From the NCBI GenBank assembly GCA_047495785.1, contig JBLDXI010000002.1, forward strand, positions 2,604,001 through 2,668,000: a stretch of DNA of 64,000 nucleotides. The letters are read 5' to 3'. The stretch is from Lepidodermella squamata (lineage: Eukaryota > Animalia > Gastrotricha). Below are positions 1 to 64,000 of this stretch, piece after piece. Position 1 is the first letter of the stretch, and each line of letters opens with the position of its first letter. A program made the position numbers and the translations under genes. Below the pieces are notes generated by a model that was not told where the DNA came from, did not search any database, and saw only the letters and a list, made by a program, of their open reading frames with translations.

Positions 1-1042
1 GCCTTAAAAAAACGCGCTTTTTTATTTCACTCATTAATTTGTCCAGAAATTACCGTGTTCTTTCTGGCGATGAATCATCATCAATCGGCATCATGCCTGA
101 GCCCAAGTCCGGAAACGGAGGTACGGCAAACGCCTGGTTCGTTGCATTTTCACGCGACGGGTTCCAATCGTCGGAAATCGACATGAGCAAGTCGTCCTTC
201 AAGTTGTTGAACATGGCCGATAGCGGCGAGTCAGCGCAACTCCGCGTGACAGCTACTGGCGATCGGTTGTAGCCGAGCGCGAACATTGTCGCTGAAACCG
301 GAACGTCGAGAAAACCTACAGCATTACGAGAGAAAATCAATTTCCTGTTTCATCGTGCTCATTGAAGCGTGTATTTCAGGGTTTTTTGACATTTTGCGAT
401 GGACAAAAAGAGGGACAGCCTTAATAAATTAGCGCTCACCTAAAATGAAGGAGATCATCCAAATGCTGACGACGGCTAGTTTAGCGAATCGTTTCTTTGA
501 AAGCTGTTAAATAGCAATCGATTAAAGATTGCAGAACGCAATATTGATTTCAACTCACATATTGATATTTGAGAGGGTAAATCTGAAAAATTTAAAGGAA
601 AATAATTAATTAAGATTAGCCTCGAAAATAAAGCCATTATATAGGGACAATCATAAAATAACCAGGAAAACCGGACCAAACATACCAAGCCAATAACGTG
701 ATCGACAGACATTCCGCAAAGATTGAGGAGGTTCGCGAAAAAGCCGACAAGCTGTAAACTGCGCAAAATCTGGGTGACACAAACGCCCACAGCCTCGTCA
801 TTCGCGAAAACCGGTGAAATCTGAAGGACGAATTGCAGAAGATTGATGCCGCAAATGTAAAGATCCGAAATTGTGAGTGATATCAAAAATCGCCGGTAGC
901 CTTTCAGGATGAAGTTCGATTTCATGATACCATCGAGCACAACCAGGTTACTAGCGACTGCCAGTAAGGAAATGACGTAATCGAAGAGAACAAAGACACC
1001 CTTCGGGCCTTCGAAGACTTTGTCCAAAACGCTACTCTCCAT
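1..1042 (-). CDS. Class A (rhodopsin-like) GPCR, 5' part; continues beyond window start
   Basis: ATG 1042. Exon 1 encodes TM1 (LLAVASNLVVL), TM2 (FLISLTISDL), a Cys at the top of TM3 and a DRY-like MSVDHVIGL, ending at a GTATG donor (~685). Micro-exon IYPLKYQY, then TM4 exon LSKKRFAKLAVVSIWMISFIL, then a long ECL2 exon (~318-54). Confidence 0.85.
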
Positions 1043-2247
1043 GTTCCGAAGTAGCAAGCGAAATTTGAGAGATTAACCCATGATTCAAAAATAGCTGATC
1101 TAAGAAAATTATAAAGCTAAATATAGCGATGAGTTTGAAGATGAGACGGCTAATTTTAGCGTGGGGAGGAAGCAAAGGTTCAACCCGTCGGCATATCAAA
1201 TTCGATTATAGCGGAATCCCATACGAAAATATGCAAAGGTGTTTGTGAGAAATGAATGAAAAAAGAAAATATTCTCTATGCAATTAATGTCAACTCCGCA
1301 TCTTCTGCGACTTGCGACCTTGTAATTGCCACAGCCCGTAGCCGTTAAGTCTATGGATTTATTTGAACGAAATAATGTGGTGATTTCCACTCTTGTCAAA
1401 AGCTAAAAGGTAAATGTGCTATAGTGCGCGATGGAAAAAAATGCTCTTTTGCGGAAGAGAGTGCGCGATTAATCGAAAATATTATTCCCTTACACATTAT
1501 TTTGTGTGTTTTTTAATGCATGGTATACTGCTGCGCTTATATAAACGGCTTTTCTACGAGCTGAATATGATTTGCATTGAAAATCAATTTACGCTCTATT
1601 TGCAAAGCACAAGGAACACGACTTTTCTCGAAAAAATATGTTGTTCTCGGAAGGAAAACAAACACCTGTTTCTTCGATAATTGAAAGACAAAAGAAATTT
1701 TGTAAATTCGCTAGTTCAAAGTTCAAAGTTTTAATTCAGTTACTTTTTAGGGAACGTCTGAAATATCAGCACGGATTATTTCGGGGACATGCTGTCTATC
1801 AGAAAACGTATATCTTTCCATTGCCGTAGGGTTATTTGTTTTGATGATCGAATCAGATGAAAAAATTAACGAGACTGCTGGCTTTATTTTTCATTCACCG
1901 TATATTATATGATTTTCATTCTGATATATAATCGTCATGGGAAAGGCGATTATCGCGATATTATGGCACTAATTATTTGAGCACAAGAATTTAGATTTCA
2001 AGAAGCCGTGCGTGATTAAATCCTCCGGGCTAGCGAGGATGAAAAAAGAAATAAAAAAAACGATATGACAATGATCGTAAAGCTCCGCCTATAACAAAAC
2101 AAACTGTACGCGGGCGAGCTAGAGATTATGACGGTGTATAAAGCGCTGAAGAAATAGAAAATATATTTAATTGAATTATCAAGTTGTATCATAGAAAAAT
2201 CAAGTCATTTGCTGGAATTGTCTGTAGCGTGGGAAATAATCAATTTA

Positions 2248-2709
2248 TTATTCGCGAATGTTAATCAAGTGAAGCTTCTCGCCGATAGCTGGTTCAGAAT
2301 GGCGGATTTTGCGCTGTTGCTTGCCTTCTGACTTGCCGGACGAAAACATCGAAAAAATCGAGTGACTTCGATGATGCTCATCGTCGCCCGGGAAAAGTCG
2401 TTTAAAGGCAGTTGAAACGCGTTGGCACAAAATCTTGGCCGAATTAGACAGGCTTCGCTTTCTGTGGCCAACGTCGCTATCGCACCGCGACAAGTCATTG
2501 TACGCGCGATTCATCGGCAACTCGACCGATGACTTGCTATGCATTAATTTCGCCCGGCGCTGTTTAGTAACGCTAGAATTTCGAGGCACCAAAAGCGCAT
2601 GATCTTCCTCGAATTGTTGGCGCGAGATCGTAACTGGAGTGGGTAGAATCAAGGAATATCGACGATCGCGACTGCACCCGGACGCACTGGCCAGCATGAA
2701 TGGCATCAT
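2248..2709 (-). CDS. Hypothetical Ser/Arg-rich, probably disordered protein (may be an exon of a larger gene)
   Basis: GC-richer ~150-codon open frame starting MMPFMLASASG just after an acceptor-like ttatatag; no recognisable domain. Confidence 0.45.
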   Translation of the reverse strand: MMPFMLASASGCSRDRRYSLILPTPVTISRQQFEEDHALLVPRNSSVTKQRRAKLMHSKSSVELPMNRAYNDLSRCDSDVGHRKRSLSNSAKILCQRVSTAFKRLFPGDDEHHRSHSIFSMFSSGKSEGKQQRKIRHSEPAIGEKLHLINIRE

Positions 2710-3290
2710 ATTTCTATATAACACGCCTATTATAGATCGAGAGAAAAAAGTGTTTCTGCAATAAATCAGGCCGAAAATGAAACGGTTGAATGATTGATGC
2801 AAAACAGGTGCGTAAACAGCGTGGAGTATTACTTTTTGCCAAAGATCCTCTGTTTTGGACATAGCTATTTTTTCTATCGCCGACGAAAGTTGGCTACGCA
2901 TGCCCTACAGCTGGTGGGCGGCTTGTTTTTACCTTGAGATGTTATTTATTTTCCATTGCGTTTCTGCGCCTGATCCTTTTTGCTGCGGATTACGAACGGG
3001 AATTAGGTTTTCGGCGAATCGAAACGTGCGCGAGCAAATCCGGCCGCACCGGGCCGTGATTGAGTTGTCTGTATAGTATCATATATTTAAGTGATCGTGC
3101 TTTGTAAGCTCCTGTGACATAAATAAACTAAGATCGCCTGTTTTTAGACAAAAATCGAAACAAAAACACCAAACTAATTAGTTTCCTTTCATCCCTAACC
3201 TTTTATTGTTTTGCCGAAAAATCAAAATTAAAATCGACCTGTTTGATGCGGACTAACATTGCGTAGTCGAAATAGGCAGATAAAATTAGG

Positions 3291-4677
3291 TTAAAATTGT
3301 GAATGGATTTCCATACAAGTTTTCGAACAGTCGGCAAAGCTGCTAAATCTGTTTGCGTTGGCGCCGCAAAGGCCGCTGGGAAGCCTGACACAGTTGCCTT
3401 GACGAACGTCATATGAGTAGATTGCGTCACATTTTCCGTGTTTCTCAACCGTGCCGGTTTCAACCGGCAACAAACACACCTTGCCGTCGTAGTTCATCGT
3501 CTCGCTGATCTGAAAGACAGAATAACATATTATGATTGTAAAAGCAGAGCGTAAAACATCGATTTCAACCTTCTTCACGATTCTTTCGTCCCGGATTCCG
3601 AGTTACAAAGAATAATTATAAAATCTCACTACAGCGTGTCCCGTAAGTAACGCAAAAAATACATGGAAAAGGGTTCAGAAACTCTAAAATGAGACGAAGT
3701 CACATCTCATGACCAGAAAATTTTAGAAAATTAAAAAAAATCACGAAAATAGTAATAAAGTATGTCACTTGTTAATGGGATTAAACAATTCCGGAAAAAA
3801 TTGGTCCTATAACGGGTAAAATACCGAAAATTACCGAACCAGTTACCATCGGGGTTTTCCGGGTTTTCTCTGGTAAATTTCTAATTTCGTCGGTTTAATC
3901 ACGGATAAAAGATGGAATATTCTCTCGGAAGGTTTAATTTTAAAGAATTAATTAAATTTCCCACAAAACACCCGAAACTGAAAAATAGTTGCGTAACTTT
4001 TGGGATACGCTGCGGTGTTATATAAAATATTGTTCAAGGCGAAAAATGCGCAAAAATATGCGGTGATAAAATTAAAAATATATATAGCAATTCCAGCTTA
4101 ATTTTTATTTTCGCCAACAAATTTAGTCTCGAATCTTGAAATTGATGATTAGTCATTTAAAAAAGTATTCAATATCGGCATTGATCTCAAATTTACATAC
4201 CGTGCATGTCGATTTGCATATTTCCGGGGTTTCGAACGAGTTCTCGTTACCGCCGCAGCCGCCGTAGTCGAATTCGATGCAGGCGTGTTGTTTTGCGTCA
4301 TAACCGTACCGCTTCTTATTCGCCGCCTGGCCTTGATAACACCGCCCGTTGTCGATAGCCAAATTGCACGGGTAGATCTCACGTTCGAGGGCCGCTGCAA
4401 GACTTGCGTCATCTTGCGCTTCGGCTACAACTTCCGGCCGGCACGTCGTCACGCATGATTTGAGGTCTTTGAAGTGATTGCGGGCATCGTAGGAAACACA
4501 CGTTCCGTAAGTGAAAGGCTGGCATCGCCCGGTTAGGCGGTTGTAGGCGTATCGGGTTACTGAAGCTCGACACAGCCCCGTAATAACAGGCTCGTTGCAT
4601 ATAGAATTCGACGATGGAACAATTTCGCAATTTACGGCAAAAATCAGCCAAGCGGAAGTAAGGATTTTTAGGTGCAT
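3291..4677 (-). CDS. Secreted protein with three Kunitz/BPTI domains (2 exons: 4677-4201, 3509-3291)
   Basis: Signal peptide MHLKILTSAWLIFAVNC. Three Kunitz Cys patterns (FTYGTC..NHF, FDYGGCGGNENSF, GLCGANANRF). Phase-0 intron gtatgt...tttcag joins the exons in frame. Domain 1 has Arg at the P1 position (GLCRA). Confidence 0.9.
3632..4012. mobile_element. Tc1/mariner-type MITE in the Kunitz intron
   Basis: 24-bp imperfect TIRs: CAGCGTGTCCCGTAAGTAACGCAA versus the reverse complement of the right end, CAGCGTATCCCAAAAGTTACGCAA (4 mismatches). TA on the left flank; no ORF. Confidence 0.65.
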
Positions 4678-4913
4678 TTTTAAATTGAATACTGACTTTT
4701 GTCTACTTTTCCACAATTTGTCTGCTGCAATAACAAGTCGTGTGCCAATTTTCAGTACGCATAATCTGCGCAACAGCAGGTATTACAGCTAGAGTAAACA
4801 GACTTTGCTCGAAGATACCGGCTAATAGGATATCCGCAAATCCATCGCCTCACGTGGCCGCGGCAATTAAAGGCCATAGCCTCAACGTCAGATCTATTAT
4901 TTTTCGATAAAAA

Positions 4914-5322
4914 ATGTTGTTGAAAACTTTAATAGCTATCTTGCTGTCTGTGACATATGGTATGTGTCCAAGCCACCAAATTGTTTCATATTATTTATAT
5001 TTTATTACCATTTATAGCAGGTGTGGATGCGAATAACAGGGTTCGAGTGATTGCAGCGCCCGAGTGTCCCGTTAAAGAACACCAAGAATACGCGATTAAA
5101 ATGACCTGGGCGGCGATAAATCGCTGGGACGCGAATGCCGCTAAAATTGCGCGCAACGTATCGGAATCGATGAACTCGCGCTTCGGCAACTACTGGGGCG
5201 TCATGGCCTTCACGCAGCCGGTGGCTGAGCATGTCGGCGCCTATTTCTGGTACAAGGGCTCGAACTGGATGCGACTCACCGACGATGTGTACACGGTCGA
5301 TATTTGGCAAAACATTTGCTAG
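4914..5322 (+). CDS. Secreted dynein-light-chain(LC8)-like / ground-like-fold protein 1 (exons 4914-4959, 5021-5322)
   Basis: Signal exon MLLKTLIAILLSVTYG, phase-1 intron gtatgt..tagcag. The mature part aligns to the LC8 pattern (IARNVSESMNSRFGNYWGVMA..GAYFWY..WMRL..VDIW). Confidence 0.75.
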
Positions 5323-5723
5323 AAAATAATTTTATTTATATTATTATTGTTATTTACACTACTTACTATATCATACATAAAATAATAAAATACAATATTT
5401 ACTTGGTTTTACTGAAAATTGACTGTACATCAATAATGACAAATGACAAATTGGGCGTGAAAATCCCTACAGTTGCTCAGGTAAAAAAATCAATGGATTT
5501 ATTGATCAGCGCTCGGCATTGTGTTGAATATTCGCGTGTACTTGTATATCGATCGACATTGCGTTAGGTCATAGTAAAAAATCCCGGGCTTTTTTATCAA
5601 TGGTGCCACATATTTTAATGATAATTTTTGTTTTATGACACCACCATTCTTGTTTTTAAGATAAATAATGTGTGTACATGGTTTCATTATTCGCTTATCT
5701 CGCCATAACTAACAACAACAAAT

Positions 5724-6107
5724 ATGCATTTAACTTGGTCGTTATTTCCACTGATTTTGGGCTACGTGTTCGTTATTTGCCAAATTTTCGACGATAATTG
5801 TCTCGTGGAGGCTGCGTTCGAGGCGAAACTCAGCTTCAACTACTCGTGCGCCGACCAGGAAAAATTGGACTTCGCCGTCGATGTTGTGACTAAGGCTTAC
5901 GCGAAGCATGAGTACAATGTCGTCGCGATCAGTAAGGAAGTCAGCGAGGCGTTCAATACGAAATTCGGGCCGTACTGGGGCGTGATAGCCTACATGACAC
6001 GGCATGCGACCAGCATCGGCGCCTACTTTTGGCACAACTCGAGCAATTATTTTCAGCTGAAGGACGACAACCTAACAATCGATATCTGGCAAAATGCGGC
6101 AGCCTAA
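5724..6107 (+). CDS. Secreted LC8-like protein 2 (single exon)
   Basis: Hydrophobic N-terminus. FAVDVVTKAYAK..ISKEVSEAFNTKFGPYWGVIA..GAYFWH..YFQL..IDIW is a clear paralog of protein 1. Confidence 0.8.
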   Translation: MHLTWSLFPLILGYVFVICQIFDDNCLVEAAFEAKLSFNYSCADQEKLDFAVDVVTKAYAKHEYNVVAISKEVSEAFNTKFGPYWGVIAYMTRHATSIGAYFWHNSSNYFQLKDDNLTIDIWQNAAA

Positions 6108-6327
6108 AACAATAACTCTACTGTTTTGACACCTTAAATGTGCCTTGTTGTCCTATAAGTCTCAATAAACATTGACGTCTCTTTTTCAAAACTGGAAATT
6201 ATCCGGACATCTAAATAAAATGCTGTCGCTGGTCATTGTTTGCTTCTGTCTTGTTTTTCCAACTTGAAAAGGATCCGGAGCTAGTTCAAAACGGCCAAAT
6301 TGCTTGTCAAGTAGCATAATTATTGGA

Positions 6328-6910
6328 ATGAAGCGCCTGTTCGCATTTATTTTCCTCACAGGTATTTTGTTATCAAATTTAAAACAGTCCTAAAAAGCCA
6401 GTTCATCTCATATGCCCTCAATGAGTTTTTACTTGATGGAATTATTCATCGGATTATCTATGATATTTCTCAGGTCCAGCGATTGTTATCTGCGCTGATT
6501 CCAATGCCCCCGGATCTGACACTACGTTCAAAACAATAGTGAATCAGAAATCAGAGCCATCAAACGGAGGAGCGTACCTACCAGGCATAGAATCTCAATC
6601 AACATCTCACAGACCCACCGTGGAGACACCTCGCTCTGAAGTAACCGTAATCGGCGGGCATCCTAAGCTTAGTGAGGAAATTAAGGCAGAAGCCATCGAT
6701 ATCGTTACGAACGCTCTGATTCATCAGAAATCAACCTTCGGTATGGCGAAGCAGATTGCTGATATTTTCAACGAGAACCACGGATTTTACTGGGGCGTTT
6801 CTGTTGGCGATCATACGCGCCTTTCGACGTATTTCTGGTACACGGGAAAAGGCTGGATACAGCTCACCAACGGCACTCTTTTGATTGACATTTGGAAGCA
6901 AGGTTGTTGA
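6328..6910 (+). CDS. Secreted LC8-like protein 3 with Ser/Thr/Pro stalk (exons 6328-6361, 6474-6910)
   Basis: Signal MKRLFAFIFLTG|PAIVICA across a phase-1 intron, in frame with ORF 6539. Domain AIDIVTNAL..MAKQIADIFNENHGFYWGVSVG..YFWY..WIQL..IDIW. Confidence 0.8.
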
Positions 6911-7018
6911 ATACAGAATTTAAATGTTTGCGAATATTTAATTCATTTATGCTAATTGATTAGTTCAGGTGCTAGTTTCATTAGTACTAACAATAAAAAC
7001 GTAATATAGGTAGTTACT

Positions 7019-9772
7019 ATGAACATGCTTTTGATACTCTGTTTCGTTTTTGGTCTAACAGTTGGGCAGGAGTCATCGCAGATCATCCGGGAGGCAAAAG
7101 CTTGCAATGATAGCCGGGAAATCTTGAGCTATTTGATGCAAATCGAGCTGGCTTTGGATGGCCAAAATGATACTCAACTGTCGTTGGGCAATAGTTCGAG
7201 AATCACCGATAACAGGTTCCTGTCACCTGTTTATACCCGCCCTAGCAAGTCGGCTCAGGCCCATGCGGAGCACTACCATGCTTTGCCAAATGGTAACCAC
7301 CCTCACGAAACCGGGGGTTGGACTTTTTCATTCTGGTTTAAAGTCGAAAAACCACCGACCTTAGTCACTCTAGCCGAACTATTAGCTCTCCATGCACCGT
7401 TGGAGATGATGAAGTTAGGCAATTGGGACGTTTATCTGTACTTATTAGAGAGAAAGCTGGTTGTTGGCCGCACTCTTTATAAAATGTATGTAGAAATCGG
7501 CAAATGGAATTTTCTAGCAGTCAGCGTAGATAAAGGGCACGCCGGAAAATTGTTCGCATATCAAAGTGACAGCACGGGGACGCTTCATTTGAATGTATTT
7601 GAAGATGGCCTATGGCTCAAAAAACTTCCCTCGATCGAGTGGGTTAACAATTCGATCAACGTAACTTGCATTTCCATGTTCGACAAAGCTTTGACAAGCT
7701 TCGAAATCGCGATGGTTCTTGCCATGTGCGACCATCAGCAAGCGTTCCGCTGCCCAGGATTCTCAATAGCTAATGTTAGCGTGAATGATCTACGCTCCGG
7801 ATTCATACCTAGGAACCGGTATAACGAAGAATTCTGTCCTTGTCGGGTCGATCGAGGTCTTGATTGGTACCAGGCTAGAAATAGTGACTGCAAGCCGATC
7901 ATCTCATACTCATACTCATACTCTTTATTTATGCAAGTTGCCTTTCGACATTTAGCATTTGGTATCAGACATCATCACAAGGCTTATGAGTCAACTATTC
8001 CCATGGTTGATGGTCGAACCTTGGTCCCCAGGCTTTGCGTACTGAGTAGCCATATCTTGATTGCCGGTGAATGGCGTCCTACACCGGGAGGGAGGAAACC
8101 GCGGTCTCGGGTGGATTTTGCTTGGCAGTGTTACCAGCAGGTACGCACTCGAGGATTGTGCCCTTGGCTCCGTAGTCGGCGACACGTCTTCCTGTCAGCT
8201 TGATTTACGGTCCCAGAAACGCCGCATTCAATGCGTAGAAGAATGATTGGTGTTGCGGTTCTGGGGATTGAACCCGTGCCTCTTCGCCGCCAGTGAGGTG
8301 CTTGGACCGCTCGACCACTTGCTCCCCCTGATCTCACCCCCTGGACCTTACGGGCTCAATGCTACTTCATTTGGCCAATGTTTTCTCGAAGTGGCAAGTC
8401 ATTTTGAAATGGTCGGCAAATTGTTCTCCCCGGAAATCGCAGGGACGATAATCACGGATAAGACTCAGTCTTTTACCTACACACTGTTTTATTACTTTTC
8501 TGAAGAAAAAACACAGAGTTTTGTCACTGAAATATAAAAAGAAACGTGAGACTTCATTGGACAACATCGGGAAAACGCGGAAACTTCACTTCATTCAAGT
8601 AAAGCGCGATAAGATGACGCTCAGTAAGCAGCATCGTCAGTCTTACAGAACCTTTGCTATAATTGACGCACCAGAGCCTGGGAAATGGAATTTCATTGCA
8701 ATGACGTATGGGTGGCCGACGGATACATTGAAGTATTATAAGGGAATCGAACCCAACTTCGACCCAGTGTTGATCTACTCTGGCAAAATAGGCTCCCCAG
8801 TATGGGGGGAATGGACAGGCAATTCAAGTATCCCATGGAATCCATTTGATGGCTTACTAACAGCTTATTCCTGTGTTTCAAAATACGGCACAAACCTGGC
8901 ACTTCAGGATATAAAAGTGATAATCGATGAATGCCGACGCATGTTGGTTCCAAGCACGTTGGTGACCGTCAATCGAACTGATGATGTAACACTAAATCCG
9001 TTGCCCAGAGATTGTCAGGTATTGGTTATGCGAACTAATTATATATGTAAAAATATGCAAGCTTGCAATTTTTAGGATTCTGCAGATTCGAGTATAAAAT
9101 TCGAGGAGAGTTTGTTCGCACTGTACGGCCATTTCACTTTTCTCGAGGCCAACGAAGCATGTAAACAATACGGTGGACACCTTGCCTTGTCAATCGATAA
9201 AAAAAATGCTGGTGATTTGAGAGACTCTCTGTTAATCGATTCAAGTAAGTAAAAATGACATTTTCTTCATTTTTTTACGGTGTGTGGATTTTCGTAAGAG
9301 TTTTATTGGGTCGGTGGCTATGAGGATAACCAGGGCGAAGTCCGTTGGTTGGACGGTACCTGTACCAAACCGGTCACCTGGCGTAAGCCCCTTCAGCCCC
9401 GTCCTGATCTTCCTTGTATCGCTATAAATGCTGGCAAACTATACGAAGCAAGTTGCCGAAAAGATACATTGAACGCTTTGTGCCAAAGACGTCTTATCAG
9501 AAACAACCTCATGGAAAATTTTGCAAACTACAAATTTTATCAAGCGGAGGATCTCGGGAATCTAACAGAAAAAGAAGGGAGAACTATTTGCGAAGAGCAA
9601 GGGGCTCGACTAGCGGCATTCAGCTACATCGAATCTCAATCCTTTGTCGCATTTAATCTTTCATCGATATTCAACTTATCGCAGACTGATGGAGACTTCA
9701 AGTGCTTGTTCCACAAGTCCCTTCGACAGTTTCCGCCAGACGATCCAGACTGCTCAACTCAGCGAATGGTCT
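7019..9772 (+). pseudogene. Copy 1 of LamG/pentraxin-C-type-lectin receptor; disrupted, lacks TM and kinase
   Basis: Collinear with 10793-13139. Interrupted by a 424-bp SINE (7907-8330), frameshifted near 8505-8512, and homology stops at 9772, before the TM. Confidence 0.8.
7907..8330 (-). mobile_element. tRNA-derived SINE inserted in an exon
   Basis: Absent from paralog copy 2 (GATCTCACCCCCTGG). Flanked by direct repeat ATCTCA (7901-7906, 8331-8336). Minus-strand head has Pol III A box TGGTCGAGCGG (8317-8307) and B box GGTTCAATCCC (8274-8264). 3' end is AATAAA followed by a (GAGTAT)n tail. Confidence 0.85.
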
Positions 9773-9794
9773 CAAATGTTATATTACGAATTTC

Positions 9795-10031
9795 GGATGA
9801 GTTGACCGGGGACGAGTTGTCCGAAAATTAAAATAAATAAAAAATACTTAATTATTTAATTTTAGTGACGACTCATCCGCGACAACTCGGCCGGGCCGGA
9901 CCAGTTGTCACCAGATGAGTTGTCACTATAAATAATTACTTAAATATTTATTTAATTTCGGATGAGTTGTCGCTGGACGAGTTGTCGCGGATGAGTTGTC
10001 GCGGACGAGTTGACCGCGGATGAGTTGACGC
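9795..10031. repeat. 14-15 bp GGA(T/C)GAGTTG(T/A)CGC repeat cluster, probably subterminal repeats of a DNA transposon
   Basis: Five tandem units at 9960-10031, further copies at ~9795-9822 and ~9899-9925, inverted copies at ~9865-9890. Begins just after the truncation point of receptor copy 1. Confidence 0.6.
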
Positions 10032-10585
10032 CCCACGTTTTTCCGAGCTCGAAAAATTATTTTTTGCTAGAATATTTCTGAACAAAGCAACGCTGTGAGA
10101 GATTTCAAAGTCCAATATGCACAGCCGGAAAAAATCGGAAAATCGAAATTAATGATCTGCCGGGCAAATTATATATCGCCGGATAGAGAAAATTCTCAAT
10201 ATGGATAAACTAATTTTTTCAGATTTTTCAAAATATTTCCGAAAGAGCCAACCGTGGCAGAAGAATGGCAATTCTGCCCAAAATCACCAAATATAGCACT
10301 TTTTGGCGAATTTTAGTAAATTATTCATGGGGGAACACTAGGTGTGCCTGGTATTATTAGATAGAGGGCCACTTCTAGTATTTATGAGCGGAAAATCATA
10401 ATTTTCGAAAGGGGTACCTGCGGCTTTTTTAATTTTTGAAAATAATTAAAATTATAATGGGCGGATACGGCGTTGGGTGGCATAAAAAGTGGTCGCGTGC
10501 CGCACTCTTTGCAATAACAGCTCGAATAAATTCACTATGGAAAGATCGTTAGTGTCCTATCTGTTACAGTGTTGTCTATGCGATG

Positions 10586-10676
10586 GCCTTTCGTGTATTT
10601 CTGGTACACGGGGAGGGCTGGATACAGCTCACCAACGGCACTCTTTTGTTGATTGACATTTGGAAGCAAGGTTGCA
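10586..10676 (+). pseudogene. Duplicated 3' fragment of LC8-like gene 3
   Basis: Near-identical to 6819-6907 (TATTTCTGGTACACGGG...GACATTTGGAAGCAAGGTTG) with small indels; no 5' part. Confidence 0.85.
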
Positions 10677-10792
10677 AAATACAGAATTTTAATAGTTTTG
10701 CTGTTTACGACTATTTAATTCATTTATGCTAATTGATTCGTCCAGGAGTTAGTTTCATTAGTATACTAACAATAAAAACGAAAAATAGTTAC

Positions 10793-13700
10793 TATGAAAA
10801 TGATTTTGGCACTTTGTTTCATTCTTGCTCTTACAGTTGAACTGCAGTCATCGCAGAGCATCCGGGAGGTAGAAGCTTGCCACAAAGTCGTGACATCTTG
10901 ATCCATTTGATGCGGTTTGAGCTGGCTTTGGATGGCCGAGATGATAATACGCAACAGTCGCTGGGCAATAGTTCGAGAATCGCCGACTACAGGTTCCTGT
11001 CCCCGGTTTATACCCGCCTCGACAACTCAGCTCAGGCCCATGTGCAGTACTACCGCGTTTTGCCACACGGGAACCACCCAGCCCCTCACGAAACCGGGGG
11101 TCGGACTTTTTCATTCTGGTTTAATGTCGAAGAACAGCCGCTCATCGTATCCAAACCGTTGAGCATAATGACAGCAGGCTATTGGGACGTTCATCTGGAC
11201 TTTTTAATGAGACCGGGTGGAGCCACGCTGGTTTTGGGCAGTGAGGGGTTCTCGAAACAAAATGTAAAAATCGGCAATTGGAATTTTCTAGCAATCACCC
11301 TGAAGGAATCTGGAGCAGTGTTTGCTTATCAAGGTGACAGCACTGGTAAGCTTCATTTGAATGTATTTCGAGATGGAGGATTGCCTAAAAAACTTCATTC
11401 GATTGAGTTGGTTAAAAATGTGATCAACGTAACTTGCATTTCCATGTTCGACAAAGCATTGACAAGCTTCGATATTGCGATGTTGTTTAACATGTGTGAT
11501 CATCAACAAGAAATGAATCGCTGCCCCGAATTCTCACTGGCTAATGTTAGCTTGCATGATCGACGCATCGAATTCATACCCAGGGTTAGATACAACGAAG
11601 TATTCTACCGTTTTAGGGGAGATGAATATAATCCTTGGTACGAGGTTGAAAAAAGTGGCTGCGAGCTGATGATCTCACCCCCTGGACCTTACGGACTCAG
11701 TGCAACCTCATTTGGACATTGTTTTCTCGAGGTGATAAGTCAATCTAGAGGTGGAGTGAGCAGCAAATTGTTCTCACCAACAATCGCTGGGGCGATAGTT
11801 ATGGATAAAACTCAGTCTTTCACCTACACACTCTTTTATTTCTTTTCTGAAAAACACACTCACAGAGTTTTGTCGCTGAAATCTCGCGACGAACCTGAGA
11901 TGTCATTGGAGTTACATTACGACGGGAAAACGCGGAAGCTTCACTTCGTGCAAGTGAAGCAAGTTGAGATCGTGTTTCGCAAGCAGCAACCGTTTTACAG
12001 ATCTCTTGTTGTAATTGACGCCCCGGAACCTGGAAAATGGAATTTTCTTTCAATGACGTATGATTGGCTGACGGATACTTTAAAGTGTTACAAGGGAATC
12101 GAACCCAAATTCGACCCAGTGTTGATCCACTCTGGCAAAGTAGGCTCCCCAGTATGGGCGGAATGGATGGTCAATTCAAGTACCCCGTGGAATCCATCTA
12201 TTGGATTACGTGGATTACAAACCGCTTATTCCTGTGTTTTCAAATATGGCACAAACCTGGCACTTCAGGATATAAAGGCGATAATCAGAGAGTGCCGACG
12301 CAAGTTGGTTGGTGGGCTAAACATTGTGGTGACCGTCAATCGAACTTATGATGTAACGCTGAATCCGTTGCCCAGAGATTGTCAGGTAACGGTGACGCGA
12401 ACCAATTACATGGGATATTACATAAGCTTGCAATTATTAGGATACTACAGATTCGAAATTCGAGGGTAGTTTGTTCGCACTGTACGGCCACTTCACATTT
12501 CTCGAGGCCAACGATGCGTGTAAGTATTACGGTGGACACCTTGCCACGTCGATTGACAAAAGAAAAGATTTGATAGACTCCTTGCTAATCGATTCAAGTA
12601 AGTAAACAGTATATTTTTAATCAATTTTTTTACGATAAGTGGGTTTTCGCAAGAGTTTTATTGGATCGGTGGCTATCTGGATGGCCCGGGCGAAGTCCGT
12701 TGGCTTGACGGTACCTGTATCAAATCGGCCACCAGGCGTAAAACAAATCAGTCCCATACTGATTCTTTTTGTATCGCTATAAAAGCTGACAATCTATACG
12801 ATGCAAGCTGCCGAAAAGATACATTGAACGCTTTGTGCCAAAGAAGTGTTGTCAGCAACAACCTGGTGGAAACATCTTCAAGCTACAAATTATTTCAAGT
12901 GGAGGATCGCGGGAATGTCACAGAGAAAGATGGGAGAGCTATTTGCGAAGAGCAAGGGGCTCGGCTAGCGGCATTCAACTCTATCGAATCTCAATCCTTC
13001 GCGATCAAGGCAGCCGCATTGGATCTTTCAACGAAAGTCAACTTATCCCAGACTGATGGAGATTTCAAGTGCTTGTTCCACAAGTCCCTTCGACAGTTTC
13101 CGCCAGACGATCCAGACTGCTCAACTCAGCGAATGGTCTTATGTGAAATGTTGATGCTGGACACATCTTCAACGTCCAAAAATCTCGTCTTTTTGGACAC
13201 GAGTATCATCGGATTTATAATGTTCTTAGTACTAATGGCATTGCTTATAGGGATCCTGATTCAACAAAATGGCTGCCATAGAATATTCAAGAGGGAAGAC
13301 CCTAACTCAAAAAGAGATTAGATGGATATTGATTGTAGCCAGATTTCTATCAACAAAGACGTCAAATTAGGAAGCGGTGCTTATGGACATGTGTTTCTAG
13401 GCAACGTTTTGCTGAAGGGGAAGCTAAAAGACAGAATTTCGGGTCAAGTCGCTATCAAGGTGCTACCAGAATTCCCGACGGAAACTCAGAGAATGGCTTT
13501 CGTCAAAGAAATAGTCTTAATGAAGAAAATGATGGATGTCTGCGGGCACCATCCTAACATTCTAGCACTCCTTGCTTGCGTTCCGCCGTCTGAAAAGAAC
13601 GAGAAGAAAAAGACTATGGATATGGCAATAGTGACTGAACTTTGCCAATACGGCTCTCTAAAATTCTTCCTCCCCAGTTTCGATAGCGATCGTTCCAGGA

Positions 13701-14395
13701 TTCTAACAGTTTTCAAATCTCTATTTAATGACAGTGACGCGAACTACATCATTCCCATCCGTGGCAAAAAACTCGAAGGAGTAGTGCCACAAGTTGAGAA
13801 AGCTGCAGAACCTTGTCTGGTCGATGATGTGATCCTTTTGAGACTATTGCTTTTGTACGCACAGCAAATTTGCAGCGCGATGGAACATCTCGCTGCAAAC
13901 AGTTTTCTGCACCGCGACTTGGCAGCTCGTAATATTCTTGTTGCTGGCATAGATTGCGTAAAAGTTGCTGATTTTGGACTCAGTCGAGACGTATACAAAG
14001 ACGCGGCTTACCACCAAGAATCGAAAGACTTTGTTCCGATCAAATGGATGGCACCCGAATCTATTAAAACCGGCCATTGCTCGACAGCTAGCGATGTGTA
14101 AGTATTTTTCGAGACATCAAACAATAATTTAAAATTTTTATACAGTTGGTCTTTTGGGGTGCTATTATGGGAGATAATTTCGCTGGGCGACACCCCTTAC
14201 CCAACTATCAATAACTGCGATATCGCGATGGAATTAGAACGAGGTTTGCGACTGGAGCGAATCAACAACGAGTTCTGTACACCAGAGGTGTACTCAATCA
14301 TGTATTCCTGTTGGTCATATATTCCTGATGCCAGGCCAAGTTTCACCGATGTGTTATCACGAATACAGAGATTGCGCGTTACTAGATCTACCTGA
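10793..14395 (+). CDS. Receptor tyrosine kinase: signal peptide - 2x LamG/pentraxin-like - C-type lectin domain(s) - TM - Tyr kinase; has a 1-nt frameshift (~10884) and an in-frame TAG (13319-13321), so possibly a pseudogene allele
   Basis: Exons 10793-12385, 12441-12597, 12654-14097, 14146-14395. LamG-like motifs TFSFWF..GNWNFLAIT..FDKALT and FTYTLFY..GKWNFLSMTYD. CTLD: EANDACKYYGGHLA..YWIGG..RWLDG..CIAI..ASC..ALCQ. TM: IIGFIMFLVLMALLIGILI. Kinase: GSGAYG, VAIK, HRDLAARNIL, DFGLSRD, PIKWMAPE, SDVWSFG. Confidence 0.85.
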
Positions 14396-14722
14396 AAAAA
14401 TAATAGTGATAAAACCTATTTTTCAGGCCTAAATTTATTGAAATTAAAAGAATTCCCCAAATAAAATAACTTCGAAACACCTTTACTTTTTGGCTTGGTT
14501 TGAGACGGTAAAGAGTAAATAAAGCAGATGAATGACCTTGAATGACTGGTCCACAACTGGAACTTCGGCCAAGTTACACTTCAAGCTGGTGCGACCTAGA
14601 AAAATCGCGTGCCTCAGAGCTGGTGCCAATTCGAGGGAAAGTGGCCTCATAAAATTCGTGTTTTCTCTCATTATAGCAGACTAAGAACCTCTTTTGTTCG
14701 TCTAAAGACTCATTCTTGTTTT

Positions 14723-15592
14723 ATGGCAAATCAGCATGCTAGTAGCTTACATTTCCTAAGCGTTTTGACCGCTTTCACAATCTGGTCATATATCGCCGTT
14801 TGCTGCCAAGGTTTGATTCGGATGCAATTGTATTGAAGTATGGTTCAAGTTCTTATTAAACAGGGCTGATTTGCTATAATGCTTCAACGTTTGAAACGGC
14901 TTCATTCACTGATGAACCGCCCGTGGATGCAGATATCGAAAACGACTGCGACTTTTGCACGGTTTGATGATCGCTCTGAAAATTCCTGCATTTCCAATTG
15001 AATATTTAGAGAGTCCGGGTTGATTCTGGAAAATTGGTGACAATTGTTTGGAGCTGTGGGAAAAATTCCGCCAAGGCCAACACAGGATGCGCAAAAATTG
15101 CTACTCTCGCTGAGCAAAATGGTCAAACTCAGGTAAATTTTACTTTTCAATTTTAATTTATTTACACTTTGGAATTTTCAGACCCATTGCCAATGCTGCT
15201 CAGACCTATGCAACGGTCCATCTGGCTGTGAGCTAAGGGGTGGAATCTTCGGCGGTGTTAATCAACTATCACCACCTACAGACAGCGAGCCACGATCTGC
15301 CTCGTCGACTCATTCGCTCAGCCAACGCTGCATCACGGCTCTACGGGAAATTAATGCCGTTTGCAACTGGTTGATCAGCGACAAGGTTGCTTTCTCCCCG
15401 CACAAAGTTTTCAGCAAACGGCAAAGGGCGAAGCAAGTTGACCGAGTTCGCAAAAATCTCACAGAAACTGTGCCACTGGAAAGTGATCACAACTCAAATC
15501 GCTCCTCTCAGGTCTCATTTCCACCCCTTGGAACAGTGGCCAATAATTTCATATCGCAAGCTTTGCATTTGTTGAACAAATTTTTCCAATAA
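14723..15592 (+). CDS. Secreted Ly6/three-finger-like protein A (apparent +1 frameshift in G-run ~15237)
   Basis: Exons 14723-14810, 14864-14961, 15010-15132, 15182-end. Signal, LICY..CDFC..WSC..GC..CQCCSDLCN. The CX10C tail (RCITALREINAVC) lies in the shifted frame. Confidence 0.7.
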
Positions 15593-15758
15593 TTTTATAC
15601 GTTTTTCACTGCTTAATAAAAGTGTAGTTTGAATATTTTCGAGAGGTGTGTTCTTTGCGCCAAATGCCGGAAAAAGGATTGGCCCCGGAAGTTGTTTTTT
15701 TCGGTGCCATGTAGCGAAAAACAGCACTCTTATAGGCACGTCGTCAAATTCGAGAAAA

Positions 15759-16508
15759 ATGCGCCGAAAAATAATAGGCCATGAGATTATTCTTGAAATA
15801 CTCATCTCCTTTGTAATATTGTCTCCTATCGGTCGAATTGCAGGTAATTTCGAGGATTCGAAATACAAGTTATTATTCAACTCCTTTGATTAGCCCTCAG
15901 ATGCTACAACTCAAGTGCACTGAGTATATATACAAACTCGGATGAACCTGATAGTACAGCGTTCGTCGACAATTGCTGGTCGTGTACTGTAAGCCTATTA
16001 AAACCACCTTAAAATTTACCGCATTGATGACAGATCTTTACAGCGCACACGTAACGAATCTCCGCAACCTTTTCCGACAACTGAGTTGATTTGGCGTTGC
16101 GAAACCGGTCAGAAACAAGCTGCAAGAGCCGTTGGTGATATGGGTGATCCGTGTGTCAGATTTGTGAATTACATGGAGACATCCACTGGCAATAAACAGG
16201 TGAGTCATTTACTATGCCAAAAGAAGCATATTTTCAAGATTTGTCATCTAGAGTGTCTGTTCGTGTTGTACTGATTTATGCAATAAATCTGCAGGTGGGT
16301 TTTATTGCGATGACATTTCCGGAGAAATCCGTGATCTTTTTTACCGTGATTTCCAGGCTGTGGACTTGCTGGAGCTCTGGATTCAGTTGCGCCGAAGAAC
16401 GTGGGCGCGTCTGCATTCGCCTACACGGCTGCCGAACGAGCTGCGACAAAACAACGCTGCCAAGCAGCCGCCGATTCAATTCAAGTGTTGTGCCGATCAC
16501 TGCAATAA
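15759..16508 (+). CDS. Secreted Ly6/three-finger-like protein B
   Basis: Exons 15759-15843, 15894-15988, 16044-16199, 16252-16294, 16357-16508, all in frame. LRCY..CWSC..WRC..PC..CSCCTDLCN; tail RCQAAADSIQVLC. Confidence 0.8.
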
Positions 16509-17119
16509 TACCTATAATAAAGATTGAATAGTGCAGTTTTTATTTGAAACTTTGAATAAAATGTCTCGAATCAGGCCAAATTTGTGATTGAGTCTTTTTG
16601 AACCCTCCCACTTAAAAATTGAAAGAGACGATGCTGTAATGACGATCTCGATTGGGCAGATCAGCTAAAGCTTCGAAGCACCTTTATTTGCTAAAAAAAA
16701 AGTTCAGTATCGAGGCAGAAATCAGCCTAAAGGCTAATGGCTAAATAGCATTTTTAGCGGCATTTTGAAATTTTAAATTTCACGGAATAATGATGAAATA
16801 ACTTCGTAGTAATTTTGAATTTTTGAGTAATCCTTGGAATTGAGAATTTCGAAGTCACAAAAATTCCATCAAACTTCATGAGATTATTGCTTTATTTTCA
16901 ATAACGGCCGAAAAATCCGGGAAATTATTCAGAGGCTGACAAATTAAGTACGTTGCTCCTTCCACACTTGTTCCGTGCAATCAGTGCGAAATATTCGCGG
17001 CCGAAACTCTAGCTCGAGGAACTGAATGTCCCTAACCAATCCTCAGGGGCTCGCCCGGATTTCCAGGGCGTATTCTGCTAGCTACTTTCATTTATTTATT
17101 TTCCCCACTTTGGTGAAGT

Positions 17120-17926
17120 ATGCTGACTACTGCACTGCTCATCTCAGCAATCTTTCTGCCCTCGTGTTTGGCGGTCAGATGCTTCCAAGAAACAATGTAC
17201 GGATCTATGGCAACATTGCCCCATGACGCCGCTATGGAAAGCGACTGCAAGTTCTGTTCGGTATAGTATTGCAAAGTTTAAAATCCACCTTAATTTTTCA
17301 AACTAAATTCCTGTCAGATTACGAGATTCAGCATCCCGATGACTAACCCAAGCTTGCCTCCGTTCACGCGAACGGTGTGGGCATGTGAGCGGGGCCCGAG
17401 CAGTAACTTCATGATGAAATCCGGCGGTTGTTCCAGTATGCAGCAGACCCCAGCTCCTGCTCCGCCCAGGTGCAACAACAATAAGGAAGAGGAGCAATGC
17501 CTTGACGTTTGGTACGGCTTTCAATCACCCGATGGTTTGCCTCAAATGTCATGCACTTGTTGCTCAGATTGCTGCAATAGAAGTGAAGTTCAGCGTCGGA
17601 AAATTTCAATTTTAAGGCGTATATTTTCAGATGAAAGCTGCAGCCTTAATCTTAGCGAGCCGAAACCTGGAGATTGCAGCACCAATGGAAACCAAGGACC
17701 GCCCTCGCCTATGCCCATGCGACCAACAGCACGACCTCAAATGCCCACTCGGAACCCGAATTCGCAAGTCGCGGTTGTATTCATTCCGTTATCGCAATCG
17801 AGCGATCGATGCACTCAGGGCTTGAAAGAACTGTCTGAGGTGTGCGCTTCTCTGGTTTCAGGTGGATTGCCAGGAGGGCCGCCGTCGAATAATCAGATGA
17901 ACAATAACAACGGATGGGGAAAATAA
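17120..17926 (+). CDS. Secreted Ly6/three-finger-like protein C with Pro-rich linker
   Basis: Signal MLTTALLISAIFLPSCLA; VRCF..CKFC|..WAC..C..CTCCSDCCN; tail RCTQGLKELSEVC. Confidence 0.8.
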
Positions 17927-18006
17927 TCTCATGAGACATTACTATCCAGCTTATAAAATATTGATTCTCAAAAATTTCACCATGGCTGTCCGTTTTTTAG
18001 GGTCAA

Positions 18007-18642
18007 ATGTATACCTTAGTTTTTGCGGCTTTCGTTTTCCTGTCAGTGCCTGCCAGCAAATTTGAGGTCGAAGGTAATTCGAAATATTGTTAAGCCCAAT
18101 TACAACTGTTTTTTGTACTCAGCGGTATGCTGCTACAACATGACTGCCGACAGCGAAGATCTCCCGAGCGATGCTAAAACAGTAACTGGCTGCGCTTGCT
18201 GTGAGGTAAAACTTTGAATATTAAGGTGGATGAGCAATTTATTGGGTTTGATGTCATATAAAGCGTGTGAAAGCGACAATCGGCGACAGCGTTCAAATTC
18301 AAATGAATTGCCAACAAAACGTTGATAAGTGCATGAATGGCATCTATGTTGCGGAATCTAAGGAGAAGCAGGTACGCGATTTTAGATTAAATTTCAAAAT
18401 TGACGACTATTTTGTTGCGAAAGTTTCGCCAAGTAAAATGCACGTGTTGCGCTGATAACTGCAATGGAAAGGACGTGTATTGCGGATCTGACCCAATGGT
18501 GTACCTCAATGCCTACGGCGCGCTTAGCAACGCCCAGGTAACACCGCCGATGTTGCCGCCGCAGCAAAATCAGCCGGCAAATGTGGGTGATAAATGCGTT
18601 CAAACTTTGGCCAACTTCGCGAAATTGTGCTCCCAATCGTAA
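18007..18642 (+). CDS. Secreted Ly6/three-finger-like protein D
   Basis: Exons 18007-18073, 18123-18205, ~18264-18371, 18424-18642. VCCY..CACC..NC..KC..CTCCADNCN; tail KCVQTLANFAKLC. Confidence 0.8.
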
Positions 18643-18908
18643 TAATTGACTGAGCAACTTGAATCACATTTTGAACTGTACCTTGACTATGACGTTTCGA
18701 ATTCAAAATAAATTTGGTATTTTTCGTTATATTATGGTTGGATTGGCTTTATTTTCATCCTGATGATACTCGGTTCGCGCCAGGGGGCTGTTTACGCCCG
18801 TCGTAATGAGCACTTAAATGGTTACTTACAGCCAATCCTGCCCTATACTAACCGTTACCCTACTTCCAAGTGCGGAAGCTTGAATGGCTGCAGCGCCCTT
18901 GAAAAAGT

Positions 18909-19449
18909 ATGTTGATAGCCAGTTTTATTGCTCTGACAGTTTTGCTGACTGGTCAAGAGGCTGCTGCGATCAGATGCTTCGAGGGCAACAGTACAATTGA
19001 AGGTTCGACAATGGTTGGCGTGAAAATTCGAGACGATTGCATGGCTTGCGCGGTATAACCATGATTTTGAAGCTTTTACGATTAATTGAAGTTTTCTCAT
19101 TCAGAGAGGCCGATGGGATGCAAACAACAAAACTGTAAATCGACCGACTCCGTCTCATTTTACTGTTTGGCATTGCGAAATCGCGACGTCTAGCGGAGAT
19201 AGATGCATCAAGGCTTTCAACTGGGCCGAGCAATGGGGAGGACAGGTATTAAATTGACACCAATTTCTCACACCTGAAATGTAGTTTTGCTGGATTTTTC
19301 AGTGGTCCGTGTGCTACTGCTGCCGAGACCTGTGCAATGACGTGTCGCAATGCCATTTGCGGCCAATAGACCGGGCTCCAAGCGGTGACTTGAACCCCTG
19401 GACCGCCGCCTATCAAGTTCCTCTGGAAAACGCACAACCGAAGGTTTAA
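18909..19449 (+). CDS. Secreted Ly6/three-finger-like protein E (no CX10C tail)
   Basis: Exons 18909-19052, 19105-19244, 19303-19449. Signal MLIASFIALTVLLTGQEAAA; IRCF..CMAC|..WHC..RC..|CYCCRDLCN. Absent from the ORF track because every exon is <60 aa. Confidence 0.8.
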
Positions 19450-19557
19450 AAAATCCGACAGCAAAATACGTGCAAGAAGCTGCTGATTTATTTTCAATAT
19501 TTTTACGAAATCTGAGCAAAAGAATAAAATTAAAGAAATTTAGTCATAAGTCACAAT

Positions 19558-22500
19558 TTAACCGCGCCAGTTGCCGCGGAAACCCCCGCGAAATCCGCCC
19601 CGAGGTCCTCCTCGCATCGCACCTGGGTGGTAGGCAGGCTGGTTGAAGGGCGGCGGCTGACGTTGGCCCGGGAAAAACGGGGGCGGGTATCGACCCGCAG
19701 CGCCCGGCGGCATCGGGTAGCCAGCGCCTGGGGGAGGTCCGTAGCTCGGGGCTGGTTCTTGAGGCTGCCAGTAACGATTCGGCAACGGCTGGTTATTGCC
19801 AAAACCATACCCGCCCCGGCCACCCCGGTTGTTCTGATAGAACCCGCCGCGACCCCGTTTCGGCGGAATAGGCGGCTGGTTCATGAAAGGCGGTGGGTAG
19901 TAAGTAGGCCCTTCGTCCGGTCCCGATGACGCGACGCTCATTCGTTCATCCTTAGCCGCTGCCGCTTCGTTAAACTGCTGCGGCGGATCGAGTGGAGGCG
20001 GTTGTTGAGGTGGGTTGAACGGCAGCGAAACCGACCCAACCCCGGCTGTTTGAACGCGATGAAGCCGGTTGTCGAGGCATGACAGCTCGCGAATCACGTT
20101 CCGCAGCTGTTTTTCCATCTCAGGCAGGCCGAGTTCGGACGAGCCGAGCGATTCCGGTTCTGTTGTATACCGGACAATAAGAGATTCAACGGCTGGGCGG
20201 AGTGCGGCAATCGCAGCCGCTGTTTCGACCTCCATTTCAATTTGCAGCCAGTTGTCGAGCAAAACCGCGTTGTCATTCGGTAAAAACGAGACAGCATGGC
20301 ATGACGTAGACAGCAAATGAAGCGGAGAAATCATTGTCAACTGCTTGCACGCAATAACCTGAAAAAAACGCAAATTTTTCGATTTTAAGGAGGATTTTTC
20401 AAATTTTCACCTTTGTTCTCAATTTTTCTGTGAAGACAAAATACGGCGATGGGAATTGAAAATCGTTTGTTTTCAAGAAATTGACCGAAATTTTGTTCAT
20501 CAGTGCCGTTTTGCCATCGGTTATAAACACTTTCCTCTTCCCGCCATGGATGCAAACGTTCGGATATAGCCCAAGTGACAATAGAAAACAAACCTATAAA
20601 TAAACAAAAAATTAATCAACAATTTTTCAAAATTTAGCAAAAAATTACGATGTCGAGATTTGTGTCTTCGCCTTTGAAGTTGTAGAACGAGTTTGTGAAG
20701 CATTCCTCTGGAAATCCTGATGCGACCATAATATCGACTAGCTGATCACGCGAGTCCGATAGCATTCTCATCGTATTGTAATTCAGCTGTTTCGCCTGGC
20801 AATACTGGACTAGCACTTCTTCGTTATCTTCGCCACATCGCCGTTTCATATCGACAAACCCGCAGTAGGCGTTGAGAATCGCCAGATGATCAGAATGACG
20901 ACTACCGGCTAGATACCGCACGTAGTTAGGCAAATGCCGGCCCATTACTAGGTCCCAGGGTTCGGAATTCGAGCAGGCAGCCGCGATCAGGGCCACCGCA
21001 TCGCCGACGTAGAAAATCGCGCCGTAGACCATCATTTTCGCGAGGTGAGCATCGACCGGCAGCCTGGCCATCAGCCGGCCTAATGGGGTCAATTCATCGG
21101 TATTTCGATCGAGAGCGCGCATTTCCCGCAGCATTGCCTCGGCCTCGATTACGACATCAAGCGGCGGTGTTTGAATCGCTCGGCCTAAGAACGGGCCCAC
21201 AGCACCTAGTCTCAGTAATTTGATCGCCAGGACAAGTTCAGTCAACGGTGACCGCAGCATTTCGGGCACTGAGTGCTGCTCGAGGCGGTCGAATCTCGCC
21301 CGAGAGCACAGGTGGAAGCAGAAACCAGGCCGGGTGCGGCCGGCTCGACCCCGCCGTTGTTCTAGGTTGGTTTTCGAGGCCCACACCGTCGCGTACTGCA
21401 CCATGTTGTTGTGGGTGGTGACGAGGCGGACGCGGGCTTTGCAAGAATCGATGACGTAGACCACATCTTCGATGGTCACGCTGGTTTCAGCAATGTTCGT
21501 CGACAGGATTATTTTGCGCATTCCGTCCGGAACTGGGTCGAAAATGCGGTGCTGTTCTTGGCGCGGGATTGACGAGTGCAACGGTAGAATTAGGAATTTG
21601 TTCGTCCCGAATACTTGATGGTTTTGAAGGTAGCGTTGCAGGGCGAAAATCCAATTCCAACCAGGCAGGAAAACCAGAATTGAACCGTTTTCGCCTCCCA
21701 TGGTCAGAATGCAGTAGAGAATTTTCTGAAACCCAAATACAAAAATTAACTAAAAAATTAACATAGGATTTTTTATCAAATTTATTTTATTCCACTTAAT
21801 TATTGAGGAATTTGCAGAGGAGTTGCCTTCTTTCTCTCTGCTTGAAGATCGCTACTTCAACTTATTGATATTCACTGTACATCCCTGTATCCTGTGCGAC
21901 CTTCACTATGTGCGACCTTCAATGCGTTCTCACAATGAGCCCACTCGTCGACGAAACTCTAAAAATCGTTACTACCGTTCATCACAAGGCTTTTCAAGCT
22001 GCTAATCCCGAAACCTATCGTCAAAACTCGTGGCGAAGGCCAAGGAGATCCAAGCTAAGCTAGAGGCGAAACTAGGTTTGAAGCCGGAAGAGGCGTCAGT
22101 CATAGGTAAGAGTTGAACGGCAAATCACCCTCGAAATGACTCGCTTCGCCACAACCCATTGCATGTAAGAAGCACTCGACTCACCATCTACCTGCGATGA
22201 ATTATTTTTTCGCATAATCGAACCGAAATACAACATCAGCTCGCTAATGCCAGGGGTCGGCCCAATTCCGCATTTGAAGCAAAATTTTGGGTTAAGGTAA
22301 AAAACGTCGGAAAAGCGAGTATGAGGCCAAGACATCCGCTTAGATATCTTACGGACAGAAAATGCCAGGTGAAGTGGGCGTGCGATACAGCCACAGCGAG
22401 TTGGATATACTGAGGAACGCGAAGACTCCTTCTCGCAAGCCGGTGAATCCCATCAGTTTTCTTAAGGTGATTTGCTATATTAACCTTGAATTTCCATGAT

Positions 22501-25500
22501 ATTTTGGAAATCGCGAGCCCGTTTGCGTCCTTATGAGGATGATAACTATTCAATTCAGCTTCAGCTATGAATATCACTTAATAAACATGTTATGGAAAAT
22601 GAGTTCCAATGTTTCAGCGATCTCTGAGAATGTTATCGAATTCGTTCTAGAGTCTTGTAAACTGGACTCTGCCTTTTTCCACGTGGCCATGCTTTCTCCT
22701 TCTAATTAAGAAGAACATTCTTAATTCTCGTAGCAGTGGATGAACGCTCCACTTTATTCAATTCGGTAGAGAGGATGGTTCTTAGGTTGTCTGAGCGCCC
22801 TAAGGAGGCATGTAATGCTCTTTGTTGCAGTTTACCGATTTCGGAATCTCTTACTTGTTTTGTGAAAAATTATGCTTTGAATAAAATAAGAAAAACTACC
22901 ATTTGTCGAATTTTCCAAAAACCTGTTTTAAGGATTATTATTGGTTACTTTGTTTCTTTGATAGGCTTCTACTAAAGATTTGTTTAATGGAAGACCTAGA
23001 GATGGTCGCGGTCAAAGCCGCAAGAAATGGTAGCTTGCAGACGTTGAAGCGCTTGGGCCAGCAAGGCTTTGACTTCAGTGCCATTTTCAATGGCAAATCA
23101 GTCCTGACTGAAGCCGTGCTAAGCGGAAATGTGGAGGTCATCCATTTCATTCTCCAAAAATGGCCTGAAGGGCTGAACGCGTCAAGTCGCTATGGGACGC
23201 CGCTGACCTGCGCGGTCGGTATGTCTGATGAGCAGGGGGCGGATCAAGCCCTGCGCGTGGTCCGCTTTCTCGTCGAAGAATGCAACGCCGACCTGGAGGC
23301 ACGCGATGGGGATGGCTACACCCCTGTGGCAGTCGCGTGCTTTCAGGACTCCACGACAAGTACCTTATTGGAAGGGGGGCTGACCTGAGGGCCCGCTTCC
23401 GTGGCAACAACTTGCTTCACTTGGTATGTGCTCATGGTGGCTCAAGAAAAGTGGTGCGGCTTATTGCACGTAGCAGCAGAGCTTTTGGCGGAGACAACGG
23501 ATGAGGAAGCCACTCCGCTCCAGATCGCCTGCAAATCCAAACATCCGGCGATTGTACAATGCCTCATCCAAGAGTTTCACGCCGACGTCCACCACGGCTC
23601 GCCTATTTTGGCCTGCGCAGAGATTTTGGCAAACCATGGGGCCAATTTAGGCGAGCGAGATGTTGGCGGGAACACTATTCTCCACCTTGGTGTGAGACTA
23701 GGCAACATCAACCTAGTCGATTTGGTGGCTCGTAAGTCGCCGGCCTTGCTGAAGGCTTGCAACAACGCCGGCATATCGCCGTTGGAGATGGCCGTGAGAG
23801 AAAAGAAAGAGGGAGTTGCGAGGGCCCTGCTGGACGCAATTTTTAGAACCCCATGAAATAATAGCTTGTAACTGTTAAAAAAGTATGTCGTCTCGTTGCA
23901 GTTCTTCTTTGTGTTTTTCGTTTGTCGTTGTGTCGATGTCGATTTTTAGGATTTGTCAATTGGTATTCATATATTGTTAACCATCTTTAAAGTTTATGTT
24001 CGATGTCGTCAATTTTATGCTTTGCTGTCGTCTCGTTGCTCGCTCTTTGTTAGACATGCTTGCTTGACTTTGTTAGACACGCAAGTTCAATCATTTGCCT
24101 GTGCAATCTACACATTCCAACCTTTGTTGACCGCGTATCACCAACGCCGATAGCCGATATATATTCATTCACCTACCGACTCGCTCTCAAATTACATGCT
24201 TACCCTAACACCTTGTTTATAAAACATAACGCATTTACTCCAACGTTTCGGTTATAGTCAATAACCATCTTCAGGGATTGTTTTAGAAATTAAATCAGAA
24301 TTTAAAATTTCTCGTTTTTTGACAAATGGGAACAAATTGTCTAACAATAAATTGACCGATAATAAGTGAAAAGTGGGATTTGGCGTATTTTCTGTATTTT
24401 CCAGCAAATGGCAAAACGTGTGTTGACTTGAAGAGGGACGATTCTTGGATTCCTAGATGTCTTAACTCAGTTTTTCTTGAGGATTTTGAATTTTCGAATT
24501 TCAGACCACTAGGATGCTCCTATCCTCCTTAAAACACGGAATACCCTAGAGATGCCCCGGAAAGTGTCATTGATTCAGGTTGTCCCAGAGACACTAAATC
24601 GCAACAAAATTTTAAAATATATAGTGAGATTCCTCACCTCAGATTACCCAATTAAATGTCGACAGCGCATGCAATACTATCATCAGAATTTATTGCGCGA
24701 GGGATTTTTAAAAATCCATAATGAAAAATGAACGAATATTTTAGGATTGCGTTTTCGAAATTAGAAATGTTCCCCCTAAACATTGAAGCCCATTTTCTCT
24801 GTAACCATGATGAATATAAACCTATTTTTTTATTTCGATCAACTCCTCGTTAATTGATCTTGAAAGCGGCATCAAAATCCCACGATGTCAAAATTTTCGC
24901 CACACCCCACTTTTCACTTATTTTCGGTCAACTTGTAATATATAAAAGATTGGATTTCTGAATGATTAAGCATCAAGTATTACCTCGATCAATTCGAACG
25001 GCATGGTCCGTTCCGAAATCGCAGCCATGGCCTTGCGAGTCTTCTCCGAGTACTTGGTCGCATCACAAATCGCATTGCAATCCACGTCAGCCGAACTAGT
25101 TTGCTGGCCACCAAGAGCCGCTTGACTCGACGTGCCAGGCGGCGCATCGTCATCGTCACTCTCGTCATCATCCGCCGGAACGTCCTCATCGTCATCCACC
25201 AAACCAGCCGGGCGCTTTCGTTTTCGCGGCTGGGTGATCATAGAAGCATCGAAATCAGTCATTTGAATAATATCCTCCAGAAAGTAATGCTCGACCGAAA
25301 ACTGGCGACCACGGACTTCGACGACGGAGACTCGGCCGAAATATTCCGTGAACATATCGACATTCACGGTCGCGCTCATCAAAATTATCTTCATCTGCGG
25401 GAATGCGATAGCCATATCACGCAGTAAAATCAACAGAAAATCTGTATCAATGTCCCTCTCGTGAATTTCATCGACAATCACGTGGGAGACACCCCGCAGA

Positions 25501-28210
25501 CCAGCCTCCATTTTTCGTAGTAGAACTCCGACAGTGCAGTAGAGAATAGCCCCGTAGGGTCGAGGTAGTTGCGAATCAAATCTGACTGAATACCCGACCG
25601 AACACCCCAGCGCCTCGCCACGTTCAGCCGCGACTCGTTCAGCAATAGTTACCGCACTGATTCGCCTCGGTTGAGTCACTACTATATTGCATTTCGCCCC
25701 GTAACCTTCGTCAATAGCTGTGTCCAAAATGAACTGAGGCACTTGAGTAGTTTTGCCTGAACCAGTTTCGCCCCGCACCAAAATTACGGTGGAACTTTCA
25801 ATTTCTCGCAGAATTTCGTCGCAACTTTCAAACACAGGTAAACGCTGCCGCTGTTGCTGTAACTCGACAGTATTAGGGTCTGAATAGCGTTGCTGATTGT
25901 GACTCCTCAGATCTACACTGATTTGATCCATCGATACAGAGGCGTAGTAGCCATCGTCGATATTTGCCGCTCGCCACGGGTCCCAGTTCGCGAGGGGCGG
26001 CGCCCACATCACGGTTTTCACTGTCGCGGATTGTTGGGTTTGAGCTTTCGGCTCCGAGGCGAATTCGCCCAGGTTGCTTTTAACGAGTAGACTAATCGAA
26101 TCTTGACCAGGCGGTTGACTAGAAACTTGAACTGGTTCGATGCCGTACGCGGTAACGACTCTACGAACACGTTCTGCGAGTTGGGGGTCGACAAATACTG
26201 CTTTTTTAGGCACGGCATTGCGATTTATTTTCGGGGCTGCGGTTCCACAGGCCTCGATGATGCCCAAATGATAGAGCTGCCGGACGATTGAGCAAGCGCA
26301 GGCTTTTGATGAGACGTGCTTAGTCGAACCGTGCTCACGAGCATTGATGTCTGAAATAATTTTCGGTAATATTTATTTTGCGATGTACACAAATTTAAAC
26401 AAACATCTGTTGAGTTCTCGAACGAAAATACTTAGTTCGCAGATAAATGTCCTGAAAAAATGAAAATGTTGCAATTAAAGCTAATGAAACATAATGAGGG
26501 TGAGTAAATAATAATTTTACTCTGAATCCTCGACACAAAAATTTCAGAGGAATTTGGTTTTCAAATTTCACATTTCCGCAACTAATATGAGAATTACCAA
26601 CTCTCAAGCCAGAAAAATACATAGATATAAGCTTGATTCCTAACATTAGGTCAACGTTTCCTAATCTTGGGTCCCGGGAGTTGTCTGGCAATTTTGATCG
26701 ATTTATTCCTCCGGACTTTCGAATCAAACAATATACTGAGAATTTTCAGGCTGTTCATAGGGGTCAGCTAAAGCTTGCGCCATTTTTTATTCGGCCCATC
26801 TAAGACGCAGAAATGCGCAGCTGGGTAAAAATGCAAATAAAGCAGCGAAAATTTCAAAAGCAAATAGCATATCGAGCTCAAAATTCTGGATTATTTGTTC
26901 GATTTTCTGAACGTAGAGCGGAAGGAAATGGGAATCCGATGGGTCGCGAATGCCTCCAACAACTTTTTTGAATTTTTTGGATGGAGCTAACATATGAACT
27001 TATTCTTCATACCCAACGGCTACTAGGTATGAAAATTCGAGGGCCATACGGGAAATGTTCAGGAATAAGCACTTGCAAAATTCAAAATCCCGAAAAATAG
27101 TTCAAACCGTCTAATTTAAAAGCTTATTTCATTGTGGGTAGAATATCATCCATATATCAGATCCATTCAATAGCGCTCTTCTTCGAAAAACGGTATCAGC
27201 TCTTATTTTTCGTAAATCAAGTTTCCCAATAATTATCGATTGAGAAATTCGCCGTTATTACGAACCAATTTTTGCATCATTTTTCAATTTTCACCGCATT
27301 TTTTAATTCATGTCAAATTTTCGGCTTATTGTCAATTCTTTCATATTCAGAATCGATGAAATAAGCCCTGAATATTCGTTTCCAAGCATGAGGTTCGTTT
27401 TGGCTTTCCGTCATTGCATCATCAGATCAACAGAGAGCCAAAACCAACCTCAAGCTCGCCATTATTATTTTCGCCAGCAATATCGATGACCCATGTTTTG
27501 TCAAATTTTCTCGTTTTTTTTTCTTGTTCGGTTCATCGGCAACAAATTGGACTGGCATTGAAATACCGGTTATGATCAGGGCCCATCGACGTGTACTTGA
27601 AGTCGACATTGCCGCCCTTGTTATGCGCCTGGACCCACTGGTGAAAGCGCTGTTTCGCATTGTCAATCGTCCAACCGCCGTGGTACGCCGCCGTCATATC
27701 GACCATCTCGTTATCGGCTACTTCGCGCTTGTTCGCCGCCGCATGCATCGCCATGCGATCAGCGAGCGCCATGCCCGGCAGCGAGTCGCGCGCAGGCAAT
27801 CCGAAGCGCGGCTGATTAGCAGCAGCGTTGTTGTTGTTGCTATTAGGCGCGAACGTCGAAAACCCAGCGTTGTTACTACTAGCCCCGGCGACGATGAATT
27901 GCGCCGCGCTGCTATTATTCTGCGGCGATTCGAGCAAGTGCGCGACTTCTTTCTCCGGCACGGCGGCGATGCGGACCAAGTACTGCACAAAATCCTTACA
28001 GGCGTTCGTCTTAGCATCACGCTTGTTAGTCGAGTTGCCGTAAGCTTCGTACACATATTTATCTGAGGCAACGAGGCGGCAGACGAAACGCGGCCTCGCT
28101 TTTGTTCCAGATTCGGAAAATGTAAATTCAGCGTTGACCTTCTGCTTTTGAAAAAATTCATTTATCCACTTCTTCACACTGGCTCCTGCGTCGTCTTCAT
28201 GATCAGCCAT
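19558..28210 (-). CDS. DHX9: ATP-dependent RNA helicase A (DHX9 / maleless / rha-1 orthologue)
   Basis: Two N-terminal dsRBDs ([18 protein letters not shown]), motif [39 protein letters not shown]2/OB regions, C-terminal RGG tail. Exons approx. 28210-27567, 26451-26405, 26350-24986, 21725-20649, 20594-20411, 20358-19558. Confidence 0.97.
22987..23856 (+). pseudogene. Intronless ankyrin-repeat pseudogene nested antisense in a DHX9 intron
   Basis: Ankyrin motifs ([53 protein letters not shown]) spread over three frames; frameshifts near 23345 and 23470. Confidence 0.75.
24352..24931. mobile_element. MITE with ~34-bp TIRs in a DHX9 intron
   Basis: Left TTGACCGATAATAAGTGAAAAGTGGGATTTGGCG; reverse complement of right end TTGACCGAAAATAAGTGAAAAGTGGGGTGTGGCG (3 mismatches). 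No ORF; TSD not evident. Confidence 0.65.
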
Positions 28211-29624
28211 TCTTCAATTTTCCTAAGAATGTACAAAAACGAAAATTAAAAAACAACTTTTTTATTTGATGCGCCCTGTCACTACGTTTTACTAATTCAT
28301 TTCGCTCACGGCTTTCTTTTTGTTTTCATCATCATCATTAAATTTCGACTTTTTTTAGCATTGTCGAAGAGAGAGAGATAGAGATAGAACCAAGTGATAA
28401 CACGCACAAGCGCAGACCGAGAGACAATAACAGCGGCTAAAAAAGACACGAAAACACGCATTTTTCATAATATTTGCTGCCGAATCCATTCATAATCAAT
28501 CGGTGTGCAATCTAGCGTTTCGATATATGTGCGCGTAAAAGATCAAATCGTTTGTTGTTATCGTATTTTTATACATCATCATCATCATTATCATCAACCC
28601 TTACGGCCGCCATCAATGAAAGAATCGTCGTCAATGAAATATATACGAGTAAATAAAAGGGTAATAAAGCACTTTTCAATCGCGTCAACACGTCAAACTA
28701 GAGAGAAAATTGTAGCTTGCATGTGTTTTTAAAGAAGGTTTTTATCGGCCTTTCAGACCAACAATTGTTCTTTTCCAATTTCCTGTCGGTATATGTTTTG
28801 CAGAGTTCAAGCAGCAAAAAGGGCGCGAGAGGAAAATTTCAAACAATAATCAAGTATGATTCAAGTAAAAAGGAAGCAGAAAAACCCGTAGGACGCACTC
28901 AGCGATATCGAGAAAAACGGTTTTTTGAAATCCACAGTGAATTAAGAAGAGAAAAAAGGAAAAACGCGACAACAAAAGACTCGGGTGTGTTATCGGTGTA
29001 AAGGAAAAAAATCAAATCATTCACAGTCATCGATTTCCAGCGTAAGGGAACAGCAATAATAATAATAATAATATATTCAATATATTTTATGATTTCAAGT
29101 AATTAAATATATAACTTTGATAGATAAACCTGATGCCATCAGTGCGCTTTTTCTTGATATGAGTCGACATTTCTCTTCTCATCCGCATAACAATCTGTGT
29201 TATTTACAAAGCACGTATAAAAAGATCCCCAGCAAATGAAGAGAAGTTCAAGAAGATGAAGAGAGAGAGAGAAAAGAACAAACAACGACAAACCGCGATC
29301 ACATGCACTACGCATATTGCCATAATTTCATAATTTTCTGAGATAATAATATGTTTCACCTCTACAATTTTTGTTTAGTTTTTTTTCATCTCACAGTTAT
29401 TTTGTCGATAAAGATACATTTGGCCGATATATAAGTATATTCTCAAATATTTGAATAGATTTCTGTTCTCAGGAGGAGAATAAATGGACTCAGTGGCACG
29501 GTGGCGAAAAGCCTGTCGCTACTACTACTAATGAAAGCATTTTCGAAGGGATCCACCTTAAAACAGAGCCGTGAACGACGAGTTTGTGCGTCATGAGAGG
29601 CAGATAGAAGAACGCAAAAAGGAA

Positions 29625-29648
29625 AAGAAGAAGAAGAAGAAGAAGAAG
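29625..29648. repeat. (AAG)n microsatellite
   Basis: About 8 AAG units, in the probable MAST 3' UTR. Confidence 0.8.
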
Positions 29649-30048
29649 GATGATCAAGTAAAGAAAGGAAAACAATTTTTTACGCTTCATTTTTCACAAT
29701 GAATCGTGGGTATTTTGAATTCGCGTTTCATGTATGAAAGACTTGACAAATGATAATATAACTGCTGTTTATATTTTGGTACCCGCATCGGCGGGTATTC
29801 ATTTTTATGTTCGTGTGTGTGGGTGTGCGTTTGAACTGAGCAGAAGACATGCATTCTCCAATATTGATTTGTTTCTCAACGACGGTTTTATAGGTAGCGA
29901 AGAAGTAGTAGCTTCTTCCACAGCCAGGAAGACACGCGTCAATAATCCTCATCATCAGATTTCATCTATAATAAAAACACTGATTTGTTTGCCACGTTCA
30001 TTACAGTCATTTTTTCAATCATAAGTTCTTTGTTAAAAATCAATTTGA

Positions 30049-33000
30049 TCACAGAGCTTGGTCGTCGAGCTCCGAGTCAGGCCACGTGCCGTCGTCGGTT
30101 GTCAAGCGGCGGCGAACAACATGCTGCGAGTGGATCGGGGTGGCGGCCGACTCGGATTTGCGCTCAAGCACCGACGACTCGCCTGAATTATTCGACAACG
30201 CGTCCGAGTCCGTCGCAGTTGCCGCGGGCAGTGACGTCGTGGACGATGATTCCGAAGTCGCAGTGACATGGGGGACGTAGACAGACTGAACCCGGCGGTT
30301 TGACATATTCCGCATACGCAAAGACCCGCCTGGTTCTTGGACCAAGGGCGAACAAGCGCGTTGCGGGCTGATTGGCGTGATTGGGAGGGAGGCGGTGACA
30401 TTAACGGTCGAGCCGCAGTTTGACGCGACCAGTAGGGAATCGACCGGCCTGGTAGTCGGCGACGACCCGGTCAGGGGTGATGGGGTCCTGGCCAGCGGCG
30501 ACGGCATCGTGTGGAACGACCGTCGACGCGAAACTGCATTTCCACCACCGCTCTCAGCTTTCGACGGGTGAAGCGAGGTCGCAGTTGGGGTCACTTGCTG
30601 CCCGGTATGGCTCATTTGCCTCATATTTCTCGGCCGGGATCCTCCACCCAGGGCCGAGGTTAGAGCGTGGGATAACGCGCCGTGGGGTAACGACGAACTC
30701 AACAACTGGTTGTGGCCGGCCACGACAGACGGCAGTGCTAGTAGCTGGTGCGGTCTGTTCGGCGGGGTATTTGATACCCGGCGTGAAGCGGGAGTGACCG
30801 CGGCTGGCAGCATGGTTTGAGACAGAGCGCGTTGCATACGAACCGCGCCGTGACTCGTGCTGGCGGAAAAACTCGCCGCCAGCCGGTTCTGCGAGCCGGA
30901 ACTCGACCCCGGCCGACTGGTCGACGGCAGCCGGACGTGCGGGGTCGTTTCTGACGTGGATGATTCGCTGGGGCTGGGAGCTTCAGGCGGTTGTTCCGGG
31001 GTGGTTGCGGTCATCGAAGCGTGTCGGCACAAATTGCTTCGTGACTTCGCCGCCGGGTCGAACGACTTGCGGTGAACGACCGTTGAAGCCGGGGTGGTGG
31101 TAGGGCCCCGGGTGGAGGCGCCAGCGGTCTGCGAGTTGAGACGGTTGCGGGTACGGGACGACGTGAATGCGGCCATTGCAGCCGGGGTGGCACGGATCAG
31201 GTTGGCTGTTTCTGGCTCGCACGTGTAGACTGTAACCTCGTGCTTACTAGCAACGAGCCGGGTAAGCACATCAATATGTGAATGGCCGTCAACAGCGCCG
31301 TCGTTGATCGCCATAATGACATGGCCGGGTTGCAGGCCGGCAGCCGCAGCCGGGCTGTTGCTCTGCACAGATAGAATCTGGTGCTGTAGGCGTGACTTGC
31401 CGGTCGTGGTCGCTGTTTTCGGCGTGCTCGGCGGCACCGGGTCGCGGACTCGTACAGTTCGGAACGTGAATCCGAAACCTCGCGGACCGCGCCGGATTGT
31501 GACCGATTGCGGGCATAACGGAGCTGGCATGGCAAAGCCGCCCGGGCTCAACGGGGACAGCGATGAACTCGTCGAACCATCGCTGCCGCCGCTGATGCGA
31601 CGCGTATCTGGGCCTGAGACGGGCGATGAGGAAGAGTGGCCTAGGGCTGGGTGGGTTGATTGGTTCTGCGATGTCGATGGAATGAGAAGAGACAGAGGCT
31701 TGTTCTGCGCCAATCGAGTCGACGGCTTTTTCGATCCAACCTAAGAAAAATAAATACAAAAATTAACACTCAAGAAAAACTTCAATAAAATTTAAGGAGG
31801 ACTTTTTAAGAATTAACATTGAAAATAATTTTTTTGCAAATAATGAAAAAATTCTAACCTTCAACTGCTGCTGCTGTTGAACTTGAGAGGCAGCCATCGA
31901 TAAGATATTGCTGCCCGGTGGAGTGGCAGCGGTCGTATTCACTGAAATCACAGGAACCTGGCGCGGCTGGTTCGGCTCAGAACCGGTCACCGAGGTCTCG
32001 CTATTTCGACCAGCAGAGCCGGAGTCAACCGGCGAATCGCAGTCGATTTGGCGTGAAGTCGATGGCAGGGATCCTCGAGCCGAGTGCAAGTCAGCGGCTG
32101 AGAGGGACGAAGCGAGCAGGGGCGATGATTCGCCTGAACTGCTGATCAAACTGAGAGAATCTCTAGCGTATCGCGGCGAGAAAGAACAGAAGCTCTGGAA
32201 CATGAGATCGTTAGTAGGCGGCGTGGTTGAAGCGGCCAACGTCGCATCACATGACGGCGGCAGTAACGTGTTCTCCGCCTGGCCTCCGACGACCAACGAC
32301 CCGACACGTGATCGAACCAACGGGCTGTTCGCCTCATACGGCGAGCAAGAACCGGTGGGAGCGAACACCATATCGGCCTGCATCAGTGCTTCGACATCGT
32401 CGGACGTATCGTCATGCCGATAGCGGTCAGTACGCGAGTCGAAATACCCGGTATCTTCCTCGTCGTCTAATTGGGGCACAAACAACATCTCGGCCTTCTG
32501 CCACAACACTGCAGTCCAATCAACGGAGTCGAAAAAGCCGTGCGTTTTCACATCCTGCGCCCCGCCTGGACCGGACCCAAGACGCACGTCAGGGTCGATT
32601 TGTAGTAAACTCTCGATGAGATCACGCGAGTCGTCGGTCGGATACAACGGGTCGTCCGGGTCATCCGGCCACTCGATAGCATCTGTAGTCAGATAACAAG
32701 GTTTTTAACTTAGTTTCTTTCAATCATTCATATTCATAATGTCTCAAGTTTACGAGGTAAAGTAAACGGCTTCACGCTCGTGTAGCTATTTTCCTCATAT
32801 TTTTGTTTAATCAGGCGTACTTTCGCCGAGTGATAAACAGCAACCTTGCATAGCGTCATATAAATTTTTTGTTTGCTCAAGAGACGCCTGGGTATTTTCT
32901 TATCTAAACCCAGCGATACAGGAATAGGTATATCGCAAGTGTTTATTGTATTGATTAAGGTGGCTGGACACTTACCGTGATAGACAATCATCTGAAAGAC

Positions 33001-36000
33001 TTCCTGCGGCGTCGAGCCGTAGAAAGGCGTGATGCCCAGCAGGCATTCGTAAAGCACAACACCGACCGACCTGAAATCAATATACTTATCAAGTCTGTAA
33101 ACATTGCTTATCAAGCTGCACGTACCACCAGTCGACTGCTTTGCCGTAATCCTGCCCGAGAATGACCTCGGGTGCAATGTATTGCGGGGTGCCGTACACC
33201 TGTTTGTCTTTGAACAGGCGCTCGCCGGTCGACGATGCTCCGGAAGCCGGGTCGGTCACGTACAAATGCGTCGTACGGTTCATGAGGCCCACCTTCGACA
33301 GGCCAAAATCAGTGAGTTTTATATGGCCTGTCGCCGTAATGAGTAGATTGTCGGGCTTTATGTCGCGGTGTATGATGCCGTACGAGTGCAGGTACGCCAG
33401 GGCGAGCACGATTTCCGCAAAATAGACACGCGCGAGATCGACCGGAATCGTGCGCACTTTTTTCAGCAGCGACGCCACATCGCCGCCCTGCACATACTCC
33501 ATCACCATGCAAAAATGCTTCGGAGTCTGAAAAAGAAGAAAATTCAATTTTTTAAGGAGGATTTTTTTGTTTGGTTTTCTTATCGATTTTTCTTTACAAA
33601 GCTTTTGCCGCCTCATAAAGTTAATTTGTAAGAGTGTATTGAACTCGAAGGCATTTTTCGTGTTCATTTCAGCAGAAACCGTAGTGCGCTTGGATTTATT
33701 GTATTTTATTGCTTTCTGTACGTGTTTTGATGAATGTTTATCTATCGTAAATTTGAGTGGCATATAAACATACAACAACTCAAAGCTTTTACATGAAGAG
33801 ATTACGCCGTGTGGCTTTTAAAGCCCACACATACACACAACACACATTGCCTAGTACAAAAAGGTGAACCCAGTTCAAAGCCATCGTAAATCGAAATATC
33901 CGCCTATTTATGCGAGTGACTCTTTAATTTTTACAGGGTTCATCTCAATTTATTATCGCGGGGACTGGAAATATCACGGCAGATGTTTACAATTATTTGG
34001 GGACCCAGCTACATACACTTTTACCCGACCTATATAAACTACGCAAAAAATGGGACGCAGGTTAAAGCAAATAAATAGGACGGTGAATAAATAAATAGAA
34101 AAAATAGGGCAGGTTGATGAGAAATTATTATCATTACCTCGAAGGAACAGTACATCTGAACAACGAACGGATTGTCGGCGAACGTGAGGATGTTGCGTTC
34201 GGCCCAAATCTGTTCGCACTGGTTGTGCAGGGCTAAACAGCGCTTGTTGATGCGCTTCATCGCAAAACGCTGACCGGTGCGCTTCTGCCGCACGAGAAAG
34301 ACTGCTCCGTAAGCACCGTTCGAGATGTTTTTAACAACCTCGAAATCGTCTTCAGAGGGCGCGGCGATCGAGCCTAAATTCGTCGACAGCTCTTTGCCCA
34401 CTATTTGCTGTTGCCGGCTAACAGCCGGGGTCTGCGGCGTTGCCCCAGGTCGCTTTAGCGATGTGTTGAATAGGGACATATCGTCGAGCCCAGAGAGACC
34501 GGCGCTGGCTAGATCGCCGAGTTGCTCGGTGACGTAGCGGTAGACATCGCCCTGAACCTGTGAGATGATGCCGGGCGTGTCGAGTTGCGCCGTCAACTTG
34601 ATCGAGTCGGTGGAGAACTCGAGGCACTCGCACAGACGGGCGCACCGTGCGATCGCCATCAAGATGTTGATGATAATGCGGTGCAGTTTGCGCGCCGATA
34701 ACGGGCACTTCTGCTTCGCCTGTTTCGCGAGCTGGCCGAGGTTACTCGACAGGTTGGCGAACTGCGCCGCCGAGAGCTGGTTCTGCTCCGAGGCGCGCAG
34801 GCAGTCGGCCGCCAGCTGCAGCGCCTGGTCGTGCACGAAGCAGAACGCGCCGTCCATCGACTCGGGCAGCGCGATAGGCGAGGCGTGTTCCGCCGCGATA
34901 AGCGACCGCAGCCGGTCCTCCATTATGCGCTGCGCACGCGGAAAACACTCCGCATACACGCTGTTCAAAATCGCAACGTCATCGTCGGCGAGCGAACACA
35001 ACGACGGAGTGCTGTGTTTGCGAGTCAGCCGACTGCGCGGGATCGGGCTCAGTTCTCCCGCCAGCCCGCCGCCGCCCTGCAGCTCGAACACCGGGTTCGA
35101 GTCTGACGAACTGAATTGCGACGTTCCACTCGCTCGTGGTGACAGTAGGGACGAAGAGTTTGCCGCAGCTGCATTCGCTGTTCCTAACGACAAACTCTGG
35201 CCAACCGCCGTCGTGTGATGGCGCTGGCGTATTGCGTTCACATTGCCCTGGGTCAACGGCGCGGCACTACTCAAACCAGGGCTCGCCGGTAGACCCTCGT
35301 TAGATGTGTAAATTGACGATGTGCCGTCAGAACCAACACCTCCGGGTTCAGTCGCGTAACCCGAGGAGCCGGGTAACGACGCAACAGACCATCGTCGGTG
35401 TCTAATAAAAAACATCGGTTTCAGTAAAAATCTAATTTTCTCGTTGTAATGCAACTAACCCATTTGAGTATCGACTGCTAAATCCCGGCGGGAAATTAGC
35501 ACTTTGCATGAAGGGCTTCGGGCTTTCCATAGGGCTCGTCGCCGTACTCGCCGTACTGTCATTACGCGCGCCTCCAAGGGGTCCGCCTGAAGCATGGCTG
35601 GAACGGCGAGCGGTAGCCGAGCTGATCAGCATGATAATGTGAATAAAATCTAGTACTTGGGTAAGTAGAGCCTACCGTAAACGGCCAGTATGTGGGTGGT
35701 GGTTTGAAGAGAGGAATTCGCGCTGGAACGAAAATAAAAAATACATTCAACCGAGCAACAGCATCGTCATCATCAGCAGTAATTGCATCGTGACATATCG
35801 CGCGGTGACGTCACCACGAGAAAATAACAGCAGGTATAAAAAGTCTTTAGCCAAGAAAACAAACAATGAATTGATTCATTCGCACTTGAGATTAGGCAGG
35901 CGCCCTATATTTTAAACGTGCACCTTGTCTTATATAAAGCACGTGAAGATAGATAGTGGATTTAATCTAGCGTAGGAAATCTAAAAATAGTTGCCACGGG

Positions 36001-37556
36001 TGCGAGTTTATTGAAAGCTCGACGAAGTTAATTTCATAAATTTCAAGACATGTGCCAGGGAGAAGTGCTGCATACTCTCCGCTTCGCCGTTCATAATTTC
36101 GCCCCCAGAGCGAGGTCTAGCCGCGGCGGAACTTCATTTTCTTTTCTTTGAGCTCTGTATATTTGCATGTTCCTCAATTTGAGGATCCCACCGAATGATT
36201 GCTATCATCGCAAAGCAACGCGAAAAAAACAACCAGAGAGGCAGCGCGAGGCGGATGCGAATTTAATCTTGATGCAGCGCTGAAAAAAATGCAATGGAAA
36301 AATCGATCGGATAATGCCCCGCATACACAGTAACGCCAATGCACAATACTGCATGAGAATTTTCTAAAACCTGAAGTGCTGAAATAAGAAACGAGCTAAT
36401 ATAAGGAGATTTAGCGCTCAACGAAAAAAATGCTCTTTTCAAGATTCGCCCTATGCAAATAACCTTTCAATTATCCAGATGATCAAAACAGAATCCCGAT
36501 AATGACGTGGATTTACTGAAAGGATTTGATAGCTAAATATAGGCGAAGTCAATGGAAACCCGGAGACAATTAATAATCTGTCGCTTTCATTTGAAGTGAA
36601 GCGCCGCACTTCCAAGAAATATTTTTTCGCGCCCGTAGCGCTGATGAATGAAAATTTAAACATACGTTTGATTCAGAGTCGCGAGAAGTGAGTAGACACG
36701 GAGCGCTCTGCCCGAATGCCGCACCGCCGAGTCTAACCAAATTAGAAAGCTCGTGGCCGAACGAGCAATGCGGTAAGCCTAAATATACGCATTTATGAAT
36801 ACTAATGAGCCTGAGTCATCTACGCTAGCTCACCTGGAGATCTGGTAGGCTGGCCCAAGCCGACTGTTTTCAGCAATGCACTGCCAGCCGAGGCTCCAAA
36901 ATTGCAACTGGGAACGCGGTTTCTTCTTGTATTCTCTGAGAAAGTTCTGCGTAGAAAAATCCGTGTCAGCGGATTAAAGCGGGCTGATTGTGGGTTCATG
37001 CCAGCCATGGCATGAGAACCGGAAGAGTTGCTCGGGACCGAACTTATTGAATCGTGCTGCTGCGACCCAACGCTGGAAGGACGCGGACTGATTGGCGCTG
37101 AAAGATTGTTGCGCGAAGGACTGGTGCGTCTTGCCACAGGGTACGCCAACGACGAAGTCGGATATGTATCACACTATAAAAACAGCAAAATCAATGTTCA
37201 GTGTAAAGAGCGTAAAGATGATAACATACTTGCTGCACATGCTGCTTAGCCATTTCTATACAAAAAGGAAGATTCGTAGCAACGTCCATGTTATTACCGG
37301 AAAGCAGCAAGATTTTATCCGCATCCATTTTCGAGAAGTCCACTATTGACATATCGATGGGCAGCACTTCGGCCAACAACGATTGCTCGCAGATAGTAGA
37401 AACAAATTCTTTTGCAGACATGATTTTCGACATATCAGCGAAAGATTGCTGCGACTGCAGCCGCTTTGAATATGCAGATGGAGGGGGCGGCGTGACATCA
37501 CAGTTCAGGTCGATTTTTAATGCATTCCGAGCGGTAGGTGAGTCTTTTGAATCCAT
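30049..37556 (-). CDS. MAST: Microtubule-associated Ser/Thr kinase (MAST family; DUF1908 - AGC kinase - PDZ); 5' exons uncertain
   Basis: [18 protein letters not shown]1908 helical region ([21 protein letters not shown]), kinase [42 protein letters not shown] tail [37 protein letters not shown]. Confidence 0.93.
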
Positions 37557-40541
37557 TGTCTTAGTTTGCTTAGCTATGCACCACCGGAAAAGTTACTGAT
37601 TCACCGAAAAAACTTCAGAATAGCGACTGAGGACGACTGTGTCGATCCTGTTCCAGCATAGATAATGTTGCCTTTACGTATTTCATTCACAACCATGATA
37701 AACTTTAACGGCGTTTAGGGGATCCATGATGACCAATGAGACAAGTAAAAAATATATCAGGGTGAAAATGCTTTGTGTCAGTATCTAAAAACAACAAGTT
37801 ACATGATAACATGAGGTATCCGATATAAGTACACCGTGTATGTACTTCGTATGTACGATGTTGCGAACAAGGTTTCAACGGGCTTGAAGCTTTATGCGCC
37901 AACAAAATTTCCCGAAATCCCGAGGAGACTCTAAAATCTTCCAAAGTACAGAGACCATAACCTCCCACGCAACTCAGAGAACAATTGAGAGCCAAAAATA
38001 TGTGATGTGTGCTGTGTGTAGAGATCTTTAGAGCAAATCTGACTTCCCTATTCTCTCCGTGAGCTGAACGGGGTTCCTATCAATTTTTCAAGTGGCAAAT
38101 GGCAGTTCTCGAAGCCCCAGTATGACTCATTATTTCATCTATTCCATGCCGGAGCCAAAAGTGAAAGCGGTATGGTTTAATTGAACGCGATGGAAAGCTA
38201 TGAAAAGAAAGAAAGAAAGAAGAAAAAAAACACAATGAAATCAGCTGACAGTTAGCAAATTATTACTCAATATTCACTTGTAATTAAATAAAATTTAAGA
38301 TCACCTATGAAAAAATGTCTGTGAAGAATTACGGCGGGCAATACAAATTGGTTGGTTTTTTTACGCGGGGCAAGTTGAAGTGAAACTTCCTTTGCGGTTT
38401 TCAGCGGTTTAGTTTCGCAGGGTTGGGCGAAGGGAGGCTTTAATGAAGCTGGGTCAGTACCAGTTCACCCAGAGCTCAGTATGGACCGAGAAACTGTGAG
38501 CTTTGGTTTAGACCGTACTTGGTTGATGAAACTGCGTGAGAATTTGCTAAGAAGGAGTTGAAATGTTGAAGGTTTATTTGGAATAAATGATGTGTCACTT
38601 GGAACCTAGCAAGGCATAGTAAAAAATGCCCAGATCTTTTCGATCTATGGGTCTATAATAGTTGATTTGAATTGTGGCCGCTCGACCGTTTGTGTTGAAA
38701 ATTGTCATTTATGGCTTACATTTTAGCTCGGGTGATTTTCTCTTCTGCTGCATTCTCAGTTGCTATATGGCAAAATTGTGTCGCCTGTGTCAACCAGAAA
38801 CCCTCCCATATTCATCGGCCGATATGTGATATAACTTGCTGCCTTTATTAGATCATCCTGATCAGTTGTTTTTTGTTTCCATTTTTTCCAATTTTTTTTA
38901 TTGTTAGAAGAAAATGACTACCGACTGGAACCAAGATCACACCTACAGCCAAAGTGCTTCTTTGCTTCCCGATTGGCTTAACTTTCTTACCGACTTGAAC
39001 CGATAGCAACAACTATTAATGTCTGATGAAAGTCGCTACAGACCGCAGAAGATTGGATTGCAGTGGTGGAACCTATCTCCTGCCTCTGCTGCCTCTCCTG
39101 CCATACAGAGAAATTTTGACAACACACTTACTTGAATATTACCAATTACTAATTTCTATCACTACATATTGCTAATAATATAATGTCTTTTCACTTCGAC
39201 TTCAGTTATATTGTTCTATGAATATAATATTGATTGTTTAGGATCTTTTCAATGTTGCATTGGATTCTGCAGCATGCAACGAGCAGGAAATTAATACCCG
39301 ATCGGCGTCAGGTAAATGTCAAGGCGATGAATTCCGAACCGCTATGGTCTGCATTGGAAAAGATTCCTCGGGACAAACAATCCTCATTTTCGCTCAATGT
39401 AATAAGACTTTTCCAGTTGAACTTCTATCTTATATTCATCGTTTACAGGTGCAAAACTCTTTATTTAGTTCACTATGGAGCCGGATCAAACGGGAATCAA
39501 ATAACTAGATAACTGGGGTATTTCAGCAGCTCGTACAATCTGTGATTTCAAAAGATCTGTCAGCTTCTTCTGTTTGACGTTCGTGCTCAATGCGAATTCA
39601 CGCACCTGACTCGGTCGAGACTATTTTTTCAAATTTATTCTGTCGTGCCGGAAAAAAGTTTTAATTTGAATAAACCATTTTTTTCTAAAAAGAAGTCGAA
39701 AGAAGTCGTTTCTTGGCAAATTAAAATAAGTTGTTATTCATGTGTTATTCTTTCGGCCCAGCTGAATTCAGCTTGTTGTACTTTTCTGCTGTTTCATACG
39801 TGAAAAGCCTTTTGGAATGATCCATAAAATCTCCTTCCATTGGTTTGCCCTGCCAAGACTGAAAATTCCTGGTCTCATGTTATGATAATTGAGGTGGCGA
39901 AAATTGATCAGTTTTTGAACCTTGCGTTTGACGCCACGTTGCGTGAGTACCTTCATCTTTCACAGTGGAATCATTATTTTTCGTCGAAAATGTATGAAAA
40001 TTTATAGAAATGTCAATGGGACTGTATTATTTTTGAATTGATCGTGAAGATAGAGTAATATTAGAGAGTTGAAAAATAGAGTTGAAAATTCCGAATTATT
40101 TGCTTCCGTTGTTAGTTTACTATCCCCAGTGTGTCAAAACGGTGCGAGATATCAGCCTAATCATTGCGGAATATGTAGCCAATATCAAAGGATACTGAAT
40201 CCCACAGGTCAAACATTTCTCGAATTTACGACGCTGTTTTTTTAAAGCTTAATTTCCGAATTTTAAGCATTACAGCTTTGAAACGATAAATAAAGAAATA
40301 TTATAGTTGGATGAATAATTTTTGGGCTATGCACTATAAAATAGAAATATAGGTATTCGTGAATTGCCTGGATAACGCTTTCTTCCAGACATTTTATGAA
40401 TCGCTTCTCTGATGGTTAAATCTCCATGCTTACATCTTGCGAATTCATCAAATGAAGAAATTTTTTATAATATGGTCCTTATATTTATCTCTTTTCATTA
40501 AATTTATCTGTTAAATTGAATTTATCTAGGTTTTGAATAAA

Positions 40542-41838
40542 ATGAGCGCTCCGAAGTCTCGCAAGCTGAACGTAAAAGAGGTTTGAACAAACTAACTGAA
40601 TAAATTGAAGCCTAAGCCTAACTTACCTTTCAGTCGTTGTCATGCTCGATCTGCCTTGAGCTATACGTCGACCCGAGAAATTTACCTTCGTGCGGGCACG
40701 CCTTTTGTTTGAGATGCTTGCAAATGATAGCCAATGCTCCGGCAAGCAGAGCAATGCCATGCCCAGAATGCCGGACCATCTCCCCGATTCCGATGGGCGG
40801 CGTGGACAGTAAGCCTGACAATTGATAATATATAATATAATATCCTCACGTTTCATATATTTTTTTCACAGATCTATCGCGTAACTTTCCGCTCGTCCGA
40901 GCAATCGCGACCATTCGCGAAGCGGAGGTGGAAGCTGCAGGTGCGCATAGCGCTGACCGTTGTGCGCATCTGGCAGTTTCGGGGAAACCCGAGAAATGCG
41001 CCCATTGTGGTTTGCTCTTTTGCGAGGGCTGCATGTTCGTACATGCCGAAAAGATGCGAAAAGACATCGCTGAGATAATCTCTGAGGTACTATTTTGTTT
41101 TTTTTTCTGTTGAATTTTTCCGGATTGAAATGTGTTAAAAAGTTCTCTACATTTCATTGTGAAGAGGAAAAATTGAATTTATCCATCACTTCAAAAATTA
41201 GTTGATTCTCTGTAAATTTTCCAAAACGAACAAATTTATCTGCGTTCTTGCGATTAAAATTGAAAAATAACGGAAAGAGGTTCAAATGTATGTAAATGGT
41301 TACTTTTCACAGGCTTCAAATCACACAGATAGAGCGCTGAGGAAAAAAGCTGCGATCCGTCGATCGTATCGCAACAGCTGCTAAGGCCGACATCGCCAGC
41401 CACTTTGATGGCCTGAAGGCGAAATTTCTTCAAATCACTGAAGAAAAGCAGCGATATCTTGAGCTGGACGTCGACGATATTGCGCATGAGGCGAAGCAAG
41501 CTGCCCAAAACGCCTTCGCCTCAAAGGTCGACGACGACCTGCTGGAGCAATCGCGAGCTCTCGCGGCCAAATCCATTCTGGACTGCAATCTCGCCGAGGT
41601 GGCTGCTGTTTGGAAGAAGGCAAGCAGTCTGCGTACTAAGGTGTGTATGATAGTTCTGAAGCAATTAATTTCAATTTTGGAAAGCTAATAAATTTGTGAG
41701 AAATACAATTAAGGTCATTTTTTACGATTGCAGGCTGCGACACCAATACGTGGAATCGATTTGCTTGGCAAGGATGACGACGGCTTCACCGAAATGCTTA
41801 GAAGCATTCAAGAAATGGAAGTCAAGGCTATTGACTGA
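40542..41838 (+). CDS. TRIM-like RING - B-box - coiled-coil protein (needs a 1-nt correction in the A-run 41343-41348)
   Basis: Exons approx. 40542-40580, 40634-40808, 40872-41086, 41313-41641, 41734-41838. C3HC4 RING CSIC..CGHAFCLRC..CPEC; B-box-like CAHCGLLFCEGC..H; helical heptad exon; no C-terminal SPRY/NHL domain. Confidence 0.8.
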
Positions 41839-43108
41839 GCACTCCCTAATTGCCATGAATTGCTCGAATTTTTTGAAATTGATGTATCATTTTCGGATGC
41901 GCACTGTTCGCTAGGACCTTAGAAGTTGATGTTTAAAACAGCTGGGAATCATTCTTTTCGTATTCCATTTTCTGATGATACTGAGCATTCTTTCGTATAA
42001 TAATCGACATTCTTCCTGTCGCCCTTCGGTTGCGTTGCTTCAAATGATCCTCGGGTTCTGCTTCGTTGTTTAAATATATGACTCAACTTCGAGCGTCGGT
42101 GATGCCTTAGAATCTGTTCTGGCATCCGTCCAGTTTCCGCTATTTTCTCATGAATCTAATCTTATCTATGGATCAGCCATAAATACTGGTATCAAATTAA
42201 TATATTTTGAACGGAAAATTCCGTTTTTATAATGAGACTTGATGCAAACATGAGTTATAAAAGTGCTTTGCTGTGTTGCAAGACGTGCTCGGCGTAAGCC
42301 CTACGCCTTCTTCTGAATTTTTTGAACTTGAATATTATTACGTATTGGAACAATTTATTGGATGTGTTGACGAGGAATGAAGCTAAAAAATTCTATGTTT
42401 TGTGTGAAACTAATGAACGTTAAAGGTGCAATAGCGCGATGCGCTTTTTGCCTTCTAGCTACCAACTGTCTTATCGTTTATTTTCTAGATTTATTTTGTT
42501 TAGAATTTCTCAGCCTAGCAAATTGCGCAAAATTCGCCGTGCTGAAAAATTCGGTCCAAATTTGCAAAAGTTATATTAACGTTTTATTAATTTTTGCGAT
42601 ATTTCAGCGGTTTTTCCCATATTGCTGAGAGCATTATTCGTTACTCGAATCCTAGCGTGCCATTTTCCCTATAAGCGGCCCGTGAGATGGAAAGCTGGAG
42701 CAGGTTCAGAGAAGGCTGTTCGTGAATTTCAAAGTAAATTTCAGTTTTCATCGAATAATTTGCCAACTTTTGAGCTTCGCTGTAGATCGCGGAGAATCTT
42801 TTGAACTGGACCGATAAAGAACAGTCCCAGGTTGCTCAAGGAAAGAACTGTTTGAGTCGTTTTTGAGTCCTACCGAGTTGGGACGACTTTTACATTCACT
42901 ATAAATGTGCAGCTCAATTTATTCTTTTATTTTCAAACCAGAATTGAATTGAATTATTGCAGAATAAATGTGCAAATTTTTTTTATCAAAGGCATGTGAT
43001 ATCAGATCTTGCTATTCAGTTTGGATTCGCTCAAGCCTCTAGCCCGATCATAGGTGATGATCAAATAAATTTGGCACAAGAATGAGTAATTTCTGTACTT
43101 CAAACAGG

Positions 43109-43797
43109 CTAATGTTTCCGATGCATAGCATCCTTAAAGAGCGGAATGCACTGCTTATGCCAATGATCGTTTCCATCCAGCGACTCGTGTTGCTGCGAGC
43201 AAAAAAGGTACATTAATTATCAATTTCAAAGCGGTGTTATACCTCTTCATCCTTTGAATATTGTCTTATCAGCTCTTGGCACTTACTGCAAACCACGCGG
43301 CAGACGTGTTCGTCCATACAGACGTCGCAGTATATCTCGCCGCCGTAGTCAAAGTAACCGCAATTTAGCAGAGATTTATTGCAGTTGTGGCAGACAAAGC
43401 AAGCCTGCGCAACAAATGGGACAATATTTCTACAACATTAAATAAATGTCTCAAAGTATTAACCTCGTGCCAATGAAGAAGCCCGTCATCAGAGGTTATT
43501 TTCTGTGCGCAGAATCAAGAAATAAATCAGCCGGGAAAAATGCGCCGAGCTTACCTTGTCTTTCTTCGTACGAATAATTATTTCATTTTTGCATTTAGCG
43601 CAAGAATGATGCGCTATAGACGGATGGCGAGCTTGGGTCAGCTGCAGTGGCAAGTCGTCGGAAATGAGACTACTACGTCGCTGGCTTCGTGTCGATGGTA
43701 CACTGCTAGCCTGCCCGGCGCTAGTCTCTGACTTATCTTGGCTTTTCTGATATCGCCAATCAGAGGCAACAAGTTTTCCTTCCGGTAGACTTTCCAT
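43109..43797 (-). CDS. Small 1.5-LIM-domain protein
   Basis: Four exons: CAKC..|HWHE|ACFVCHNC..YCDVC..CSKC..|HWHKQC, then TAG. Confidence 0.8.
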
Positions 43798-45035
43798 GAA
43801 ATTGCGGTATAATATATGAAAATATTGATCGAACCGACTGGTGCTATTTTAACTAGTGTGGAAAGTGCGATGATGATGATACCGGCTCATGATACGCTAT
43901 ATGCTATTTCGCTTTATTGTGTATTTTTCCGCCACCTTGTTTTTACGCCTCCTCTCTGAACAGGTTCATCAATAATCGTCGCTGAGCATCTTGTTTTCAA
44001 GGTTGAATTATTGTGTTATTTGCCGCGGCTGCCTTTTTACCTCATTATACCGAGATGTGAGTGCGCACCACTGAGAAAGTGCTCCGTATCGCTGAGCAAA
44101 TATCAGAACAATAAAAAAGGCGATGCCGCGGGACCAGGCGCAACTGCTCTTTCCACAATCGGCGATAAATAAAATAATCCGTTTTTCTACACGTACATGA
44201 AATTATTTGGTCTACATATTATTATCCCTCGAGGTGTTATTTTGACGAGTGGGATTCTGCGATAATGCCGGTACGTAAACGCAAACAATAATGCTGACGA
44301 CCAATTATTATAGAGTTCCGCCGCGAGACGTTAAGTTTTTTCTGCCCTTATTGCCTCTGGATACTTCTCAATGGAAAAAGTAATGAGTGGAAATGATTAG
44401 GCAATAATTTTGCCAAGTACTTCCCCTTAAACTTCACAATTGATAATGATGATATTAAAAGAATCAATGGAAGCGGTCAGGGTTAGATAACAGTGATGAG
44501 TAACAAAAAACAATTGAGCGGTGTTTCATCTTCTCATAATTTCAAGGAATAACGTATACGCTGATAACATAGCTGCATATTTTAAACGTGGAAATAGCCG
44601 CGCGGCCGGCTCGAGTCCACGCGCGCGCAACGTTGACACGAGACAATTGACTGTACATCATTAATCCTGTGCCGCTAATTTTTAAAACAAAAATCTTGTT
44701 GAACATGGTTTTACACGCGCACTAGACTCTTCTTACAAAAATGATGATGAAGCGACCAGTAGTTGATTTCGACGTTGAAAAGTGCATAATATAATAGTAA
44801 TCACGAGCTTACTAAACGACGTACAACTATTTTTGCTAAGCTTTGAATAAAATAAAGTAATAATGACTTTGTATTATCATTTTCAACTCAATTTTTGTTT
44901 ACAACTTACGTAAAAACAATACCTAATGTTAAGCAGTACTTGCCCAACAATGCCGGCTATAACTCGAATTCCGCGTCTCCAATAACCATTTTTGCGCTGT
45001 TTATTCATTGTTTTATTTCTGCATATAGTTTTAGA

Positions 45036-46716
45036 ATGACACATTTGCAAGGGCTTGCTTTAGTAGCGTCGCTAATTGCGGCATTTCTGGCGCCGGTTCG
45101 CGCCCAGTGGCGAGTTAATTCGGCCGAATGCGGTGTCTACAACGCCGAATTCGCACCCGATGAAGATATTTTAGACTCGATCCATGCGAGGCCGAATGAA
45201 TATCCGTGGCAGGTCTGATGAAGGTCAAACGTTTCGGTGTAGCATTCGAAACTGTACTTTTATAGGTGCAAATCGAGGACATTTTCGGTGAGCGAATTTG
45301 CTCAGCAGCCATTTTAGACGACACATGGCTGCTTGCAACTGCTTCTTGCATATCACAATTCCCGATGTAATTGACAACTGGCGATTTCAAGTGATCAGAA
45401 TGTTGAAATTCATGTAATTTAGGGATTACCTGCTCCCGTATGCGATCTTGGAGCGGGCGTTTTACAAGCCCGTTGACAAGCTGCCCTACCGAAGAACTGT
45501 AATCATCAACAGGGTGATCAAGCACCCCAACTTCAACCCTGCAACCAGAGCTCATGACTTCGCGCTTATTCAACTCTACAGTAATAGCCAGCAATAATTT
45601 TAGATTTTCATGTAAATTTCTTGGTTTAGATCAAATACCGCTGGAAGAATGGCGCTTGCAAGCGATCTGCTTGCCTTACGAAGAAGAATGCAACACTTTC
45701 TGCATACCTGGCGAGAAATCATTCTACCTTGGCTGGGGCCGTCGAAGTATGTTTTAATCCCACATTAGATTCCCCGGCTAAGTTGCGCCTTTCTTATAGC
45801 TCTTACCATCCAGAAAGCACCGGTTCGTGTCATGGAAAATAAAGCATGCGACGCTGTTTTGAAGCCGTACAACATTGTCGAACTTTTCCGCGGAGAGACG
45901 CAAATTTGTGCTGCTGGTTGCATCGACATGTGCAGGGTAAGATTTCTGTTTATAAATAGACCTTTGACCTTGGCATAAGGCTGGCTGAATCTTTGAAAAT
46001 TCAAAATTTCAAATTGCCTATAAGAAAGGCGGTGTGGCCTTTCGTAGATTTATTCGCTCCTGTAAGAGGTGATGCAAAGGATCCATCTGATTCGAAGTTG
46101 AGCAGATGTTTTTAGTTAAGCGGATGATTAAATCGATTCGGAATTTCTCATTTTTATTTTGATAACTCAGTTTGCCAGTGGTAGCTCGCTATCTGTCTAC
46201 GATTCGGACACTCGCCAAATGTTCCTTTGCGGCCTTGGCTCGCCAGTCTCCAACCAACCACTGTGCAACGTACAGGGCCCGTTTAATGCTTCAGGGCCGT
46301 GTGTACTCCCGACTCCCCCGAAACCAGCCCCAACTACAGCACGGCCGACCACTGTCCGAGCAACTACAACAGCCCGACCAACAACTGTAGGAGCGACCGG
46401 TCCTCAATTGCCGCTTGGCATCACCGGGCGGCAGTCGGCCACGGGGGCAACAGGACCTCTAGGCAATTTCGGCATTCTCGGTGGTCTCGGCGTTCCGGCT
46501 GGTCTTCTGCCGATGGGCGAAGAGCAGGCCGCTGAGAAGATCAAAGCCCGGCTCCGGGTCAAGCAAGCTGGTCTCGGCAAAACCGGTGCAACGGGCCCGT
46601 TAATTGAGCCGCCAAAGCCGGTAATTCCGCCGCGAACGAACGCTACCATCCCCGTCGGTATCTTCTCATACGTGTGCCCAAGCATCAGCTGGATCCGGAA
46701 GAGATGGGAACTCTGA
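45036..46716 (+). CDS. Secreted trypsin-like serine-protease homologue, predicted non-catalytic, with a long Pro/Thr/Gly insert
   Basis: Signal peptide; ECG..ARPNEYPWQV; ICSAAILDDTWLLATASC (His57 replaced by Ser); HDFALIQL; AICLP; LGWG; QICAAG; CRFASGSSL (GDSGG degenerate); C-terminal GIFSYVCPSISWI. Confidence 0.85.
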
Positions 46717-46986
46717 GACTGCCACATTTATATCTTTCGATCTTTTATTAATCACTCGTCTGTGTAGAAAATCAAAGAAATGTTCTTACTAAATTATTAA
46801 AACGCCGATAAGCATAGCTTTACATTGCCAATCGAAATGAAATTTAACAGTGCTGGTTTTAAACAATTATTGACTGATTTTAATAAAATGCGCGATGTCC
46901 TGATGCCATTGTTTGCTTTTGTTAGCTACAAAATGTTACCCGTGGCCTCGCGAATGTGACAGAAGGGTCCATTATTTGATCAAAAC

Positions 46987-48029
46987 ATGGTGAAATTTAA
47001 ATTTCACTCGCTACTGATTCATCTTCTTGCGAGATTTTTCGGCACTTATCAGCAGTTCAATGCTGGCTATTCAAATAATTTTTTCAACAACCAGTATCAT
47101 CGACAGCAAGGTTCCTGGAATTATGGTGGCGGAATCCCTCAAAATTATCCCCATGTGAACTGCAACTTGGAATTAGACAAGGGTATAGGGTGTTTGGCTT
47201 ACGATCCAACGAGATATTTATCGAAGCGATTTGGCTTCAACCGAACTTCGAACAGGTGCCAAGCGTTCGCTTTTTTAGGTTGCCGAAGGAATGCCAACAA
47301 TTTCGCGACCTTGGAACAATGTCAAAAGGCATGCAGTTCATATGGCTATGAAGATGAACAGCAGAACTACGATGTAAAAACGGATCGATGCAAGCTGCCG
47401 GTCAGTTCTGGGAAACCTTGCTCGCCTAGCATGACACGATATTACTCAACTAAATTCGCATTCGATGTGAAAACCAATCAATGCGTCTCTTTCCCGTTTT
47501 TCGGATGTGGTGGTAAATTGGTTCAGTTTTTCTCTTGAGCTTTTTAATACGAAACTTTGTCTCACTTTAAGGTTACGACAATCGTTTCGACACTCAGCAT
47601 GCCTGTGCTAGAGAGTGCCTGATCAGCAGTGGCCGAATTTTAACTACAACGACGGCATTTGCTGGGTTTGGTGGCACGAATCCAAGCTTATCGACGACTA
47701 CTGAACCTGTTGGTAGTATTGACTACGAAGTGTTTGCCTCCTCAAAAGCTGAACAAATCTCACACCGGTGCACTATACCCCCGGAAGAATCTGTCGGCAA
47801 CTGCGCAATCCTAATACGAGACAAAAATACGCATCGCTTCGATGCACAAACTGGAAAATGTTTACCAATGCCTCAATATACAGGCTGCCCTTGGGATCAA
47901 GGGAATAGATTTTCCAGTCTTCGCCTCTGCCAGGAGGTCTGTGTCTCTAGTCGCGCTCGAATGACCACAACGATAGCGTTCACCATTGCGAAAATCGAAG
48001 ACGAAGTTAAGTTCGACCTTAGTACGTGA
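46987..48029 (+). CDS. Three-Kunitz-domain protein (5' end uncertain)
   Basis: Kunitz patterns FAFLGCRRNANNF, FPFFGCGG|YDNRF, YTGCPWDQGNRF; intron ~47513-47571; Thr-rich linker. Confidence 0.85.
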
Positions 48030-48933
48030 CCATTTTACCATGTCCATCTTCTGTTGAAATTTTAATAAAATGTCAACGTTCTTGATGATGGTTGGTGTTT
48101 TTATCAAGCTATAATTCTGGCAGCTTATTCCGAGATATTGAATTAATTGATTAGGATGGCGCGTCAATCTCAATTAGGCGTTATGAGGCTGTTATGACAC
48201 GGATGACAATCTTTTTTCACGTGAATGCGCGCCTAATTCGGTCATACTTCTCTATCAACTTGCGTCAACACTACTTTACAGTCCAGAAATTTCCATGTTT
48301 AATGAATTGAAAAAATTCTAGCCCTATTTCTTTAAATCAGAATTTAAAAAAAAAAAATCCCATTCTCGATATATTGTTTTCAAGTCAGTCGTCGGGGATT
48401 CCGCGTGAGATGAATCACGTCTGAATAGCATTATTATTTTCCCCCAGTTCATTTAGCTGATATAATGCGATAGAATTAAATCGATTGAAAATTTTGTAGC
48501 GCACGATTAACCCGTAAAATTGTCGCTGCGATTAGCCTCTTTTTTACACCTGAAGCCACATAATGAGATAACACATTTGTTTGCGAATATTCGGACATAA
48601 CAATAAATTGAAATGCTAGGCTCTCCAAACCAGGTTATTTTATATATAATTTAGCTATTGTCTTATATTCAAAGAAAAGGCGTTTAATTTCCAGTTTCGA
48701 ATGTGTTCCGTCTGCCGAAATCAACGGCCGGCGACGACGTTGATGCTGCTGCCCTGCTGCTTTCGCCAGTCTATCTGTCTGTGGTGCGTCGCTGCCAGTG
48801 TAGAACTCCGAAATTCGATCGAATGCCTGCGATGTGGTGGCAATTTTCACGGTCCCTTTGTTTCTAATGGTAAAATCTAGAGAAATGGCTATTCATTGAG
48901 AAAGATTGCATTTTTTTAGAAATAGTCTCGAAA

Positions 48934-50612
48934 ATGAGCGGATCGGTGAGTCCATCGCCGCCTATGCCAGCTCCGCGTTCGGGAACCCTCCGCCACCAAC
49001 CGATGAGCACAACGTCGACGAGTACAACTGGCTCTCGGGGTGGACCGAATTCCTTATGCAGCGTCGCAGGCTGCGGCCGTCGAGCAATGAATGAAGCCTG
49101 TTACCACTGTGGGACTTGGCTATGCCCTGTCGATGATTTCATCCACAAGGAGGATTTAGCCGATAAACACATCGTTGTCCTCAGAATGGTTTGAACTATA
49201 CCCAACTTATTTTATTGATGATTCATCTCTTTTTTAATTAGATCATAAGACGAGCTAGAGAATGGCAATTGACATTCACTGATCCGATCAACGCTCAGCA
49301 AAGTGGTTCGGATGCTTCGGGAAAGTTCAGCGATAGCAGTGATCCACCACTAGCAAAGCCTATGCTTGCGAATATGAAGCAACCTGATTCAATCGAAACC
49401 GTTGATCTCTCAAAAGCTGAACGCGTCAACAGCTTCAATTCGACTGGGTTTGCTCTATCGAAGTCGGATGAGCTTCAGATGGTTAGGAATTTTTAGAGTT
49501 CAGTTAAGGAAGGTTCTAATATCCTATCTTAGGTTATTGAAAGAGCCGAAGAGCTCGCAGCACTTCTTGAGACAAAACGAGCGCGTCGTCTCGACCTTCG
49601 ATCGATTGCGGCCGAAATCGCTGATATGAAGCGAAAGGTGTCGTTCCTCGAGGGTGTTCAACCGCCGCCGCGTAGGCCGACCAACATGATCGTCCCATCT
49701 CGCAGCGCCAACTATTCCCCAGTATCACCGCCGTCTATGCCGGCGCACCATCATCACAGCCAAATGAGCACGCCGCATCAGGCCTCTTCGATGGAAAACA
49801 AGCAACTGAACGCACTGATTAGCGCGTCGAACGCTGAGTTGTCGGCTGTAGAAAAGCTGAAGCTTGCAATCGCATATGAGGAAGAACGGCTCAAGGAACG
49901 CCGAAAAAACGTAAGTGCATATAAATTCCCGACTATAGCTTGAAACTTCTCTCAATTTCTACAGCTGAGTCCTTCTGTTCCTCCATGCCCATCGCCCCTC
50001 CCGATGCTATTGTTAGTATCAGAGCTAGCCGCAAATGATAGCGAGCGAAAAAAAGTTTGCTGATGGTCTCTTTTTGACCTGATAATCTCAATGTGTTTTA
50101 AACCGCAGATATTCTTCAGTCGAATTCATGGGAACAATATATCGATCTCTAACGATGCATCGCAAACTTCTAGGAAAGACGTGACCCGAACGAATGGCGG
50201 GAATATTTGCTTTACGTCTCGCCCAGTTATCGCAAACGAACGCGTTGTGTTGACCTGTCTTCAATCGTACCCAACTAGTCATTCTATTGAGATCGGCTTC
50301 ACGACCCATGACCCGCATACGCTGGCCCACGAACTGCCGGACTCGTTTGCTAACTCGATATGGGGGCGGGACGAACAGTCTTGGCAGCCTGGTTTTTGGA
50401 TCCACATCGGGCGAGGGTTGCTGCAACGCGAGAATGATGTGTTGTCTTTCTGCTTCAACGCTGGGGGTCAGGTTATAGTCGCTGAGAGCAACGGAGCTAC
50501 GACAACTTACAAATTGCCATCGTCTTTTGCTCCGGAGCAGCCGGCCTGGGCCATCATTGACTTAGCCGGCAGAGCAAGCGTTGTATCAATAAAAAACGCT
50601 AACTCGCAGTGA
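48934..50612 (+). CDS. B-box-like Zn finger - coiled coil - neuralized homology repeat (NHR) protein
   Basis: CSVAGC..CYHCGTWLC..H; heptad-rich exons; final exon from 50109 reads FSRIHGNNI..CFTSRP..IEIGFTTHDP..WAIIDLAG, the NHR signature. Confidence 0.75.
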
Positions 50613-51098
50613 AAAATTAACGATCATCGCAATATATACATATATCCCTGTGCTGATACCTATTTATTTTTCTAGTTTTTAGTGGAAAATAAATTTTGGT
50701 TGAAATGTTATTTACTCGGTATTTTATTTGTTTTCTCCTTGGTTAGGTATAAGCTTGGGTTTGGGACATTAATATAAAAATACAAAAACTATGATAATTT
50801 CCTCAAATTTATTTAGGAAAGGCGTCAATGAGCCATGTGATCGAAGTAAATGTTTTTATAAAAAGCTGAAATTAAATAAATTCTGTCGTTTTGAGCTAAA
50901 AGATAATAAAAATTTACCGTTTTTCGGTAAATTTTTATTTAATATTTAAGATTCGATAATTTTTGAGCCAGATCGGCGTCAAATTTATCAAAATTTATTT
51001 AAATTTCCTGTTTGACCTCATTTATGACAATTTATTGTCAAATTTTAATAAAATTTGGCTGAAAACGACAAAATCTGGCAAAAATAAAATAAAATCTA

Positions 51099-51300
51099 TG
51101 GCGATTTTTGTAGCCCTGTTGCGTAATCGATTTTGGGCAAAAATATATTAATTTTAAGGAATTTCGCCAAAAATCAAATAAAATCTATGTCCTGCTATGT
51201 CCGGCAGGACATAGATTTTATTTGATTTTTGGCGAAATTCCTTAAAATTAATATATTTTTGCCCAAAATCGATTACGCAACAGGGCTACAAAAATCGCCA
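51099..51300. repeat. Perfect long inverted repeat (97-bp arms, 8-nt spacer)
   Basis: 51099-51195 is the reverse complement of 51204-51300; spacer TATGTCCG. Confidence 0.9.
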
Positions 51301-51454
51301 ATTCCTGTCCAGACACTTTCTCCTTCGAAGTTTGAGCAGGCACTTGTGATGTACGCATTCTAATCAATTTCGTCAAAATTCCATCAAAAACTCGATTAGT
51401 TGACGCCGACGAGCAATAAGCCTGTCTATCACCTAAGCACTACCCTTAAGCGCG

Positions 51455-51770
51455 CTAGATCAGTGGGAAAAACAATGCGAGCCTTCTTTCTCTTGGGTTT
51501 TCATCAAGACGCTCGTTTCGCGATGTTGCAATATTGTGAAGCACACAACAGGCACCCAGAAATATATGTGTAGCGGAGTAGAAATTTATTGTCATCATCG
51601 CGAATGACTCTGAAGCAACCTTTGAGTATACCAAAAAGGCATTCGATGACAATTCGAATGCTAATGATCGCGGCCTGGAATCGTCGCTGAGCTTCGCTCA
51701 AAGCTCAAAGGATCACTCAGAGGCGTTATGAGGGACACCAAACATGGATTCCCGGAGTCGCCACGATGAG
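51455..51770 (-). mobile_element. Degraded PIF/Harbinger (HARBI1-like DDE) transposase fragment
   Basis: Across frameshifts: GDSGNPCLVSLITPL, RIVIECLFGILKGCFRVI and GACCVLHNI, matching Harbinger motifs GDSGYP..L.TP, R..VE..FG.LK.RF, ACC.LHN. Confidence 0.8.
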
Positions 51771-53218
51771 GTTCATACCAAGATATCGAATTACAATTTT
51801 AATTTCTTGTGTAATTCTTGCCCCTTTCTCTCTTGCCCTTCTTCTCGTTATTATCATTCTGTTTCCCATCGCGAACCGATCAACCGATCAACGCGAAGCG
51901 AAAATTGAGACTACGATTATAGTTTCAAGTTCTAGAGCACGAAATAAGGCTATAACTTGGAGAACCTTGAAATTGAATTTTTTTCGAAATGTTGAATAAG
52001 AAGGCTGAAAAATTCAAGTTTCGTCAAGGAACTTGAAGTCGCCTTCATTTTTCAATATTGAGAATGAAATTAAGAATGACACCTGACACCTACATCTGTG
52101 TTTCGCAATATTTTCACTTGTTACGCAACAGCAATAATTTTCAGGTTTTCTCAAAATCAGATAAATTTAATAAAAATTGGGGCAAATTTCCTTTCGATCA
52201 CACCCGGAAAAATATTAATCTAATAAATTTACTGAGAATAAGATTTCATAAAAACATTCTTTTCGATCACATGGCTCAATAAAGCAAAAATTTAATTTAA
52301 GAAAAAACTTGAAAATATAGACAAGCGTCTGTTGTCGGCTTCTATACTCCTTTAAAAATAAATAAAAATTTACCGAAGGCAATAAAGCATGTCAATAAAT
52401 GCTAACTGACTGGTGAGGACATTTAAAAATTTGATTAATTAAGATTATATGCTTTAGATTCATCAGCTAAGCGAAAAACTAATGTAATTTGCATGAACTT
52501 GATATCTACTTTCTAAATGAACTATCATGTCATTACTATGTATCTTCAAAAGTCTTCCATCTTGCTTTCATAGCTATGAATGATTCGAGAGCTGTATAAA
52601 AATACATGAGTTATTTTGAACCGGACATTCGATCCGATCCGGAAATGTCAATTATGGCGTCCAAACTGGATCGATTATAGGATTAAAGCCAGATTTAGGC
52701 AGGAAAGGACATTTTTCAGAGAATTTGGAGAAAAGTGCAAGCGACAATCCAAATTCTTAGAAGGTTCCAATGGAACAGTTATTTCCATTATGAATTTCAT
52801 ACCCTAACAGCTTGTGAAATTTGTAAAATTCTAAATCTAAAGTCTTATTTCCTATTTCCAAAATCCGGGCTCACTCTAATACGGACTATTTTACCCGGCA
52901 CCTGGCACGATCTTGTGAAATTGTTCACTATAGGATCGCCATTTCATCAGTTGATTTTATTTCTGAATTCAAATTAAATGTTATGTAAATAAATGTTGAT
53001 ATAATATCTCGAAAGATACCAGCAGAGAATGGAGGCAAGAAACAAAACTTCAAAATAATTGGCTGATTTTAGCAAATCAATCAGGAGCAAGTTTAACAAT
53101 CAAGGTTCAAATCTACTCGGCTGAAATTCAGAATGGAAGAGATGGGAGCTATATCATACATTTTCTAAACACCAGAGAATTGTGTTACCCAGCACGGGAA
53201 ATCGAAGGGATATCGAAG

Positions 53219-55588
53219 TTATTCTGCTTTGGTAGCTTTGACTACTTCTGGAACCTCGAGCGACACGTCTTTTTCTAAATAAACAAGGAGCCAAAATTAA
53301 ATTGAAGTAAAATTTAAAAAAAAATCCGTACCCTGAGGAACAGCATCAGCGATATACCCGCTAGTTTTAGCGCATGAAGTGCAGTACATACTGTCACCGC
53401 GAGCGAAAGACGTTTCGCCGATCAGCGTCCTACGGCATCGCGAGCAGATGTAGCAGAAGCTGTGCCAGTGTCGCGATTTATCCTTGGAAGATATTTGCTG
53501 CTCAAGCCGGCTGTAGCGGAAAATGCGATCTTTGCACTTGCAACACGTCTCAGCCGTAAGCTCGTCGTAGCAATCGTCGCAGTAAACCAGGCCGTCGGTA
53601 TGGGCGTGATACCCGGACCCGGACATGTTACTGCTTGTCATGAGCGAACGCATGCACTTCGAGCATTGGTAACAATAGTCGTGGAAATATTTAGGATCCG
53701 ACTTTTTGTCATGCACGGTAATTTGCTTCTCATGGCGGCTGAATCTTCGGATTGGCTGCTTGCAGGAATTACAACTCTGGCCCGTTAATTCATCGAAGCA
53801 ACCAGCGCAGTACATCGAGCCGTAGTCGCCGATTGAAAATTGCCGAATTCCGGCTAGGGATTTAAAGCATTTCCAACATGCGTAGCAATAATCGTGCCAG
53901 AATTTCGTCCGGTCTTTCGACGCTATTTGCTATTAAATAAAACATTTGAGACCGGTCTAACTTCGGAAATAAACTACTTTTTCTTGCCGACTGAAGCGAT
54001 AAATTGGCAGATCGCACCTGTGGCATTTGTTCGCCGTTAATTCGTCGTAGCAAAAGTTGCAGTACATTTGCGAATCCGAGTGCCAGTAATGCCCTAGCCC
54101 GACCATCGGCCGTTTGCACTTGGAACAGGCGTAACATTTCTCGTGCCACTGCATATCAGGATGCTCTTTCGACGAAATCTGCTTCTCGCCTCGACTACAT
54201 CGATAGATTCGTTCTTTACATTTGACGCAAATTTTCGAAGTTAGCTCGTCATAACAAGCTAAACAAATTAATTAAAATCCACCTTAATTTTTTGTTCAAC
54301 TTTTTTACCTGGGCAGTACATGTTGCCATCTTCGTAGGCATAGTGCCGATGGCCAACCAGCGACACTTTGCACTTTTCGCAGCAGTAGCAAGTCGCGTGC
54401 CAATGTCGCCGCTTGTCTTTCGAGGTTATTTGTTTCTGGCTCGCGCTGCATCGGTAGATTCGGGTGTTGCACTTCGTGCAAATGGAACCCTCTTGATCGT
54501 CGTAGCATCTAGCACAGTACATACCGATTCCAATGGTGTAATAGCCTTTCCCAATCAGCGATTGTTCACAGCACACACAGGTGTAGCAACTAGCGTGCCA
54601 ATGCTGAGTCCCATCCATAGACGAAATTTGCTATAAGAAGAAAAAATCGACAACAGATTCAATTATTTTCGGAATTTCCAACCTTTTCATCTTCGGAGTA
54701 GAGCTTGATTCTGAAATCGCAGCGTTCGCAAATATCCGAAAAGTTCTTATCCATGCATTTATCGCAATAGATATCGTCGTTCCGCATGAAGTAACCGGTT
54801 TTTATAAGATTTTTGTCGCATCCACCGCATCGAAAACAAGTGTCATGCCAATGTTGAGAATTATCACTCGAAGATATCCTCTGAAAAATATTTAAAGGCG
54901 ATTAAAATTGATGGTAACAAAATAATCGCTCTCCACAAGTCATCCAACTTAAAAATTGAGGGAAATTCATGAAACCGGAACAAAACTCAAAAAGATCAGG
55001 TTGGGTTGCTGTAAAATTTACCCGCTTTGAAATTATTGCGAGAATTTCACAAATTAATGATTGTCGAATTTTATCAAATTAAAATCTTACTCGGTTTGTT
55101 TTTGACAGCGTGATCAACAGGTGGCATTTTGTGCAGAAATCGGATCCGCCCGGGTGATCATCGTTGTCGCCTAATTCATGCTGCGTTGAACTGAGCCACT
55201 CTGCCCTTGGCGGTGCGACGGACGATTCGCCGGTCGGGATGACAATTGTTGCTTCCTTAAAAACGGCGACAGGGTCATCATAAGCTTGCGTCGATTTAGC
55301 ATCATCGTCATCATCGACAACGTAAAGTTCGTTTTTAACTAATTTCAGCTTCGGTTTAGGCGAGGCGGCGAAAATTTTAACGAGAAGCATAGTTATAGCG
55401 CTAACTAAAAGCAACAAAGCGGTGAAAGCCGATAGGAAGCAAAGCAGCCAAGCGTTGTCGGCCAGCGCGTTCAAAATGGCCGTCTGTAAACGAACCCGAA
55501 CAAGTTGCTGGTGATCGGCCACTTCCGGCTCGCGCTGCGTCGACGCCACATCCAACGCCGCCTTATTGTTGCCCTTGGCCAGCTGCAT
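53219..55588 (-). CDS. Transmembrane protein with seven tandem LIM domains (FHL/limpet-like repeats)
   Basis: Hydrophobic stretch AWLLCFLSAFTALLLLVSAITMLLVKIFA in exon 1, then 7 LIM units (CxxC..HxxC xx CxxC..YCxxC) over short-intron exons; ends EKDVSLEVPEVVKATKAE*. Confidence 0.85.
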
Positions 55589-56808
55589 TTTGGCTTCGCG
55601 AAAGCAGGAAACACGGCCTAGTGGCGATTTAACAATAGTAACACGGATGAAAAAACGCGAGAGAAAATGATACTAGACATGGCGCCGGCTTTCGTTCGAT
55701 TTTTTCCAAGATTTATTACGAACAACAGCCGATTAAGCTATTCCACGTATAGTTACCGGTTTAACAACAGCGTACATAATAATAATTTAACTGCAATCAT
55801 CTAGCCTCATTAGTTATTACCGCTACATGCGTCTCTTTTATCGATTCTGCTGATTGTTTTCTTATAGGCGCCGCCTTTTTTCGATCGCAGAGGCACCCTG
55901 AGGCAGGCCATCATAAGACACTCGCAATTTCCAGTGCATTTTTTGGTTTTTTCCAAGCTCGATAATCTGATATTTATGTTTTATGTTTATAAAGAATTTC
56001 CAGCGCAGCGACGTTTTTACTGAGGTAAAAAATTTGGAAAATGTGAGCTGGAAAAAAAATTTCTGCCAAAAATTGCGAGACATTTTCGAAAAAAAAAATC
56101 CGCCATAAGAAAAATCAATATTATCCATGTGAAATTAGCGGCGGAAATTCGGAATTGTTGGTACAGAATTTTTCAAACAGCAAAAATGTGACTACACCGT
56201 TGGATTCAGAGGCCCAATCAGAAGGACGTGATTGAAATATTTATATTTTGAGAAATCGCATCTTTAATTTGCGTTGCCTGGCTTAGTTTATATATATATT
56301 ATCTAGGTTACCTCAACAGTTACAGCATGCAAATCGGTCCATCGGCATAGATTCGCTTGAGACCAGAGGTGACAAAATACTCACTTAGGTTCGGTCCCAC
56401 CGGGTTTCTTCATAGAATCGAGTTCATCGCAGCATGACGAAACTACGGCAGTATATACAAGCCTATTGAGGACATGAATATTCTTCAGACGCTTATTTTA
56501 TGACTACACTGCTTTGGAACGCGCGGTCATCGAAGAACAATGCCGCCGCCGGAATGAAGTATGGGCCAAAGCAAGTGTTTGGCCTTGATGTTGAGCTTTT
56601 CTGCTCCTCTTTTCAGAGACACTTTATTGTCGGCCTCCAACTCTTCAAATCAGAAACGGCGATAATAGGCAGTTTTAGGCTGGACTAAATCACTACGCGT
56701 AATTTATTCATGTACCCAAATGATTAACTGCGTTGCAAAGAATCTACACAATTTGAAAATAAAAAATGCTAGATTTCTCGACAGAAAAAGGTCATTTTTT
56801 CCAAGAGA

Positions 56809-57237
56809 TCATTTTCCATAACACTCTTCGTGCCAGTGTTTGATCCCATCGCCGTCAGTGATGTCCTGGAAGAATGAATTTTTGAAAAATAATTCAGCGA
56901 AAATCGAGCTCAAACCTGTTCGTTTTTCGAGTACTGCATGATGAGCTTTCCGCAGTGTTCGCACTTGTACTGCATGACTTTCTCATCCATACAGACGTCG
57001 CAATAGAGCTCGCCATCTTCCTCGTTAGTGAAAAAGGCACAGGTCAACAGCGATTTGTTGCAAGCTTTGCAAGTAAAGCAGCGTTCGTGATAATTTTTGT
57101 CGGCTTCATCAGTCGATATTTTCTGAATTTAAATCGGCAATTATATGGTACTTTTAGCTGGGAAATATTCTTACCCGATCAGGATTCTCCTCGGTTCCAA
57201 ATCTTTTCTGGCATTTTACGCAAATATCGTCGGCCAT
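56809..57237 (-). CDS. Small 1.5-LIM-domain protein
   Basis: MADDICVKC..|YHERCFTCKAC..YCDVC..CEHC..|HWHEECYGK*; 3 exons. Confidence 0.8.
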
Positions 57238-57929
57238 TTTTTTAGGATCTCGCGAAATAGGTGCTAATTTTTGGGCCTATTTATAGCTAGCTTTATGGGC
57301 CAAAATTCTCGTCCTGCTTCTGAAAAATACGTGATTTCTGGCAAAATAGACCCCTGGGCCGAGTAAGCACGCTCGGATGAACTAAATCGGTTCCGGACTT
57401 ATTGTCGGTTTGGCTATAATAGGCCCATTTCGCTAAGAGATCGCATACTCGTGTGTTTTTACAGCATTAGAGGCCGGCGCTTCGCGTTCAAATTCGCTCA
57501 ACGAGTCCCTCTTAACATCATTACTCAAAATATCGTTACTGCTCTCGGCAAAAAATCTAGGCCATGTGTACGATGCTCATCTTTGAGTAGCAGTTTTTTG
57601 TCTGCGGAAAGGGAGATAATAAAGTATCCGTTTTTTATCTTTTCACACTTTCCCAAGATAAACAAAACGAAAATCATTCACGGCATCTTTATTCTGTCAA
57701 AAATTTAGGAAACATGAGATACTCGAAATTTAGGAAGCAGCGTCGGATTTATTGTATATTACCTAAGCAGAGCGATGAAAAGCTACGTATGTTTTATACG
57801 CTTATTTGATCCAAGGGCAGTGCGTTGGAACAAATTGCCATAAAATCATAAAAGTAAGGCTTGCGATTGGTTATAGAAATAATATTGTGACCGGATGAGG
57901 ATGAATAATACTGATTGCGGATTGCTTGA

Positions 57930-58663
57930 TCACCAGGATGTAAGATTCGTCGTCGATCGGCGCCTGCCGTCACGCTTCGCTTCGCGCTGCTTTCGGGTTG
58001 TTTGACTCGGAACGCATCGCTTGTGATAGTGTTCAGTTCCATCGATTGACGACATTTGCTGGATAATCACTTGAAAAATTATCGACTTCAAATAGAAGCC
58101 TAGTACTTATACCTCTTCGCCCCTTTCGTATTGCCGGATTCGCATACCACATTTGCTACATTCTTTGGAGTACTTCACGTCCATACAATGATTGCAAAAC
58201 AGGTCTTGGTGGAAGAAGAAGCCATCAGATTCTAATTCGCCGCCGCATTCTTTACAGGTAAAGCAATGCTTAAAAAATGGGATTTTAAATAAAATAAACG
58301 TGAATGAAAAAAATTAACTCACCTCGTGCCAATGCATTTCCCCATCATCGCTATCACAAGTTACTTTCTGGAGGAAAAAAGGCGTTAACAATTTAGCAGG
58401 TTACGATTGAAAATAATCACCTTATCTTTGACTGAATCAATGTCTATGCCACATCGATCGCATTTATAGACCGCTCCTGACGCTCGGCGGCCATGTGGCT
58501 TGGTGCCAGGTTCAGTCACTCGCGCCGAAACTGGCGCTACCTTACCGGGGTTACCCAACAAATGACTGCCAAGGGATCCCACGCGCTCTCGCATCGGCGG
58601 CAAATCCAAGACAACTTTATCGCGAAGTTCATCGCTGAGGTCATCTGCTGCTTTTTCGGCCAT
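57930..58663 (-). CDS. Small 1.5-LIM-domain protein
   Basis: CDRC..|HWHE|HCFTCKEC..FCNHC..CSKC..|HYHKRC; same intron layout as the 43.1-43.8 kb gene. Confidence 0.8.
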
Positions 58664-59636
58664 CTTATACTAATCTCCTGTAAATTATGAAAGTTCGCTT
58701 GAGCCCGTAATTCGGAAGTATACAAAAAGTAGTGTTATTTAGTGCAAATTTTGTTTTCTGGACGAATTGTTGGCATTGGGGGTTATTAGGTTTACGTAAC
58801 GAAAAAAAAACAGTTGGGCGTTTTATATGTGCGTTTCAAATCGGCATAAATTGAGCGGCACGGCGGGGCTCATCGTGCGCAAATAGGTATTACGTTTGGT
58901 AAGCGTTATCGTGTTTACGAGCTGTGTTTCGCGTAGATCGGATCGTCCATCGGTTATTATGATGGTAACTGGTAACACAAAGTCCCTGTTTATAGGCTAA
59001 TAAGTAACAGAAAATATGAAGAGCACGCCCCAACACACGTATAATTTCTGAAGGAGCACTAAGAGGAGCCACAATAGTTCTGCGATATTGGATCCTTAGC
59101 AATAAATGGCTATTAAGGCTGCAACCGACCAGCTCTAAATTTATAAAAAAAACAGCGTAAAAAACAAAGCATTGTTTCACTCAGGAATAATGTATAATCA
59201 GTCGTGATTGAATTAGGCGTATTTGCAAGAGGTATAATTCTGTGGCTATTTAAGGATGCTTCGGTTCTTTCTCGTCGGCGGCTGCGTGCACTTGAAACGG
59301 CTTTGTTCAGCGTTCGATTATTCAAACGGCGCCTTTTGTGCGCACAAGAGCGCGCCACGAAGCTAAAAGCAGCAGGTTTTTTACCGTGTAAACATTACGC
59401 GCAAATCTCAGGAGAGCACCCAGTTCTTGGCGGAAGGAAGCGCGTCTTAAATCTCGATTTCGTCGCAAACCATATCATAGCTCCAACCGTGCTGAATGCT
59501 GTCAAATTAAAATCCAAGCAATGTAAATTTTATTGTTCTAAATTTCTATTCAACTTCAATTAAATAGTCAATATTCGAGTCATTTTAGGTATTATTCTAC
59601 CAGGGTCTGGTTAAGGTTGAGGACCAATTATTGAGG

Positions 59637-60383
59637 TTACTTCCGAATTTCCTGTAAAGTGTGAGGCATGCACTTCTCGTGCCAGTGTTGCTTGCCGTCG
59701 AGTGATGAAATTTGCTGAAAAAAGATAAATAATCGCATTCATTCAGGGTTCAAAGTAAACGATCTTAATTCCTGATCTAAGGATTCTAGCCCATTGGTTT
59801 CACAGGCTGATTGCTGATTGCTGACTTCTTTGTATCATAATTGGGACAAGTTTTACAAGATATAAGTATTAAAATCCAGCTTAATAATTTCTGCTAAATA
59901 TTTCCTAGCCACCGAATATTGCGGAAACTGATTACAACGTCCGCACCTGTTCATCCATGGAAAATAGATTTATCGGTTTTTTGCACTTGCAGCAAATATT
60001 TGCTGTTAAGGCGTCCATACAGGTGTCGCAGTAGATGTTGTGCTCGTGGGTGAAAAAGCCTTCCTGAACAAGCGACTTGTGACATCGCGCACAGTTGAAG
60101 CAAGATTCATGCCAATGCAGGCCCGAGTCGGATATTTTCTTCTGCTTCTTCTGCGGATCGATGTCCTTCTGGCATTTGACACACGTATAAACAGTTATCG
60201 ATTGCCTTCGCCCTCCAGCGCCTTTGACCTTGCTCTTGCGACTCATTTTGCTTTTGGTTCGCTTTAAGCTGGTTTTCGTTTCCTGGAAAAATTAATTAGC
60301 CCGCGATAGATAAAGTTAGGAGAAATTGTTACCAAGTCAATAACTTCATCGACCTCATCATCGGCGTCAATCGTTGATGACAT
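59637..60383 (-). CDS. Small 1.5-LIM-domain protein
   Basis: MSSTIDADDEVDEVIDL|..CVKC..HWHESCFNCARC..YCDTC..CCKC..|HWHEKC..*. Confidence 0.8.
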
Positions 60384-61269
60384 CGCGAATAAAAGCTTTT
60401 ATTATTGTTTCAGGGTAAAGAATATTGTTATGAAAATTATTATTATTATGCACTTGGGTATGGTATAGTTTCAGGAGGTAACTATTTTTAGCGATACACA
60501 GCTTGTTGCCGGGCGGTTACTCTGCTTATTAACAAACCGTTTTTTGCGGCTGGCTCCTCATAGTTTACGAACGTGTAAAAATCAAGACACATGGCCACGC
60601 TCCGGAAAATGCCCTCGGCTATAGTATAGCTAAGTATAGCGCTGTGTATATCGATGAAGGAACTAAAACCTTGCACACAACAATGCGAAGAATACAAGAA
60701 CTGAAATAATAAACAACTCTCTCATTTTATTTAGTCTTGTCTGGGAGCTGTTTGAGGCGTCAAAACATAAAGCATTTGAATCTCGAGTTTCAAGGCTGGG
60801 TTGTCATGTCTAGTGTCGACATTTTTCGTGCCAGATTTGGAAAAAGCAGCGAACTGGAATTATTTGATGTTTGAAATTTTTAGCCTCCTAACCTGTAAAG
60901 TTTGATACCATAAGCAAGAGATCGGTTATAAATCGAATGAGGTTGAGCGCACCAGATCGGCAATTTGATCCGAAGCCTCTTCGACCGTTAGACCGTTTCA
61001 GTAAGCGATGGCTGAGTTTCAATTCGTTCAGAGGTTGCCGCTGTTTCAAATTCCTTATTTTCATCCTTATATTGTTCGTAAAGCTGTAGAGTTCTGGAGG
61101 AAAAAATAGAATGCAACAAACAGGTAACTAGCAGCTGTCTCCTTTTGGCAATCTGCATGAAAAGCAAATGCACCAGTTTTTTGGAACCTTGTAACATATA
61201 TAAATCGAGGCCTAGGTCGACTAAACGCCTCGGAAAAAATGATAAACAGTCTCTTTATTGCTAAATATG

Positions 61270-62428
61270 TCACTGCATGTTAATAACAAAACGAAAGTAA
61301 ACGAAAACACAGGAGAGGACAAGAGGGATTGACGATGCAAGTTCGACCGCCAAGTTAGTTGACGGCGTTACCAAACTGGCTTTTCGGTGCTGTAGTAACC
61401 AAACAATACTGTAGTAGCCACCAGCATCTGCCTCGCTTAGAGCTGTTTCCGCACGTTTCCCGGTAGCTTGAACATCAGCCCCGCGATCGAGCAGTAGTTG
61501 AACAACATCAGAGTATCCGCCAGCCGCGGCCCAGATTAGAGGTGTCCTACCCTGGGTGCCGTCTCTTGCTTCTATATCAGCGCCTTTATCAAGAAATAGT
61601 CGAGTCAAATCAGAGTTGCCAGTGCTGGCAGCTAGAAGTAGCGGCGTGAAGCCATCGTCGCCAACTGTATGGACACTCGCGCCGTATTTCAGTAGCATCT
61701 CAGCCGCATCAGCATTCTTCGCCTCCATGAGAACCGTGTAACCGTCGCTGCCTCTCGAATCCACCTTGGCGCCTCGTTTCAGCAACAAATTCATCGCTTG
61801 CAAATTGTGCTTCCTCGTTGCAAACATTAAAGGTGTCAAGTCCTCTCGGTTCTTTGCGTCGACATAAGCACCACGGTCTAGCAGCAGTTCTGCAGCCGGC
61901 AACATGTTGTTCAATATGGCGAAATGCAACGGCATGTTGTGATTCTGCCCCTCGCCAGCATTCAACTTTGCCCCAGCGTCGATTAGTAAGCAAATGACTT
62001 CCACATCCCCGTAGTGAGCGGCCAGACCTAACGGGCGTCGTCCTGAAAAAGTATCTTCTATATTGACGTTGGCGCCATAAGTGATAAGTAGCTTGATCAT
62101 TTCCTTCTTCTGATTGCACTGTGTAGCTCTCAGAAGAGCAGTTGCGCCTCTGATTCCATCTTGAGTGAAATCACCGCAGTAGTGGGTGTCTTTAGTGTCG
62201 CGAGCGTTGATTTCAACTGCCCCTGAGCTAGCTAGCTCACGGACAGTGCTCAAATCTCCAGTGGCAGCCGCGTCTCCCAACATTTTCACTTGCTCCAAGA
62301 CTCTATTTTCGGCCTACAAATCCGATGATTAAATAAAAACTCTTAAGTAATATTATTGATGAACCAACTTTTGCAAACACTACTAGAATTGATCTGCTGA
62401 TGAGGGTAAGAATCACAGCGCGTAACAT
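61270..62428 (-). CDS. Ankyrin-repeat protein with N-terminal signal peptide and C-terminal hydrophobic anchor (exons 62428-62369, 62313-61270)
   Basis: Exon 1 MLRAVILTLISRSILVVFAK splices in frame. About 8 ankyrin repeats (GRRPLGLAA, MPLHFAI, LTPLMFA, GFTPLLLAA, GRTPLIWAA); tail LASSIPLVLSCVFVYFRFVINMQ. Confidence 0.85.
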
Positions 62429-63300
62429 GGTGAGGCGTTCAGGCAGAAATAGTCATAGCAAACAGGTTTAAATTGCGTCTTGTCAGATTGCCAAGATAGA
62501 TTGTTTGATTCGAGAAAAGTGCGATGCACGGGTAGATGGATAATGATATAACAACATTATGTCGTCATCGTTCGCTTCATCTCATACCACTATCTGGCCG
62601 TCAGTTATTGAGTGCGCCATCGCCCGACACAAGTGCGGTCCAGAGCGAAGCCTCTATAAATTATATAAACCGATTGCCTCTCGTGAAAAAATGGCGATGA
62701 AGAAAGGCAATTCAATACTTTTGGTAATTTTCGTAATTCGGCGAGAATTCCCTGTATAGAACGATTCGCTTGATATTATTTGCGCAGCAACTTATGCGGC
62801 GCCCGATATGCATTGAGAGTCTTGGGGGGTCGTGGGTGCCTCATCCACTCATTTATTGCGTAAAAAATATCAACATCATTTTATACTGATAAAAAGACGA
62901 TCAGAGAGAAAAATAACGCTAAAAATCGCAATTAGGTCTTCGTCGAACGATATCGCCCTAGGGATAACTTGAATTCGTCAGTCTAAAACCTTGCATCGAT
63001 TATTTTTTTTGCTATGCTCTTCGCATACTTCCCGCGATAATGATTATAATCACGGATGCTCCACAGTCAATATTATCTTAGGAACCCGATAAGATAATGT
63101 TAGAAATTTAATTGGGGCGGATCCCTTATACTTTCATCACTTCTTGAAAGGTAAGCAAAAACACTGCATATTACCGTGAATTTTTATTGCTAGCGCAATG
63201 TGCTTTGTAACAAGATGTAGTTATCGGCAAAAACTTGGCAACATATTGAAAAATACCAGCATGAGATTAATTGGGATGAGAAATTAAAAATGATCAGAAC

Positions 63301-64000
63301 TCAAAGCCCATAAACTGATAAAATAAAGATTGCAAAGGTAGTCGTAGAGGCTTGCTGGCAGATTTTATCTGCTGATGACGACATGAAATTCTGAGCTGTA
63401 TACCCACGGACCTGCAGCAATTCGACTATGTCGGTGAACTGCGAAGCCCGCGCAACGTCCATTGCGCTCTGTTTATACACGTCCATTGCTTGGATATTCG
63501 CTCCTTTTTCAAGCAACCAGCGAACCACGTTTGTATGACCCTTCTCCGCCGCCCAAATCAGCGGGGTTCGGCCGAACTGGACGTCTCTGGCTTCGAGATC
63601 AACGCCCATTTCGATGAACATCTTCGCCATGTCGATTTTCGATGAATATATCGCAGAAATCAGCGCTGTGAATCCATCCTCTGCCACGACGTTGACATTC
63701 GCTCCGTAACTTATCAAGAGGTCTGCTAATTCTGGCGTGTAAGCTGCCATCAGCGCAGTGTATCCGGTATTAGTGGTAGCGTCAACTTTCGCACCCTTCT
63801 GAAGCAAATACGTGGCGACGTTCGCTTGACTGTATTCCGCAGCTTCTATCAACGGAGTAGCTCCACTGCCACTCTTCATCTCAAGAGGGGCCCCTTTATC
63901 AAGCAGATACGTGACAATGTCAAGATGGCCTCTTGCTGCGGCGATGTGAAGAGCAGTCGAATTCTTCGACCCTTCACGGGCTTCAATATTCGCCCCGGCT
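63301..64000 (-). CDS. Paralogous ankyrin-repeat protein, 3' part, with GPI-signal-like tail; 5' end outside the window
   Basis: Frame open to the window edge (NSTALHIAA, ATPLIEAA, GYTALMAA, GRTPLIWAA); C-terminus SSSADKICQQASTTTFAIFILSVYGL*. Confidence 0.85.
   Translation of the reverse strand, partial: AGANIEAREGSKNSTALHIAAARGHLDIVTYLLDKGAPLEMKSGSGATPLIEAAEYSQANVATYLLQKGAKVDATTNTGYTALMAAYTPELADLLISYGANVNVVAEDGFTALISAIYSSKIDMAKMFIEMGVDLEARDVQFGRTPLIWAAEKGHTNVVRWLLEKGANIQAMDVYKQSAMDVARASQFTDIVELLQVRGYTAQNFMSSSADKICQQASTTTFAIFILSVYGL

Follow-up and report, generated by a model that had tools for sequence, protein, structure and literature searches.

Can the fold of the LC8 dynein light chain serve outside the cell? 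LC8 is among the most conserved of eukaryotic proteins, and is regarded as a strictly cytosolic and nuclear hub. A locus of the gastrotrich Lepidodermella squamata raises the question. It lies in a stretch of 64,000 nucleotides, here called the window, in which an earlier note made from the sequence alone had pointed to three tandem paralogs with an LC8-like layout, all carrying N-terminal leaders, had suggested a role as ligand, effector or matrix cross-linker outside the cell, and had named the nematode Ground-like domain as an alternative identity. Here we ask what these proteins are, where they go, and what their LC8-like domain may do there.

Results

Three tandem genes with intact frames

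The three paralogs, g1, g2 and g3, are confirmed as co-oriented tandem genes at window 4914-6910 (forward strand), each encoding a hydrophobic N-terminal leader and then an LC8/Dynein_light-like domain of about 90 residues (Table 1). The paralog domains are 35-41% identical over the BLASTP local alignments (E 1e-25 between g1 and g2, 2e-15 between g2 and g3) and share the invariant motifs G.YWG, YFW and D(I/V)W. All three reading frames are intact, and a profile of the trio, run against the 121-Mb genome, found these three as its only strong members. From these sequence comparisons we conclude that g1, g2 and g3 are tandem duplicates.

Base composition differs between exons and the rest of the locus: GC content is 48-54% in exons versus 25-36% in introns and spacers of the locus, and 0.54 in g1 exon 2 versus 0.26 in the g1 intron. 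The splice sites bear out most of what had been proposed. The g3 intron appears as drawn, at 6362-6473, with GT..AG ends and phase 1; the g1 intron, drawn at 4960-5020, holds for its start, while its acceptor may fall at either 5017 or 5020. The end of this intron (window 5014-5022) is a TAG-CAG tandem acceptor, which allows for two products that differ by one residue where the leader ends. The g2 gene was modelled from its first in-frame ATG, and its next in-frame Met comes only in mid-domain.

Table 1. Coordinates, in the window, of the trio genes and associated features
Feature	Position	Strand	Remarks
g1 exon 1	4914..4959	+	start codon, 15 codons + 1 nt, hydrophobic leader core; donor G|GTATGT, phase 1
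g1 intron	4960..5020	+	alternative acceptors AG 5016-5017 or AG 5019-5020, frame kept with either; GC 0.26
g1 exon 2	5021..5322 (start possibly 5018)	+	leader end and LC8-like domain; stop 5320-5322
AATAAA 3' of g1	5384..5389	+	
g2 single exon	5724..6107	+	leader of about 20 uncharged residues and LC8-like domain 5820-6104; from first in-frame ATG
AATAAA 3' of g2	6164..6169	+	
g3 exon 1	6328..6361	+	ATG 6328; Met-Lys-Arg and hydrophobic core, 11 codons + 1 nt; donor ACAG|GT
g3 intron	6362..6473	+	GT..AG, phase 1; GC 0.30
g3 exon 2	6474..6910	+	leader end, low-confidence linker of about 50 residues, LC8-like domain 6632-6907
AATAAA 3' of g3	6992..6997	+	21 nt upstream of next gene's ATG 7019
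Relic of last ~90 coding bases of g3 and 3' flank	10586..10791	+	carried along by tandem segmental duplication

The 3' end of g3 has been caught up in a tandem segmental duplication, in which window 6819-7340 recurs at 10586-11110. From g3 the duplicated unit takes the final ~90 bases of coding sequence together with the 3' flank, and from the following gene (ATG 7019) its 5' part. One breakpoint falls inside the last exon of g3, and the duplicate adjoins, upstream, a receptor-kinase gene (ATG about 10795). Identity is 85% over 6819-7012 and, as column identity in the DNA alignment, 88% from 6985 onward. In the kinase-side copy 1 nt is deleted shortly downstream of the start, and the start of the kinase gene is frame-broken. 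A third copy of the g3 3' fragment (L009/L031, G000:C9:5067052-5067233, minus strand) is 75% identical and decayed, with in-frame stops. We rejected a mobile element or retrocopy as the source of the 10586-10791 fragment, because the genome has no more than three copies and the duplicated stretch extends into the next gene.

Genes are closely packed here. The 21-nt spacing from AATAAA to ATG after g3 (6992-7021) is found also in the duplicate, at 10770-10797, and so short a distance between genes on the same strand would be in keeping with polycistronic transcription and trans-splicing. On the other side of the trio, head-to-head with g1, is a gene with two Kunitz/BPTI inhibitor domains (window 4153-4773, minus strand; E 1e-26), and the stretch is therefore dense in secreted-protein genes.

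Homology to LC8 in sequence and predicted fold

Dynein_light was the sole Pfam match for each of the three proteins, at 18.0 bits for g1 (E 4e-3), 25.4 bits for g2 (E 2e-5) and 24.1 bits for g3 (E 5e-5). All three scores are under the curated Dynein_light (PF01221) cut-off of 29.1 bits; P0002, the ortholog of g3, is above it at 34.8 bits. A six-member family profile matched about 35 distinct LC8 sequences in the PDB (E 4e-5 to 1e-3) over the full domain (profile positions 5-91 of 94), and hhalign against this genome's own canonical light chains gave a probability of 97.5% and an E value of 7.5e-12. Profile-level similarity is significant across the whole domain, which places the trio family by homology in the LC8-fold superfamily. 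The nearest clusters in the ESM Atlas, at 0.87-0.90, were nematode clusters named “Secreted protein” and in part Dynein_light; these are leads only.

The predicted structures agree. All AlphaFold predictions were of monomers. The model of the g2 domain (pLDDT 76, pTM 0.75) has the order strand, helix, helix, four strands; its best matches in Foldseek, at least 40 of them, were all LC8, and VIA-align superposed it on LC8 with Z 12.1 and an rmsd of 2.5 Å over 82 of 86 residues, compared with Z 9-10 for fluke DLC-like domains and Z 6-7 for Tctex. The model of the g3 exon-2 product begins with a 50-residue linker at low confidence, followed by the domain at pLDDT 85-94, whose superposition on the LC8 chains of dimeric structures gives TM 0.86-0.90 with an rmsd of 1.6-1.8 Å; the third strand is the low-confidence part of this monomer model. 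Both predicted domains have the one strand, two helices and four strands of the LC8 fold and can be superposed on it. The LC8-like layout reported for the three paralogs is thus borne out by profile, by hhalign and by the AlphaFold models, with an LC8 fold predicted for g2 and g3. We conclude that these are very likely real genes and homologs of LC8.

These searches also decide against membership of the Ground-like (hedgehog-related) domain family of nematodes, PF04155. The only point in its favour is that both are small and, in the trio by prediction, secreted. Pfam gave no Ground-like match at E <= 10, fold and profile searches returned LC8 only, the mature proteins have 0-3 cysteines at positions that are not conserved, and a literature search found no paper linking Ground-like with LC8. 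We rejected this identity, the least probable of those we weighed.

Close relatives and a wider leader-bearing family

Close relatives are few. A HMMER scan of 1.84 billion protein representatives gave 20 matches at E <= 1e-3, among them only two close relatives: P0001 (93 aa, 40% identical to g1) and P0002 (136 aa, 51% identical to g3), both from environmental or run-level assemblies. These orthologs, at 40-51% identity, have the same invariant residues. A word-index protein search with g2 found no relatives, an exact look-up of g2 in public assemblies returned no record, and a metagenome contig scan with g3 and its ortholog gave 161 pattern matches, none of which was a relative.

The locus itself has a counterpart. 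A class A GPCR gene beside the trio (window 662-1030, minus strand) is 61% identical to one at L011:590-994 (minus strand), in the same relative orientation to the LC8-like gene. Since this neighbour is conserved, the trio locus is syntenic with L011; and since identity is 40% for the LC8-like gene versus 61% for the GPCR, the LC8-like gene is the faster-evolving of the two.

More distant matches to the trio profile include P0008, P0016 and P0017 (E 1e-7 to 2e-4), which carry a leader and two Dynein_light domains per chain (80-111 bits). They come from environmental eukaryotes and are annotated “hypothetical protein”; the cluster of P0017 derives from Sphagnum (peat-moss) metagenomes (PMC9584203). 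The trio is therefore, as judged by sequence, no isolated oddity but one branch of a wider leader-bearing LC8-like set, found in this genome and in environmental eukaryotes. We found no description of signal-peptide-bearing LC8-like proteins in the literature; a nematode infection-gene paper and a dung-beetle paper, which came up as mentioning dynein light chains together with signal peptides, both concern ordinary cytosolic light chains.

Further diverged LC8-like domains occur elsewhere in the genome. Two near-identical loci, L005 (G000:C42:1605879-1606157) and L007 (G000:C85:163572-163850), are probably two haplotypes. The product of either locus is about 200 residues long and has a leader, then an LC8-like domain that clears the Pfam cut-off (33.8 bits), and an acidic C-terminal tail. 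At L021-L023 and L026 (G000:C1:1143697-1150432, minus strand) diverged LC8-like domains stand in tandem arrays joined by Thr/Ser/Pro-rich or Ala-Pro-rich linkers, and at L024 (C34) and L027 (C38) they follow N-terminal hydrophobic leaders.

N-terminal leaders and predicted export

By inspection and hydrophobicity all three proteins begin with what appears to be the layout of a signal peptide: a polar start, a hydrophobic core and then small residues. Leader exons and main exons were examined separately. The best 8-residue Kyte-Doolittle means of the three leaders are 2.7-3.2, the highest being the core in g1 at 3.2, whose mini-exon gives a hydrophobic start of 15 residues; the unspliced alternative for g1, from ATG 4957, is also hydrophobic. 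The leader of g2 is contiguous with its domain. Exon 2 of g3 has no usable in-frame Met, and after the junction it reads Gly-Pro-Ala followed by more hydrophobic residues. The mature parts contain N-glycosylation sequons, one in g1, three in g2 and one in g3, and the NGT sequon of g3 recurs in P0002.

The strongest argument for the leaders is the comparison of the leader exon across species. In P0021 (L011) and P0001 (L040-42) an upstream exon ends in the same ACAG|GT junction as in g3, with a conserved AG acceptor and a phase-1 intron after the hydrophobic core. Between L011 and L040-42 the leader exon differs by two 3-nt, in-frame indels, and the intron by a 13-nt indel and more substitutions. 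In P0002 (L012) an open frame reaches back to a phase-1 acceptor, and exon 2 begins with sequence that matches g3. The design of leader exon and phase-1 intron is thus conserved in relatives. Leaders had been claimed for all three proteins, on small exons in two of them, and both the hydrophobic cores and the exon design kept in relatives uphold that claim as a prediction.

This comparison bears on the objection that the leaders are artefacts of gene modelling, and the genes no more than cytosolic dynein light chains of the ordinary kind, or dead duplicates. The sub-threshold Pfam scores would fit such a reading. The genome, however, has its canonical light chains elsewhere: an LC8 gene that scores 148 bits and hardly differs from the animal consensus, and a DNAL4-like gene at 98 bits, both on contigs other than that of the trio and both without a leader. 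The sole start codon of g2 yields the leader, and in other species the leader exon has been kept as coding sequence. Moreover, the trio frames are intact, whereas in the true relics, at 10586-10675 and on C9, the frame or the stop codon is gone. We regard this objection as very improbable.

A further possibility is that the proteins enter the secretory pathway and are not released: with the leaders as uncleaved signal anchors, or with the proteins held in the lumen of an organelle, the LC8-like domain would sit at a membrane surface or in secretory granules. The leader of g2, with its ~20 uncharged residues, could be such an anchor. The hydrophobic cores of g1 and g3, however, are just ~7-10 residues long and are followed by small residues or Gly-Pro, and inspection of all three sequences found no C-terminal retention or anchor signal, whether a retention motif or a hydrophobic tail. 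Retention is therefore improbable as a general account, and even so the domain would face the lumen or the outside. That the domain is extracellular or lumenal we consider quite likely.

A remodelled ligand groove

LC8 binds its ligands in a groove lined by Phe62, Tyr65, Phe73, Tyr75 and Tyr77, with Thr67 hydrogen-bonding the ligand (PMC3078936). We mapped the trio family to LC8 numbering with HMMER and hhalign, which agree. Trp54 and Tyr65 are kept throughout, and Gly63 in four of the six aligned sequences, with Ser in g3 and its ortholog. The other positions have changed: His55 to Gly or Ala, Phe62 to Ile, Val or Leu, Val66 to Phe, Thr67 to Trp, Phe73 to Trp or Tyr, Tyr75 to Gln or Arg, Tyr77 to Thr, Lys or Phe, Leu84 to an invariant Asp, and Phe86 to Trp. 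Three of the five groove-lining aromatics are lost, Phe62 to aliphatic residues and Tyr75 and Tyr77 to polar ones; of the TQT groove of a functional LC8/DYNLL hub, just Tyr65 and an aromatic at position 73 remain. The invariant YFW and D(I/V)W motifs correspond to LC8 positions 65-67 and 84-86, on that face of the sheet with which LC8 pairs and contacts its ligands.

From this mapping it follows that the scaffold and part of the groove survive, and that the surface that reads TQT is gone. With Thr67 replaced by Trp, Leu84 by Asp and Phe86 by Trp, and with Tyr75 and Tyr77 lost, the proteins are therefore no TQT-binding hub. The hub is also cytosolic and free of a leader, and hydrophobic N-terminal leaders are found in all three of the proteins here. 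The trio thus departs, on sequence grounds, from three features that define the LC8 hub: the Pfam cut-off, the groove residues and, by prediction, the cytosolic location.

Several observations bear on whether the proteins pair as LC8 does. The two-domain secreted relatives, the dimer-state chain conformation of the g3 model and the uncertainty of the third strand in a monomer model are all consistent with pairing, as is the retention of Tyr65 and of an aromatic at 73. Against pairing counts the change of His55 to Gly or Ala, as His55 is the centre of the LC8 dimer. In addition, g1, g2 and P0001 have three extra hinge residues before the swapped strand, absent from g3 and P0002; in g1 and g2 this longer hinge could let the strand fold back, giving a monomer.

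These observations are the basis of the main rival explanation, in which the proteins are secreted monomeric LC8-fold binders: the third strand would fold back on its own sheet, and the face formed by Tyr, two Trp and Asp would bind a sugar or small ligand. Clusters of aromatic and acidic residues are typical of carbohydrate sites, and by this analogy the YFW and D(I/V)W residues, mapped as they are to the face for pairing and ligand contact, could form one; the change at His55 and the three-residue hinge insertion in g1, g2 and P0001 would fit a monomer as well. However, g3 and P0002 have the same invariant residues without the insertion, the g3 model follows a dimer-state LC8 chain at 1.6 Å, and the two-domain secreted relatives suggest that pairing has been retained. 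We judge the monomeric binder unlikely.

Discussion

Much-diverged copies of LC8, each with an export signal in front, suggest that the LC8 shape has been put to a new use outside the cell. The explanation that we favour, and hold to be probable, is that each gene encodes a small soluble protein whose LC8/DYNLL-fold domain has diverged strongly and which an N-terminal signal sequence routes to the secretory pathway. The leaders would be cleaved and the proteins exported. Outside the cell they would most likely pair as LC8 does, via the swapped third strand, as homodimers or as heterodimers among the paralogs, and the two edge grooves of the dimer could then clamp other extracellular proteins by taking up their extended segments as added strands. 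Such dimers would be small bivalent adaptors or cross-linkers, with a motif specificity that would differ from the cytosolic TQT motif. We propose this dimeric peptide clamp of new specificity only tentatively; peptide clamping is not assured, because groove aromatics have been lost and Leu84 has become Asp.

More speculatively, the trio may belong to a hitherto undescribed branch of the LC8 fold that works outside the cells of small invertebrates, with modules used alone, in tandem, or fused to other secreted domains. As bivalent clamps these might bring order to disordered extracellular proteins, for example those of cuticle, mucus or adhesive secretions, and so do outside the cell what the LC8 dimerisation hub does in the cytosol, with a new recognition motif. 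If so, a peptide-clamping scaffold can move to the extracellular space by keeping its fold, adding export signals, losing its TQT groove and duplicating in tandem. It would also make available, for study or engineering, a small binding module that is largely free of cysteine and suited to the outside of the cell, and would open a way into the secreted biology of animals about which little is known.

LC8/DYNLL itself is among the closest known systems. The trio shares with it homologous sequence, the same predicted fold, and the residues Trp54, Tyr65 and an aromatic at 73, with Gly63 in four of six family sequences. In contrast to LC8, the trio has an export leader, N-glycosylation sequons, a sub-cut-off Pfam score and, in g1 and g2, a longer hinge, and its genes are tandem and fast-evolving. 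Tctex/DYNLT has a related alpha/beta dimer fold, but it scores far lower in structure (Z 6-7) and does not match in sequence.

Diverged LC8-like domains have been put to use away from dynein before, and at the body surface, in the flatworm tegumental allergen-like and calcium-binding proteins (TAL/CaBP; PDB 5fx0, 9voa and 5x2d). The structural match to the g2 model (Z 9-10) is to their DLC-like domain only. These flatworm proteins are described as having N-terminal EF-hands and no signal peptide, and as lying inside the tegument (PMC3317908). Pfam found no EF-hand match in the trio, and we ruled out the flatworm EF-hand/DLC type for proteins that have a leader and no EF-hand. P0008, P0016 and P0017 differ from the trio in having two clear Dynein_light domains per chain without the YFW and DIW signature, but they share its plan of a hydrophobic leader followed by one or more LC8-like domains, a theme that recurs in other genes of this genome.

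Follow-up and report, generated by a model that had tools for sequence, protein, structure and literature searches.

Bilaterian receptor tyrosine kinases (RTKs) are commonly sorted into a fixed set of about 20 classes. ALK and LTK are RTKs with MAM domains, and since MAM belongs to the ConA-like superfamily, a ConA-like domain in an RTK ectodomain is not in itself unprecedented; to our knowledge, ALK has no C-type lectin domain (CTLD). In C. elegans, 13 of the 40 RTKs fit human subfamilies (PMC2680970), and choanoflagellate RTKs form an independent radiation with lineage-specific ectodomains (PMC3584944). The closest described RTK with CTLDs is Sweet Tooth of Hydra (Reidling, Miller and Steele 2000, cited in PMC2680970 and PMC3531485), whose ectodomain is given, in the passage of PMC2680970 that describes it, as four CTLD/SWT domains with no LamG-like modules. 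Plant L-type and C-type lectin receptor kinases (LecRLKs) likewise consist of a lectin-fold ectodomain, one transmembrane (TM) segment, and a cytoplasmic kinase (PMC7758398). As Ser/Thr kinases of the RLK/Pelle group, of unrelated origin, the LecRLKs share only the logic of the gene described here, which makes the likeness an analogy.

The window, by which we mean the whole 64,000-nt stretch of Lepidodermella squamata DNA that was analysed, contains one gene at 10794-14395 (plus strand, as are all features below unless stated; positions are those of the window) that encodes, in this order, a signal peptide, an orphan ectodomain, two CTLDs (CTLD1 and CTLD2), a TM helix, and a Tyr kinase. With moderate confidence, we interpret it as a lineage-specific RTK gene, with two probably ConA-like modules ahead of the two CTLDs, the TM helix, and the Tyr kinase, which lies in a decaying tandem locus and whose window allele is disabled. 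The locus undergoes birth-and-death, and the gene is an RTK variant restricted to its lineage. As in Sweet Tooth, a lineage-restricted RTK carries CTLDs in its ectodomain. Unlike Sweet Tooth as described in the articles cited above, and comparing descriptions only, the gene carries a single full CTLD and a compact one instead of four CTLD/SWT domains, and these stand behind two unrelated orphan modules that together make up ~500 aa. Similar to the C. elegans and choanoflagellate RTK radiations, a conserved Tyr kinase is joined to an ectodomain found nowhere else, and unlike in ALK/LTK, Pfam detected neither a MAM nor an LDLa domain nor a glycine-rich region. No RTK combining LamG and CTLD was described in the literature searched, which agrees with the claim of a first-pass annotation that this ectodomain combination falls outside the standard bilaterian RTK classes.

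The start codon is located at 10794 instead of 10793, where it had been placed earlier, and opens a signal peptide of ~25 aa with a hydrophobic core (10794-10868) that shares 60% identity with that of an upstream paralog (7019-7093). The signal-peptide frame hits a TGA at ~10899, and the ectodomain exon is open in frame at 10877-12385, with an orphan part of ~500 aa (503 aa). Intron 1 (12386-12440; 55 nt, GT..AG) restores the frame, and the paralog shares both splice sites, with an intron of a different length. A frameshift at 12469, where the frame changes, was ruled out, as the alignment to the paralog shows this 55-nt intron. The following exon (12441-12601) encodes the first half of CTLD1 and is 83% identical to paralog positions 9112-9249. 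Intron 2 (12602-12639; 38 nt, GT..AG) is spanned by no read and restores the frame into a WIGG motif. A single exon (12640-14097) encodes everything from the latter half of CTLD1 through CTLD2 and the TM helix into the bulk of the kinase, which bears out the earlier proposal of a single receptor tyrosine kinase gene. Intron 3 (14098-14145; 48 nt, GT..AG) is seen spliced in a contig from RNA run X1, which joins 14097 to 14146, and the last exon (14146-14395) encodes the kinase end and a very short tail before the stop TGA at 14393-14395. All three introns are short, one of them spliced in RNA and one conserved in the paralog. Every part of the architecture that had been proposed was found, and in the right order; its LamG/pentraxin label comes down to sub-threshold Pfam matches and language-model similarity, and the reading frame in the window is broken.

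The TM helix (13205-13261) is made of 19 hydrophobic residues, with a basic stop-transfer stretch after them. There are eight N-x-S/T sites outside and one inside, and the ectodomain contains 18 Cys; as expected of an RTK, one TM segment separates the kinase from an extracellular region headed by a signal peptide. The Tyr kinase runs from the Gly loop to subdomain IX at 13361-14097, with the rest at 14146-14365. Its two parts, the second in the last exon, match Pfam PK_Tyr_Ser-Thr (PF07714) with E 1.2e-47 and 4.2e-15 (162.8 and 56.2 bits vs. a cut-off of 23.1). The Gly loop, VAIK, HRDLAARN, DFG, a two-Tyr activation loop, and PIKWMAPE, i.e., the catalytic motifs of an RTK, were all read, and the kinase is apparently catalytically competent. 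The TM helix, the full set of catalytic motifs, and a kinase insert had been proposed before, and all are present.

The kinase insert (57 aa, 13673-13843, with a YIIP site at 13745) is a feature shared with PDGFR/VEGFR/FGFR-type kinases (classes III-V). The activation loop (RDVYKD..Y) presumably resembles that of VEGFR2, and we take the YIIP to resemble the PLC-gamma docking site of PDGFR-beta. Among the best PDB matches of the kinase, VEGFR2 (98 bits), FLT3 (90), and PDGFR-alpha (89) are likewise of this type, but IGF1R (93) came close behind VEGFR2, and identity was low (30-34%). Pfam found none of the Ig domains of PDGFR/VEGFR, and in a small 30-row tree of limited sampling the kinase grouped with neither the FLT3/KIT clade nor the FGFR clade, its branch being long at 1.14 changes per site. 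This tree, built from length-limited matches, gave no assignment to an RTK class. Two metagenome contigs (L001 and L002) carrying kinase fragments with 50-54% identity were rejected as close relatives because the match is confined to the most conserved core; they belong to PSI-TIG (MET-like) RTKs. The intact catalytic motifs are compatible with a recent inactivation and also with a gene that still works through unusual splicing.

CTLD1 (12380-12847) is a full domain that extends across two introns. Its second half (12640-12847) contains the WIGG, W-DG, and three of the four conserved Cys, and the domain as a whole shows both motifs and all four Cys, ordered as in a canonical CTLD. Pfam Lectin_C matched in two stretches, CTLD1 and CTLD2 (E 2.3e-7, 32 bits vs. 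a cut-off of 22.6). CTLD2 (12881-13150) is compact, at 90 aa, without a long loop region, and its first half gave weak PDB matches to NKR-P1B, PLA2R, and CLEC4F. NKR-P1B was also the best solved relative of CTLD1, with a weak E of 0.011; this receptor binds a protein ligand. In a motif reading for a Ca2+/carbohydrate site, the tripeptides EPN, QPD, and WND were absent from the entire protein, and a LYD occupies what we take, from canonical CTLDs, to be the place of WND in CTLD1. Glycan recognition, as suggested in the first-pass annotation, is therefore unsupported, since CTLD1 has neither EPN/QPD nor WND.

Two lesions disable the window copy, which does not have an uninterrupted frame from signal peptide to kinase. 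Compared with the in-frame paralog, one base is missing at ~10886 (10880-10890), so that signal peptide and ectodomain fall in different frames. The second lesion is an in-frame TAG (13319-13321), with an ATG directly after it, in the juxtamembrane region between the TM helix and the kinase. Given the frameshift and the TAG, the window copy as written is unable to make the full receptor. An intron removing the TAG was ruled out, as no GT occurs anywhere in 13260-13345. Both lesions are present in independent reads: a short-read contig over 10619-11143, frameshift site included, had zero differences from the window, and an RNA contig likewise has A at position 13320 and so carries the TAG allele. 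An assembly error behind both lesions was thereby ruled out. RNA coverage was thin and patchy, ended near 14433, and contained no read linking the ectodomain to the kinase. The window allele is nonetheless still transcribed and spliced.

A second copy of the gene, ~93% identical to the window copy, was detected at haplotype depth (~45 vs. ~55 for the window copy); it could be a paralog instead of the other haplotype. At 13320, this copy has A>G, which turns the TAG into TGG (Trp), with a depth of 47.9 of 102.5, and its coding indels come in multiples of three (sums of 6 and 6 bases), the only 1-nt indel being inside intron 1. Because of the Trp at the TAG codon and the frame-preserving indels, the other haplotype may still be functional. 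At 90% likeness, the second copy had no alignment over 10688-11407, a span that includes the frameshift site.

The tandem paralog upstream (6819-9772) is an ectodomain only, 76-81% identical in DNA, with homology lost before the TM helix. It is frameshifted and disrupted by a SINE (insertion at 7907-8328); with the TM helix and kinase gone as well, its sequence is that of a clearly dead copy. The neighbors include co-duplicated genes for secreted proteins resembling dynein light chain. The dN/dS between the paralog and the window gene was 0.61, rising to about 1.1 when taken across the CTLDs. Such ratios, next to a dead neighbor and two disabling lesions in the window copy, would also be expected if the locus were dead on both haplotypes, with the family being lost and the RNA representing residual transcription of a decaying gene. 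The absence of a relative in any database searched fits this as well, as do the differences listed between the second and window copies in the ectodomain and juxtamembrane region, most of which are non-synonymous. In contrast, the kinase N-lobe of the second copy differs by six synonymous and two non-synonymous changes, and this excess of synonymous changes, the Trp codon in place of the stop, the indels that preserve the frame, and the retention of every catalytic motif in the window copy argue against loss on both haplotypes, which we consider rather unlikely.

In the N-terminal part of the ectodomain, module 1 (10961-11560) is probably ConA-like (LamG_3-like) and module 2 (11690-12385), the last residues of which begin CTLD1, is probably pentraxin/LamG_3-like, as suggested by sub-threshold Pfam matches and language-model features. 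Neither Laminin_G_3 nor Pentaxin reached the Pfam gathering score: Laminin_G_3 scored 19.8 bits for the whole ectodomain, 16.2 bits (E 0.012) for module 1 of the paralog, and 11.9 bits for module 2, all below the 27.6-bit cut-off. The Atlas language-model score was 0.97, a value reached by shuffled proteins about once in 100, in three separate queries, two of which were the non-overlapping modules. The top matches were nearly all of the ConA-like clan; specifically, 66 of 100 matches of module 1 were to Laminin_G_3, and module 2 matched pentraxin/Laminin_G_3 clusters. AlphaFold returned a pLDDT of 27.9 for the whole ectodomain and 29.2 for module 2 alone, values this low because no alignment depth exists. 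An exhaustive phmmer search of 1.84 billion representative proteins with the 503-aa part found zero homologs, a word-indexed search with module 2 at E up to 10 found zero matches, and there were zero meaningful matches of the modules to PDB profiles and zero matches of the N-terminal part to JGI metagenome contigs. These searches sustain the earlier view of a lineage-specific ectodomain. An internal duplication giving rise to the two modules was unsupported, as hhalign of module 1 against module 2 aligned just 35 C-terminal columns, with a probability of 27%.

The RTK could thus be real and its N-terminal modules represent a new or other beta-rich fold, not LamG/pentraxin. This would agree with the Pfam scores under cut-off, the empty PDB profile search, the weak match between the modules, and the number of shared Atlas features, which was 112-161 of 256 where true family members typically have 170. 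We nevertheless think another fold unlikely: the three Atlas queries pointed to one clan, and Laminin_G_3 was the sole Pfam family for either module, with two independent matches, one to the paralog's module 1 and one to the target's module 2.

A functional but altered window allele is highly improbable, in which a cryptic intron at 10869-10928 (60 nt, GT..AG) that preserves the frame and is near the other introns in length would bypass the frameshift, the transcribed TAG allele would yield a membrane-anchored, kinase-less decoy or co-receptor, and the ATG directly after the TAG, which opens a kinase ORF, might reinitiate a soluble kinase; both splice sites (the donor is GTAGAA) are weaker than those of the three real introns, the paralog is coding there and has no GT, no RNA joint was reported at 10869-10928, the ATG looks accidental because it is TTG in the second haplotype, and eukaryotic reinitiation after an ORF of ~2.4 kb is inefficient.

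The preferred reading remains a lineage-specific RTK gene with a disabled window allele. In an intact copy, a ligand on the ectodomain would pair two receptors, the paired kinases would trans-phosphorylate both activation-loop tyrosines, and the sole YIIP tyrosine of the kinase insert would then dock an SH2 domain. If an intact allele works, lectin-type recognition domains would be coupled directly to phosphotyrosine signalling, and a heterozygous null allele beside a dead tandem copy would point to a fast-turnover recognition gene, not a developmental receptor. It is distinctly doubtful, if conceivable, that the other haplotype encodes an intact receptor from a lineage-specific RTK radiation with immune-type ectodomains, in this case two ConA-like modules and CTLDs, serving as a germline-encoded pattern or self/non-self sensor that feeds directly into phosphotyrosine signalling, an animal counterpart of the plant lectin receptor kinases, with presence/absence and null alleles maintained as at other fast-evolving recognition loci. 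Genes of this kind show the Tyr-kinase module recombining again and again with new extracellular modules in particular lineages, and the window copy is a plausible but broken example of this, for which the idea of sugar binding has no support.

The two tandem copies are separated by a non-homologous block (9773-10585, no strand); homology between them stops at 9772 and resumes at 10586. Part of the block is a very high-copy repeat, and depth in run X2 was 4,600-9,600 at 10400-10687, compared to about 57-100 elsewhere.

The locus is a real receptor tyrosine kinase (RTK) gene whose combination of ectodomain modules is new. Its model was built from a three-frame translation of 10500-14600 and comparison with an upstream tandem paralog (6819-9772), and the plus-strand coding parts at 10794-14395 make one gene. 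An ATG at 10794 opens a typical signal peptide, followed by a long plus-strand exon of ~500 aa (frame 10877-12385) and a 55-nt GT..AG intron (12386-12440). The apparent frame change at this point was rejected as a frameshift, as both splice sites are kept in the paralog, where the counterpart of the intron differs in length. The first half of CTLD1 (C-type lectin-like domain) occupies 12441-12601, and a 38-nt intron (12602-12639) leads into a single exon (12640-14097) encoding the remaining CTLD1, CTLD2 (compact, 90 aa), a stalk, a TM helix of 19 residues (13205-13261), the juxtamembrane region and most of the Tyr kinase. After a 48-nt intron (14098-14145), the last exon runs from 14146 to the TGA at 14393-14395. 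Because CTLD, TM helix and kinase share one exon, separate genes are impossible. Eight N-x-S/T sequons and 18 cysteines were counted in the ectodomain, compared to one sequon on the intracellular side.

The cytoplasmic part matched PK_Tyr_Ser-Thr over the curated Pfam cut-off (E 1.2e-47 and 4.2e-15) and contained the Gly loop, VAIK, alpha-C Glu, HRDLAARN, DFG, PIKWMAPE and two activation-loop tyrosines, with the lobes separated by a 57-aa insert bearing a YIIP site. Translation, Pfam and motifs bore out the signal peptide, TM helix and Tyr kinase with all catalytic motifs and an insert described in the first-pass annotation. Kinase identity to length-limited database matches was only 30-34% (torso-like, Kit/FLT3 and FGFR-like proteins), PDB scores were almost flat (VEGFR2 98 bits, IGF1R 93, FLT3 90, PDGFR-alpha 89), and a 30-row tree put the kinase on a long branch separate from the FLT3/KIT and FGFR clades; none of these results indicated membership of an RTK class. 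Resemblance to the PDGFR/VEGFR group lies in the insert, in the activation loop (RDVYKD..Y) and in the YIIP site. Two nearly intronless RTKs on contigs of one ENA metagenome sample, whose source is a small eukaryote (L001, 2177-6288; L002, 215-1152), had kinase cores 53-54% identical to this one over 96 aa; L001 has an ectodomain ORF of 1,032 aa of the PSI-TIG (MET-like) type.

Two stretches before the TM helix were identified as Lectin_C (Pfam E 2.3e-7, over the curated cut-off), in agreement with the proposed one full and one partial CTLD. The hallmarks of CTLD structure were present in CTLD1 (WIGG, W-DG and four correctly ordered Cys). The long loop region was wholly absent from the compact CTLD2. 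Glycan recognition, also proposed earlier, did not fare as well: EPN, QPD and WND occur nowhere in the protein, LYD occupies what is presumably the WND position of CTLD1, judged by canonical CTLDs, and the closest solved relative of this domain in the PDB was NKR-P1B (E 0.011), whose ligand is a protein and not a sugar. A glycan or pattern-recognition function of the receptor is speculation.

The N-terminal ectodomain, previously read as two LamG/pentraxin modules (module 1, 10961-11560; module 2, 11690-12385), is the part for which that reading is weakest. An exhaustive phmmer search of 1.84 billion representatives (E 0.001) returned no match to the 503-aa piece, nor did JGI metagenome contigs; module 2 had none at E 10 in a word-indexed search, and PDB profiles gave no meaningful match to the modules. 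AlphaFold run without an alignment returned pLDDT values of 27.9 (whole piece) and 29.2 (module 2). Laminin_G_3 was the sole Pfam family to appear, at 19.8 bits for the whole piece (E 9e-4), 16.2 for the paralog's module 1 and 11.9 for the target's module 2, all under the 27.6-bit cut-off. Laminin_G_3 or pentraxin clusters were matched by language-model features at 0.97, whether the query was the whole piece or either of the two non-overlapping modules on its own, a level that shuffled sequences reach about once in 100; shared features (112-161 of 256) were under the counts typical of clear family members. The mutual match of the two modules was confined to a short C-terminal motif. On this indirect support, a ConA-like (LamG_3/pentraxin) identity is the probable reading of these modules.

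MAM domains, which belong to the ConA-like superfamily, are found in ALK, and the presence of a jelly-roll module in an RTK thus has a precedent. For the combination of LamG-like modules with CTLDs in an RTK, our literature search found no paper. Sweet Tooth of Hydra was upheld as the closest precedent (PMC2680970, PMC3531485), although this RTK has four CTLDs whereas the present one has CTLD1 and the compact CTLD2 behind modules 1 and 2. Lineage-specific RTK sets are well known from C. elegans, where only 13 of 40 RTKs can be assigned to subfamilies of human RTKs (PMC2680970), and from choanoflagellates, which possess a set of their own (PMC3584944). A functional analogy is offered by the lectin receptor kinases of plants (PMC7758398).

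The window allele is transcribed yet disabled, and lies beside a dead tandem copy. Relative to the paralog, in which the ATG frame runs straight into module 1, one base is missing near 10886, and consequently the signal-peptide frame ends at ~10899. An in-frame TAG (13319-13321) lies between TM helix and kinase, with no GT nearby for an intron around it. Reads of a short-read DNA-like run (X2) and a 2015 RNA run (X1) were aligned to 10400-14700. Assembly error was rejected as the source of both lesions: an X2 contig spanning 10619-11143 had zero differences from the window, and the reference A at 13320 had a depth of ~55 in X2 and was the sole letter in an X1 contig. X1 also held the GT..AG joint 14097 -> 14146, demonstrating that the locus is transcribed and spliced; RNA coverage was thin, and no read joined ectodomain and kinase. 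The TAG directly abuts an ATG opening a 259-codon kinase ORF, formally a stop-start junction (13319-13324) that is probably accidental.

X2 contained a second sequence ~93% identical to the window version (34 differences in 476 nt). It is possible that this is a hemizygous paralog, but depths of ~45 for the second copy and ~55 for the window version, against ~86-100 where both are identical, fit the other haplotype. This second copy has G at 13320, giving TGG (Trp), and TTG in place of the next ATG. Indels in its coding parts total 6 and 6 bases, and the one indel of a single nt falls inside intron 1. Among the 40 of 104 differences listed, six of the eight in the kinase N-lobe were synonymous and most in the ectodomain and juxtamembrane region were protein-changing, which suggests a constrained kinase joined to a fast-evolving ectodomain. 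At 90% likeness the second copy was not found on 10688-11407, a stretch that includes the frameshift site.

The locus undergoes birth-and-death. Using blastn, 6819-7906 aligned to 10586-11677 at 76% and 8329-9772 to 11670-13139 at 81%, a duplicated unit running from the 3' end of a secreted dynein-light-chain-like gene through CTLD2, with a target/paralog dN/dS of 0.61. The upstream copy has frameshifts and a 422-bp insertion within module 1/2 (7907-8328, bounds confirmed by blastn), and its homology ends at 9772, short of the TM helix. The block 9773-10585 between the copies marks the breakpoint where the upstream copy lost TM helix and kinase. It includes a very high-copy repeat (X2 depth 4,600-9,600 at 10400-10687 vs. 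~57-100 nearby), many contigs break at ~10580, and GGATGAGTTGTC-type motifs recur in either orientation over 9800-10010. ARAGORN found no tRNA in the window.

Three small single-exon dynein-light-chain-like ORFs (121-127 aa) lie at 4957-6910, two with hydrophobic N-terminal leaders. The first had no match among 5.8 billion proteins, and the RTK duplication took in the 3' end of the last one (remnant 10586-10690). Successive minus-strand ORFs encode a MAST-type kinase (30049-35454; DUF1908, E 2e-41, protein kinase and PDZ) and a large helicase (19558-28213; dsRNA-binding motif, DEAD, Helicase_C and HA2), which we read as DHX9-like; a 3-kb gap between helicase exons contains plus-strand ORFs (22885-23853). 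Together with the intron lengths of 38-55 nt, these neighbours of the RTK mark the genome as animal-type. The ORFs at 4156-4782 (minus strand), 46960-47535 and 50064-50609 (both plus strand) comprise two with two Kunitz/BPTI stretches each and one with a Neuralized homology repeat.
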